A stretch of 40,193 bases of DNA, from NCBI GenBank assembly GCA_964450975.1, contig CAYVFO010000006.1, forward strand, positions 1 through 40,193, read 5' to 3'. Position 1 is the stretch's first letter; every line of letters starts with the position of its first letter. Positions 1 to 40,193 of the stretch are shown one piece after another. Both the position numbers and the translations under genes were made by a program. Under the pieces are notes generated by a model, which ran no database searches, was not told the origin of the DNA, and saw nothing but the letters and a program-made list of their open reading frames with translations. Source of the DNA: an uncultured Elusimicrobia bacterium. GTDB lineage: Bacteria > Elusimicrobiota > Elusimicrobia > UBA1565 > UBA9628.

Positions 1-1168
1 CGGTCAGCAGGCCCGCGCGCGCGCCGAGGATGCCGAGCCAGCGCTCGACGTGCGAGTAGTCGCGCTTCATCTCCGGGGCGTAGCCCTCGACGCCGCGCAT
101 CGCGGCCGCGCCGTGACGGCGCCACGGAATCGAAGCGCCGCGCAGCTCGAGCGAGACGACGGCCTTGCCGTTCTCCATCCCCCACCAGCGCACGCCGAGG
201 TAGGCGTGCTTCTCGCTGTCGAAGTCCTTCCACGAGGGCTGATGCGCCGCGCCGCCGGCGGCGGCGAGGTCCTTCACGCGGCGCGAGCGGCCGGCGTGCC
301 AGGGCTTGAGCGAGCCGTGGAAGAGGTTTTCAGGGCTATCAATAGCCGCTTCAAGAAAAAGGACCTCGTTGAACGCGGTCACCGTCTCGAGCAGCGCGTC
401 GAGCTGCGCCGCGAGCGACTCGGGGGAGAGCTTCACGAAGACGTGGTACTGCGTGCCGGCGTGGCCGGTGTCGGAGATCACCTGGCGCGTGCGGCCGATC
501 GCCTCGCGGCCGGTCGCGGCGGGCTTGTCCTTGGCCGACACGATCTCGGGCTGGATGAAGCGCATCGGGCCCGAAAGCTTGCCGGTCGGCGGCTCCTCCA
601 TGTCGGGATGCTCGGCGACGAAATCGGGCGCGTTCTTCGACTTGCCGAGCAGCAGGAAGTTCTTCCCCTTCCAGGCCGCGGCCTCGCCCTTCTCCGCGAC
701 GACCGCCTGCTCGAGGCCGTCGAGATACGTGAGCTTGCCGCCGAGCGGAAGCGCGTTCCAGATCCTCTCCGGATCGGAGCGGGTGCGCAGGCCGAAGGCG
801 CTCTTCACCGCGTAGGAGATCTTGTCGAAGCCGGTCAGCGCGGCCTGCGTCTTCTGCAGCAGGTCGGGCCGGAGCTCGACGGGCTTGTAGTAGCGGAAGA
901 CGTTTCCGGATGAGTCCTTCGCGTCGGACGCGACGAGATTGCCCTCCTGCTCGTTCTGGTAGAAGACTCCGGGGCGCTCGACCGTGAGGGAGGGCGCGAG
1001 GGTCGGCGTGAGGGAAGCCGCGGAGAGCTGCGGACCGGCGAGGAGGGCGGTCGGCCCGGAAAACGCCCCGATCGAGGGAACGACCGGAGCCTCGACGCGG
1101 ATCTCGACCACCGCCGCGTGGAGCGGCAGGGTCAGGGCCCACAGCAGGACGGCGGCGAGCTTCCTCAT
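1..1168 (-). CDS. Exported protein (signal peptide + Ala/Pro/Ser-rich leader), possibly amidoligase / COOH-NH2 ligase-like; 3' end runs off the window
   Basis: Not in the ORF track; read by hand. ATG at 1168, open to the window edge (389 codons). Starts MRKLAAVLLWALTLPLHAAVVEIRVEAP...; later motifs QPEIVS, GTQYHVFV, EKHAYLG, SLELRG. The ORF is solid, the family call is weak. Confidence 0.8.
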   Translation of the reverse strand, partial: MRKLAAVLLWALTLPLHAAVVEIRVEAPVVPSIGAFSGPTALLAGPQLSAASLTPTLAPSLTVERPGVFYQNEQEGNLVASDAKDSSGNVFRYYKPVELRPDLLQKTQAALTGFDKISYAVKSAFGLRTRSDPERIWNALPLGGKLTYLDGLEQAVVAEKGEAAAWKGKNFLLLGKSKNAPDFVAEHPDMEEPPTGKLSGPMRFIQPEIVSAKDKPAATGREAIGRTRQVISDTGHAGTQYHVFVKLSPESLAAQLDALLETVTAFNEVLFLEAAIDSPENLFHGSLKPWHAGRSRRVKDLAAAGGAAHQPSWKDFDSEKHAYLGVRWWGMENGKAVVSLELRGASIPWRRHGAAAMRGVEGYAPEMKRDYSHVERWLGILGARAGLLT

Positions 1169-1175
1169 CAAAGCA

Positions 1176-1219
1176 AGGATAGCCGCCGGGCCGCGGGCGC
1201 GCCTGGGCCGGGAGACCTA
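1176..1219 (-). promoter_or_regulatory. Palindromic operator TAGGTC-TCCC-GGCCC (1205-1219) plus -10 TATCCT (1176-1181)
   Basis: 23 nt between motif and -10; -10 lies 7 nt before ATG 1168; same layout at 9376-9419 and 14792-14836. Confidence 0.6.
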
Positions 1220-1232
1220 GGCGCGGAGGGGC

Positions 1233-9323
<8,091 letters not shown>

Positions 9324-9375
9324 GCTGGTTCTCTCCCTATGAGTACCACGACGACGTGCCTCAGGCGACGCCGTG

Positions 9376-9419
9376 ATTCTAGAAACTGTTGACCTGGATC
9401 AATAGGGACGAGGGGCCCA
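9376..9419 (-). promoter_or_regulatory. Palindromic operator TGGGCC-CCTC-GTCCC (9405-9419) plus -10 TAGAAT (9376-9381) for the giant gene
   Basis: 23-nt gap between motif and -10, identical to the gap at 1176-1219. Confidence 0.6.
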
Positions 9420-9481
9420 TAAAAGGAAAAGCATGGGGCCCACGCGCAGGCGGGACTATTGGCGAGTAACTTCGCTCGCCG

Positions 9482-9562
9482 CTAGCGGTGAGGAGGGATG
9501 CGGAACGAGCGGCCGGACAGGGCTACGGCGACGAGGCGGACGACGCGCGAGATGAGCTCCAT
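9482..9562 (-). CDS. Candidate 26-aa small peptide MELISRVVRLVAVALSGRSFRIPPHR
   Basis: ATG 8 nt after the MerR-gene stop, preceded by SD-like AGAGGA; no homology evidence. Confidence 0.3.
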   Translation of the reverse strand: MELISRVVRLVAVALSGRSFRIPPHR

Positions 9563-9570
9563 GATGTCCT

Positions 9571-9840
9571 CTAGGCGTGGCCGGTCCGCAGCCGCAGGAT
9601 GACGCGGATGCCGGCGAGATTGACCTTCTGCTCCATGAGGCCGCGCACGTCGCGCAACCGGTCGAGATCGACGTCGTTGTACAAGCGCTGGCGCCCCCGC
9701 GTCCGCGAGGGACGCAGGAGGCCGTGGCGCTCGATCCAGCGCAAAGTCCAGATCGGGATTCCCGTCAGCCGCGAGGCGGCGCCGATCGTGTAGACCGGCG
9801 TCGAGTCCGTTCGGCGGACCGGCCGGTATAGCCTTCCCAT
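9571..9840 (-). CDS. MerR-family transcriptional regulator, HspR-like (89 aa)
   Basis: PVYTIGAASRLTG...TLRWIERHGLLRPSRT.GRQRLY MerR HTH and the VNLAGI motif typical of HspR; GGAGG SD before ATG 9840, preferred over the 9954 start in the track. Confidence 0.85.
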   Translation of the reverse strand: MGRLYRPVRRTDSTPVYTIGAASRLTGIPIWTLRWIERHGLLRPSRTRGRQRLYNDVDLDRLRDVRGLMEQKVNLAGIRVILRLRTGHA

Positions 9841-9972
9841 CTCTCCCCCTCCGCGCGAATCTTGACGTACGGCGTCCAGGTCGCGGTTCTCTTCACGAAC
9901 ATCCAGGGCATCAGGTCCTTGGCGATCATCGGCGAGATCCTCCCGGCCCGTCAACCTCGTAGCAGCTGCGAA

Positions 9973-10001
9973 TATATAACAGCTTTCCTAATATATGTCA
10001 A
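9973..10001 (-). promoter_or_regulatory. sigma70-type promoter for the HspR-like gene
   Basis: TTGACA (10001-9996), 17-nt spacer, TATATA (9978-9973) in an AT-rich intergenic patch. Confidence 0.7.
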
Positions 10002-10065
10002 GAGCTTATCTAACAGAAAATATCATGGGGTTTTCCCTCTCCCGATTGTGTGTTAGAATTTCGGC

Positions 10066-11424
10066 GTGAAGACGCTGCAGATCTATCTCGCCGATCTCAA
10101 GGAGCTGCTCAAGGCCCGCGACTTCGTGTCGGCGCGCACGATCCTCAAGGAGATCGGGCCGATCGATCTCGCCGACGGCTGGGACTACTTCGACGCCGAC
10201 GAGCGCGTCGCGATCTTCCGCCTGAGCACGCGCCAGAAGGCGATCCAGCTCTTCGAGGAGCTCGACGCTCCCCAGCAGGCCGAGCTCATCAACGGGCTGC
10301 AGCGCAAGGACGCGCAGGAGCTGCTCGACGACCTCGATCCCTCGTCGACGAGCCGCATGCTCCGCGACCTGCCCGCGCCGCTCGTCCGCCACTTCAACGC
10401 GATCATGAAGAAGGGCGGTCAGGAGTGCGTCAAGCAGTTCCTCCAGTACCCGCCGAAGTCCGTCGGCGCGCTGATGCGCGGCCGCTGGGTCACGCTCGAG
10501 GAGAAGTGGACGACGAAGGCCGCGCTCGACCGCGTGCAGTACAGCACGCGCCTGCGCCGCATCGAGGAGACGCACCTCGACACCTTGATGGTCGTCGACG
10601 CGAAGAACCGGCTGCGCGGGACCGTCGGTCTCAAGTCCCTCGTCGTCGCGCCGAACGACATGCACGTGCGCGACCTCATGGATCCCGCGCCGCGCACGCT
10701 CTCAGCCGAGGCGGACCAGGAAGAGGCGGTCAAGCTCTTCACGAAGTACAAGCTCAAGAGCGCCCCGGTCGTCGACAGCGAGGGCTCGCTGCTCGGCGTC
10801 GTCGTCTACAAGGACATCTTCGCGATCGCGAGCGAGGAGACGGAAGAGGACTTCGCGAAGATGGCCGGCTTCGCGCGCGGCCCCGCGCGCACGGTCCTCG
10901 GCAGCGCCGGCGCGCGCATCCCGTGGCTCGTGATCACGTGCTTCGGCGGCGTGCTCGTCTCGCACGTGATCAAGAACTTCGAGTCCACGCTCTCCCAGAT
11001 CATCGCGCTCGCGAGCTTCTCCCCCCTGATCGCGGGCATGGGCGGCAACGTCGGCGCGCAGACCGCGACGATCATGGTCCGCGGCCTCGCGACCGGAGAG
11101 ATCGCCCCCGAGGACGAGAAGAAGGCGATCCTGCGCGAGATCTCGATCGGACTGCTGCTCGGTCTCGCGTACGGCGTCGTCGTCGGCTCGATCGCGGGCC
11201 TCGTCTACCACGACCGCTACGGCTGGTGGTTCTCGGTCGTCGTCGGCCTCTCGATGGCGTTCTCGATGCTCGTCGCGTCGATCATGGCGTCGCTCGAGCC
11301 GTTCGTGCTGCGCAAGCTCGGCGTGGACCCGGCGACCGCGACGGGTCCGATGATCACGACGACCACGGACCTGCTCAGCAACGCGTTCTACTTCACGCTC
11401 GCGAGCTGGCTGCTTCTGCGCTAG
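10066..11424 (+). CDS. mgtE: Magnesium transporter MgtE
   Basis: MgtE N-domain, CBS pair, membrane domain with GMGGNVGAQ and DPATATGPMITTTTD; TGtTAGAAT -10 lies 6 nt before the GTG. Confidence 0.93.
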   Translation: MKTLQIYLADLKELLKARDFVSARTILKEIGPIDLADGWDYFDADERVAIFRLSTRQKAIQLFEELDAPQQAELINGLQRKDAQELLDDLDPSSTSRMLRDLPAPLVRHFNAIMKKGGQECVKQFLQYPPKSVGALMRGRWVTLEEKWTTKAALDRVQYSTRLRRIEETHLDTLMVVDAKNRLRGTVGLKSLVVAPNDMHVRDLMDPAPRTLSAEADQEEAVKLFTKYKLKSAPVVDSEGSLLGVVVYKDIFAIASEETEEDFAKMAGFARGPARTVLGSAGARIPWLVITCFGGVLVSHVIKNFESTLSQIIALASFSPLIAGMGGNVGAQTATIMVRGLATGEIAPEDEKKAILREISIGLLLGLAYGVVVGSIAGLVYHDRYGWWFSVVVGLSMAFSMLVASIMASLEPFVLRKLGVDPATATGPMITTTTDLLSNAFYFTLASWLLLR

Positions 11425-12056
11425 CCGCCGCGCGACTGCAGGACGCCCTGGAACTCCGCGTCGGGCTCGGCGCGCAGGTCGTACCCCAGCTCGAGCTTCA
11501 GCGTCTCGGCGTGCAGCATCAGGCGTTTGGCGCCCCCGATCGGCCGCGGGGGCGGGCCGTAGCGCGGGTCGCCGAGCACGGGGTGGCCCTCGGAGCTCAG
11601 GTGCGCGCGGATTTGGTGCTTGCGGCCCGTCGCCGTCCAGACGCGCAGCAAAGTCGCGCCGCGCAGAGCGCGCTCGACGCGCCAGAACGTCTTCGCCGGC
11701 TTGCCGTCGGGCGCCGGCGCGACGCGTCCCGAGCTGAACTCGCGCAGAGGCTTGTCGATCTCGCCGCTGCCGGTCATCGAGCCGAGCACCGCGACGAGAT
11801 ACTCCTTCTTGGCGCGGCGCTGCTCGAACTCCATCGAGAGCAGGCGGTGCGTCTCCGCGTCCTTGGCGAAGACGAGGATGCCGCTCGCGTCGAGGTCGAG
11901 GCGGTGCACGACCCAGATTTTCTTGCGCAGGCGGCGCTCGATCTCCATGTTGACGGCGACCGCGATCTCGCCGCGGCCAGGGATGGTCGGACGGCCGCAC
12001 GGCTTGTGGACGGCGATGATCTTGTCGTCCTCGAAGACGACCGCGGCTTCGATCAT
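11421..12056 (-). CDS. RluA-family RNA pseudouridine synthase (211 aa)
   Basis: HKP.G, VHRLDLDASG (catalytic Asp), TGRKHQIRAH, GDPRYG, LHA; ATG 12056 overlaps the upstream stop (ATGA). Confidence 0.92.
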   Translation of the reverse strand: MIEAAVVFEDDKIIAVHKPCGRPTIPGRGEIAVAVNMEIERRLRKKIWVVHRLDLDASGILVFAKDAETHRLLSMEFEQRRAKKEYLVAVLGSMTGSGEIDKPLREFSSGRVAPAPDGKPAKTFWRVERALRGATLLRVWTATGRKHQIRAHLSSEGHPVLGDPRYGPPPRPIGGAKRLMLHAETLKLELGYDLRAEPDAEFQGVLQSRGG

Positions 12057-14782
12057 GGCGCTTCTGAGCGGCTCAATCCGAAGGCCGGGCGGTAGCGCGA
12101 GCCCGCGAGCCAGACGAGGCGCGGACCGTCCGCGTACCGGACGGCGCGGACCGTCGCGCCCCAGAAGATCGTCCCTTTCGCGGCGACGGGGGCGTCGCCG
12201 CGCGAGGCGTCGGCGAAAGTCTCGACGGCGGGCGCGGGCGCCTCCGGCAGGGCGGCGACGGCGCCGCCGAGGACGCGCCGCAGGAACGCCGCGCGCCGCG
12301 CGACGGAAGGGCCGTCGGCGAAGAGCAGCGCCGCGTTCACCGAGAGGACGCCGGCGTCGAGGCGCGCGGGGACCGGGTCGAAGTGGACGCCGAGGCGCAG
12401 GCCCTTCGCGGCGGCGAGCCCCGCGGCGAGGTCGAGCAGGCCCGCGTCGAGCGGCTTCTCGGCGCTCGGCGTCGACGCGAGCGCCCGGGCGTGCGCGTTG
12501 CCGGCGCGGATCGCGGGAATCATGAGCGTGACGCCGCCGCGCGCCCAGCCGAGGAAGCCGCGCAGGGACCGGACGAACGCGACGACGGCGGAGGGCGGCT
12601 TGCCGAGGCCGGTCGTCATCTTCTCGCCCAAGGCGAGAACTGACTTGTAGATGTTTCCGTTCGCGTTCGCGCCGGCGAGGACGTTCACCGGGTCCGCGGA
12701 CTCGAGCGTCGCCTGCGGGGCCTTCGCGCCCGGCGGCAGGATGTCGGCGACGATCATGCCGTTGAAGTTCACGAGAGACGCGTACTTGCCGTTGGCCCAC
12801 GAGCCGGTCAGCAGGCGGTCCGACAGCGCGATGCTGCCGTCGTGCGTCATGTGGATCATCGTGTTGTTGGCGAACGCGACGTCGCCGGGCGTCTCCTCGA
12901 ACGCCGTCTGCTGCGCGTGATCGTTGAGGTTGAGCCAGACGGGCTTCATCCAGGAGCGCAGCCGCGGGAGCGCCTGGAGGCGGTCCGCGCCGCCGGACTC
13001 GGGGAACAGCTCCGCGGCGAGGGCCTCGTAGCCCTCGGGCACGCCGCCGCCGTAGTGGCCGTGCGCTCCGAGCACCGCGTCGCGCGAGAACACGCCCTGA
13101 GTCACGGCCCAGAGGCTGCGCGCGTTGATGTCGTAGGACTCGATGACCACCTTCCAGTCCGCGGGATTCTCCTTCGCCTGGCGCAGAGCCGCCTCGACGA
13201 GGATGGCGAGCGAGTACGGCTCCTGGCCCGAGCCCATGCCGAGGCTCTTGAGCACGAGCGTCCGCTCGCCGGCCTTCGCCTTCGCCGCGATCATCCTGTC
13301 GAGCGAGCGGCGCGTCGCGCCCGCCCAGAACTTGCGGTCGCGGAAGAAGCCGCTGAACATCTCGCCGGAGTGCATCGGCAGCAGGTCGAGGCGCTTGCCG
13401 AGCTCCCGGCGCTCGGCCGCGCCGTCCTCGGAGAGGGCCCAGCCGGCGTACGCCTCGGGCGTCGCGAAGCCGAGCTCGGAGGCGCGCGCGCGCAGCGACG
13501 GCGCGATCGCGTCCTCGAGAACGGCGGAGAGCTCGGCGGCGTCCTTCGGCGGCTCGGGGAGATCGGTCACGGCGGCGGCCACGGCGGCCGCGAGCTTCGG
13601 CTCGGAGATCAGCGCCTTGGAGAGATCGGCGAGCGGGCGGGCGTCGCCGCGGACGGGCGCGCGCTCGAGCCACTCCTGCGTCACCCGGCGCCACGGCAGG
13701 AGCTCCGCCGAGACGCCGCTGCGCGCGAGAAGCCACGGATAGAACGAAGGGAATGTGATCCGCATCACGAAGCGCCCCGCTCGCGTCGACTCGAGCTTCC
13801 GGGAGATCCCCGCGGGGACGTTCGAGCGCCACTCGACCACGCCGGACTTCGTCACGACCGCGAAGCGGGCGTTCTTGCCGGCGGAAGTCTCCAGATCCAT
13901 GGGCGACGGATATTCGGAGTGGACGGAGTAGGCGCCGAGCCTGGTCTCGGGATGATTGTGGATCGCGATGTCGTAGTCGCCCCACTCGCCCGAGACCTCG
14001 TGACGGCCGCCGCGCGCGGCGAGCCAAGCTCCGTCGGAGCGGCGGCGGTACAGGAACACCTCGTACGGGAGCTCGGCGAGAGCCTCGAGGCTCTTGGGGG
14101 ACGGGACGAAGCTCAGCTCGAGCGGCGCTCCGGACGGAGAAGCCCCCAGCTCCGCCAACGCCGCCTTCATCCGCGAGCCGTCGGCGTCCGTCCTGCCGGA
14201 GGACGGCGCGGACTTCTTGGCGGCGACGAGCTTCTTGAAGGGCTTGAGCGGAGAGAACCACCGCTTGCCGTCGCCGGAGGTCTCGGCCGACGGAGCGGAG
14301 AGGACGCCGTCCGCGAGCGCGGCGGGCGCGTCGAGCTGCGCGCGGGAGTTGAAGTCTTTCTCGGCCGCGACGGAGGACTCGCCGGTCCCCATCTTGGACG
14401 TGTCGAGCGAGGGCGCGGCGAGCGTCTCGATGAGAGCCTTCGGCGCGGCGGCCTTGCCGGGCTTCACCGGCACGGCGGCCTTGACGGAAGCCGCGCCTTT
14501 CACCGGAACGATCGCCTTGCTCGCCGCCGGTTTGAGCGGAACGAGCGCGGAGGGCACGGCGGCGATCAAGGACGGAGAGGCCGTCGGCGTCAGAGAAGGA
14601 GCGGACAACGACAGGCCCGGCACCAAGGCGGAGTTCGAGAGCTGGAGCGGGACGACGTTGACTCCGGCCTGGATTCCCGGCACCGGAGCGGGAGCGGCGA
14701 GCTCGACCTCGACGCGCACGGTGGCGGCCGCCGCCGGGATGGCGGCGCAGACGAGGAGGACGGCGCCGAGGGGAAACGCCAT
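12053..14782 (-). CDS. Exported 909-aa protein with a JAB/MPN-like metallo-motif and a CheR-like SAM methyltransferase domain
   Basis: Signal peptide MAFPLGAVLLVCAAIPAAAA; YE...HNHP...PSPMD (JAMM-like); FFRD, SLGMGSGQEPYSLAI, SYDIN, LNLN, DVAFANNTMIH align with CheR motifs. Confidence 0.8.
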   Translation of the reverse strand: MAFPLGAVLLVCAAIPAAAATVRVEVELAAPAPVPGIQAGVNVVPLQLSNSALVPGLSLSAPSLTPTASPSLIAAVPSALVPLKPAASKAIVPVKGAASVKAAVPVKPGKAAAPKALIETLAAPSLDTSKMGTGESSVAAEKDFNSRAQLDAPAALADGVLSAPSAETSGDGKRWFSPLKPFKKLVAAKKSAPSSGRTDADGSRMKAALAELGASPSGAPLELSFVPSPKSLEALAELPYEVFLYRRRSDGAWLAARGGRHEVSGEWGDYDIAIHNHPETRLGAYSVHSEYPSPMDLETSAGKNARFAVVTKSGVVEWRSNVPAGISRKLESTRAGRFVMRITFPSFYPWLLARSGVSAELLPWRRVTQEWLERAPVRGDARPLADLSKALISEPKLAAAVAAAVTDLPEPPKDAAELSAVLEDAIAPSLRARASELGFATPEAYAGWALSEDGAAERRELGKRLDLLPMHSGEMFSGFFRDRKFWAGATRRSLDRMIAAKAKAGERTLVLKSLGMGSGQEPYSLAILVEAALRQAKENPADWKVVIESYDINARSLWAVTQGVFSRDAVLGAHGHYGGGVPEGYEALAAELFPESGGADRLQALPRLRSWMKPVWLNLNDHAQQTAFEETPGDVAFANNTMIHMTHDGSIALSDRLLTGSWANGKYASLVNFNGMIVADILPPGAKAPQATLESADPVNVLAGANANGNIYKSVLALGEKMTTGLGKPPSAVVAFVRSLRGFLGWARGGVTLMIPAIRAGNAHARALASTPSAEKPLDAGLLDLAAGLAAAKGLRLGVHFDPVPARLDAGVLSVNAALLFADGPSVARRAAFLRRVLGGAVAALPEAPAPAVETFADASRGDAPVAAKGTIFWGATVRAVRYADGPRLVWLAGSRYRPAFGLSRSEAP

Positions 14783-14791
14783 GATTTCCTG

Positions 14792-14840
14792 AGTTTAACA
14801 GCCCTCCTTCCAACGCGCCAGGGGTCGAAAGACCTATAAT
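14792..14840. promoter_or_regulatory. Divergent control region: minus-strand extended -10 TGtTAAACT, palindrome TAGGTC-TTTC-GACCC (14822-14836), plus-strand -10 TATAAT (14835-14840)
   Basis: Palindrome lies 24 nt from the minus-strand -10 and overlaps the consensus TATAAT that sits 7 nt before GTG 14848. Confidence 0.65.
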
Positions 14841-14847
14841 AGGGAAG

Positions 14848-15213
14848 GTGACGAAGGCCTTAATCCTCGTGGTCGAAGACGAGCGCCCCGTGTACGAGAT
14901 CCTCGCGCGCGCGCTCGAGGCGAAAGGCCATAACGCCCGCCACGCCGAGAGCGCCGAAGCCGCCGAGGCCGCGCTCGCGAGCGGCTCCTTCGACCTCGTG
15001 CTGCTCGACCACGTGCTTCCGGGCGCGACCGGGATGCAGTCGCTCTCGCGCCTGCGCGCGCTCACCAAGGCGCCCATCCACATGATGAGCGGCTACACCG
15101 GCGACGACACCCGCGAGGACGCCCTGCTGCTGGGCGCGGCGGGCTTCATCCCGAAGCCGCTCGATCTCGCGCAGGTTTTCGCCGTCGTGGACGCCCTCCC
15201 GGAGAAGAAATGA
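14848..15213 (+). CDS. Single-domain response regulator (receiver)
   Basis: LVVEDE, DLVLLD, MSG, FIPKP receiver motifs. Confidence 0.9.
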   Translation: MTKALILVVEDERPVYEILARALEAKGHNARHAESAEAAEAALASGSFDLVLLDHVLPGATGMQSLSRLRALTKAPIHMMSGYTGDDTREDALLLGAAGFIPKPLDLAQVFAVVDALPEKK

Positions 15214-16496
15214 AGCTCCCCCCTCCCGCCGAGCTCAAGCGCGAGGCGCTCGCCGGCCTGACGACCTTCTTCACGATGGCCTACATCGTCGTCGTCAACC
15301 CCGCGATCCTCTGCGCGCCGGGCACGAACATGCCTTTCTCCGGCGTCATGACGGCGACCGTGCTGCTGTCGGCTCTCGGCACCCTGATGATGGGCGCCTA
15401 CGCGCGCCTGCCGTTCGCGGTCGCTCCCGGGATGGGCCTCAACGCGTTCTTCGCCTACTCGATCGTGCTCGGCCGCGGCGTGCCGTGGCCCGTCGCGCTC
15501 GGCGTCGTGTTCTGGGCCGGCGTCCTCTTCCTCGCGATCTCCGTCACGCCCGTGCGCGAGCGCATCGCCGAGGCGATCCCCGACGGCGTGCGCCTCGGCG
15601 CGGCGGCGGGCATCGGCCTGTTCCTCGCGTTCATCGGGCTGCGCAACGCCGGACTCGTCGTGGACGATCCTGCGACGCTCGTGCGCCTCGGCGTCATCGA
15701 CCGCAAGGCGCTGCTCGCGCTCGGCGGCGGCTGCGTGATCGTCGCCATGATGCGCCGCAGATCGGCGTTCGCGTTCCTCGGCGGCATCCTCGCGGTCACT
15801 GTGTGCGCCTGGGGGCTCGGGCTGATCGCGGCGCCCGCGAGCTTCGTCTCGTCCCCCGACTTCACGAGCGTGCTCTTCAAGCTCGACGCCGCCGGCGCGC
15901 TGTCCGCCGCGCTGCTGCCCGCGATCGTCTCGATCCTCTTCACCGACCTCTTCGACTCGATCTCGACGTTCGTCGGCGTCGCCAACGCGACCGGACTCGT
16001 CGACGAGAAGGGCCGGCCGAAGAACCTGCGCGAGGGGCTGATCGTGGACTCGTGGGCGACGCTCGGCGCGGGCCTGCTCGGCACCTCGTCCGGAACGGCC
16101 TACATCGAGAGCGCGGCCGGCATCGAGATGGGCGGCCGCACCGGCTGGACCGCGTTCTTCTGCGCGCTCGCGTTCGTGCCGTGCCTGTTCCTCTCCCCTC
16201 TCGCCGGCATGGTTCCGCCTTACGCGACCGCGCCGGTGCTCGTGATCGTCGGCGCGCTCATGTTCCGCTCGGTCGTCCGCATCCCGCTCGAGAGCGTCGA
16301 AGACGCCGTGCCCGCGTTCCTGACGATCGCGCTGATTCCCCTGACGTTCTCGATCACGCAGGGCATCCTCTGGGGCTTCGTCTCGCACTCGGCGCTGTAC
16401 GCGCTGTGCGGGCGCCGCAAGGACCTCTCCGGCGCGACCGTCGCGGTCTCCGCGCTGTGCGCGGGCCTGCTCCTGCTCGAGCACTCGCGCCTCTAG
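15210..16496 (+). CDS. NCS2 / AzgA-type purine (guanine/hypoxanthine/adenine) permease
   Basis: AGLTTFFTMAYI.VNPAIL, APGMGLNAFF, YIESAAGI..GGRTG. Confidence 0.92.
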   Translation: MKLPPPAELKREALAGLTTFFTMAYIVVVNPAILCAPGTNMPFSGVMTATVLLSALGTLMMGAYARLPFAVAPGMGLNAFFAYSIVLGRGVPWPVALGVVFWAGVLFLAISVTPVRERIAEAIPDGVRLGAAAGIGLFLAFIGLRNAGLVVDDPATLVRLGVIDRKALLALGGGCVIVAMMRRRSAFAFLGGILAVTVCAWGLGLIAAPASFVSSPDFTSVLFKLDAAGALSAALLPAIVSILFTDLFDSISTFVGVANATGLVDEKGRPKNLREGLIVDSWATLGAGLLGTSSGTAYIESAAGIEMGGRTGWTAFFCALAFVPCLFLSPLAGMVPPYATAPVLVIVGALMFRSVVRIPLESVEDAVPAFLTIALIPLTFSITQGILWGFVSHSALYALCGRRKDLSGATVAVSALCAGLLLLEHSRL

Positions 16497-16500
16497 CGCG

Positions 16501-17190
16501 CTACTTCCAGTTCGAGCAGCGCCGGTACACGGCGTCGTACGGGTCCGGGCGGTCGAGGCGCGCCTGGCCCTCGGCCTCCTCCTTCTCGAAGCGCGCGTAG
16601 ATGGGGTCGACGACGCGCGACAGCGCCCGCTTGAGCTCCTCCGCGACGGACGCGTAGTCCGTCGCGATCATCGGCGACGAGCGCGTGGGCAGGCCCTCGG
16701 CGCGCGACAGCGCGTCCTCGAGGTCGCGCGCGAGCTGCGCCGCGTGGACGCGAGCGTAGCGGCCGTGGCCGCGCTCGTGCGCGAGCACCGCGTCGTGCTC
16801 GCACGTGCCCGGCGGGTACTCGCGGGGCACGTGGATGACGGTCGAGGCGACGCGCACGTCGAGGATGACGTCGTCGAACCACGCCGAGACCGCCGTGTCT
16901 CCGATCGACGTCTTGAAGCTCGTGTGCGTCGCGAGCTCGTGCTTGATGATCGTGATCCCCTGGGTCTTGAGCCCGCGCCGCGCCGCGCCGGGCAGGCCCG
17001 CGATCTCCTTGAGCGCGAGATCGCGGCGGATCTCGAGCGGGGCCGCCGACGCGGAGACGCGGAAGCGGTAGAAGCGTCCCGCGGTCCCGCGCGGCGCGCG
17101 GCGCGCGGCCTCCACCGGCTTATCCTCGACGATCGCCGGCCCGCACGACGCGGCCGCGGCCAGCGCCGCGAGGAGGAGCGCGCGCCTCAC
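16501..17190 (-). CDS. Putative lipoprotein with an HExxH zinc motif (DUF922-like putative protease)
   Basis: GTG 17190 overlaps the upstream stop; MRRALLLAALAAAASC lipobox-like; VLAHERGH. Confidence 0.7.
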   Translation of the reverse strand: MRRALLLAALAAAASCGPAIVEDKPVEAARRAPRGTAGRFYRFRVSASAAPLEIRRDLALKEIAGLPGAARRGLKTQGITIIKHELATHTSFKTSIGDTAVSAWFDDVILDVRVASTVIHVPREYPPGTCEHDAVLAHERGHGRYARVHAAQLARDLEDALSRAEGLPTRSSPMIATDYASVAEELKRALSRVVDPIYARFEKEEAEGQARLDRPDPYDAVYRRCSNWK

Positions 17191-17852
17191 AGCGCCGCCT
17201 CGAGCGTCGACAGCGCGAGCAGCCAGCGCTCCTCGCGGCCCGCGTCGTCGAAATCCTCGTACGTCATCTCGCCCGAGGGGCTCTTCGCGAGCACGGCGCG
17301 GGCGCCCTTCGAGCGCAGCGCGCGCGGCGCGCGCGCCGCGAGCTCCGCGACGAGCGCGCGGAAGTTGAGGTCGGCGCTGATCGCCATCTTGTCGCCGAGC
17401 GCGGCGTAGTCGAAGTCGGCGGCCAGCAGCCGCAGGCGCCTCGCGGGGTCGACGAACACGAGCTCGATGAACTCGGGCCGCTTCCCCCCGCCCTTGCGCA
17501 CGAGCCCGGCGGAGAGCACCGCGAGCTTCGTCCACGACAGCCGGCCGCCGGGCGCGTCGAGGCCGTCGTTGGAGAGCTCCGCCTTCAGCACGGCCTGCGG
17601 CGGCGGCGGCGCGTCGAGCAGGCTCGCGGGGACCGCGATCGCGGCGCTGCCGGCGGCCGTGAGCTTGGCCGCGAGCGCCTCCGCCGTCTCGGCCGGAGTC
17701 GGCTCGAAGAGGATGCCCCAGCCGCGGCGCACGACCGGGAGCCACGTCTCGGCGGAAAGCCCCGCGTGGCCGCCGATCGCCCCGGCGACGGACTTGGGCT
17801 CGAAGCGCGCGGGCTCCCGCAGCAGCACGGCGTGCGGGGGCCGCTCGGTCAC
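17187..17852 (-). CDS. Hypothetical protein (221 aa)
   Basis: Translationally coupled on both sides (GTGA overlaps); typical codon usage. Confidence 0.75.
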   Translation of the reverse strand: MTERPPHAVLLREPARFEPKSVAGAIGGHAGLSAETWLPVVRRGWGILFEPTPAETAEALAAKLTAAGSAAIAVPASLLDAPPPPQAVLKAELSNDGLDAPGGRLSWTKLAVLSAGLVRKGGGKRPEFIELVFVDPARRLRLLAADFDYAALGDKMAISADLNFRALVAELAARAPRALRSKGARAVLAKSPSGEMTYEDFDDAGREERWLLALSTLEAAL

Positions 17853-18553
17853 TTAGGAGGGATCAGCGCGTAGCCGCGTCCGGAGACGGACACGAGCCAC
17901 TGGTCCGACTTCCAGCCGAGCTTCAGGCGCACGCGGCGCACGTGGACCTCGACGGTCTTGAGCGCGCCCTCGGACGGAGCCTCGACGCCCCACACCTCTT
18001 TGTAGACGACGGAGCGGTCGGTCGGGTTCGGCGTCTTCGACGCGAGGTAGTACAGCAGCTCGAACTCCTTCGGCGTGAGGTGCTGGTGCTCCTGCTTGCC
18101 GAGCTTGACGATCTTGCGCGGGTAGTCGAGCGAGAGTCCGCCGACCTCGAGCTTAGCGGGCGGCTCGGCGCGCTCCTCGCCGGCGTTGCGGCGCAGGATC
18201 GCGCGCGCGTACGCGAGCAGGCGCTCGCTCTTCACGGGCTTGGTGAGATAGTCGTCGGCGCCCATGTCGAGGCACGCGATGTCCTGGCCTTCCTTGTCGT
18301 TGCCGGTCAGGATGATGATCGGCACGCGCGCGGTCTTCGCGTCCTGCTTGAGGTGCTGGCACACCTCGAGGCCCTTCATGCCGGGCATGACGAGGTCGAG
18401 GATGACGAGGTCGGGCGGATCGGACTGGACCGCCATGATTCCCGCCTTGCCCGACGGCGCCTGCTTCACTTCATAGCCTTCGAGGCCGAGCACGTCGCTC
18501 ACGGCCTTCCGGAACGAGGCGTCGTCTTCGATGAGAAGGACCTTCGGTGCCAT
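17849..18553 (-). CDS. OmpR/PhoB-family response regulator
   Basis: Receiver (IEDD, DLVILD, GADDYLTKP) plus winged helix (LTPKEFELL, TVEVHVRRVRLKL, GRGY). Confidence 0.93.
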   Translation of the reverse strand: MAPKVLLIEDDASFRKAVSDVLGLEGYEVKQAPSGKAGIMAVQSDPPDLVILDLVMPGMKGLEVCQHLKQDAKTARVPIIILTGNDKEGQDIACLDMGADDYLTKPVKSERLLAYARAILRRNAGEERAEPPAKLEVGGLSLDYPRKIVKLGKQEHQHLTPKEFELLYYLASKTPNPTDRSVVYKEVWGVEAPSEGALKTVEVHVRRVRLKLGWKSDQWLVSVSGRGYALIPPK

Positions 18554-18577
18554 GCCAGGATTTTATATAAAAGCCTC
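18554..18577. promoter_or_regulatory. 24-bp bidirectional leaderless promoter
   Basis: Minus-strand TAAAAT (18565-18560) and plus-strand TATAAA (18566-18571) abut, each 6 nt from its ATG. Confidence 0.6.
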
Positions 18578-19372
18578 ATGGAGGCCAAGCACTTCGCGCT
18601 CGCCGCGGCTTGTCTCGCCGCGGGAGCGGCCGCCGGCTACGCCCTCGGGCGCCGCCGCCGCCGCCGCGTGGAGGCGACGCTCGCGGACGAGGACCAGCTC
18701 GCCTGGCTTCAGCGCCTCTCGACGATCGGCCAGATGATGTCGAGCGTCGTGCACGAGGTGCGCACCCCCCTCGCGACCGTGGGGCTCACGCTCGAGCTCG
18801 CGCAGCGCACCGTCGAGAAGGGCGGCGACCCGCGCCCGCATCTCGCCACCGCCGGAAAGGAGGCCGACCGCGCGGTCGAGATCCTCTCCGACATCCTCGA
18901 CTTCGCCAAGCCGACTCCTCTCGACCTCAAGCCCATCGCGCTCGAGAGCCTGATCAAGTCCGCGCTCGACCCGATCTGGATCCGCTTCGACGAGAGATCG
19001 GTCGACGTCTGGGTCGAGGTCCCCGCCGACATCCAGGTGCTCGCGAGCCAGCGCCACTTCCATCAGGTCGTGACGATCCTCCTCATGAACGCGCTCGACG
19101 CGCTGCCGTTCGGCGGCCGCCTCGAGATCGCCGCGAAGCGCAAGAAGGGCCTCGTGATCGTCGAAGTGCGCGACAACGGCGTCGGCCTCGAGCCCGCCGC
19201 GCTCAAGCGCCTGTTCCAGCCGTTCGCGACGGGCAAGGGCGAGCAGGGCGGCACGGGCCTCGGCCTCAACGTCGCCCGGTGGATCATGCACAAGCACGGC
19301 GGCGACGTCGCGATCACCTCCGGCGGCATCGGCAAGGGCGTGACCGTCACGCTGACGCTCAAGCCGGCCTAG
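18578..19372 (+). CDS. Membrane-anchored histidine kinase with no evident sensor domain (264 aa)
   Basis: One N-terminal hydrophobic segment + RRRRR; H-box VVHEVRTPL, N-box NALDA, DNGVG, FQPF, GTGLGL. Confidence 0.9.
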   Translation: MEAKHFALAAACLAAGAAAGYALGRRRRRRVEATLADEDQLAWLQRLSTIGQMMSSVVHEVRTPLATVGLTLELAQRTVEKGGDPRPHLATAGKEADRAVEILSDILDFAKPTPLDLKPIALESLIKSALDPIWIRFDERSVDVWVEVPADIQVLASQRHFHQVVTILLMNALDALPFGGRLEIAAKRKKGLVIVEVRDNGVGLEPAALKRLFQPFATGKGEQGGTGLGLNVARWIMHKHGGDVAITSGGIGKGVTVTLTLKPA

Positions 19373-19373
19373 C

Positions 19374-19916
19374 CTACCAGTCGCGCTTGTCGCAGGGGTC
19401 GGGCAGGTCCGCGCCCACGTTCTGGTAGGTCGGCGCGCTCGAGATCTCCACGATGTAGGCGAGCGTCGCATCGTCCGCGCTCATCGCCTTGAGCGCGTCG
19501 TACTGGACCTTGAGGCACTTCTTCTCCGCCTCGGCGCCCGTCCAGACGAGCGCGTCGGGCTCCGCGCCGCCGAGACGCGCCTTCTCCTCGAAGTAGAGCC
19601 TGGAGTGGTGGGCGTCATGCGCGATCGTGCCCGCGTACCAGAGCGCGCCCGCGCTCCACGTCGGCTTGCCGACCTCGTACGCCGGCTTCTCGCCGTAGAC
19701 GTTCATGCCGCTGCACTTGTGCTCCCGGATCTCGGCGACGTATTTGAGCACCGCGGCGTACTGCGCCGTCGGCCGGAGCTTGATCAGCGCCTCGCGCGTG
19801 GCGGCGACGAACTCGGGCGAGCCCACGGCCGGCACGAGCGGCGGCCGCGCGCGAAGCACGCCGTGCCAGCCGAGCGCCAGGACGAGGAACGCGGGCAGCG
19901 CGCGGAGAAATGTCAC
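19374..19916 (-). CDS. Exported/membrane-anchored hypothetical protein with HDAHH motif (paralog of 20515-21045)
   Basis: GTG 19916 overlaps the upstream stop; WYAGTIAHDAHH...WTGAEAEKKC. Confidence 0.75.
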   Translation of the reverse strand: MTFLRALPAFLVLALGWHGVLRARPPLVPAVGSPEFVAATREALIKLRPTAQYAAVLKYVAEIREHKCSGMNVYGEKPAYEVGKPTWSAGALWYAGTIAHDAHHSRLYFEEKARLGGAEPDALVWTGAEAEKKCLKVQYDALKAMSADDATLAYIVEISSAPTYQNVGADLPDPCDKRDW

Positions 19917-20518
19917 GCGCCGGCCTCCTTGAGCGCCCTCTTCGCCTCGCGCGCGACGAGCGCCACCGCCGCGACCGTCGCGAGGAAGCCGAGCCCGTAC
20001 AGCGTCCACTCGGCGGGCGTGCGCGCGCGCGTCTCGGCGCGGATCGCGTCCCCCGCGAGCGAGCCGAAGTAGACGATCGCGAGCGTCCCGGGGATCATGC
20101 CCGCGATCGAAGCGAGCGCGTAATCGCGGAACGTCACGCGCGTGAGGCCGTACGCGTAATTGATGAGCCCGAACGGGAACGCGGGCGAGAGGCGCGTGAG
20201 CAGCACGACGCGCCAGCCCTGCTTCGCCACGGCGCGGCGGATCGCGGCGAACTTGGGCCAGTGCTCGACGCGCTCCTCGACGCGGTGCCGGAGCAGGTGG
20301 CGGCCGAGGACGAAGGAGCCGCAGCACCCGAGCGAGGCGCCCGCCCAGACGAGCAGGAAGCCGAGCTTCACGCCGAACGCCGCGCCCGCGCCCAGCGAGA
20401 GGACCGAGATCGGCAGCAGCGCGACCGTCGAGACCGCGTAGAGCGCGACGAACGCCGCGTAGCCGAGCGGCCCGAGGGCCGCGGTTCGGGCCAGAGCCTC
20501 GCGCAGGAACTCGGTCAC
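19913..20518 (-). CDS. TVP38/TMEM64 (DedA/VTT-domain) membrane protein
   Basis: LSLGAGAAFG, LLTRLSPAFPFGLINYAYGLT, GMIPGT motifs. Confidence 0.9.
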   Translation of the reverse strand: MTEFLREALARTAALGPLGYAAFVALYAVSTVALLPISVLSLGAGAAFGVKLGFLLVWAGASLGCCGSFVLGRHLLRHRVEERVEHWPKFAAIRRAVAKQGWRVVLLTRLSPAFPFGLINYAYGLTRVTFRDYALASIAGMIPGTLAIVYFGSLAGDAIRAETRARTPAEWTLYGLGFLATVAAVALVAREAKRALKEAGA

Positions 20519-21045
20519 CAGTCCCTCACCTCGTGATTTTGGTAGGTCGGCGCGCTGGACAAGGAGACTATATAGTCCAGGTGCTCCCGGCGCACGCCCA
20601 TCTCATCGAGCGCCTCGTACTGGACTTTGAGGCATTTCTTCTCGGCCTCCGCTCCGGTCCAAACGGCGGCGTCCGGCTCGGAGCCGCCCAAACGCGCCTT
20701 CTCCTCGAAATAAAGCTTCGCGTGGTGCGCGTCGTGAGCGATCGCGCCGGCGTACCAATACGAGCTGGAGTTCCACGTCGGCCAGCCGACCAGAAACGTC
20801 GGCCGCTCCGCGTGAACGCGCATGCCGCTGTAATGATGCTCGCGAATTTCGGCGATATAGCGCGCGACCGCGGGGTAGGACCGCGTCGGCCGCAGGCGCA
20901 GGAGCGCCGTGCGAGTGGCCGCCTTGAAGTCTTCGCTTCCGACGGCGGGAACGAGCGGGCGGCCCGCCATTCGCACGCCGTGCCAGGCGAGAGCGGCGAC
21001 GAGACCGGCCGGCAGCAGGCCGCGAAACCTCATGAAATCCGTCAC
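20515..21045 (-). CDS. Exported/membrane-anchored hypothetical protein with HDAHH motif (paralog of 19374-19916)
   Basis: WYAGAIAHDAHH...WTGAEAEKKCLKVQY; TAGCAT -10 lies 6 nt before the GTG. Confidence 0.75.
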   Translation of the reverse strand: MTDFMRFRGLLPAGLVAALAWHGVRMAGRPLVPAVGSEDFKAATRTALLRLRPTRSYPAVARYIAEIREHHYSGMRVHAERPTFLVGWPTWNSSSYWYAGAIAHDAHHAKLYFEEKARLGGSEPDAAVWTGAEAEKKCLKVQYEALDEMGVRREHLDYIVSLSSAPTYQNHEVRDW

Positions 21046-21101
21046 GGGGACATGCTACCCGATAATGCTAGAATCGGCCACTAGGAAATAACGGAGGCTG
21101 G

Positions 21102-21515
21102 ATGGCTTTTTACCGCAAGAAGAAGCGCAAGGTCGGACCGAGCAAGAACGATGAGAAGGTCCGCCGCGCGCAGACCGCCGAGGACAACGAGCGCGCCGCC
21201 GGCACGCTCTCCACGCGCTACCCCACCGTGCGCGCCCTCAAGGTCAAGGTCTCGATCTCCACGCCGCAGGGCGTCGTGCTCGAGGAGTCCGAGGAGAACT
21301 ACGGCCCGCAGGACGCGTTCGTCCTCGAGGCCGACTGCCCCGGCTCTTGCGGCTCCGGCCACTACGATTTCGCGATCCTGATCACGCAGGCCCTCGACGC
21401 CGCGCAGACGCGCGGCTCGAACCAGATCATCTGCCAGGAGGCGTCCTACAGCGGCGCCGCCGGCGCGACCTGCGGCTGCGTCGCGAAGTGCGAGTTCACG
21501 GCCGAGGCCAAATAG
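21102..21515 (+). CDS. Hypothetical Cys-rich protein, possibly metal-binding (137 aa)
   Basis: GGAGG SD and TGcTAGAAT promoter upstream; basic N-terminus; CPGSC, C, CGC, C. Confidence 0.8.
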   Translation: MAFYRKKKRKVGPSKNDEKVRRAQTAEDNERAAGTLSTRYPTVRALKVKVSISTPQGVVLEESEENYGPQDAFVLEADCPGSCGSGHYDFAILITQALDAAQTRGSNQIICQEASYSGAAGATCGCVAKCEFTAEAK

Positions 21516-21793
21516 CCCGCGCCCTCGCGCTGTCCTTCGTCCTGCTCCTCGGCGGCTGCGCGGCCTCCGAGCCCAAGTTCCTCGACGACCGAATGGAGTC
21601 CACGACGGCGCCCCGCGCCGCGGACACCGGCTCGTGCCGTCCGTGGTTCAAGGACTCGATCTTCTCGGACAAGACGCCGCCGAAGCACTCCTGCTGGAAC
21701 CTGATGTGGGAGGTGCCGGCCGCTCTCGTCGCGGTGCCCGTCTTCCTCGGCGCCGTCACGGCCCCGATCTGGGTGCCGATCCTGCTGCTCTAG
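21488..21793 (+). CDS. Small putative lipoprotein with C-terminal hydrophobic segment
   Basis: (M)RVHGRGQIARALALSFVLLLGGC lipobox; start codon uncertain (GTG 21488 chosen). Confidence 0.65.
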   Translation: MRVHGRGQIARALALSFVLLLGGCAASEPKFLDDRMESTTAPRAADTGSCRPWFKDSIFSDKTPPKHSCWNLMWEVPAALVAVPVFLGAVTAPIWVPILLL

Positions 21794-22098
21794 CCCTTCG
21801 CGCCCCAGCCCGCGCACTCGCGCACCGGCAAGCGCGGATACTTCGCGTAGGACGCCTCGGCTTCCGCGCGCCCGCACAGGAAGATCGCGCTCCCCGTCTT
21901 GGTCTTGAGCGTCTTGGCGTGCGCGCAGTCGAGACACTTGCCCACCATCGACGCGATCTCGGCCTTGAGGCACGAGGGACACAGGCAGCCCTCGTCGGTC
22001 ACCGGCATGACGGGCGGCAGCTCCGCGCACCAGCAATGTCCCTTGCCTTCGACGTTGCCGCAGCCGAACTCCGCCTTGCACCGGACGCACGTTTCCAT
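21790..22098 (-). CDS. Cysteine-rich CWC-family protein with a second Cys-rich module (102 aa)
   Basis: C..C...F.C, CWC, CLC..CL, then C..C...C...YPRLPV..C.G; ATG overlaps the upstream stop. Confidence 0.8.
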   Translation of the reverse strand: METCVRCKAEFGCGNVEGKGHCWCAELPPVMPVTDEGCLCPSCLKAEIASMVGKCLDCAHAKTLKTKTGSAIFLCGRAEAEASYAKYPRLPVRECAGWGAKG

Positions 22099-25000
22099 CA
22101 GCGGCGCTTCTCGTAGCGCGCCAGCGGGCGCGCGCGGTCTCCGCGGAAGCCGGGCGTCTGCTCGCGATCGTGCGCTCCCGCTTCGCGCGAGACGCGCGCG
22201 CCGAGGAAGTCGGCGAGCTCGCCGGCGGTGAGCGTTCCGTCCTTGTCCGCGTCGGCCTCGCCGTCGAGACCGCGCAGCGCGTACCACGTGAAGAGGCCGT
22301 GGCGCTTCGCGGGGAACGCCGAGCTCACCTGCGAGCCCGACGCCGCCGAGAACAACGAGACCTTGCCCGGAGGAACGACCGGCTCGACCTTCAGCGACAA
22401 AGGGCGGGCGTCGGCGATCAGCGGGCGGCTCTCGCGGTCGGCGCCCGAGAAGCACGCGTCGAGCCAGACCGTGACCGACTTCGCCTTCGAGCCGTCGAGA
22501 GACTTGAGCATGTCGTCGATCGGGAAGCCGGTCTCGACGGCGTAGTTCGGATCGCCATCCTGCGGGACGAGGTACGCGCCTTTGCCGTCGAGCGACGGCG
22601 CTCCGTGCCCCGCGTAGAACACGAAGACCTCGGACTGAGGGCCCACGCGCCGCGCGAGCCAGCCGCTCGGCGAGAACGCCTTGCGCAGCTCGGCGAGCGT
22701 CACGCCCTCGTCGAGGTAGAACATGTGGTTCGCGTCGTCGGGAACGCCGAGCACGCCTGCCGCGAACGCGCGGAAGGCGGCCGCGTCGCGGCGAGCGTGC
22801 GAGACGCGCGGCGCCTTAGGATAGTCCTCGACGCCGAGAATCACGGCGTAGGCCTCCGGACGCGCCGCCCCCCGGGCGGCCGGCGTCTCGATCGCCTCGG
22901 AGGAGCCGGCTTTCGGGAGGTCCTTGCCCTTGACGACGAGCTCGCGCGCGGAGCCGAGCGGCCTCGACAGCGGCACCTCGACGGGCGCGTCCCAGGAGTC
23001 GACGCCGTCGCCGAGCGCCGCGCGCAGCCGCAGCGTCCCCGCCGCGGACGTGTTCGAGAAGACGGTGAAGCGCGCCGTCGCGGAGGCGCCCGCGGCGAGC
23101 GCGCCGAGCGTCCGCCGCGCCTCGCCCTGCACGAACGCGTCCGCGTTCGCGCCGGCGAGAGTAATCGCCGCGGCGCCCGCCGCTCCCTCGCCGTCGTTGC
23201 GCACGACGACCGCGATCTCCGCGAGCTCGCCGGGCGAAACCACGCCGTCGCCGCCCGAATCGGATACTTTGATCGACGCGACCGACAGCTTCGCCCCCCG
23301 CCGCGCGCGCGTCTCGAAGACCATCTTGATGCCGCCCGAGGCGAAGCCGTTGGCGTCCTCGGCGGAAACGGTCAGAGATCGCGAGCCGTCGGCCGCGCCG
23401 GCGAGAGCTTTGACCGGGATCGTCACGGTCTTCGACGCTCCCGGGGCGATCTCGCCCGCGAAGTGGCGCGCGGCATAGCTCAAGCCGTCCGCCGCCGCCG
23501 GCGCCACGGCGACCGAGGCGCCGTAAGACGCGCCGGCGCCGGAGTTGGAGATCACCACCGAGATCTTCGCTGTCTCTCCCGCGCCGAGGCGCGCGTCGCC
23601 GTCGGCGTCCGCGAACTCCGCCTTCACGTCGAGCTTCGCCGGCGCGGCGGGCGCGGTGCGGGACCGCTTCACCGTTCCGGCCCCCGACGACCAAGTGAAG
23701 AGCTGCCCGAGTTCCTTGTCCGACACCGACAGGCGCAGGTCCTCGCGGACGGGCTTGCCGTCCTCGAGGCGGTGCCGGTAGCTCGCCTCGGCGCTCATGC
23801 GGCGGGACTTCGCCGCCTGGGCGTCCTTGCGCGCGATCGCGAGCTTCACCGCCCGCGTGGAGCCGTCGATGTCGACGACCGCGTCGAACTCCTCGGCGTC
23901 GGCGTCGTAGCTGCCGACCGTGATCGCGACGGGCTCGTTGATCTCCTCGTCGAGCGCCGCCTGCAGCGCCTCGCGCACTTTGCCGGCCTCGTCGCGGTCC
24001 TTCGCGTCGTAGACCGCGCCGATGCGCGCGGCTTCGGCCGCCGCTTCCCCGCGCTCGAGCGCGTCCTGCTCGTCGGCCGCCTTCATCCGCTGCGCGTACT
24101 CGGCGGCGGACTCGAACTCGCCCTTCGGCGTGCGGCGGGCCTTGGCCTTGCCGGCGTAAATCTCCGCGCTGCTCTGCAGCTCGGTCCTGCGGCGGTTCGC
24201 GAGCCGCTCCTCGATCTCCTTCTTGCGCCCGGAGAGCGCGGCGATCGCCGCGCGCTGCAGCTTCCCGCGGCGCAGGCGCCACGCGCGTCCCCCGTAGCCC
24301 GCGAGCCAACGGCCGTCGGCCGTGAAGACCGGATCGAAAAAATAATCAGGGAAATGGAGGACGATGATCGCGTCGTACCGGAGATCGGTGAGATACCAGG
24401 ACCGCGAGTCGGTTCCGCTGGTCAGGAAGTACCGTTCATCCGGGCTGAAGAGCGCGAGGTAAGTGCTGAACTCGGGGAGACCGGCGACCCTGCGCCCGCT
24501 CGGGATCTCGTATACGGCGGAGAGGTACTTCGATCTCTCGTAGGATTTCAACGCGACGAGCTTCGACGAAGGCGAGAACAGCTGCTCATAGCTGGAGCGC
24601 ACGCCGAGGTCGGCGACGGTCGTTCCGGCCGTCAGATCTTTGATCGCCGCGCCGCCGCCCGCGTCGACGAGCATATAGCGATCGTCCGGCGTCGTTTGAC
24701 CGCCGTCGAACAGCGACTGGGGAACGGGCGTCAACTCGGGCATCGAGTAGGATTTCTTCCCGGCGGCGAGCCATTTCCCGCCGCCCGAGAATTTGACGCG
24801 GCAATACGTTCGGTCGCAGGCGCCGACCGTCTTCGACTTGCCGGTCTGAAGGTCGACGAGGACGATGTCGAGCGAGTTGTCGCCGTAAGCGAACCAGCGG
24901 CCGTCCGGAGTGTCGGACCACTCGGACGAGTTGCGGAGACGCCCCCTGTGGATCATGCGGCCGTCGGAGCCGTAGAGCTCGAAACGGCCGTCGCTCAAAT

Positions 25001-25658
25001 CGACGCGGCGATAATTCGGCGCGGGCCGGTAATTCCGGTCCAGCCCGGGCTCGACCGCCTGCGGAGGCGCCGTGCATACCGCGCCGAAGTAGCCGTCGCA
25101 GACCACTCCGAATTCGAGATCGTAGGTGGCCGGGTAGCCGCCCTTCTCCAGCGACTGGAAGAAAATCATGCGGGCGTCGGTCTCGAAGGGATATTTCCAC
25201 TTTCCGAGCGTCCGCTTCCGGTTTCCTTCGAACTCGAAGGCGACCACGTAGTCCCCCTCGACGGCGACGACGCGCTTGCACGAGCGGTCGCCCTTCCACG
25301 CCGCCGTCTTCGGCGACGGCGTGAAGCGCACGCGGCCGGCTTCGTCGAGCACCTCGAGCTTGTTGTCGACGACCCGGATTCTCGGGCAGGACTCCGCCTT
25401 GGCGGGCTCGATCATGACGGCCGTACCGCGCTCCAAGTCGACGATCCATCGGCCCCGGGTGCCGTAGTCGTTCTCCGAATAGGTCTCGATGCGGATCTTG
25501 CGGTTGCGCGTGCCGTCGAACACGACGCGCGCGCCGTCGAGCGGCCGCGTCTCGCTGACCGCCCCTCGGAAATCGTAGTCCCACTGGGGCTCGACGATGG
25601 ACTGCGCCGGCGCGGCGGCGGCGAGAAGCGAGACGAGGGCGAGTGTTCGGAGGGCCAT
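22098..25658 (-). CDS. Secreted caspase-family (peptidase C14) protein with beta-propeller, coiled-coil and Ig-like domains
   Basis: Signal peptide; repeated FSPD/TPDGRW blades; two Ig/CARDB-like units (D.DGD...GE...I.V.V.N.G.G); catalytic FYAGHG and LDACFSG. Confidence 0.88.
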   Translation of the reverse strand: MALRTLALVSLLAAAAPAQSIVEPQWDYDFRGAVSETRPLDGARVVFDGTRNRKIRIETYSENDYGTRGRWIVDLERGTAVMIEPAKAESCPRIRVVDNKLEVLDEAGRVRFTPSPKTAAWKGDRSCKRVVAVEGDYVVAFEFEGNRKRTLGKWKYPFETDARMIFFQSLEKGGYPATYDLEFGVVCDGYFGAVCTAPPQAVEPGLDRNYRPAPNYRRVDLSDGRFELYGSDGRMIHRGRLRNSSEWSDTPDGRWFAYGDNSLDIVLVDLQTGKSKTVGACDRTYCRVKFSGGGKWLAAGKKSYSMPELTPVPQSLFDGGQTTPDDRYMLVDAGGGAAIKDLTAGTTVADLGVRSSYEQLFSPSSKLVALKSYERSKYLSAVYEIPSGRRVAGLPEFSTYLALFSPDERYFLTSGTDSRSWYLTDLRYDAIIVLHFPDYFFDPVFTADGRWLAGYGGRAWRLRRGKLQRAAIAALSGRKKEIEERLANRRRTELQSSAEIYAGKAKARRTPKGEFESAAEYAQRMKAADEQDALERGEAAAEAARIGAVYDAKDRDEAGKVREALQAALDEEINEPVAITVGSYDADAEEFDAVVDIDGSTRAVKLAIARKDAQAAKSRRMSAEASYRHRLEDGKPVREDLRLSVSDKELGQLFTWSSGAGTVKRSRTAPAAPAKLDVKAEFADADGDARLGAGETAKISVVISNSGAGASYGASVAVAPAAADGLSYAARHFAGEIAPGASKTVTIPVKALAGAADGSRSLTVSAEDANGFASGGIKMVFETRARRGAKLSVASIKVSDSGGDGVVSPGELAEIAVVVRNDGEGAAGAAAITLAGANADAFVQGEARRTLGALAAGASATARFTVFSNTSAAGTLRLRAALGDGVDSWDAPVEVPLSRPLGSARELVVKGKDLPKAGSSEAIETPAARGAARPEAYAVILGVEDYPKAPRVSHARRDAAAFRAFAAGVLGVPDDANHMFYLDEGVTLAELRKAFSPSGWLARRVGPQSEVFVFYAGHGAPSLDGKGAYLVPQDGDPNYAVETGFPIDDMLKSLDGSKAKSVTVWLDACFSGADRESRPLIADARPLSLKVEPVVPPGKVSLFSAASGSQVSSAFPAKRHGLFTWYALRGLDGEADADKDGTLTAGELADFLGARVSREAGAHDREQTPGFRGDRARPLARYEKRR

Positions 25659-25690
25659 ATTCCGATGTTACCACAGCGCGGGCCGGGATG

Positions 25691-25699
25691 TGCTATACT
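25691..25699 (+). promoter_or_regulatory. Extended -10 promoter of the tRNA
   Basis: TGcTATACT directly upstream of the tRNA 5' end. Confidence 0.6.
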
Positions 25700-25703
25700 G
25701 AAG

Positions 25704-25780
25704 TGCGGGGTAGAGCAGCCCGGTAGCTCGCAAGGCTCATAACCTTGAGGTCGCTGGTTCAAATCCAGCCCCCGCAACCA
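25704..25780 (+). tRNA. tRNA-Met (CAT), initiator (fMet) type
   Basis: 77-nt cloverleaf, CTCATAA anticodon loop, GGTTCAAATCC T-arm, encoded CCA, A11-U24 pair, overall close to known bacterial initiator tRNAs. Confidence 0.95.
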
Positions 25781-25789
25781 ATTTAGTTT

Positions 25790-25853
25790 CGAACCCGTAA
25801 CGAGAAATGTCGGGACCGTCACCCTCAGGCTTCGGCCTGGGGGTTTTGTGTTT
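25790..25853 (+). ncRNA. Candidate structured small RNA, copy A; ends in an intrinsic terminator hairpin
   Basis: First 27 nt are 25/27 identical to 32391-32417; hairpin ACCCTCAGGC-TTCG-GCCTGGGGGT followed by a T-rich tail. Confidence 0.55.
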
Positions 25854-25864
25854 AAAGGAGAGGA

Positions 25865-26467
25865 TTGCCGGATAAATGGAAGCTGTTCGTCGCCGCGACG
25901 ATCGTGATCGCGGCGACCCCCGGACCGAACATGCTGCTCGTGATGACGAGCAGCGTGCGGGCCGGCTTCGTCCGCTCGTTCTGGACGATGGCGGGCTGCC
26001 TGACCGGCGTGATCGCGATGATGGCCGTCTCGGCCGCGGGGCTCGGCGCATTGCTCGAGGCGGCGCCGCGCGCGTTCGGGGCGCTCAAGCTCGCCGGAGC
26101 GGCCTACCTCGCCTATCTCGGCGTGAAGATGATCCTCGCGAAGGACGAGGGCGGCGCCGCCGCGCGCATCGACTCCGCGCATCTCTACCGCCAGGGGCTG
26201 CTCGTCTCCTTGTCCAACCCGAAGGCGATCCTCTTCGCCGCGGCGTTCCTCCCCCAGTTCCTCGACGCCGACAAGCCGCGCGCCGCGCAGTTCGGCGTCC
26301 TCGTGGCCCTGTTCGCCGTCATCGAGGTCGCGTGCTACCTCGCCTACGCGATCGGCGGCCGGCAGGCGGCGAGGCTCCTCGAGCGGCCGGGCGTGCGCCT
26401 CGCCTTCGACCGCGGCGCGGGGGCCCTGTTCGTGCTGTTCGCGGCACTTCTCGTCGTCGGAGCTTAG
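25865..26467 (+). CDS. LysE/RhtB-family amino-acid exporter
   Basis: TPGPNM, LKLAGAAYLAYLG, SNPKAILF...FLPQF; AGGAG SD before the TTG. Confidence 0.9.
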   Translation: MPDKWKLFVAATIVIAATPGPNMLLVMTSSVRAGFVRSFWTMAGCLTGVIAMMAVSAAGLGALLEAAPRAFGALKLAGAAYLAYLGVKMILAKDEGGAAARIDSAHLYRQGLLVSLSNPKAILFAAAFLPQFLDADKPRAAQFGVLVALFAVIEVACYLAYAIGGRQAARLLERPGVRLAFDRGAGALFVLFAALLVVGA

Positions 26468-26497
26468 CGCTCCGGACGGAGTTTCCTGAGTGTTTGG

Positions 26498-26526
26498 TTG
26501 AGAAAACCCTGATACGGGCTTATCCT
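26498..26526 (+). promoter_or_regulatory. sigma70-type promoter, leaderless
   Basis: TTGAGA-17 nt-TATCCT, 6 nt before ATG 26533. Confidence 0.7.
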
Positions 26527-26532
26527 GAGGTC

Positions 26533-27069
26533 ATGGATAACACCAGCTGGCTCGAGACCCCCGAGCGGCCTGACGAGGAGACCGGGACGGCGGCGATGCC
26601 GACCCCGGCGCTGAGCGCGGGCGCGCGGCGCTCCCTCAAAGGCCTGGCCGCGTCGACCGCCGCGCTCCTGGCGGCCGTCACCCTTTCCATCCACATGTCG
26701 TCCGACGCCTACGCCGCCAAGCCCAAGCTCAAGTACCGCGTCGCCCGGGTGGACATGGCGGGGCTCGACGCGATCGATATCGCGAAGGCGTACAAGATGG
26801 GCGGCGACGAGCTCACCGTGCTCGAGCGCCTCGGCGGCCGCGAGCGCGCGGCCGGCGGCGCCAAGCTGTGGACGGCCGAGCGCCTCGCGAAGGACTTCTA
26901 CCTCGTCGTCTTCCGTCCCGAGAACGGCGCCCCGTGCGCCTTCGAGGTGGACCTCGCCTCCGAGCGCGTGCTCGCGACGCCCGAGGCCGTCGAGTCGCTG
27001 ACGGCTCTCCGCGTGCGCGACGTGTCCGGAGCGGGGGCGTCCGGCGTCCTCGTCGCGCGCGCGGACTGA
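26533..27069 (+). CDS. Hypothetical single-pass membrane protein (178 aa)
   Basis: MDNTSWLETP... with one hydrophobic segment; own promoter; typical codon usage. Confidence 0.75.
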   Translation: MDNTSWLETPERPDEETGTAAMPTPALSAGARRSLKGLAASTAALLAAVTLSIHMSSDAYAAKPKLKYRVARVDMAGLDAIDIAKAYKMGGDELTVLERLGGRERAAGGAKLWTAERLAKDFYLVVFRPENGAPCAFEVDLASERVLATPEAVESLTALRVRDVSGAGASGVLVARAD

Positions 27070-27076
27070 GCGCGCG

Positions 27077-27298
27077 TCAGTGGTGGACCAGGTCGTCGTG
27101 CTTGCGGACCGACGGCGTCGTCCTGTGCGAGACTTTCCGCCCCGCGGCGATGCCGGCGATCATCGTGATCGCGAACAGCGCCAGGAACGCGACGAACAGG
27201 CCCTTGGCGATGCCGGCCGCCGTGCCCGCCACCCCGGTCATTCCGAACGCTCCGGCGATCAGCGCGACGACGAGAAACGTGAATGCCCATCGAAGCAT
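27077..27298 (-). CDS. DUF1328 (UPF0391) small membrane protein
   Basis: MLRWAFTFLVVALIAGAFGMTGVAGTAAGIAKGLF; GGAGG SD. Confidence 0.88.
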   Translation of the reverse strand: MLRWAFTFLVVALIAGAFGMTGVAGTAAGIAKGLFVAFLALFAITMIAGIAAGRKVSHRTTPSVRKHDDLVHH

Positions 27299-27389
27299 AA
27301 GCTCCTCCCGGGGGGAGCGTCGACGATAGTGTAGCTCCGCGCCTCGGGCGCCGCCGTCTCGGGGAAGCAACGATTTTGTTTAATACGTC

Positions 27390-28226
27390 ATGCGCGCGCG
27401 GCTGCTTCCCCTCCTCCTCGCCGCGATCGTCCTGAGCGGCTGCTCGGCCCGGTCGCGCCGCTTCGCCTCCTACCAGTTCGCCGGCAAAGCGCCCGCGATG
27501 ACGTGCAAAGAGGACGGCGCCGCGCGCTGGTGCCTGCACGAGACCAAGGACGCGGGCCCCGATCTCGTCTACTTCCTCCACTACGCGACCGGCGACGAGC
27601 GCAGCTGGAACCGCCTCGGCCTCTCGCGCGCCTTCTACAGCGAGTTCAAGAAGCTCGGCCGCAAGGCGCCGCGCGTCGTCACGGTCTCCTACGGCTCGCA
27701 CTGGCTGATGACCAACAAGCCGGGCAGGCAGACCGTCCTGCTCAAGGAGTTCGACGAGCTTCGCCGCCGCATCGAGGACGGCCTCGGCCCCGTCGAACGC
27801 CGCTTCGCGTGGGGCATGTCCCAGGGCGGCTACAACGCCGCAGAGCTCGTGCTCTCGGAGCCGGGCCTTTGGAGCGGCGCGGCGCTTTCGTGCCCCGCGC
27901 TGTACGCCGTGTCGCCGTACGCGAAGCTCGATAAGGAGGTCTGGGCGCGCGACGTCGAGGGCCGGCAGCTCTTCACGCACCGCATGGCCGACGACGCCAC
28001 GTGGACGGCGGAGAACCCGCTCGCGCTCGCCGCGGCCGCCGAGACGCTCCCGCCGTTCTGGATCGAGGCGAACCCCGACGACGAGTTCGGCTTCGCGGAC
28101 GGCGCGCGCGCCCTCGCGAAGGCGCTGCGCGACGCGGGCGGTGCCGCGACGCTCGTCGAGACCCCCGGCGGGCACTGCGCGATCGACGCCCGGGCCGCCG
28201 CGCGCTTCCTCGCGACCATCCAGTGA
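27390..28226 (+). CDS. Alpha/beta-hydrolase (esterase-like) lipoprotein
   Basis: LSGC lipobox; nucleophile GMSQGG; D and GGH triad candidates. Confidence 0.82.
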   Translation: MRARLLPLLLAAIVLSGCSARSRRFASYQFAGKAPAMTCKEDGAARWCLHETKDAGPDLVYFLHYATGDERSWNRLGLSRAFYSEFKKLGRKAPRVVTVSYGSHWLMTNKPGRQTVLLKEFDELRRRIEDGLGPVERRFAWGMSQGGYNAAELVLSEPGLWSGAALSCPALYAVSPYAKLDKEVWARDVEGRQLFTHRMADDATWTAENPLALAAAAETLPPFWIEANPDDEFGFADGARALAKALRDAGGAATLVETPGGHCAIDARAAARFLATIQ

Positions 28227-29437
28227 TCAAGGCCGAGCGGGTCGCGGCCGTCCGCTTCATCTTCGTCACGATCCTGCTCGACGCCGCGGGGCTCGGCATC
28301 CTCATTCCCGTCCTGCCCGACGTGCTCCGGCGCTTCTCGGACGATCCCGCGGTCGTCTCGGCCAACTTCGGCTGGTTCATCAGCGCCTACGCGCTCATGC
28401 AGTTCGCGGCTTCGCCCGTGCTCGGCTCGCTCTCCGACCGCTACGGCCGACGCTCGATCCTGCTCTCCTCGCTCCTCGGCGCCGCGCTCGACTACCTGTT
28501 CATGGCGTTCGCCCCGACCCTGCCCCTGCTGTTCGTCGGCCGCGCGATCTCGGGCCTGACGGGCGCTTCCATGACCGTCGCGAGCTCGTACATGGCCGAC
28601 ATCAGCGACGACAAGACGCGCTCGGCGAACTTCGGCATGATCGGCGCGGGCTGGGGCATCGGCTTCATCCTCGGCCCGCTCGCGGGCGGACTGCTCGCCT
28701 CGCTCGGGCCGAAGGCGCCGTTCATCGCGGCGGCGCTCCTCAACCTCGTCAACTTCCTCTACGGCTGGCTCTTGCTTCCCGAATCGCTGCCGCCCGAGCG
28801 CCGCCGCAAGACGAGCGCGCGCGAGCTCAACCCGATCGCGTCGATCTTCCGCATCGTCAAGCCGTCCGCGTTCGCGCCCTACATCTGGATCTACTTCCTC
28901 GTGTTCCTCGCCGGCCAGATCCACCCGGTGAACTGGACGCTCTACACGGAGACGAAGTTCGGCTGGTCGTCCTGGCAGGTCGGGCTGTCGCTGTCCTTCG
29001 TCGGCGTCATGATCGCCGTCGCGCAGGGCGGCCTGACGCGCGTGATCGTGCCGAAGCTCGGCGAGCAGCGCTCGCTGACGCTCGGGTTGACGATCTTCGC
29101 GGTCTCCTTCGCGCTGTTCTCCGTCGCGTCGAAGGGCTGGATGATGTACGCGATCGTCGTGCTCTTCTCCTTGTCGGGCATCACGATGCCGTCGCTGCAG
29201 TCGATCCTCGCCAAGCACGTCCCCCCCGACCGCCAGGGCGAGATGCAGGGCAGCCTCGTCTCGCTCGGCAGCCTCTCCTCGATCTTGGCGCCTCTGATCT
29301 TCACGTCCTTGTTCGTGCGCTTCACCTCCGGCGGCGGCGCGTACTTTCCGGGCGCGGCGTACCTCGGCGCCTCCGGGATCTGCTGCTTTACGCTCGCGTT
29401 CCGCCTCTGGCTCGCCTCGCGCGAGCGCCGCGCGTGA
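28223..29437 (+). CDS. TetA-like (DHA1/TCR) MFS efflux transporter
   Basis: LDAAGLGILIPVLP, YALMQF..SPVLGSLSDRYGRR, GFILGP..GG, QGEMQG; substrate unknown. Confidence 0.9.
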   Translation: MIKAERVAAVRFIFVTILLDAAGLGILIPVLPDVLRRFSDDPAVVSANFGWFISAYALMQFAASPVLGSLSDRYGRRSILLSSLLGAALDYLFMAFAPTLPLLFVGRAISGLTGASMTVASSYMADISDDKTRSANFGMIGAGWGIGFILGPLAGGLLASLGPKAPFIAAALLNLVNFLYGWLLLPESLPPERRRKTSARELNPIASIFRIVKPSAFAPYIWIYFLVFLAGQIHPVNWTLYTETKFGWSSWQVGLSLSFVGVMIAVAQGGLTRVIVPKLGEQRSLTLGLTIFAVSFALFSVASKGWMMYAIVVLFSLSGITMPSLQSILAKHVPPDRQGEMQGSLVSLGSLSSILAPLIFTSLFVRFTSGGGAYFPGAAYLGASGICCFTLAFRLWLASRERRA

Positions 29438-30378
29438 AGCGCGCGCTCTGGTCCGCGGCCGTCCTCGCCTCGCTTCCCGTCCTGGTACTGCTGAGCGCCG
29501 CGGTGCGGGAGCGCTCCGCGGACCGTCCGCCGGAAGGCCGCCTCGTTTCCGCGGGCGACGTCTCTCTCTACGTCCAGGAAGCGGGCCCCGTGGACGGCCC
29601 GGTCGTCTTGTTCACGCACGGGATGGGCGCGTGGAGCGGCCTGTGGCGGCCCCTGCTCGACCCGCTCGCAGCCGCGGGCATCCGCTGCGTCGCCGTGGAC
29701 CTGCCGCCGTTCGGCTTCTCCGAGCGCCCGGCGAGCGGCGACTACTCGCGCGCCGCGCAGGCGCGCCGCCTCTGGGCGCTCGCCGACTCGCTCGGCGCGC
29801 GGAAGGTCTCCTTCGTCGGGCACTCGTTCGGCAGCGGCGCCGTCGCGGAAGCCGCGCTCGCCGAGCCCGGGCGCGTCGAAAAGCTGATCCTCATCGCGCC
29901 CGCGCTCGGCCTCGACGCGCCGGGGCCGCCGTCGGCGCTCGCGCGCGCGGCGCTCGGCGTCCGCCCGCTCCGCCAGGCGCTCGTCGCGGCCACGCTCGCC
30001 AATCCGCTGCTCGTGCGGCGGGGCCTGACCGGCTTCATGGCGCGCGACGAGGCCGCCACGCCGGAGCGCGTCGAGATCCTCCGCCGCCCGCAGCGCGCGA
30101 AGGGCTATGTGCGCGGTCTCGGCGAGTGGCTGCCGGGCTTCGTTCTCGGCGGCGAGGCCTCGCCCAGTTTCGACCGCGCGGCCTACGCGCGGCTTGCCAT
30201 GCCCGTCCGGCTCATCTGGGGCGACAAGGACGAGACCACGCCGCTGGCGCAGGGCGAGGCGCTCGCGAAGTCGATCCCGGGCGCGGAGCTCGTCGTCCTG
30301 CCCGGAATCGGCCACATGCCGCAGCTCGAGGACCCCGCCCGCGTGCAGGCGCTGCTCGTCGAGCGCCTGAAGCGCTGA
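29434..30378 (+). CDS. Alpha/beta-hydrolase with N-terminal anchor
   Basis: HGMG, DLPPFGFS, GHSFG, IWGDKD, GHMPQLE. Confidence 0.9.
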   Translation: MKRALWSAAVLASLPVLVLLSAAVRERSADRPPEGRLVSAGDVSLYVQEAGPVDGPVVLFTHGMGAWSGLWRPLLDPLAAAGIRCVAVDLPPFGFSERPASGDYSRAAQARRLWALADSLGARKVSFVGHSFGSGAVAEAALAEPGRVEKLILIAPALGLDAPGPPSALARAALGVRPLRQALVAATLANPLLVRRGLTGFMARDEAATPERVEILRRPQRAKGYVRGLGEWLPGFVLGGEASPSFDRAAYARLAMPVRLIWGDKDETTPLAQGEALAKSIPGAELVVLPGIGHMPQLEDPARVQALLVERLKR

Positions 30379-30606
30379 TCACTCGCCGCCTTTCGTGTCC
30401 TCGACGTCGGGGTCCGACACGGCCTGGTCGATGGACGTGCGCGGATCGCCCTTGAACCTGTCGGGCTGGACCGCGTTGTAGGCCGCCGCGACCGCGGCGT
30501 CGAGCGGCGCGCTCGCCGGGCGAGTCGGACCGCCGCTCGAGACGCCGTCCTCGATCTTCTTCGTCTTGCGCGTGCTCTTGATGCGCGATGTCTTGGCGGG
30601 CTTCAT
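30379..30606 (-). CDS. Small hypothetical protein (75 aa)
   Basis: GGAGG SD, upstream TAAACT, fills the gap between neighbours. Confidence 0.65.
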   Translation of the reverse strand: MKPAKTSRIKSTRKTKKIEDGVSSGGPTRPASAPLDAAVAAAYNAVQPDRFKGDPRTSIDQAVSDPDVEDTKGGE

Positions 30607-30675
30607 GAGACCTCCGTTTCAATCAGTTTACCCGGCCGTCGCGTCTCGGCGAGGTCACTTTGTTATGATGGCGCC

Positions 30676-32034
30676 ATGAGCCAGGACAAGGCGACGATCC
30701 GGCGCGTCATCCTCGCGTCGAGCCTCGGGACGCTGTTCGAGTGGTACGACTTCTACCTCTACGGCAGCCTGGCCGTCTTCTTCGGCGCGAAGTTCTTCCC
30801 GCCCGGCGACGAGACCGCGCAGCTGCTCGCGAGCCTCGCGACGTTCGGCGCCGGCTTCGGCGTGCGCCCGCTCGGCGCGCTCGTCTTCGGCCACGTCGGC
30901 GACCTCGTCGGGCGCAAGTACACCTTCCTCGTCACCATGGCGACGATGGGCCTCTCGACCGCGCTCGTCGGCTTTCTGCCGACGTACGAGACCGCGGGAC
31001 TCTGGGCGACGTCGGCGCTCGTCGGCCTGCGCCTGCTCCAGGGCCTGGCGCTCGGCGGCGAGTACGGCGGCGCGGCGACCTACGTCGCCGAGCACGTGCC
31101 CGACGAGCGCCGCGGCTACTACACCGCCTACATCCAGACGACGGCGACTCTCGGCTTCTTCCTCTCCATGCTCGTCATCGGCGGCACGCGCCTGGCGATG
31201 GGCGAGGCCGCGTTCAAGACCGGCGAAGGGGCCGCGTTCGCGGGCTGGCGCGTGCCGTTCGTCTTCAGCTTCCTGCTGCTCGGCGTGAGCCTCTACATCC
31301 GCGTGAAGATGAAGGAGAGCCCGCTGTTCACGAAGCTCAAGGCGGCCGGAAAGGTCTCGGTGAACCCGCTCAAGGAGAGCTTCCTCAATCCGGTCAACCG
31401 CCGCTACGTGCTCATCGCGCTGTTCGGCGCCGCCGCCGGCCAGGGCGTCGTCTGGTACACCGGGCAGTTCTACGCGCTCACGTTCCTGCAGACCGCGCTC
31501 AAGCTCGACTGGAAGACGGCGTATCTCGTCGTCTCCGCGGCTTTGCTCATCGGCACGCCGCTGTTCCTGTATTTCGGCCACCTGTCGGACACGCTCGGCC
31601 GCAAGAGGATCATGCTCGCGGGCTGCGCGCTCGCGGCGCTGACGTACGTGCCGATCTACATGGGGATGAAGGCGTACTCGGACCCGGTCAACGTCCCCGT
31701 CCTGATCGCGCTCGTCTCGCTGCAGATGGTCTACGTCGCGATGGTCTACGGCCCGATCGCGGCGTTCCTCGTCGAGCTGTTCCCGACGAACATCCGCTAC
31801 ACGTCGATGTCCCTCCCCTACCACCTCGGCAACGGCTGGTTCGGCGGCTTCCTGCCGCTGATCGCGACGGCGCTCACGGCGTCGGAGTGGGCCAAGACGA
31901 CGCTCGGCGACAACGCGATCTACGCGGGCCTCATCTATCCCATCGCCGTCTGCGTCCTCACGATCTGCGTCGGCGGACTGCTGATCAAAGAGACGAAAAA
32001 TCATAAGATCGATACCGCCGAAAGAGCCGCGTAA
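30676..32034 (+). CDS. MFS transporter, metabolite:H+ symporter (MHS) family
   Basis: GTLFEWYDFYLY, RPLGALVFG..GDLVGRK, LQGLALGGEYGGA, ELFPTNIRY. Confidence 0.93.
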   Translation: MSQDKATIRRVILASSLGTLFEWYDFYLYGSLAVFFGAKFFPPGDETAQLLASLATFGAGFGVRPLGALVFGHVGDLVGRKYTFLVTMATMGLSTALVGFLPTYETAGLWATSALVGLRLLQGLALGGEYGGAATYVAEHVPDERRGYYTAYIQTTATLGFFLSMLVIGGTRLAMGEAAFKTGEGAAFAGWRVPFVFSFLLLGVSLYIRVKMKESPLFTKLKAAGKVSVNPLKESFLNPVNRRYVLIALFGAAAGQGVVWYTGQFYALTFLQTALKLDWKTAYLVVSAALLIGTPLFLYFGHLSDTLGRKRIMLAGCALAALTYVPIYMGMKAYSDPVNVPVLIALVSLQMVYVAMVYGPIAAFLVELFPTNIRYTSMSLPYHLGNGWFGGFLPLIATALTASEWAKTTLGDNAIYAGLIYPIAVCVLTICVGGLLIKETKNHKIDTAERAA

Positions 32035-32046
32035 AGGAGACCCCCA

Positions 32047-32322
32047 ATGAAAGCCAGCGCCCGCCACATCCTCGTCCCGACCAAGGACGCCTGCGAGAAC
32101 CTCAAGAAGCAGATCGAGGGAGGCTCCGACTTCGCCGCCCTCGCCAAGCAGCACTCGAAGTGCCCCTCCGGCGCCCGCGGCGGCGACTTGGGCGAGTTCG
32201 GCCCCGGACAGATGGTCCCCGAGTTCGACAAGGTCGTCTTCTCCGCGCCCGTCGGGAAGGTGCAGGGCCCGGTGCAGACCCAGTTCGGCTACCACCTCAT
32301 CGAGATCACCAAGCGCGGCTGA
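32047..32322 (+). CDS. ppiC: Parvulin peptidyl-prolyl isomerase
   Basis: [37 protein letters not shown]; 91 aa; AAGGAG SD. Confidence 0.93.
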
Positions 32323-32337
32323 TTTCCGTCACGCGTT

Positions 32338-32367
32338 CGTTGCGCGCGCTTCATGGCGCGCGCAACG
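32338..32367. repeat. Perfect 12-bp inverted repeat after ppiC
   Basis: CGTTGCGCGCGC-TTCATG-GCGCGCGCAACG; no U-tract, so terminator versus operator is unresolved. Confidence 0.7.
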
Positions 32368-32390
32368 CGGGACGGCTATGATGTCGGCAA

Positions 32391-32455
32391 CGAACCCGTA
32401 ACCAGAAATATCGGGACAAGAACCCTCGGGACGAAAGCCCGGGGGTTTCGCGTTT
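32391..32455 (+). ncRNA. Candidate structured small RNA, copy B
   Basis: Starts 8 nt after TATGAT (32377-32382); homologous to 25790-25853; hairpin with GAAA loop and T-rich tail. Confidence 0.55.
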
Positions 32456-32468
32456 CCGGGCGGCCGGC

Positions 32469-32522
32469 TTCAGCATTCCTTAAGCGCCCCCTAAGGGCCC
32501 CGCAGGCGCCCCCGCGCATACT
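32469..32522 (+). promoter_or_regulatory. Triple direct repeat (11-bp period) plus -10, OmpR/PhoB-box-like
   Basis: TTCAG-N6-TTAAG-N6-CTAAG-N21-CATACT-N6-ATG; same spacing at 38791-38844. Confidence 0.7.
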
Positions 32523-32528
32523 GGAGGC

Positions 32529-33338
32529 ATGACAAGAGACCGCCTCGTCGACCCCGCCGCCCTCCAGCATCAGGAAATCCCCTTCTCGCTCGTGATGGGC
32601 GTCGTGTCCTTCCTCGGACGGGAGAACCCCCTCGTCCGCTTTCCCGACATCCTCTGGGCGTTCGCGGCGATGCTCGCCTTCAACCTCGCCTACCACAGGC
32701 TGCTGCGCGCCTCCACCGGCGCCGCCGTGCCCCTCGTCTCGATGGCGGTCAACATCGCGCTGAGCTCGCTGGTCGTCGGCCTCTCGGGCGGCGAGAAGTC
32801 GAGCTTCTGGCCGCTGTACCTGCTGCCGATCTTCACCGCCTGCCTGCATCTGCAGATGGCCCACGTGCGCGGGGCGCTCGCCGCCTGCGCGGCGTTCCTC
32901 GCCTATTTCTACCTGGAAGCGTTCTGGGACGGTCGCCCCTGGGAGGCCTGCGAGTTCGCGATCAAAGCCGGCGTCCTGATCTTCTCGGCGCTCGTCACGG
33001 CGCAGATCTCCTTCAAAGAGCGGGAGCAGCGCCGCGACCTGGCCGGGGCGCGCGAGCGCCTCGACGCGCTCGCGAGATCGCTCGAGCGCCGCCGCGCGGC
33101 GGAGCGCGGCGCGATCGGCCGCATGAGCCTCGACGAGGCCCTGCCCGGCCTGCTCCATTCGTTGAACAACCCCCTCGGCGTCATCATGGGATCGGTGGAG
33201 CTGCTGCTGCGCGAGGCGCCGGAAGGCTCGCTCCAGCGCGCGGATCTCGAGCGCGTGCGCGCCGCGGCGGCGCGGCTGGCGCTCGTCAGCGACGACCTGC
33301 GCGCGTGCGCGGGCCTCCGCGTCAAGGAGGGCGCGTGA
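32529..33338 (+). CDS. Multi-pass membrane protein ending in a HisKA (DHp) domain, no ATPase domain
   Basis: About 5 hydrophobic segments, coiled linker, LLHSLNNPLGVIMG H-box, stop soon after the DHp helices. Confidence 0.8.
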   Translation: MTRDRLVDPAALQHQEIPFSLVMGVVSFLGRENPLVRFPDILWAFAAMLAFNLAYHRLLRASTGAAVPLVSMAVNIALSSLVVGLSGGEKSSFWPLYLLPIFTACLHLQMAHVRGALAACAAFLAYFYLEAFWDGRPWEACEFAIKAGVLIFSALVTAQISFKEREQRRDLAGARERLDALARSLERRRAAERGAIGRMSLDEALPGLLHSLNNPLGVIMGSVELLLREAPEGSLQRADLERVRAAAARLALVSDDLRACAGLRVKEGA

Positions 33339-34243
33339 AAATCCTCGTCGTGGACGACGAGGCCGGCATCCGCGAGATCTGCAGGCGGGCGCTGACCGCG
33401 GAGGGCCACGAGGTCGTCTCGTGCTGCTCGGGAGACGAAGCCCTGCCGCGTCTCGGCGAGGGCTGGGATCTGGTCCTCAGCGACGTCTCGATGCCGGGCC
33501 GCGTCGGCGGAAACGAGCTCCTTCGGCGCGCGCGCCACGAGACCGGAGCCGAGGTCGCCTTGATGACGGCCTGCCCGACGGTCGAGTCGTCCGTCGCCGC
33601 TCTCAAAGACGGAGCGTGCGACTACCTGCTCAAGCCGTTCGCCCTCGACGCCCTTCTCGACCTCGTCCGCCGCCGCGCCGAGGGGCGCCCGCGCGCCGTC
33701 GCGATCGAGCCGCGCCGCCAGCGCGAGGCGACGATCCTGTTCGCCGACATCCGGGGCTTCACGGCCTACTCCGAGAAGGTCTCTCCCGAGGAGGCCGCCG
33801 CGGCGCTCGACGAGCGGCTCGCGATGTTCGTCGAAGCCGTGCGCGCCGAGGGCGGCACGATCAACAAGCTCATCGGCGACGGCGCGATGGCCGTGTTCGG
33901 CCTGCCCCTGCCGCACGCCGACCCGGCCGGCGCGGCCGCCCGCGCGGCCCTGCGCGCGCGCGACGCGGTCGCGCGTCTCGGCGGCCTCCGCTTCGGCTTC
34001 GGGATCAATTCCGGCCTCGTCGCCGCGGGACGCCTCGGCGTGGAGGGCGGCGCGGAATACGGGGTCATCGGCGCTCCCGTGAACGTGGCGTCGCGCCTCG
34101 AGGGCGCGGCGGGAGCCGGAGCGATCCTCGCCGGGCCCGCCGCGGCGGCGCTGCTCGCCGGGCGCTTCACGCTCGGCCCCGAGCGCAGCCTCGCGCTCGA
34201 CGGCCTGCGGGAGCCGGTCGCGGCCTCGCCGGTCCTCGGCTAG
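33335..34243 (+). CDS. Receiver domain + class III adenylate/guanylate cyclase
   Basis: ILVVDDE...DLVLSD...YLLKPF; ILFADIRGFT, KLIGDGAM, VIGAPVNVASRLE. Confidence 0.92.
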   Translation: MKILVVDDEAGIREICRRALTAEGHEVVSCCSGDEALPRLGEGWDLVLSDVSMPGRVGGNELLRRARHETGAEVALMTACPTVESSVAALKDGACDYLLKPFALDALLDLVRRRAEGRPRAVAIEPRRQREATILFADIRGFTAYSEKVSPEEAAAALDERLAMFVEAVRAEGGTINKLIGDGAMAVFGLPLPHADPAGAAARAALRARDAVARLGGLRFGFGINSGLVAAGRLGVEGGAEYGVIGAPVNVASRLEGAAGAGAILAGPAAAALLAGRFTLGPERSLALDGLREPVAASPVLG

Positions 34244-37071
34244 GCCAGGACCGCGCGGACCTTCTCGGTCAGGTCCTTCGAGGAGAACGGCTTCTGCAGG
34301 TAGGCGAGCCCCCCCGCGGGCGCCTCGCGATCGAGGTAGCCCGAGATGCAGAGGACCCTCAGTTCCGGATGAGCGGCGCGCGCCTTCTCGACGAGCTCGA
34401 AGCCGCCCATGCCGGGCATCACGACGTCGGTGATGAGGAGGCGGACCGAGGGCTCCTTCGCGAGGAGCTCGAGGGCGCCGCGGCCGTCGTCCGCCTCGAG
34501 CACCCGGAAGCCGGCCGCGCTCAGGACGCGCGCCGCGACCTGACGGATCGGCTTGTCGTCGTCGACGAGAACGAGCGTCCCGAAGCCTCGCGCCGAGCCG
34601 CCGGCGGGAGCCGACCTCTCGCCGAGCGGCTTGTCGGTCAGAGGCAGAAGGACCTCGAACGTCGAGCCTCCGCCGAGGACGCTGCGCACGCGCAGGCAGC
34701 CGCCGCTCTGCTTGACGATGCCGTGCACCGTCGAGAGGCCGAGGCCCGTGCCTTCGCCCTTGGGCTTCGTCGTGAAGAACGGCTCGAAGAGGCGGCGGCG
34801 CGTCTCCTCCGTCATTCCGGATCCCGTGTCGGCGACCGCCAGCGCGGCGTACTCGCCGGCCGGCACGCCGAGCGGCTCGGCCGCCGCCGCAGGGAGGAGC
34901 GCGCGACCCAGCGAGATCGTGAGCGTGCCGCCCTTGGGCATGGCGTCGCGCGCGTTGACGCTGAGATTGAGCAGCACCTGCTCCATTTGCCCGCGATCGA
35001 CGAGGCAATGCAGGGGCTCATCGCCCGGCTTCACGACGACCTTGATGTGCTCGCCGATGAGGCGGGCCAGCATCTTCTCCATCTCGCGGGCGACGCCGCG
35101 CAGGTCGAGCACCACCGGCGTCAGCGCCTGCTTGCGGCTGAACGCGAGCAGTTGGCGCGTCAGGCTCGCGGCGCGGTGCGACGTCGCGATGATCTGCGCG
35201 ACGTCCTCCTTGCGCTCGTCCTCCGGCGGCATCGTCATGTGGACGAGCTCCGCGAAGCCGAGGATCGCCGTCAGGAGGTTGTTGAAGTCGTGCGCGACGC
35301 CGCCGGAGAGGCGGCCCATCGCGTCGATCTTCTGCGTCTGATGAAGCTCCGCCTGCAAGCGGTCGCGCGAGGACATGTCGGTCATCATAGCCAAGGTACC
35401 CGCCGGCTCGCCGCCGGGGCCGCGCACGACGCTCGCCGAGACGAAGACGGGGACGGACGCGCCGTCGCGCCGCTTGATGCGCAGATCGAACTGCTGGGTC
35501 TCGCCGGTCTTCATGCGCTCGTCGCGCCGCGCGGCCGTCGCCGCCTCGTCCTCGGGGAACAGCAGGACCCGGACCTGCTGACCGACGAGCTCCGATTCCT
35601 TCCAGCCGGCGAGGGCGCACAGCTTGGGATTGGCGAAGGTGATCCGGCCCGCGGCGTCGGCCATCAGGATGCCCTCTTCGGAGGTCTCGACTATGCCGCG
35701 GTAGCGCGCCTCGCTCGCCGCCCGGGCGGCCTGAGCGATGCGCCCTTCGAGCGCCACCCGCAGCATGCGCGCGAGCGTCTCGAGCAGCTGCTTTTCCTCG
35801 AGGAAGAACGGGCCGACCGCATCGGCGTCTCGCGGCTCGAGATACACGACCTCGATGAATCCGTCGCCGCCGCCCTCGACGACGAACGGCTGCTTGAGCT
35901 TCCACTCCGTTTCCCGGAAGCCGGGAGTCTCGGCGGCGGCGTCTCCGAAGGCGACCCTCGCCCGCGTGATGTCCGGGTACTGGAACGCCGCCGGCAGCAG
36001 CGCGACGAGACCCGCCAGCACGCCCGGGACGTCGAGCGACTCGTCGCGCAGAACGCTCGAGGCGGCGGTGAGCGCGGTCAGCTCCTTGATGCGCTCCGCG
36101 TTCGAAAGGAACAGCCGGCGTCTCTCCGTGACGTCGCGCACCATGCCGACGACGAACGCGGGCGCGCCGCTCTCCGCGCTGGCGGCTTCGGCCGCGCCTT
36201 CCATGTGGCGGACGGCCCCGTCGGGACGGATGATGCGGTACTCGGCCGACGACTTGAGCTTTTCGCCCTTCACCACGGAGTCGAGCGCCGCGGAAACGCC
36301 GGCGAAATCCTCGGGATGAACGCGGGCCGTCCAATCCTTGAACGATATGCCGCGGTCATCCGGAACCGGGAGGCCGAGCAGATCGAAGGCCCGGGCGTCG
36401 CCGCGGAAGATTCCCCGCGCGACGTCGAGCTCCCAGACGGCGATTCCGCCGGCGTCGAGCGCGAGGGAGAGGCGGCTCTCCGCCCGTCGCCGCTCGGCGA
36501 GCTCCGAGCCCGCGCGCCCGAGCGCCTCGCGGATCGACTCCGAGGCGAGCCGTCCCACGATCAGCGCGAAGCCCGTGTACATGGTCTGAAGCAGCCAGTA
36601 CATGTAGGCGTTGAAGCGCAGGCGAGGCTGGAGGAATCCGATCATTTCGCCGTGCGCGAGCGCGAAAGTGATCGCCGCGCAGACGACCGCCGTCGCGATT
36701 CCCGCGCGCGCGCCGAGGACGAGGTCGGCGATGAGAACGTAGACCAGGAAGTACGCGACGCCCGGGCTGTGCAGGCCGCCGGTCAGAAAGGCGACGTACG
36801 ACGAGCGTCCGATGAAGCCGGCGATGAGGAGCACGCCCGCCGTCCTCGTCCAGCCTCTCCGGTTGAGCTCGAGCATGCCGAGGCACAGGACGAAGGTGAG
36901 GCTCAAGCTCTGGGCGACCTGGCCCTGCATGCCCTGCTGCGCGAAGAGCGAGCTTCCGAGGAAGACGGTTCTCGTGGCGAACACGGCCCAGCAGACGCGG
37001 TGGAAGATCCGGGCCTGCCGCCTCTTGTCCTCGTCCGCGAAGTACGGCGCCGATATAAATCCCCGCAGCAT
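34240..37071 (-). CDS. Membrane hybrid sensor kinase (TM - PAS - PAS - HisKA - HATPase - REC), CckA-like
   Basis: VHPED PAS motif, GGVAHDFNNLLT, NARDAM, DTGSG, FEPFFTTK, GTGLGL, LLITDVVMP, LQKPF; start ATG 37071 or TTG 37080. Confidence 0.93.
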   Translation of the reverse strand: MLRGFISAPYFADEDKRRQARIFHRVCWAVFATRTVFLGSSLFAQQGMQGQVAQSLSLTFVLCLGMLELNRRGWTRTAGVLLIAGFIGRSSYVAFLTGGLHSPGVAYFLVYVLIADLVLGARAGIATAVVCAAITFALAHGEMIGFLQPRLRFNAYMYWLLQTMYTGFALIVGRLASESIREALGRAGSELAERRRAESRLSLALDAGGIAVWELDVARGIFRGDARAFDLLGLPVPDDRGISFKDWTARVHPEDFAGVSAALDSVVKGEKLKSSAEYRIIRPDGAVRHMEGAAEAASAESGAPAFVVGMVRDVTERRRLFLSNAERIKELTALTAASSVLRDESLDVPGVLAGLVALLPAAFQYPDITRARVAFGDAAAETPGFRETEWKLKQPFVVEGGGDGFIEVVYLEPRDADAVGPFFLEEKQLLETLARMLRVALEGRIAQAARAASEARYRGIVETSEEGILMADAAGRITFANPKLCALAGWKESELVGQQVRVLLFPEDEAATAARRDERMKTGETQQFDLRIKRRDGASVPVFVSASVVRGPGGEPAGTLAMMTDMSSRDRLQAELHQTQKIDAMGRLSGGVAHDFNNLLTAILGFAELVHMTMPPEDERKEDVAQIIATSHRAASLTRQLLAFSRKQALTPVVLDLRGVAREMEKMLARLIGEHIKVVVKPGDEPLHCLVDRGQMEQVLLNLSVNARDAMPKGGTLTISLGRALLPAAAAEPLGVPAGEYAALAVADTGSGMTEETRRRLFEPFFTTKPKGEGTGLGLSTVHGIVKQSGGCLRVRSVLGGGSTFEVLLPLTDKPLGERSAPAGGSARGFGTLVLVDDDKPIRQVAARVLSAAGFRVLEADDGRGALELLAKEPSVRLLITDVVMPGMGGFELVEKARAAHPELRVLCISGYLDREAPAGGLAYLQKPFSSKDLTEKVRAVLA

Positions 37072-37091
37072 GATTCGCAACTCTACATTTT

Positions 37092-37487
37092 TTACGCTTT
37101 ACCCCGCTCTCCGAGCGCGTCGCGCAGGAGCCCCATCAGCGCGGAGAGCTCGTAGGGCTTGGCGAGGTAGGCGAACGCGCCGAGCTCCGCGGCCCGGACG
37201 GCGCTGAGCGCGGCGGGGACTCCCGTCGTCATGACGGCCGCCATCTTCGGCTGCTCGCGCTTGAGCCGCTCGAGGAGCTCGATTCCGTTCATGCCCGGCA
37301 TCACGAGGTCGAGGATCGCCGCGTCGATCTTCTCCTTCCGGGCGATCGCCAGCGCCCTTACCCCGTTCGCCGCCTGGCGGGGGCGGTAGCCGCGCCGCTT
37401 CAGGGCGATGACGAGCAGGTCCCGAAGCGCCCTCTCGTCGTCCACCACGAGGACCACCGGGCCCGGAGCCTCCTTCGCGGCGCTCAA
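37092..37487 (-). CDS. Single-domain response regulator
   Basis: LVVDDE, AILDLVMP, YLAKPY; TTG overlaps the upstream stop. Confidence 0.88.
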   Translation of the reverse strand: MSAAKEAPGPVVLVVDDERALRDLLVIALKRRGYRPRQAANGVRALAIARKEKIDAAILDLVMPGMNGIELLERLKREQPKMAAVMTTGVPAALSAVRAAELGAFAYLAKPYELSALMGLLRDALGERGKA

Positions 37488-37888
37488 CGGCTCCTCCGGC
37501 GCAGCAAGGCCTCGATGCGGGAGACGAGCTCGTCGAGGCGGAACGGCTTGGCCACGTAGTCGTCGGCGCCGTTGTCGAGCGCGCGGAGCTCGTCTTCGGC
37601 GGCGCCGAGACCGCTCAGCATGAGGACGGGGATGTTCCGGGTCGCGGGATCGCGGCGGATGTCCGCGCAGACCGAGCAGCCGTCGGGGCCGGGCATGCGC
37701 ACGTCGAGAATGACGAGGTCCGGCTTCATGGTGCGGGCGAACTCGAGCCCCTTGATTCCGTCCTGCGCGACGGCCGCGCGCATGCCGACGGCGCCCGCGA
37801 GCTGCGTGAGCACGCGGCGCACGCCCGCGTTGTCGTCGATGATGAGCACGAGAGGCTCGGCCGTCGCGACTTCGAAGTTGGTCTTCAT
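37484..37888 (-). CDS. Single-domain response regulator
   Basis: IIDDN, DLVILDVRMP, GADDYVAKPF. Confidence 0.9.
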   Translation of the reverse strand: MKTNFEVATAEPLVLIIDDNAGVRRVLTQLAGAVGMRAAVAQDGIKGLEFARTMKPDLVILDVRMPGPDGCSVCADIRRDPATRNIPVLMLSGLGAAEDELRALDNGADDYVAKPFRLDELVSRIEALLRRRSR

Positions 37889-37905
37889 TCCATTCCCCCT
37901 TGAGA

Positions 37906-38784
37906 TCAGATGCCGCAGTTCTGCGCCAGCGTGTACGCCTTCCCGTCGATCGCGACGAAGCGCTTCGTCTCCGCGGGCGTCAGGGCCGGCACGCGCGGCT
38001 GGGCGAAATACGCCTTCATGCGGTCGTAAAACTCCTGCTTGAGCTCCGGGTCGGAGATCGTCGAGCCGGGGTTCACCTTGAGCGTGCGGGGGTCGAGGCC
38101 GTCCTTGAGCTTGCGCGCCCAGTAGCGGGCCTTGAGCTCGAGGATCTCCGACTCCAGCTTGTCGACGGTCGTCGCGGCGTTGTCGCAGTCGCGGTAAGAG
38201 AACGGCTTCTCGTCGGCCAGGGCGTCGCGGAGCGCGAGCTCGCCCTCGGTGATGATCGTCGGCGCCTCGACCGTGAACTCGGGAGCGGGCACGACGATCG
38301 CCATGTCGAACCAGTCGCGGTCGGCGCGGCGCTCGCTGGCGGCGATGATGACGCCGGTCTCGACGTCGATGAGGCGGGCGTTGACGACGACCTCCCGCCC
38401 GAGGGTCACGAAGCTGCCGGTGACCACGCCCTGCGCGGAGAGGACCTTGCCGAGCCTCTTGAGGGTGGCGGGATCGAAGACGCCGGTGCGGCCGAGGTCG
38501 TGCTCCTCGAGCAGAGTCTTGAGCATCGAGCGCTCGAGCGTCTGCACTTTGCCGGTGCGGACGAGCTGGGTGACGATCTTCTCGGAGATGTTCCAGCCGT
38601 CGCGGTTGGCGCTGCCGTCCGCCGCGATGAACGGCATCACCGCGACGCGGGAAACGCCGGACTTCTTGGCCTGCGCGGCGAGCTCGCCCGCCAGCGCCTT
38701 GTAGCCGTCGGCGCGGGCCGGCGCCGCCGCGAGAACCGCCAGGATCAGGGAAGCGATCATAAACCCTCCGAGCTTTTGCTTCAT
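37906..38784 (-). CDS. Exported protein with FlgO/CsgG/TolB-N-like domain
   Basis: Signal peptide; RVAVMPF, LERS.L..LL.E, LGK.L.A..VVTGS, VNARLIDVETG.I. Confidence 0.82.
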   Translation of the reverse strand: MKQKLGGFMIASLILAVLAAAPARADGYKALAGELAAQAKKSGVSRVAVMPFIAADGSANRDGWNISEKIVTQLVRTGKVQTLERSMLKTLLEEHDLGRTGVFDPATLKRLGKVLSAQGVVTGSFVTLGREVVVNARLIDVETGVIIAASERRADRDWFDMAIVVPAPEFTVEAPTIITEGELALRDALADEKPFSYRDCDNAATTVDKLESEILELKARYWARKLKDGLDPRTLKVNPGSTISDPELKQEFYDRMKAYFAQPRVPALTPAETKRFVAIDGKAYTLAQNCGI

Positions 38785-38790
38785 GCTCGC

Positions 38791-38844
38791 AGGATAGCCG
38801 GATCGGCTTGCGGGGCGTTTAGGCCGGACTTAATTCGCGCTTAA
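38791..38844 (-). promoter_or_regulatory. Triple direct repeat (11-bp period) plus -10, OmpR/PhoB-box-like
   Basis: TTAAG-N6-TTAAG-N6-CTAAA-N21-TATCCT-N6-ATG on the minus strand. Confidence 0.7.
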
Positions 38845-38860
38845 GGGCGCGGGCGGGAGC

Positions 38861-39553
38861 TCAGCTCTGGAACTTGTAGCCGAGGCCGGGCGAGTTGACG
38901 ATGCGCTTGCCGAACTTGGCGCCCAGCTTCTTGCGCAGGTGGGAGACGTGCACCTCGACGGTGCCGGGATCGTTGTAGTCGGCGGGATCGTAGCCCCAGA
39001 CCGTCTCGAGCAGGTACGGAATGGACAGCACGCGGCCGGCCTTCTCGATGAGCGCCGCGAGGTGATCGAACTCCTTGCGCGTGAGCGACACCGGCTTGCC
39101 CGAGACCGTCACGGTGCGCCCCGCCGGGTCGAGCTCGATGCCGGACTTCTTGAGCTTGTCGTCGATCCCGGCGCTCGCCTTGTAGCGGCGCAGCACCGCC
39201 TCGAGGCGGGCGCCCAGAACGGGCAGCGAGAACGGCTTCACGACGTAGTCGTCGGCCCCGCCCGAGAAGCCGGCCAGCTGGTCCTTCTCGCCGATGTGGG
39301 CGCCCGACATGATGACGACCGGGATCGACTGGGTCGCCGCTTCCTTCTTAAGGACGCGGCAAACGGCCACGCCGTCGAGGCCGGGCATGTCGACGTCGAC
39401 GAGGATCAGGTCGGGGCGAGACTCCCGCACGAGCATCAGGGCCTCGGAGCCGTTGTCGGTGACGACGACGGCGAAGCCCTTGGCGGAGAAATATTTGCGG
39501 ATGAGAGTCAGGATCGCCTTGTCGTCGTCCACCGCGAGAATCTTCTGGGGCAT
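38861..39553 (-). CDS. OmpR/PhoB-family response regulator (230 aa)
   Basis: MPQKILAVDDD, DLILVD, GADDYVVKPF, LTRKEF, TVEVHVSHLRKKL, GLGYKF; TACAAT upstream. Confidence 0.93.
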   Translation of the reverse strand: MPQKILAVDDDKAILTLIRKYFSAKGFAVVVTDNGSEALMLVRESRPDLILVDVDMPGLDGVAVCRVLKKEAATQSIPVVIMSGAHIGEKDQLAGFSGGADDYVVKPFSLPVLGARLEAVLRRYKASAGIDDKLKKSGIELDPAGRTVTVSGKPVSLTRKEFDHLAALIEKAGRVLSIPYLLETVWGYDPADYNDPGTVEVHVSHLRKKLGAKFGKRIVNSPGLGYKFQS

Positions 39554-39587
39554 CGCAGGCTGATTGTAGCCTGACTTGACGACAATA

Positions 39588-40193
39588 TCAACGCTTCCAA
39601 AGATAATCGGAGAGGGCGCCGGCGGCTTCGGAGCCGGCCTGACGTCCCGCGGTCTCGCCCGCGACCGAAGCCGCGGCGAGCGCGTCGGTGTCGAGACCCG
39701 CGGCCTCGGCGGCGCGCTCGGCGACGGCGGCGCCCCCCTCCTCGCGCACCGTGACGGACACGCGCGCACGGCTCGAGACGAACGGCGCGACGCGGGCGTC
39801 GCGGACCGTTCCGGCGCCGACGCGGGCGCTCGCCACGAAATCGGCCTTTCCGTCCACGACCGTGAAGCCTCCCTCGATGAACGCGCGCCGCAGCGCGGCG
39901 CCCGCGGGCCCCTGCGCCTCGACGCGCACCGTCGCGTCGGCCGGCGGAGGCACGGCTTCTCCCTCTTCCGCCCGGCGCACCCTCACCTTCAAGGTCACGA
40001 CGCGCTGGCCGTCCTGGACTCGCTCTCCGGTCACGCGCCACTCCTCGGCCTTGCCGCGCGCGGCGGTCCAGATCCGGCGGCGGACCGCGATGGAGGCCTC
40101 GACCTTCGTCCGGGCCGCGACTTCGACTCCGAGCGCCTTCTCGACCGCGCGCTTGAGCCCGTCCGCGATCGCCCGCTCCCGGGCCCCCGGCCC
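39588..40193 (-). CDS. Hypothetical protein, 5' end outside the window; FlgT N-terminal-like segment
   Basis: Frame is open to the window edge: ARERAIADGLKRAVEKALGVEV...VVTLKVRV resembles FlgT-N/LPP20-type domains. Confidence 0.7.
   Translation of the reverse strand, partial: GPGARERAIADGLKRAVEKALGVEVAARTKVEASIAVRRRIWTAARGKAEEWRVTGERVQDGQRVVTLKVRVRRAEEGEAVPPPADATVRVEAQGPAGAALRRAFIEGGFTVVDGKADFVASARVGAGTVRDARVAPFVSSRARVSVTVREEGGAAVAERAAEAAGLDTDALAAASVAGETAGRQAGSEAAGALSDYLWKR

Follow-up and report, generated by a model that had tools for sequence, protein, structure and literature searches.

The window analysed is a stretch of 40,193 nucleotides, comprising one entire contig (C6) from an uncultured groundwater Elusimicrobia bacterium whose genome is 81% complete. 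Three genes on its minus strand, encoding P0004, P0001 and P0003 (listed with their features below), have reading frames that are backed by codon-position GC (GC3 0.93-0.97). Since the window is the whole contig, P0004 is cut at its C-terminus; its likely start codon is the ATG at 1168. An earlier note had assigned signal peptides to these three same-strand genes, and each product does begin with the features of a signal-peptidase-I-type signal peptide, i.e. a K/R n-region, a hydrophobic core of 12-15 residues and A-x-A ahead of the predicted cut. Our gene, signal-peptide and helix predictions are simple in-house heuristics and are rough.

Features of the three genes. A slash marks the predicted signal-peptide cut.
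Feature	Position	Strand	Basis
P0004, leader-family gene, C-terminus lost at contig end	2..1171	-	GC3 0.93; leader HMM E 7.5e-4
P0004 signal-peptide-like N-terminus (MRKLAAVLLWALTLPLHA/A)	1115..1171	-	family consensus A-x-A/Q
P0004 shortened leader (AVVEIRVEAP ... LSAASLTPTLAPSL)	980..1114	-	17.5 bits vs shuffle maximum 8.3
P0004 -10-like TATCCT, 7 nt upstream of ATG at 1168	1176..1181	-	sequence reading
P0001, 2696 aa: tag, M50 intramembrane protease domain, long middle region, ClpB-like double AAA+, C-terminal region	1233..9323	-	codon-position GC, Pfam
P0001 ClpB-like double AAA+ part, aa ~1262-1979	3387..5540	-	PF07724 215.6 bits; ClpB_D2-small
P0001 M50 (site-2-protease-like) membrane domain	7764..8606	-	PF02163, 36.7 bits; hydropathy: several hydrophobic helices
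P0001 basic A/K/P spacer, two GGPRWV motifs, FDG	8772..9011	-	sequence reading; FDG statistics
P0001 charge-poor leader, aa 33-104	9012..9227	-	26.0 bits vs shuffle maximum 8.1; full-leader HMM E 5.8e-10
P0001 signal peptide, aa 1-32 (...LPAAA/Q)	9228..9323	-	heuristic signal-peptide prediction
P0001 -10-like TAGAAT, 39 nt past start of repeat 2	9376..9381	-	sequence reading; layout comparison
P0001 promoter repeat 2 (ATGGGCCCCTCG), -97, 23 nt past repeat 1	9409..9420	-	10.5 bits
P0001 promoter repeat 1 (GTGGGCCCCATG), -120	9432..9443	-	9.7 bits; terminator-like hairpin overlapped
P0003, 909 aa: tag, conserved N-domain (aa ~100-400), CheR-type methyltransferase domain, C-terminal region	12053..14782	-	codon-position GC, Pfam, orthologues
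P0003 CheR SAM-binding domain match, aa 477-570	13073..13354	-	PF01739, 35.2 bits vs cut-off 27
P0003 basic A/K/P spacer, DFNSR, basic Trp motif	14213..14533	-	sequence reading
P0003 leader (TVRVEVEL ... LSAPSLTPTASPSL ... VPSALVPL)	14534..14722	-	20.2 bits vs shuffle maximum 3.4; full-leader HMM E 4e-6
P0003 signal peptide (MAFPLGAVLLVCAAIPAAA/A)	14723..14782	-	heuristic signal-peptide prediction
P0003 -10-like TAAACT, 9 nt upstream of ATG	14792..14797	-	sequence reading; essentially no 5' UTR
P0003 promoter repeat 2 (ATAGGTCTTTCG), -55	14826..14837	-	12.0 bits
P0003 promoter repeat 1 (TTAAGGCCTTCG), -81	14852..14863	-	9.4 bits

The signal peptides are followed by leaders whose resemblance is sequence-specific and goes beyond mere composition. 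An HMM seeded with 30 other proteins of the genome, leaving out the window genes, matched all three window proteins with the E values tabulated; at E<1e-3 it had no match in the reversed proteome or in the proteome shuffled within 40-residue windows. The mature leaders alone scored 17-26 bits, compared with 8.3 or less in 200 shuffles of each. In pairwise searches P0003 retrieved P0004 (E 2.8e-4), while P0001 retrieved neither of the other two. A scan for further leader-bearing proteins, which the note had proposed, found at least 45 in the genome (E<=1e-4), with none in the reversed and none in the locally shuffled proteome in every one of five rounds. Their cargo is diverse, much of it of cytoplasmic type, and an upstream repeat motif is common among them.

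These proteins share an N-terminal module that we term the tag. The signal peptide, of signal-peptidase-I type with Gln at +1 (A at -3, 0.63; A at -1, 0.81; Q at +1, 0.63), leads into a short strand-like Q[TV]xRVxV, then a charge-free segment of about 56 residues that is rich in Pro, Ser, Thr, Ala and Leu, with the core LTPSLSAPSL and then VPSALKP. Next comes a net-basic A/K/P spacer, frequently carrying a basic Trp motif, and finally the FDG motif, with the cargo beginning beyond it. The charge profile is distinctive: charged residues stay at or below 0.03 per residue across about 60 positions, and are followed by about 30 residues in which K/R exceed D/E. The longest run free of D, E, K and R has a median of 56 residues in the family against 15 in 1474 other proteins, and the 30 residues downstream of it are net positive in 35 of the 45. 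[FY]DG occurs within the first 260 residues of 24/45 family proteins against 95/1199 others (odds ratio 13.3, p 2.6e-14), and FDG is retained in the orthogroups of P0004 and of an MFS-kinase protein from other species.

The three genes are members of a lineage-specific family that is recognisable across the order. Leader matches occur in 24 of the 38 genomes from the genus (at least nine matches in 16 of those 24), in 40 of the 101 from the order and in 2 of 151 sampled across the phylum. A search of 1.84 billion representative proteins gave only 25 matches at E<=1e-3, 24 of them N-terminal.

The note had read the three cargoes as ClpB-type AAA+, CheR and an ATP-dependent ligase; Pfam bears out the first two. 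P0001 scores 500 bits with the ClpB model TIGR03346, under its cut-off of 1232, and 33 of the 38 genomes from the genus have the half of the protein outside ClpB (residues 130-1250). Its FDG lies at aa 182-184 (8772-8780), a third GGPRWV motif at aa 243-251, and an HExxH at aa 287-291 (8451-8465), inside the M50 domain. P0003 has a CheR domain, but scores 10.3 bits against 435 for the NCBIfam CheR equivalog. Its DFNSR (14342-14356) is a variant of the FDG motif, with DFMAR and DFESR at the matching place in orthologues, and its basic Trp motif is GKRWFSPLKPFKK at 14213-14269. P0004 orthologues have a longer leader with FDG; the full-length orthologue has 562 aa and in one genome (G183) directly follows the P0001 orthologue. 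The assignment of P0004 as a ligase is unsupported, since Pfam gave no match for P0004 or this orthologue, and a PDB sequence search with the orthologue gave none.

Across the genome the family promoter layout consists of direct repeats (approximately TGGGCCCtTTG) at -75 and -52, with a -10 box adjoining the start codon. Repeat sites are found at 22/44 family genes, 37/434 other signal-peptide-like genes and 12/1048 remaining genes, a contrast that is inflated because start sites are more certain for family genes than for the others. There are 35 repeat pairs in the genome against one in the reversed genome. Strong sites peak 75 nt upstream of start codons, where 25 candidates lie, 16 of them signal-peptide-like (baseline about 4 and 1), and the positions are retained in four other species. 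The single operator and -10 layout that the note had ascribed to all three window genes is clear for P0001 and P0003, but weak for P0004 (PWM 6.9 and 5.5 bits). The spacing from repeat 2 to the -10 in P0001 equals that of genes lacking a 5' UTR, but leaves P0001 itself a UTR of about 50 nt, and repeat 1 of P0003 falls within the start of a divergent receiver gene.

The cargo is highly mixed, comprising ClpB-like and CheR proteins, kinases, MFS, ABC and CDF transporters, intramembrane proteases, nucleases and peptidases. The paradox raised in the note is real: a textbook export signal precedes enzymes that depend on ATP or SAM, and for the soluble members the puzzle persists. Cargo needing ATP, CoA or SAM includes the ClpB-like protein, CheR and a dTMP-kinase/APH fusion among the HMM members, and a second ClpB-like protein, an acyltransferase+AMP-binding protein and a PPK2 among proteins that seem tagged by eye only. 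The note resolved this by having the leader deliver the enzymes into other cells. This is unsupported, and its own counter-condition, that the proteins remain in the cytoplasm or inner membrane of the producer, is where the tagged membrane members count against it. Helices follow the tag in 21 of the 45 carriers, which are polytopic membrane proteins and include P0001, where the ClpB part is situated behind the multi-helix M50 domain. The MFS, ABC exporter and CDF folds always have the N-terminus inside the cell. One carrier is a 12-helix MFS protein that has motif A and continues into dTMP-kinase and APH domains, with zero helices from its tag to TM1; the tag likewise precedes a fused ABC exporter with canonical loops, a CDF transporter and a CPBP+HtrA protein with no added helix. 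In 19 of the 25 segments detected, K/R counts are greater across the 20 residues preceding the first post-tag helix than across the 12 that follow it. The tag is absent from plain MFS genes in the window and from those adjoining the tagged MFS gene. A Pfam search of the carriers found none of the known trafficking domains of toxin/effector systems. The polytopic carriers, and the canonical N-in transporters that follow the tag without an extra helix, make it most likely that the cargo remains within or on the inner membrane of the producer, and we infer no delivery into other cells.

Retention at the membrane has its own difficulties. The charge-free segment is poorly suited to form a membrane helix (best 19-residue window 1.0-2.0 on the Kyte-Doolittle scale, with 2-5 prolines), and so does not account for how the chain would return to the cytoplasm behind a signal peptide that can be cleaved. 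Nor do the hydrophobicity of the leader, the length of the run or the charge of the flank separate polytopic from soluble carriers (p 0.09-0.14). Helix-free members may instead be exported whole, with hydrolase cargo active in the periplasm; Endonuclease I, M16, M28, S8, amylase, DUF5117, helix-free M48 and ChaN-like cargoes are of types that are usually extracytoplasmic. In one member (C133_3) the basic flank comes behind a single helix, which fits a periplasmic tag. The genome is also rich in GT-C glycosyltransferases (25 matches to PMT_2 and 7 to Wzy_C), which would be in keeping with a periplasmic linker that is glycosylated.

Taken as a whole, the best explanation, which we hold tentatively and at a little short of an even chance, is a lineage-specific family in which an N-terminal address tag tethers the protein to the membrane and a common promoter type is used. 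During synthesis the hydrophobic head would lead the protein along the SRP/Sec route to the inner membrane of the producer, where the tag would then hold it as an anchor or tether at the N-terminus. In this topology the N-terminus and some of the charge-free segment would be outside, and the basic spacer and all beyond it would face the cytoplasm. The normal orientation of transporters and intramembrane proteases would thereby be kept, and domains dependent on ATP, CoA or SAM would act in the cytoplasm at the membrane. Many family genes and other genes for signal-peptide proteins would be transcribed from one promoter type, with two direct repeats 23 nt apart immediately upstream of the -35 region, the -10 near the start codon and an mRNA with no 5' UTR. 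The repeat motif common upstream of the carriers fits co-regulation, and the single promoter type suggests that one regulator may control an envelope regulon.

The leaders of the minus-strand genes P0004, P0001 and P0003 belong to a larger family of N-terminal sequences in the genome of this organism (G000). We use the term tag for the signal peptide, the glutamine at +1, a Q[TV]xRVxV strand, a charge-free segment, a basic Ala/Lys/Pro spacer and an FDG motif; the leader is the part of the tag behind the signal-peptide cut, and the cargo is everything behind the tag. An HMM was seeded with 30 G000 proteins chosen by a signal-peptide heuristic plus low charge, with the window genes left out; a strict-threshold jackhmmer search stopped at 6 matches, and the seed alignment with controls was used instead. 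The HMM matches 45 proteins at E < 1e-3 in the G000 proteome, and none in the reversed proteome or in one shuffled in 40-residue windows. It finds P0001, P0003 and P0004 with E-values of 5.8e-10, 4e-6 and 7.5e-4 respectively. With a model free of the signal peptide the mature leaders of P0001, P0003 and P0004 score 26.0, 20.2 and 17.5 bits, compared with maxima of 8.1, 3.4 and 8.3 bits in 200 shuffles; under default filters this model listed P0001 (E 9.9e-5) and P0004 (E 0.0025) only. After five HMM iterations the set had settled at 45 proteins (E ≤ 1e-4), and no round gave a match in the controls. Since the real proteome is matched and the reversed and shuffled controls are not, and since the shuffles score far lower, the likeness of the leaders proposed in the earlier note is real. 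About 15 further G000 proteins are leader-like by eye and nearly all of these are missed by the HMM; the 45-member family is a lower bound, corresponding to about 2% of the called proteome.

The window is contig C6 of G000 in full length (40,193 bases). G000, a metagenome-assembled genome, has 3.03 Mb of sequence in 349 contigs, a G+C content of 69% and a completeness of 81%, and its DNA is present in groundwater metagenome runs. Its genes were called crudely, by codon-position GC, giving 2062 ORFs that cover 76% of the genome. The same property backs the minus-strand frames of P0004, P0001 and P0003 (GC1 ~0.68, GC2 ~0.5, GC3 0.93-0.97) and rules out the long plus-strand frame at 1236-9392, which is a shadow. 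P0004 and P0001 are separated by 61 nt and may be co-transcribed; the gene order is the same in a second genome, G183. A MerR-family regulator gene lies between that of MgtE and P0001, with an AT-rich stretch upstream of it as its putative promoter region. The window is rich in signalling genes, and it also encodes a protein with a signal-peptide-like start, CARDB and caspase (Peptidase_C14) domains and no leader.

Coordinates of the leader-family genes and of other features in the window
Feature	Coordinates	Strand	Remarks
P0004	2-1171	minus	C-terminus missing at contig end
P0001	1233-9323	minus	2696 aa
Terminator-like hairpin	9431-9445		of upstream MerR-family gene
MerR-family regulator gene	9574-9954	minus	
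AT-rich stretch	~9985-10020		TTGACA...TATATT-like
MgtE gene	10066-11421	plus	
P0003	12053-14782	minus	909 aa
Receiver-only response regulator gene	14848-15210	plus	divergent from P0003
OmpR-type regulator gene	17852-18553	minus	
CARDB and caspase-domain gene	22101-25658	minus	1186 aa
Receiver-guanylate cyclase gene	33305-34240	plus	
Hybrid PAS histidine kinase gene	34243-37080	minus	

At the head of the tag P0001, P0003 and P0004 all have a basic n-region, then 12-15 residues of hydrophobic core, and A-x-A at the predicted cut, behind which the chain is enriched in Pro, Ser, Thr, Ala, Leu and Val. All three starts thus read as signal peptides of the signal peptidase I type, in keeping with the Sec-like signal peptides of the earlier note. 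In the leader HMM position 1 is R or K (0.73), the core is Leu/Ala, and there is Pro at -4 (0.39), Ala at -3 (0.63) and -1 (0.81) and Gln at +1 (0.63). By its sequence features the head of the tag is of the Sec/signal peptidase I class, with a predicted cleavage site; the topology of the tagged N-in transporters speaks against export of the cargo. Gln +1 is found in 34 of 41 high-scoring family members and in 89 of 453 other signal-peptide-like calls, as counted with a calling heuristic that itself favoured Q. A Gln +1 rule goes together with a glutaminyl cyclase: no gene for Glu_cyclase_2 (PF05096) was found in G000, which is 81% complete, and with respect to cyclases of M28 type one family member has an M28 domain in the Pfam scan. 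The Gln +1 rule (the 'Bacteroidetes Q-rule'; PMC5837995, PMC10653852) is stated to be specific to Bacteroidetes. Such signal peptides share with the tag the basic n-region, the short hydrophobic core, A-x-A and Gln as first mature residue. They differ in belonging to another phylum and in lacking a conserved leader of 100-170 residues behind the cut, and unlike their substrates the signal of the tag also precedes N-in transporters and ATP-dependent enzymes.

Behind Gln +1 the motifs are in the order [TV]-x-R-V-x-V, conserved prolines, the core L-T-P-S-L-S-A-P-S-L and then V-P-S-A-L-K-P. Some 60-70 leader positions are nearly without charge, followed by about 30 residues in which K/R exceed D/E. 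The longest run free of D, E, K and R has a median of 56 residues in the family (range 19-83), against a median of 15 and a 95th percentile of 32 in 1474 other proteins, and of the 45 family proteins 35 have a net positive charge over the 30 residues behind it. [FY]DG is present within the first 260 residues in 24 of 45 family proteins and 95 of 1199 others (odds ratio 13.3, p 2.6e-14). It is FDG at residues 182-184 of P0001; the variant in P0003 is DFNSR, with DFMAR and DFESR in P0003 orthologues. The leader of P0004 is shortened in G000, and orthologues of P0004 have the full tag with FDG. A basic Trp motif is often found downstream of the charge-free segment, as GGPRWVgPlK three times in P0001 and as GKRWFSPLKPFKK once in P0003. 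The leader corresponds to no NCBIfam model, and the family proteins scanned have no Pfam match in the leader region. A search of the PDB with the leader profile gave no relative, the sole match being a spurious one to the signal peptide (E 0.48), and a leader-alignment search for homologues among longer proteins gave just P0003, P0020 and P0029.

The G000-trained profile has a match at E ≤ 1e-5 in 24 of 38 genomes of the genus, 16 of which have 9-42 matches, and at E ≤ 1e-4 in 40 of 101 genomes of the order, which come from all three families and from 12 of the 33 genera. Of 151 genomes sampled evenly across the phylum 2 gave a match, and 1.84 billion representative proteins gave only 25 at E ≤ 1e-3, of which 24 are at the very N-terminus. 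The profile quickly loses sensitivity with distance. Orthologues in match-free genomes and genera have a signal peptide, a diverged charge-poor leader and an FDG-like motif, and diverged leaders are present nonetheless in the match-free genomes of the genus. These counts come from sampled, mutually related genomes, and so indicate where the tag was found and not where it is absent. Of the 38 genomes of the genus 33 have P0001, among them genomes without a leader match, and P0001 is therefore non-discriminating as a co-occurrence marker for tag machinery. A literature search found no description of such a leader, and the main text of a paper on groundwater Elusimicrobia genomes (10.1101/765248) makes no mention of signal peptides, secretion, pili, the outer membrane, N-terminal sequences or leaders.

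Many family genes have a -10-like hexamer TAnnnT that ends ~7 nt before the start codon, so close that transcripts without a 5′ UTR are implied. Upstream, two direct repeats of approximate sequence TGGGCCCtTTG begin at -75 and -52 of many family genes. Repeat pairs occur 35 times in G000 and once in the reversed genome. Strong single sites peak exactly 75 nt before start codons (25 candidate starts, 16 of them signal-peptide-like) and at 51-52 nt, on a flat background, and the repeat positions are the same in four other species. Among 44 family genes 22 have a site at -75 or -52; for the other genes with a signal-peptide-like start the figure is 37 of 434, and for all the rest 12 of 1048. The repeats appear from this to be part of a larger regulon of putatively envelope-directed proteins, and are not private to the leader family. 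Direct repeats are bound by regulators of the OmpR type, one of which is encoded in the window; these are candidates for recognition of the promoter motif, and candidates only. The earlier note had ascribed a shared operator and -10 layout to all three window genes. This stands for P0001, where the repeats are 23 nt apart and TAGAAT is 39 nt from repeat 2, the spacing of the family with an extra UTR of about 50 nt, and for P0003, with repeats at -81 and -55 and TAAACT 9 nt ahead of the ATG. It does not stand for P0004, which has TATCCT 7 nt ahead of its ATG and only weak repeat-like sites. We note that repeat 1 of P0001 is overlapped by the terminator-like hairpin of the MerR-family gene, and repeat 1 of P0003 by the receiver-only gene.

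The cargo was surveyed by Pfam scans of 43 of the 45 family proteins and of the 15 proteins that look tagged by eye, 58 in all; 18 of the 43 have no Pfam family. Membrane cargo includes four MFS proteins, among them a fusion with dTMP-kinase and APH-like domains and another with an L-amino-acid-ligase C-domain. It also includes an ABC exporter with TMD-NBD twice in one chain, a CDF transporter that has HEAT repeats, the M50 and ClpB-like double AAA+ protein P0001, and a CPBP/Rce1-like protein with HtrA/PDZ. By similarity C63_5476 is a second M50 protein. The soluble cargo comprises two M48 proteins with no predicted helices, a LonB/LonC-like protein, a weak PspA-like match, Endonuclease I, PD-(D/E)XK, EEP, two PLD proteins, alpha-amylase, M16, M28, M36, S8 with HEAT repeats, DUF5117, LOG and the CheR-type domain of P0003. 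Among the proteins tagged by eye are a second ClpB-like protein (1757 aa), M48 with MFS, an M1 aminopeptidase, an acyltransferase with an AMP-binding domain, PPK2, an HpcH-type aldolase, CPBP and a ChaN-like protein. The cytoplasmic-type cargo remarked on in three genes is thus a general trait across the tagged proteins. A family neighbour lies within 6 kb of 12 of the 45 family genes. At C76:3-9421 of G000 four family genes stand head to tail, and their products are an M28 peptidase, a protein with no family assignment, a nuclease of PD-(D/E)XK type and a polytopic protein; at C66:3-6597 the gene for the second ClpB-like double AAA+ protein adjoins that of a T2SSE-family ATPase.

P0001 scores 500 bits against the ClpB equivalog TIGR03346 (cut-off 1232), with AAA_2, AAA_lid_9 and ClpB_D2-small present; it is a ClpB-like AAA+ module within a 2696-aa fusion and not ClpB itself. 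Its M50 domain scores 36.7 bits against PF02163 (cut-off 27.2) and has both HETAH and NLLPLPQLDGG, and it is assigned to the M50/site-2 proteases on these grounds. Between the M50 and ClpB-like parts (residues ~520-1260) there are seemingly several repeats of ~90 residues, seen by eye and without a Pfam match, each ending in a sequence like V..V.V.p.l. The CheR Pfam domain of P0003 scores 35.2 bits (cut-off 27), covering only profile positions 3-90 of 195, and P0003 gives 10.3 bits against the 435 of the NCBIfam CheR equivalog. No PDB sequence matches P0003, and a P0003-based locus search of genome contigs found no relative. The P0003 orthologues L004 (in genome G010) and L005 (in G028) have the tag and residues ~100-400 in common with it, including an HNHP...SPxDL motif, and have an HExxH metalloprotease-like C-terminal domain in the position of CheR, so that the cargo has been swapped behind a conserved N-domain. 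An ATP-dependent ligase, one of the cargo types named in the earlier note, could not be confirmed in P0004: P0004 belongs to no Pfam or NCBIfam family, and a 562-aa orthologue has no Pfam family at E ≤ 1 and no PDB match. An AMP-binding ligase was found in another protein tagged by eye, C48_399.

Simple hydropathy indicates membrane helices behind the tag in 21 of the 45 carriers. MFS proteins, type-I ABC exporters and CDF transporters start in the cytoplasm. The tagged MFS-kinase protein has 12 helices, with MFS motif A (GGRLVDRFG) in loop 2-3 and basic loops on the N-terminal side throughout, and no hydrophobic segment between the tag and TM1. The tagged ABC exporter has the canonical short outer and long inner loops and a basic flank ahead of TM1, and the CDF and CPBP-HtrA proteins show the same pattern. 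For 19 of the 25 first post-tag helices detected there are more K/R in the 20 residues before than in the 12 after. Orthologues of the MFS-kinase protein in nine other species have all kept the signal peptide, the leader and (D)F(A)DG directly before TM1; plain MFS genes next to the tagged one, and one in the window, begin at TM1 and are untagged. Given the N-in folds, the lack of an extra helix and the K/R-rich flank before TM1, the chain behind the tag is almost certainly cytoplasmic in the tagged MFS, ABC, CDF and CPBP-HtrA proteins, to judge from their sequences. In P0001 the ClpB part comes after an M50 domain with several helices, so that on this reading P0001 would be an inner-membrane protein of the producer. 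A cleavable signal peptide should place the new N-terminus outside, whence the chain would have to cross back, and the charge-free leader is the only candidate for the crossing segment. Its best 19-residue window has a Kyte-Doolittle value of 1.0-2.0 and contains 2-5 prolines. This hydropathy and proline content oppose a normal membrane helix, which we considered for the leader and set aside; the leaders of polytopic and soluble carriers are alike.

The explanation that we tentatively prefer, while giving it somewhat less than an even chance, is that the tag is a lineage-specific N-terminal module for the membrane targeting and anchoring of proteins active in or at the inner membrane of the producer. 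The N-terminal part of the tag would be exposed outside the inner membrane, and the basic spacer and the cargo would be kept on the inside. Anchoring in this manner would fit the transporter topologies and the ATP-, CoA- and SAM-dependent cargo, as well as the membrane-acting enzymes, i.e. intramembrane and membrane-bound proteases, PLD-type enzymes, acyltransferase and acyl-ligase lipid enzymes, and a CheR-type enzyme. It gives no account of how a proline-rich segment spans the membrane, and it is uneasy with Endonuclease I, M28 or amylase as cargo. It is conceivable, if unlikely, that the tag is the signal of an undescribed route of topogenesis or sorting used by ~2-3% of the proteome and having its own regulator. 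In one version the N-terminus would again be outside and the rest inside, with the charge-free thread crossing the inner membrane without a normal helix; in the other the thread would take the cargo on through a second barrier.

Alternatively the whole protein might be exported, in which case the charge-free Pro/Ser/Thr/Ala segment would be an envelope spacer, flexible and perhaps O-glycosylated, or else a sorting element there, and the soluble cargo would work outside the cytoplasm. The textbook signal peptide with Gln +1, the many cargo proteins that are typical exported hydrolases and the promoter motif common to other signal-peptide genes (37 of 434, against 12 of 1048) favour this, and G000 has 25 PMT_2 and 7 Wzy_C matches, 3 secretins, 15 T2SSE ATPases above cut-off, BamA and SecA. 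Tagged transporters would however need unusual topologies, given the canonical N-in MFS, ABC and CDF folds directly behind the tag and the K/R-rich flank before TM1, and soluble cargo dependent on ATP, CoA or SAM would be of no use in the periplasm. A wholly uncharged soluble linker of ~56 residues is unusual, and the fixed motif order and FDG exceed the needs of a passive spacer; we consider export of the whole protein rather unlikely. A quite different possibility is that the tag is cut off around FDG near the cytoplasmic face, so that a leader peptide of ~130-170 residues is exported alone while the cargo is retained, in the cytoplasm or in the membrane. In that case the tag would merely bring the ribosome to the membrane, or would itself be a product. 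Physically this is the simplest way to reconcile a cleavable signal peptide, cytoplasmic post-tag regions and a non-helical leader; FDG, short and sharply conserved, stands where the tag borders on the cargo, and the family contains intramembrane and membrane-bound proteases (two M50, CPBP and Lon-like). Yet FDG is absent or altered in 21 of the 45 members, this analysis identified no candidate protease for an FDG-type site, and we know of none. Nor is there evidence of separate products, or a clear reason for dozens of unrelated proteins to give off peptides of one kind, and cleavage of this kind seems to us improbable.

It is likewise improbable that the tag has no shared function, being an ordinary signal peptide with a fast-evolving low-complexity linker that is alike between proteins through high G+C (Ala/Pro codons) and paralogue descent, and the upstream motif the general promoter style of the organism. 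This would be in keeping with the 69% G+C of G000, the rapid divergence of leaders between species (those of orthologues in match-free genomes being only loosely similar), the failure of the HMM with almost all of the 15 proteins that are leader-like by eye, and the presence of the promoter motif upstream of non-family genes. Against it, composition-preserving shuffles and the reversed proteome yield no matches, the motif order is fixed and FDG is 13-fold enriched. The cargo domains are unrelated, so that common descent of whole genes cannot account for the likeness, and promoter occupancy is 50% in the family compared with 1.1% in genes without a signal peptide. The earlier note proposed that the tag delivers its cargo into prey or host cells, in which case it might act in the manner of the disordered uncharged threading domains of bacteriocins with their N-terminal strand-forming 'box'. 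Delivery would account for an export signal ahead of soluble cargo that depends on ATP, CoA or SAM. Also in its favour are the nucleases, a phospholipase-D type, the peptidases and an amylase among the cargo, and the strand-like Q[TV]xRVxV at a free N-terminus with a long uncharged thread following; G000 has 5 TonB_C proteins, 3 secretins and many ATPases of T2SS/T4P type. But the 21 polytopic carriers, which include P0001, would insert into the membrane of the producer itself, and with cargo that is by topology inside the producer there is no need to send ATP-dependent domains to another cell. None of the 58 scanned proteins has a known toxin-trafficking Pfam domain, P0001, with 33 of the 38 genomes of the genus, has the distribution of a conserved core gene and not of a variable effector, and the genomes, of 2.4-4.9 Mb and from groundwater or freshwater metagenomes where the source is named, give no sign of a host. 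The statement in the earlier note that the window encodes no secretion apparatus agrees with its annotated genes. Delivery into other cells is thus unsupported, and we regard it as highly improbable.

The tag can be compared with several known systems. In colicin E9 the threading is done by the disordered N-terminal domain, and bacteriocin domains of this kind have a TonB box, which the strand-like motif of the tag may resemble; colicins have, to our knowledge, no signal peptide. Transport of colicin E9 through the porin OmpF by threading is reported (PMC8561637). In bacteriocin translocation domains as in the tag the N-terminus is a flexible thread without charge, and close to its free end is a short motif that forms a strand; some tagged members have nuclease cargo. 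The tag differs from colicins in that a signal peptide is present, no receptor-binding domain is seen and half of the carriers are membrane proteins. Complex-plastid bipartite signals consist of a signal peptide followed by a region like a transit peptide. They share with the tag the signal peptide, a hydroxylated acid-free stretch, a basic tail and a conserved first residue after the cut; they are however eukaryotic and use a second translocon, and in the present case neither a second compartment nor a second translocon is known or was found.

Linkers of exported proteins are a further comparison. In actinobacteria there are Ala/Pro/Thr-rich regions mannosylated by Pmt. Disordered N-terminal linkers of outer-membrane lipoproteins matter for sorting in E. 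coli, according to a preprint (bioRxiv 10.1101/2021.01.05.425367), and extracytoplasmic Ser/Thr-rich disordered regions of membrane-associated proteins of streptococci are described in a paper whose title names their glycosylation (PMC12041528). Like these, the tag has a low-complexity disordered stretch rich in Ser, Thr, Pro and Ala straight after the cut. The composition of the leader would suit an O-glycosylated low-complexity linker, and G000 resembles the glycosylated-linker systems in its many GT-C glycosyltransferase genes, which are no more than candidates for such a role. Unlike those linkers the tag has no lipobox Cys, and it has a fixed motif order, an FDG border, a basic spacer and a next segment that is predicted to be cytoplasmic. 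Of the 25 PMT_2 matches 12 are above cut-off, and with these and the 5 TonB_C proteins G000 has many envelope-machinery genes for 3 Mb. The leader gene C3_27796 has three PMT/PMT_2 genes immediately upstream.

C-terminal sorting signals with dedicated enzymes are known in the PEP-CTERM/exosortase, LPXTG/sortase and T9SS C-terminal domain systems. The tag resembles them in being lineage-restricted and present on dozens of unrelated proteins, in combining a signature motif with a hydrophobic stretch and a basic cluster, and in the partial clustering of the tagged genes (12 of 45). It differs in being N-terminal, and this analysis identified no sorting enzyme for it; among its cargo are polytopic transporters and enzymes of cytoplasmic type, and those systems carry neither. 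Taking the Q-rule, linkers, bacteriocins, plastid signals and sorting tags together, the tag does not match all of the defining features of any one.

The finding exceeds the observation of three genes. The tag is a putative N-terminal targeting signal with an undescribed second part and, as its promoters suggest, a regulon of its own. The position of such a tag behind a normal signal peptide and yet before N-in transporters and ATP-dependent enzymes clashes with textbook rules of membrane-protein topology, and there is a fair chance that a new mechanism of topogenesis or sorting lies behind it. The HMM, the FDG motif and the promoter repeats together provide simple annotation handles for a hitherto unnoticed regulon of envelope proteins in groundwater Elusimicrobia. 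New machinery has more than once been discovered through sorting tags that mark dozens of unrelated proteins, as with sortases, exosortases and type IX secretion, and the handling of this tag, once understood, could reveal a new form of protein anchoring or routing in an uncultured phylum.

Follow-up and report, generated by a model that had tools for sequence, protein, structure and literature searches.

The window analyzed here is a stretch of 40,193 nucleotides from the genome of a groundwater Elusimicrobia bacterium (GCA_964450975.1 CAYVFO010000006.1:1-40193). The first-pass annotation had placed an open reading frame with a signal-peptide start at 12053..14782 on the minus strand. This frame is present, stop codon included, with a hydrophobic segment at the N-terminus, and is a genuine gene for a 909-aa protein, designated P0001. 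Its GC3 is 0.937, as expected of a real gene in a genome of ~70% GC. The encoded protein consists of a signal-peptide-like start, an Ala/Pro-rich leader, a JAB fold, a CheR module, and a C-terminal domain; contigs from two samples cover the gene and cross the junction between JAB and CheR with 0 differences, indicating that the fusion is not an assembly artefact. Downstream lies an rluA-family pseudouridine synthase gene (11421..12056, minus strand; PseudoU_synth_2, 2.4e-25). The TGA of the P0001 gene (12055-12053) and the ATG of rluA (12056-12054) form a 4-base ATGA overlap, confirming the translational coupling that had been proposed. Upstream and divergent is a stand-alone receiver-domain gene (14848..15213, plus strand; Response_reg, 1.5e-21), which is syntenic in relatives and is followed by a permease gene.

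The signal-peptide-like N-terminus (residues about 1-20, MAFPLGAVLLVCAAIPAAAA; 14723..14782, minus strand) was assigned from hydrophobicity and from the starts of homologues, with the cleavage site inferred. Residues 1-26 are the sole hydrophobic segment of P0001. The starts of homologues run from M-R/K through a hydrophobic stretch to an AxA-type end; the n-region of P0001 itself carries no basic residue, which counts against export. The leader that follows (residues 21-195; 14198..14722, minus strand), recognized by composition and conservation, is rich in Ala (20%), Ser (13%), Pro (12%), and Val. It contains the motif AAEKDFNSRAQLD at 14330-14368, which is kept throughout the family, even in members without the JAB domain. 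From its sequence, P0001 is apparently exported, with a Sec-type route predicted.

Residues 196-380 (13643..14197, minus strand) form a divergent domain of the JAB/MPN+ fold, identified with AF2, Foldseek, VIA, BFVD, and hhalign. Structure prediction of the domain around HNHP, a check suggested with the original claim, gave a confident JAB/MPN fold (pLDDT 92.8, pTM 0.88). In VIA, the best 19 matches were all JAB/MPN-family chains; the best solved structure was P. furiosus JAMM1 (Z 6.9, rmsd 3.6, 102 residues), a moderate score, followed by Cap3, Rpn11, CSN5, RadC, and BRCC36. The best Foldseek matches in the PDB were nearly all JAMM/MPN proteins (best E 2.4e-2, prob 0.96), with none at E<=1e-3. 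Among the viral models of BFVD, Foldseek returned 15 matches at E<=1e-3, the best being a "deubiquitination hydrolase" (E 4.6e-6). Giant-virus and phage proteins of BFVD are thus the best-scoring structural neighbours of this domain, and these viral matches presumably belong to Tox-JAB-2.

The putative active site comprises the candidate catalytic glutamate E241 (14060-14062, minus strand) inside YEVFLY (14048-14065), HNHP (residues 275-278; 13949-13960, minus strand) with the candidate catalytic histidines H275 and H277, and PSPMD (residues 292-296; 13895-13909, minus strand) with S293 and D296. In an alignment of 19 family sequences, H275, N276, H277, P292, and D296 were invariant and E241 nearly so. 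The retention of E241, H275, H277, S293, and D296 as a predicted metal-binding or catalytic site is strongly supported. With hhalign, HxHP...PSPxDL came into register with Prok-JAB, with an 8-residue insertion separating HxHP from PSxxD in P0001 (local E 1.7e-4, probability 49.8%). No JAB family of Pfam (PF14464, PF01398, PF04002, PF15659, PF14220) matched P0001 at E<=10, and scanning the genome with PF14464 (E<=0.1) missed its gene. The JAB motif noted at first therefore stands in its exact coordinates and, by structure search, in its fold, but not as a Pfam profile match. Among 33 family domain copies, the E, HxH, and D residues were kept in 22, whereas the HxH histidines were lost in 9, and the family member P0002 has no JAB domain altogether, indicating that JAB catalysis is dispensable in part of the family. 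In P0001, the JAB module is predicted to be enzymatically active.

The JAMM/MPN+ enzymes PfJAMM1 (5ld9), AfJAMM (1r5x/1oi0), and CBASS Cap3 (9ild) share the fold of this domain (Z values of 6.9, 5.4, and 4.8), and Prok-JAB (PF14464) shares the E...HxH...S-x-x-D residues in register. In contrast to these enzymes, the P0001 domain has no Pfam JAB match, carries the 8-residue insertion and extra helices at both ends, and lies behind a signal peptide in a multi-domain protein with no known ubiquitin-like partner. Tox-JAB-1 (PF15659) and Tox-JAB-2/DUF4329, as treated in PMC3482391, are likewise divergent JAB domains that occur away from the classical ubiquitin-like setting, in proteins meant for export. 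However, Tox-JAB domains are C-terminal in RHS-type toxins that are paired with an immunity gene of their own, whereas the JAB domain of P0001 is in mid-protein, no immunity gene was seen, and P0001 has no Pfam match to Tox-JAB-1 or Tox-JAB-2.

The JAB domain is followed by a helical region (residues 381-466; 13385..13642, minus strand; five helices, pLDDT 81-94), which by position occupies the place of the N-terminal helical domain of CheR, and by a CheR-type SAM-dependent methyltransferase core (residues 467-682; 12737..13384, minus strand), identified with Pfam, VIA, Foldseek, and motifs. The CheR motifs FFRD (13337-13348), GMGSGQEPYS (13211-13240), SYDIN (13124-13138), WLNLND (12920-12937), and DVAFANNTMIHM (12848-12883), all on the minus strand, lie inside the range 12780-13390 to which CheR motifs had been ascribed, and both Pfam and structure recovered CheR there. 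PF01739 matched at 1.1e-8 with 35.2 bits against a gathering cut-off of 27, covering only profile positions 3-90 of 195, and relatives in the exported CheR-like clade score 35-45 bits to Pfam CheR. P0001 fell short of the NCBIfam CheR equivalog NF007902, scoring 10.3 bits where the cut-off is 435. In VIA, Z was 19.5 for 5ftw, 18.7 for 1bc5, and 17.7 for 5y4r, compared with <=10.5 for all other methyltransferases. The best 10 Foldseek matches of the region were all CheR (2.9e-9 to 7.6e-7), and the alignments of P0001 to full-length CheR extended over 233-318 columns. These results indicate that the module, as modeled, is specifically CheR-like and not a generic class I methyltransferase.

R481, S513, G515, G519, E521, Y523, and D551 were invariant in eight family members and aligned with the canonical CheR of the same genome and with P. 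aeruginosa CheR1. The other aligned members of the CheR clade, P0002 excepted, are 25-30% identical to P0001. At the motif level, the SAM loop G-x-G-x-x-E-P-Y, D551 after strand 2, and the arginine of FFRD are kept, and CheR with bound SAH fits the module closely (Z 19.5, rmsd 2.2, 178 residues). Where the canonical NVLIY of CheR has Tyr, P0001 has His, as do 5 of the 9 other aligned sequences. The CheR module is predicted to be enzymatically active. Failure to recover either domain, or a destroyed SAM pocket, had been named as grounds for rejecting the fusion; both domains were recovered, the JAB domain by structure only, and the SAM-pocket motifs were kept. Compared with CheR of S. typhimurium (1af7/1bc5), B. 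subtilis (5ftw), and P. aeruginosa (CheR1; 5xly/5y4r), the methyltransferase domain is alike (Z 17.7-19.5) and has every one of the CheR motifs (FFRD, SAM loop, acidic strand 2, strand 4), whereas P0001 adds a signal peptide, a leader, a C-terminal domain, and the fused JAB domain. With conservation in the family, a JAB/MPN fold, and a CheR match above the Pfam gathering score, the motifs of P0001 exceed chance.

A low-confidence linker (residues 687-748; 12539..12724, minus strand; pLDDT <50, model residues 307-368) connects the core to a C-terminal alpha/beta domain (residues 749-893; 12104..12538, minus strand; pLDDT mostly 66-95). This domain had no match in Pfam or the Atlas. It is common to stand-alone exported CheR-like proteins and aligns with those of the genomes G037, G034, G032, and G031.

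The syntenic order in relatives is MerR-MgtE-RluA-[gene]-REC-permease. In six syntenic genomes of the same genus, the gene at this position, still adjacent to rluA, encodes the leader and JAB domain but ends in an HExxH module; no CheR match was found at the locus in these six, and the P0001 genome alone has one. Genome G009 lacks the gene and has REC and RluA as immediate neighbours; nor was the gene seen at the same locus in G003, G014, and G022, indicating that it is not essential. Within this single Elusimicrobia genus, the P0001 gene is accessory. Elsewhere in the family, the tail of P0021 is NTase-like and closes with a hydrophobic segment resembling a membrane anchor, further tail modules occur, and four proteins of ~300 aa have no tail. 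G037, G034, G032, G031, and G252 have the CheR and C-terminal modules as a separate protein with a signal peptide, and AlaRS, SPFH, and TPR genes are the neighbours of such stand-alone genes. It is strongly supported that the JAB and CheR combination, which at this syntenic accessory locus was seen in the P0001 genome only, arose by swapping the HExxH tail for a cassette of the signal-peptide-bearing CheR-like clade.

Both module types of P0001 are also present in giant multi-enzyme proteins of related Elusimicrobia, each of ~5000 aa: one combines a CheR-like module with transketolase-like domains, and another a JAB-like domain with GH15 and GGDEF. By comparison, P0001 has 909 aa and two enzyme modules, and nothing found here ties it to predation or to an attack on cell walls. 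Near P0001, a 2696-aa protein has a signal-like start, an Ala/Pro-rich leader, and a polytopic membrane domain followed by AAA+ domains. Among the domains of giant exported proteins in the Omnitrophota, methyltransferases, SAM-dependent methylases, and peptidases are mentioned in the "Archaeovorins" preprint (bioRxiv 10.1101/2023.11.21.568195).

The first-pass annotation had found no chemotaxis genes nearby. This extends to the whole genome for MCPsignal and CheW, neither of which matched in G000, the genome of P0001 (81% complete, so that absence is not provable), but it has to be qualified for the neighbourhood itself, where the receiver-domain gene lies upstream at 14848-15213. Five further genomes that carry the exported CheR clade, four of them at least 95% complete, likewise gave no MCPsignal match, although an incomplete genome is no proof of absence. 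These results suggest that the methyltransferase would not serve the producer's own chemotaxis. Neither beside P0001 nor beside the stand-alone CheR-like genes was a secretion or injection system, an immunity gene, or a conserved partner found, and no delivery system or target came to light. No Pfam family of RHS, LXG, filamentous haemagglutinin, or T6SS adaptors was found in P0001 or the scanned homologues, and no orphan or spare cassettes were found. Like polymorphic toxins, the P0001 family has a constant N-terminal part, interchangeable tails, and a patchy presence among close relatives. It differs from them in the lack of an adjacent immunity gene, trafficking domain, or spare cassettes, and its tails vary between species at one syntenic locus.

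We tentatively favor the explanation that P0001 acts, after export, as a modular enzyme or effector and has no part in chemotaxis. The signal-peptide-like N-terminus and the Ala/Pro-rich leader would direct it through Sec, and it may act as a protein-modifying exo-enzyme or effector beyond the producer's cytoplasm. Its coupling to a housekeeping gene counts against this explanation, as does the cofactor: SAM is cytoplasmic and is not known to be available beyond that compartment, leaving an exported SAM enzyme without an obvious supply. The methyltransferase would therefore be expected to be active only in a compartment that contains SAM, such as another cell. The more specific proposal, that this is the first family of Sec-exported, protein-modifying Elusimicrobia effectors, in which JAB is joined to interchangeable payloads including a CheR-type carboxyl methyltransferase that modifies chemoreceptors or other coiled-coil proteins inside other cells, is decidedly improbable.

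An enzyme kept for the producer's own envelope, tethered by its leader in the periplasm or at the surface, where JAB would process and the CheR-like module methyl-esterify the cell's own envelope or surface proteins, is unlikely. The chromosomal locus, syntenic in the genus, the co-orientation and overlap with rluA, the absence of an immunity gene and delivery machinery nearby, and the protease-like appearance of the usual partner module, the HExxH domain, all agree with such a role; long Ala/Pro-rich spacers are typical of envelope-spanning tethers. Against it stand a gene that is dispensable, a tail that can be exchanged, and a JAB site that has degenerated in 9 of the 33 copies; moreover, SAM is not known to reach the periplasm. 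The SAM-supply problem would disappear if the CheR-like module of the exported protein were a non-catalytic binding or scaffold pseudo-enzyme and JAB alone performed chemistry, and the replacement of the NVLIY Tyr by His, the partial PF01739 match, and the low equivalog score point in the same direction. We nevertheless consider this quite unlikely, since the SAM loop, the strand-2 acidic residue, and the FFRD Arg are invariant in eight members despite 25-30% identity, a pattern expected under selection for cofactor binding, and since the module fits SAH-bound CheR so closely.

That P0001 is not exported, its N-terminal segment being a membrane anchor that leaves a non-chemotaxis CheR-like module and JAB facing cytoplasmic substrates, appears very unlikely. 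It would agree with the cytoplasmic location of SAM, with the n-region lacking a basic residue, and with the nearby 2696-aa protein, whose AAA+ domains are ATP-dependent. According to Zhang et al. 2012 (PMC3482391), the prokaryotic JAB domains identified until then were all intracellular. However, homologues have a basic n-region, a short hydrophobic core, and an AxA end followed by acidic residues (RVEVVPE), as expected if the signal peptide is cleaved and the C-terminus lies outside, and P0001 has no second hydrophobic segment to return its domains inside. Least probable, and hardly to be expected, is a polymorphic-toxin-like effector whose CheR payload, set free by JAB or travelling with it, enters competing bacteria and mis-methylates their chemoreceptors. 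This sharpens the speculation of the first-pass annotation on delivery into another bacterium, which the results do not support. Tox-JAB-1 and Tox-JAB-2 are described, in the same survey (PMC3482391), as JAB clades acting as polymorphic-toxin modules. The unchanging N-terminal part in front of varying C-terminal modules, the specifically CheR-like fold, and a weak match of the domain copy in a related giant protein to Toxin-JAB1 (E 0.0066, below cut-off) would suit such an effector, which, with no MCP found in the producer, would not harm it. Yet where an immunity gene would be expected there is rluA, with its 4-base overlap; RHS, LXG, T6SS, or similar trafficking domains and orphan cassettes were not found; the survey (PMC3482391), in the first 300,000 of its 357,715 characters, never uses the word "methyltransferase"; and it is not obvious that changed receptor methylation would be toxic.

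CheR and JAB are textbook intracellular enzymes; here, both are found behind signal peptides in bacteria without a detected chemoreceptor and are shuffled among small and giant proteins. The analysis defines two sequence clades that profile libraries at present overlook or hardly register: one of JAB domains marked by the 8-residue insertion, the other of exported CheR-like proteins that bring along a C-terminal domain of their own. An active methyltransferase would have a role outside chemotaxis, and the source of its cofactor and the substrate of its methylation become the questions; an inactive one would make P0001 a clear example of a CheR fold turned to binding. If P0001 did act as an effector inside other cells, a protein O-methyltransferase would be a weapon or manipulation tool of an organism without chemoreceptors of its own. 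With its 909 aa, P0001 offers a simple entry point to the modular exported enzymes of uncultured groundwater Elusimicrobia.

The open reading frame at 12053..14782 on the minus strand of the window encodes 909 residues, and its GC3 of 0.937 is what is expected of a real gene in a window of ~70% GC. The only hydrophobic segment of the product spans residues 1-26 and is followed by ~175 residues enriched in Ala, Ser, Pro, and Val. The HNHP motif lies at residues 275-278 (13949-13960), exactly where the first-pass annotation had placed it, with PSPMD at residues 292-296 and the upstream glutamate (E241) within YEVFLY. The CheR motifs FFRD, GMGSGQEPYS, SYDIN, WLNLND, and DVAFANNTMIHM all fall within 12848-13348. 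Translational coupling to an rluA-family gene, also claimed earlier, was borne out: the stop codon shares ATGA with the start codon of the next gene (4-base overlap), which encodes an RluA-type pseudouridine synthase (PseudoU_synth_2, 2.4e-25).

The organism is represented by a groundwater metagenome-assembled genome (MAG), and the gene is covered by contigs of public sequencing runs on two groundwater samples, both taken in a single study. Two of these contigs, X1 (12642-13826) and X3 (13277-14346), one per sample, span the boundary between the JAB and CheR parts (~13640) with 0 differences. Because the run contigs cover the gene and cross the domain boundary without differences, the fusion is real DNA. 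Contigs X3 and X4 left 11702-11969 and about 12506-12639 uncovered. In a freshwater metagenome of another study, pieces corresponding to all four parts (leader, JAB, CheR, and C-terminal) were present at ~90% identity. Among the public runs containing the gene, no RNA run was listed.

The JAB domain was not detected in the protein by Pfam, NCBIfam, or PDB sequence searches, the whole protein had no phmmer match among PDB sequences, and PHROGs and PADLOC returned nothing for this protein or for its relatives P0003 and P0024. When a family profile was compared with the PDB, the only matches were low-complexity ones of LAMTOR1 to the leader, which were judged spurious. In the ESM Atlas, the JAB part resembled unnamed viral clusters (0.92) and a cluster bearing Prok-JAB (0.89), which we regard as leads only. 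An AlphaFold2 model of residues 196-380, built on a 19-sequence alignment, reached a pLDDT of 92.8 and a pTM of 0.88. Foldseek gave no PDB match at E<=1e-3 for this model, and nearly all of the top rows were JAMM/MPN+ proteins, including PfJAMM1 (E 2.4e-2), Rpn11, CSN5, BRCC36, Cap3, AfJAMM, and AMSH. An independent all-against-all aligner also ranked PfJAMM1 at the top (102 residues at an rmsd of 3.6, Z 6.9), and its top 19 rows were of the JAB/MPN family, followed by cytidine deaminases. Among predicted viral structures, 15 matched at E<=1e-3; the best was a giant-virus "deubiquitination hydrolase" (4.6e-6), and the others included proteins from phages annotated as metalloprotease, JAB, or RadC-like.

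In a profile-profile comparison using 16 Prok-JAB segments from relatives, the family pattern a-HNHP...YPSPxDL aligned with y-HSHPdaP-aWPSPfDL of Prok-JAB (local E 1.7e-4, probability 49.8%), an alignment that requires the target family to carry 8 inserted residues. In the family alignment, H275, N276, H277, P292, and D296 never vary, and E241 hardly does. The E+HxH+D set is kept in 22 of the 33 domain copies of the family, the histidines are lost in nine, and the remaining two are truncated fragments. Structure searches of a confident model thus recovered the JAB/MPN fold, which no Pfam profile had. We conclude that residues 196-380 are a genuine JAB/MPN+ domain, although a divergent one, and that its candidate metal site is intact. 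By structure it belongs to the superfamily, yet it fits none of the curated JAB families. A survey of polymorphic toxins (PMC3482391) proposes that JABs of the RadC-like and toxin types act as nucleases. The domain may act as a peptidase or as a nuclease.

Residues 196-380 were compared with 1.84 billion representative proteins, yielding 21 matches at E<=1e-3, three of which (P0029, P0031, and P0034) were dropped as sums of weak repeats. The credible matches share one layout, in which a signal peptide and an Ala/Pro-rich leader precede the JAB-like domain, and the usual tail behind it is a ~200-aa module with HEYTHWLQ (HExxH). Within this representative search, the JAB-like and CheR domains were combined in the window's protein only. 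In P0020, a metagenome protein of 383 aa, the JAB-like domain is represented by its C-terminal third, which is fused to a sequence bearing no relation to the HExxH tail of the family. Either a chimeric assembly or a further module swap could account for it.

The Pfam CheR SAM-binding domain matched residues 477-570 above its threshold (35.2 versus 27 bits), covering the first half of the profile only, and the protein is a member of this domain family. Residues 381-909 were modeled from eight sequences, giving a mean pLDDT of 74 and a disordered stretch at model residues 307-368. This model fitted the CheR structures of Bacillus subtilis, Salmonella typhimurium, and Pseudomonas aeruginosa with Z scores of 19.5, 18.7, and 17.7, superposing 178-186 residues at an rmsd of 2.2-2.8; below these came a generic class I methyltransferase chain (Z 10.5). 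The top ten Foldseek matches were likewise all CheR (2.9e-9 to 7.6e-7). These results uphold the assignment of a CheR-like module. For the C-terminal domain, the ESM Atlas gave no usable match.

Four motifs align with their counterparts in P. aeruginosa CheR1 and in the genome's own canonical CheR domain: the arginine of FFRD, the G-x-G-x-x-E-P-Y loop, the Asp that follows strand 2, and the strand-4 motif D..F..N. Throughout the clade, the first three of these do not vary. Since the SAM-pocket motifs are aligned and conserved, the pocket is, at the level of sequence motifs, intact rather than destroyed. The position of the tyrosine in canonical NVLIY is occupied by histidine in the target and in five of nine other aligned sequences; we take this tyrosine and the FFRD arginine to be active-site residues of CheR.

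We compared the locus among genomes of the genus. Six same-genus genomes share the gene order MerR, MgtE, RluA, the leader+JAB gene, receiver, permease, an orf, and OmpR. In the listed proteins of the leader+JAB type, the HExxH module stands at that position; neither the CheR nor the C-terminal part had a match at this locus in any of the six genomes, and both occur there in the window's genome only. These results show that, at a syntenic locus, the CheR and C-terminal parts have taken the place of the HExxH module. The leader+JAB gene itself is accessory because in G009 the receiver gene directly adjoins rluA, and in G003, G014, and G022 other genes flank rluA. Of 301 genomes sampled across the phylum, 6 contained the JAB-like domain and 12 the CheR module; the sample included 12 other genomes of the genus, none of which had the CheR module. 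A metagenome scan with the CheR alignment recovered four loci (31-33% identity), and word-based searches for shorter or longer proteins with the CheR or JAB+CheR region found none, which is weak evidence.

Several other genes of the window were recorded. The gene at 16501-17301 (-) has no Pfam match and encodes an HERGH motif. It is conserved and syntenic: in six related genomes of the genus, it lies next to the permease gene. At 1233-9323 (-) lies a gene for 2,696 aa (GC3 0.966), with the plus-strand frame at 1236-9392 as its shadow. Its product has a signal-like start, a ~245-aa Ala/Pro/Ser-rich leader, a polytopic M50 (site-2-protease-like) membrane domain with HETAH, and a ClpB-like double AAA+ (AAA_2 5.7e-64), an unusual fusion that shares no sequence similarity with the target. 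A 1,186-aa frame at 22098-25658 (-) contains CARDB and caspase-like Peptidase_C14 domains (6.8e-9 and 8.2e-9).

Full-length relatives of the CheR and C-terminal module are stand-alone proteins of ~560-730 aa (30-32% identity), each with its own signal-peptide-like start, and were found in other genera (genomes G037, G034, G032, G031, and G252). Shorter forms of ~360 aa lack the C-terminal domain. All five clade proteins scanned, from G034, G032, G031, and G252 plus a short form, passed the Pfam CheR threshold. P0002 carries the leader and the CheR module, with the JAB domain missing altogether. A search for conserved neighbors of the stand-alone genes returned housekeeping genes only. The stand-alone proteins of loci L009, L016, and L011 end in G-I-T/S-V-R-F and that of L010 in VRGFY, endings absent from the window's protein; their alternating hydrophobics and terminal aromatic are reminiscent of a sorting tag or of the beta-signal of outer-membrane proteins.

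In related lineages, both module types are also found within giant proteins. L056:466-16641 (+) in G311 encodes 5,392 aa, in which a signal-like start is combined with transketolase-like domains and with a CheR-like domain at residues 826-1014, and L057:51-14759 (-) in G315, cut by the contig end, encodes at least 4,903 aa with a JAB-like domain of the target family (score 200.8), GH15, and GGDEF; both stem from Elusimicrobia lineages of ~50% GC. P0032 (4,823 aa) carries three JAB-like copies, two with short, near-classical spacing, and its first copy overlaps a sub-threshold Toxin-JAB1 match.

As for function, the N-terminal segment and the family pattern suggest that the protein is exported from the producer cytoplasm. 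Both modules would be active, and the protein would act outside the producer's cytoplasm. An exported enzyme or effector is the reading we tentatively prefer, at somewhat short of even odds. The supply of cofactor is the chief obstacle: SAM is found in the cytoplasm, so an exported enzyme of the CheR type must act in another cell, use another supply, or not catalyze. Residence in the envelope for the cell's own use is a less probable reading, and a non-catalytic CheR fold, which would need no cofactor, is slightly less probable again. A membrane-anchored protein facing the cytoplasm, held by its single hydrophobic segment, appears improbable. Delivery against chemoreceptors, on which the first-pass annotation had speculated, is the least probable of these. 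The MCP signaling domain and CheW were not found in the window's genome (81% complete), and MCPsignal was found in none of the five other carriers of the CheR clade, four of them at least 95% complete; among 14 reference genomes, 8 gave a signal in the controls. Apart from the CheR part of the target, the window's genome has just two CheR domains, both within one 1,518-aa open frame on contig C28, 6222-9215 (L002 and L003; 170 and 64 bits), presumably a CheR-containing signaling protein outside chemotaxis.

The evidence is against a classical polymorphic toxin: there is no immunity gene, rluA following directly with its 4-base overlap, and neither a trafficking domain nor spare cassettes were found. 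As a general rule, a role of the JAB domain as a releasing peptidase is opposed by the degenerate site in 9 of the 33 copies and by P0002, which keeps leader and CheR module without it.

Overall, the protein would work as a JAB enzyme joined to a CheR-type methyltransferase. It is not a chemotaxis CheR: no receptor was found in the genome, the protein fails the equivalog model, and its start is signal-peptide-like. In a narrow search of the literature, neither a CheR-like protein that is exported nor a fusion of JAB with CheR was described, and the word "methyltransferase" is absent from the first 300,000 of the 357,715 characters of PMC3482391. On the basis of this search, the survey text, and the representative search, all of them narrow, we know of no prior description. 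A protein of this composition is surprising for specialists in chemotaxis and in JAB domains alike.

Follow-up and report, generated by a model that had tools for sequence, protein, structure and literature searches.

A structured element behind tRNA-Met and its second copy

The window, the whole 40,193-nucleotide stretch that we analysed, carries two copies of a short structured element on its forward strand (Table 1). Copy A lies between the 3′ end of a tRNA-Met gene and the terminator of that transcription unit, with no promoter in between; its conserved CGAACC starts at position 25790, leaving 9 nt between the tRNA CCA and this sequence. The tRNA, which we take to be of the initiator type from its A11:U24 pair and its initiator-like D arm and T loop, differs from the two other CAT tRNAs of the genome. 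The extended −10-like box upstream of it is absent from the consensus promoter scan because it has no good −35. Copy B lies beyond a parvulin gene, with its CGAACC starting at 32391, and its terminator was missed by the terminator scan because the tail holds too few U residues. In the ortholog group of copy B, CAA replaces WUU at the 5′ end, the variable loop position is C and the tail reads UUUCGCGUUU.

A preliminary description had located both copies at these positions, and most of what it listed was recovered: 8 nt between the TATGAT box and CGAACC of copy B, identity at 25 of 27 positions between the cores, a CCCG/CGGG hairpin and a 3′ hairpin that fold in both copies, different tetraloops on the 3′ hairpin (UUCG in copy A, GAAA in copy B) and, read from the sequences, a compensatory exchange of an A-U pair in copy A for G-C in copy B. 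Its start points place CGAACC correctly, but the conserved unit begins about 8 nt further upstream, and what it called a two-copy element has three copies in the genome, the third on contig C87. The core pattern occurs twice in the window and in none of 100 dinucleotide-preserving shuffles.

Table 1. Features of the tRNA-Met unit, of copies A and B and of the third copy
Feature	Position	Strand	Basis or remark
Extended −10-like box TGCTATACT, 4 nt 5′ of the tRNA	25691..25699	+	Read from sequence; presumed tRNA-sRNA promoter
tRNA-Met (CAT), encoded CCA	25704..25780	+	ARAGORN; Rfam tRNA, 67.8 bits
sRNA copy A (tRNA-trailer copy)	25782..25853	+	Covariance model R1, 75.2 bits, E 3.3e-17; full model match
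AGUUU, fits R-N|W-U-U	25785..25789	+	Predicted RNase E-type cut between 25786 and 25787
Helix P1, copy A	25794-25798 with 25810-25814	+	Fold and pair counts
P1 loop, copy A, AACGAGAAAUG	25799-25809	+	Fold
Terminator hairpin P2, copy A, UUCG loop	25822-25843	+	Terminator scan, fold, covariation
Tail, copy A, UUUUGUGUUU	25844-25853	+	Tail counts
Parvulin gene (ppiC)	32047-32322		Pfam
GC hairpin 3′ of ppiC, inside the copy B promoter region	32339..32366	+	Read from sequence; orthologous upstream alignment
TATGAT, −10-like box for copy B	32377..32382	+	Read from sequence; unlisted by consensus scan
sRNA copy B	32383..32455	+	Covariance model R1, 64.3 bits, E 4.1e-14
Helix P1, copy B	32395-32399 with 32411-32415	+	Fold
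P1 loop, copy B, AACCAGAAAUA	32400-32410	+	Fold
Terminator hairpin P2, copy B, GAAA loop, one bulged A	32423-32445	+	Fold
Tail, copy B	32446-32455	+	End of copy B
Third copy	G000:C87:5511-5584	minus	Covariance model search

Distribution of the family

The two 65-base stretches very probably belong to a small RNA gene family that had not been catalogued before. A search of 101 genomes from the same order with a covariance model (R1) built from 110 distinct copies was positive in 82 (48 of 59 when only high-quality genomes are counted), with one to five copies in each, often clustered on a single contig; 26 of 33 genera carry the element. In a phylum-wide sample 9 of 151 genomes were positive. 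The range of the family is one order of Elusimicrobiota plus one neighbouring family.

The proposal that the element is novel agrees with the Rfam searches: among 4227 families (Rfam 15) nothing matched at the gathering score, and the window returned only tRNA. At E≤10 the two window copies gave chance-level matches, none above 17.8 bits and each well short of the gathering score, and eight related loci matched no Rfam family. A full-text search of the literature on small or non-coding RNAs in Elusimicrobiota found no relevant paper. The family would be the first lineage-wide small RNA family described for this almost entirely uncultivated phylum; the model can be used for annotation and is a candidate Rfam entry.

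Hundreds of copies, as expected of a REP- or MITE-like repeat, were not seen. We rejected such a repeat on this count (three copies here, not dozens), on features that mark an RNA gene (promoter, strand, covariation), and on conservation across families. A genuine MITE-like family, quite different in appearance, is present elsewhere in this genome.

Conserved structure and sequence

An RN|WUU motif directly precedes an invariant CGAA, which is followed by P1, a covarying helix of 5 bp with the loop R-AC-N-AGAAAU-R closed by a purine-purine juxtaposition. A single-stranded linker, GGACC, connects P1 to the terminator hairpin P2, which covaries freely and gives way to a conserved U-rich tail, UUYGYGUUU. 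A 27-nt core pattern served to collect the copies, which in part accounts for the invariance of the core in the alignment.

Both helices are supported by compensatory changes. In P1, pair 15-31 is C-G in 58 of the 110 copies, U-A in 50 and A-U in 2, while pair 17-29 occurs as A-U (40), G-U (6), U-G (5), C-G (4) and U-A (2). A copy from family f2 has P1 as CUGUC/GACAG, and further pairs are altered on both sides. Double changes at three P2 pairs number 30, 39 and 52. The covariation score was reached by 0 of 500 shuffles and falls from 0.321 to ≤0.10 when the register is slid. The alignment holds 72 G-U or U-G cells that would be A-C mismatches if read on the opposite strand, and so the plus strand is the RNA strand. 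Covariation, the invariant loop and order-wide conservation together support the earlier suggestion of a functional structured RNA. Since the 5′ helix with its compensatory changes and the invariant loop are conserved as well, the element is more than the plain terminator that the preliminary description had left as a possibility.

Within the otherwise fixed loop the middle position varies freely (G 63, A 18, U 17, C 12 in 110 copies). The tail is conserved as UYGYGUUU in 121 of 133 distinct copies and as YGYGU in 132 of 133; these counts include six loci (four distinct sequences) that were left out of alignment A1 since their tails depart from the trimming pattern. In this genome, the three sRNA copies are the only places where the tail motif is preceded by a hairpin. 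A helix between the 5′ CGAA and UUYG of the tail would be paired in 98.9% of cases with zero double changes, and the alternative helices tested in the alignment showed no covariation. Loop-tail and leader-loop pairings, judged by eye, are countered by the free mid-loop base and by two copies from family f5 in which the loop is AGCAAU and the tail is unchanged. An open reading frame that starts in the loop encodes 22 aa in copy A and 9 aa in the C87 copy and is missing from copy B; this lack of conservation indicates that the RNA is non-coding. The predicted sRNA gene is about 65–72 nt long.

The tRNA-Met unit and predicted RNase E processing

P2 is the sole terminator of the tRNA-Met unit, and an intact tRNA-Met gene stands directly 5′ of the element at 24 of 46 tRNA-side loci. 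The RNase E motif RN|WUU, as defined in PMC5222698, occurs at one fixed offset in 90 of the 110 distinct copies; three neighbouring offsets gave 0, 0 and 7. Of 26 relatives searched, 23 yielded RNase E/G, among them 17 of the 17 of high quality; the enzyme was not detected in the window's own genome, which is 81% complete. The N-terminal domain of RNase Y scored above the cut-off in 0 of 26 relatives, and the genome of the window gave no match to the C-terminal domain of RNase J. The fixed motif and the distribution of the enzyme are consistent with release of the sRNA from the tRNA by RNase E/G cleavage.

Stand-alone copies and their promoters

The split first noticed in the window, one copy in a tRNA trailer and one independently transcribed, recurs across genomes. 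No tRNA remnant accompanies the copies that have a promoter of their own. A TGnTAnnnT box, the type also seen 5′ of the tRNA in the window, lies upstream of 61 non-tRNA copies, in 26 of them at exactly 14 nt. At the C87 copy the promoter shares 11 of 12 positions with the sigma-70 consensus, is preceded by TG and ends 7 nt 5′ of the conserved block. Own promoter and intrinsic terminator thus bound a short non-coding unit, as in a trans-encoded sRNA gene. One duplicate in genome G028 kept the tRNA promoter and the sRNA and lost the tRNA, which argues that selection holds the sRNA and not a tRNA terminator alone. Within one data set the family traces the passage from tRNA trailer to independent sRNA gene, through duplication of the promoter and subsequent loss of the tRNA.

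Near-consensus promoters and tRNA linkage suggest constitutive, abundant expression, more like that of a housekeeping RNA. Promoters of another kind, bearing a palindrome, are found in the third ortholog group, to which copy B belongs; in 7 other genomes the orthologous copies have a TAnnnT-like box at the corresponding position. Given its separate group and palindrome-bearing promoter, copy B is probably switched on under particular conditions.

A proposed mode of action

We propose that the family encodes an Hfq-independent regulatory sRNA that acts in trans and is trimmed by RNase E, a reading that, taken whole, we hold at about even chances. The ancestral gene would have stood directly behind an initiator-type tRNA-Met and been co-transcribed with it, and duplicates would have gained or retained strong sigma-70 promoters of their own. 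For both kinds of gene, RNase E/G would cut at RN|WUU and remove the tRNA or a short leader, leaving a mature 5′ end of the form 5′-P-WUUCGAACC..., and transcription would stop at the covarying P2 with its tail UUYGYGUUU. The mature RNA would then expose the invariant A-rich apical loop AC-N-AGAAAU, presented on the 5-bp helix, together with a single-stranded 5′ end.

Of the parts of this proposal, action in trans is probable. Base pairing is a more tentative element, for which we rate the chances somewhat below even; if it applies, loop and 5′ end would most likely pair with U-rich mRNA sites, which are rare at 69% G+C. Genes for Hfq, ProQ and CsrA were each found in 0 of 31 genomes by searches that were positive in control genomes, and the RNA would work without any of them; with Hfq found in the controls only, the family does not fit the description of a sponge for Hfq-bound sRNAs. 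It offers a handle on RNA-based regulation where these three proteins were not found.

A duplex scan of 4187 candidate start regions in the genome itself, with loop, 5′-end and tail probes, gave nothing beyond the background tail. The best complement, a perfect match of 11 nt at C32:5067, is coding sequence inside a ROK-kinase-like reading frame, and the 30 occurrences of the loop complement AUUUCUNGU beyond the three genes share no theme. Three sense-strand matches at start codons were discarded as targets, being explained by Lys codons. Fixation of nearly all unpaired bases (5′ CGAA, loop, GGACC, tail) around a free mid-loop base is unusual for a pure antisense RNA, and contact with a protein or a tertiary contact would explain it no less well.

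Alternative readings

A protein-binding RNA is the rival that we take most seriously, while considering it unlikely on balance. Here the RNA would be a decoy, a sponge or the RNA of a small ribonucleoprotein, with a putative protein recognising the P1 loop and the fixed flanks. The RNA would serve to titrate this protein or to guide it, and the link to initiator tRNA makes translation initiation a possible setting. The fixed single-stranded positions with their free mid-loop N, the purine-purine closure of the loop, a tail conserved far past the needs of termination, strong and constitutive-looking promoters, co-location with the tRNA and the empty antisense target search all favour it. Against this, there is no candidate partner, and Hfq, ProQ and CsrA were not detected; no constant gene is adjacent, the neighbours varying among a cold-shock gene, a parvulin gene and a 49-aa ORF; and each RNA offers a single potential binding hairpin, where sponges have multiple sites. 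A P1-like hairpin on contig C7 lies in the leader of an mRNA whose gene has no homologue in 40 relatives and so does not point to a regulon built on hairpins of this kind; we take it as chance or a stray fragment. A narrower version, in which the RNA is no ordinary antisense regulator but an abundant constitutive housekeeping RNA, genetically coupled to initiator tRNA throughout the order, and its fixed loop, flanks and tail form one putative protein-recognition surface, for example for a translation-initiation or RNA-decay factor, seems to us quite unlikely; if true, bacteria lacking Hfq, ProQ and CsrA would possess a tRNA-linked ribonucleoprotein or decoy RNA of a new class.

Improbable is the reading of the element as a cis module, that is, a terminator or processing signal of the tRNA-Met unit which, in front of genes, serves as a leader or attenuator setting read-through. 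The unit has no terminator other than P2, a same-strand ORF begins within 40 nt downstream of 10 of 49 copies, and genes do follow: LysE at +12 in the window, a parvulin gene in other genomes and, in 6 genomes, a conserved 49-aa ORF with a GGAGA ribosome site directly after the tail (this ORF matches no Pfam family, and tblastn of the present genome found none). Yet in 18 of 49 cases the gene that comes next is convergent with the element, by gene calls from a crude GC-frame ORF caller, so that the element cannot be an obligate leader, and for 6 of 49 the flank holds no gene. Same-strand downstream genes are unrelated to each other, with no constant gene class as expected of a riboswitch or leader. 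There is neither room for nor sign of an alternative anti-terminator pairing, the tested helices lacking covariation; stand-alone copies are kept with strong promoters and no tRNA, and termination would not require an invariant P1 loop.

It is highly improbable that the element acts as DNA, whether as a short dispersed repeat or as a portion of an attachment site used by integrative elements with tRNA-Met as their target: 22 of the 46 tRNA-side copies do stand behind a tRNA 3′ fragment only, broken at the anticodon stem (16) or nearer the 3′ end (6) in the manner of island junctions, with a tyrosine integrase and a TraG/TraD-like coupling protein upstream of the junction in genome G004, and copies do cluster on contigs, but the junctions duplicate the tRNA fragment and not the sRNA, which is the native flank, own-promoter copies lack any tRNA remnant, G-U pairs and helix covariation with free hairpin sequence are signatures of RNA, viral contigs gave 0 pattern matches, genomes hold only one to five copies, and no integrase lies between the two G028 copies.

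Comparison with known systems

With REP and MITE elements the family shares a short, palindrome-containing intergenic sequence that occurs more than once; it differs in its three copies, its RNA-gene signatures and its conservation across families rather than within one species. The Qrr RNAs of Vibrio are multi-copy 'sibling' sRNAs that depend on Hfq and sigma-54. Like them, the present RNAs come as several near-identical short transcription units per genome, each with promoter and terminator, an invariant 5′ part and variable terminator stems; unlike them, they have sigma-70-like promoters, one copy is carried by a tRNA unit, searches for chaperone genes were negative and there is no Rfam match. 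Cyanobacterial Yfr1 and actinobacterial 6C RNA are lineage-wide, Hfq-independent sRNAs with one exposed conserved motif. The present family resembles these in being short, with two hairpins, a fixed exposed motif, apparently constitutive promoters and an order- or phylum-wide range, whereas its motif is A-rich (AC-N-AGAAAU) and theirs is C-rich or CU-rich, the sequences differ and no Rfam match appears at E≤10.

In E. coli the 3′ external transcribed spacer of a tRNA, 3′ETS-leuZ, reportedly acts as a small-RNA sponge, as Lalaouna et al. described in 2015. Unlike 3′ETS-leuZ, to which it has no sequence or model similarity, the present family also occurs as stand-alone genes with their own promoters, in one to five copies per genome, has a conserved hairpin loop and is found in hosts without detected Hfq. 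Like 3′ETS-leuZ, the small RNA here shares its transcription unit with a tRNA immediately 5′ of it, with predicted RNase E-type release and an end at the operon terminator.

Copies of the RNA in the window and in its genome

The conserved block of copy A, CGAACCCGTAACGAGAAATGTCGGGAC, lies nine bases past tRNA-Met(CAT); after it come a GC-rich hairpin, its loop UUCG, and the tail TTTTGTGTTT, with which the RNA ends. Copy B has a TATGAT box 8 nt ahead of its block, which repeats that of copy A with two changes; the hairpin that follows is a different one, with GAAA as its loop, and leads into the tail TTTCGCGTTT. A two-hairpin structure had been claimed for both copies in the preliminary description, and the computed folds of both agree with it. 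The 27-nt pattern of the block occurs twice in the window, compared with no match in any of 100 shuffles. Two copies had been claimed, and both are present in the window; however, the genome to which the window belongs (assembly 3.03 Mb, 81% complete, 69% G+C) holds a third on another contig, C87. A covariance model built on an alignment of 110 distinct copies returned exactly three copies in this genome at E <= 4e-14, and one further match at chance level (E 0.33).

Coordinates of the RNA copies and associated features (C, contigs; G, genomes; L, loci; positions without a contig refer to the window)
Feature	Location	Strand	Basis or loci
tRNA-Met(CAT)	25704-25780	+	tRNA prediction
Copy A, block	25790-25816	+	
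Copy A, full model match	25782-25853	+	
Copy B, block	32391-32417	+	
Copy B, whole RNA	32383-32455	+	
Third copy, same genome	C87:5511-5584	-	
CARDB/caspase protein gene	22098-25658	-	
Palindrome TGACGCG-NN-CGTCA	40-60 nt upstream of copy-B-type genes		L037, L040, L041, L043, L046, L068, L131
Window counterpart of palindrome region	32329-32355		
ORF of 49-51 aa	directly after RNA tail		L017, L021, L025, L027, L029, L178
Integrative element, genes	G004:C10, 5404-12919		L197
Integrative element, junction	G004:C10, ~14,560		L197
Tandem copies, sister family	G151:C4, 548-615, 757-822, 951-1010		L183
Hairpin with RNA loop motif	G000:C7, ~170-200	-	L200
MITE-like repeat	C1, ~19,260-19,540 and ~45,480-45,930; C13, ~16,400-16,650; C14, ~14,850-15,100		
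MITE-like repeat, further sites	C63, ~8,900-9,150; C145, ~5,450-5,900		

Structure and conservation

On the alignment, the proposed helices pair 93.2% of cells, compared to 83.1% for shuffled alignments. These score 0.127 for covariation, the observed alignment 0.321; none of 500 shuffles reached the observed value, and helix registers slid along the alignment scored 0.10 or less. The middle pair of P1, the 5' helix that closes the A-rich loop, is C-G in 58 of the 110 copies, U-A in 50 and A-U in two, while its innermost pair is A-U in 40, G-U in six, U-G in five, C-G in four, U-A in two and U-U or another combination in 53. Three pairs of P2, the terminator hairpin, show 30, 39 and 52 double changes, and a copy from a second family of the order (f2) forms P1 as CUGUC/GACAG, altering pairs that are invariant in the alignment. 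Read from the opposite strand, the 72 G-U or U-G cells would be mismatched, so the plus strand is the RNA strand.

One mid-loop position varies freely (G 63, A 18, U 17, C 12). That the 27-nt core is invariant in the alignment is partly by construction, since the copies had been collected with that same pattern. The tail lies outside the collecting pattern, yet was demanded by the pattern used to trim the alignment, and its counts are taken from a set without this filter: of 133 distinct copies, 121 carry UYGYGUUU, 11 YGYGU only and one neither. Within the window's own genome, the tail motif follows a hairpin at the three RNA copies only.

Distribution of the family

Allowing up to three mismatches, the 27-nt pattern is present in 29 of 41 genomes (40 relatives searched and the window's own), among them 23 of the 24 from the same genus, with one to three matches per genome; a control search with the pattern reversed gave no match. 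A search of one genome per prokaryotic species gave at least 126 stretches. Among the 80 matches listed, 72 are labelled Elusimicrobia or Elusimicrobiota (three of them Endomicrobium), five 'bacterium' only, and three bear other phylum names. Viral contigs gave no match to the pattern.

Of 101 genomes of the order, the covariance model matches 82 (48/59 of the high-quality ones), with one to five matches per genome; families f1, f2 and f3 give 62/77, 5/6 and 14/17. In a sample spread evenly over the phylum, the model matches only 9 of 151 genomes, three of them among the 7 from a sister family, and two large families of small genomes in that sample gave none (0/45 and 0/44). One sister-family locus carries three tandem copies within 460 bp; in the second and third, P1 has decayed while the loop remnant, terminator and tail are intact.

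The family had been put forward as novel, and this held: Rfam searches of the window, of both copies and of related loci matched the RNA to no known family. We conclude that the RNA family is real and previously uncatalogued.

Promoters and processing

Upstream of 131 distinct cores we found a tRNA 3' end in 48, a TGCTATAMT-type box in 56 and other sequence in 27. An extended -10 precedes 61 non-tRNA copies, at exactly 14 nt from CGAACC in 26 of them. Ahead of the C87 copy stands a TTGACT-17-TATAAT promoter with TG in front; 7 nt separate its end from the conserved block.

Immediately ahead of CGAA, R-N-W-U-U fills five alignment columns in 90 of 110 copies; shifted to the three neighbouring offsets, the motif matches 0, 0 and 7 copies. 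Of the 20 exceptions, eight are copy-B-type genes. R-N-W-U-U is described as the RNase E core motif (PMC5222698). RNase E/G was found in 23 of 26 relatives, including 17/17 of the high-quality ones, and was not found in the window's own, 81% complete, genome. Given the fixed offset of the motif and the enzyme in relatives, RNase E would remove the tRNA or a short leader by cleavage at the predicted R-N-W-U-U site.

Mode of action

Searches for Hfq, CsrA and ProQ were each negative in 31 genomes (0/31) and positive in control genomes. Scans of the window's own genome for target mRNAs showed no clear outlier. The reading we favour is a trans-acting RNA, trimmed by RNase E and independent of Hfq, which would most likely pair by way of the exposed loop or the 5' end. 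That it serves instead to bind a protein seems rather unlikely; what credence we give this comes from the near-complete fixation of the unpaired bases and from promoters that appear constitutive.

An obligate leader is rejected: among the 49 copies whose flanks were long enough, crude ORF calls put a convergent gene next in 18 and no gene in six. The next gene lies on the same strand in 25, within 40 nt in 10 of these by the same calls. A coding RNA is likewise rejected, as the reading frame from the loop ATG runs for 22 codons in copy A, nine in the C87 copy and none in copy B. In six genomes, a conserved ORF of 49-51 aa (MKIHMYEFRSDKKKLKCSCGWERTLK...), preceded by a GGAGA site, begins 9-15 nt past the tail; it belongs to no Pfam family and was not found in the window's own genome.

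The tRNA-Met site and other repeats

ARAGORN predicted an intact tRNA at 24 of 46 tRNA-side loci. The other 22 retain only a 3' tRNA fragment, 16 of them with the break at the anticodon stem and six with it closer to the 3' end, and this tRNA-Met is thus an integration hot spot in the lineage. In one relative (G004), an integrative element upstream of a 3' tRNA-Met fragment and the RNA carries genes for a tyrosine integrase, a TraG/TraD-like coupling protein, a MazF-like toxin and cation efflux, together with MerT/HMA metal-transport genes. Another (G028) carries a second copy 6.2 kb off, where the RNA and, at 88% identity over 64 nt, the tRNA promoter are repeated and the tRNA is deleted; no integrase was found between its two copies. 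The RNA itself is not a mobile repeat, even though the tRNA linked to it is an integration hot spot.

The tRNA-Met of the window, which we take to be initiator-like by its identity elements, pairs U1 with A72 and counts just two G-C pairs in its anticodon stem. Only 4 nt separate the end of its -10-like box from base 1, which implies little or no 5' leader. Divergent from this tRNA is a gene whose 1186-aa product has CARDB and caspase (Peptidase_C14) domains.

The window's own genome also contains an intergenic repeat of ~180 nt that is MITE-like and separate from the RNA. In it, long inverted arms of TTCGCCGTC-type units flank a GC hairpin, and the ends of the repeat, AAACACGAAG / CTTCGTGTTT, have a 9-mer in common with the RNA tail, perhaps by chance. 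A further hairpin in this genome (G000), CUGCCCCCG-ACGAGAAAU-CGGGUGCAG, bears the RNA loop motif and lies immediately ahead of the ribosome site of a gene truncated by the contig end, for which no homologue was found among 40 relatives.

The palindrome upstream of copy-B-type genes

Copy B represents a third ortholog group, marked by a 5' CAA, a loop C and CGCG in the tail. In relatives, the region upstream of such genes contains a -10-like box and the palindrome TGACGCG-NN-CGTCA, whose centre lies near -42. The window has a 10-nt insertion upstream of copy B, by which part of this upstream region becomes the terminator hairpin of the parvulin gene. The palindrome is probably a transcription-factor site. 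Its half-sites are arranged as TGA-N8-TCA, a spacing that differs from that of CRP/FNR.
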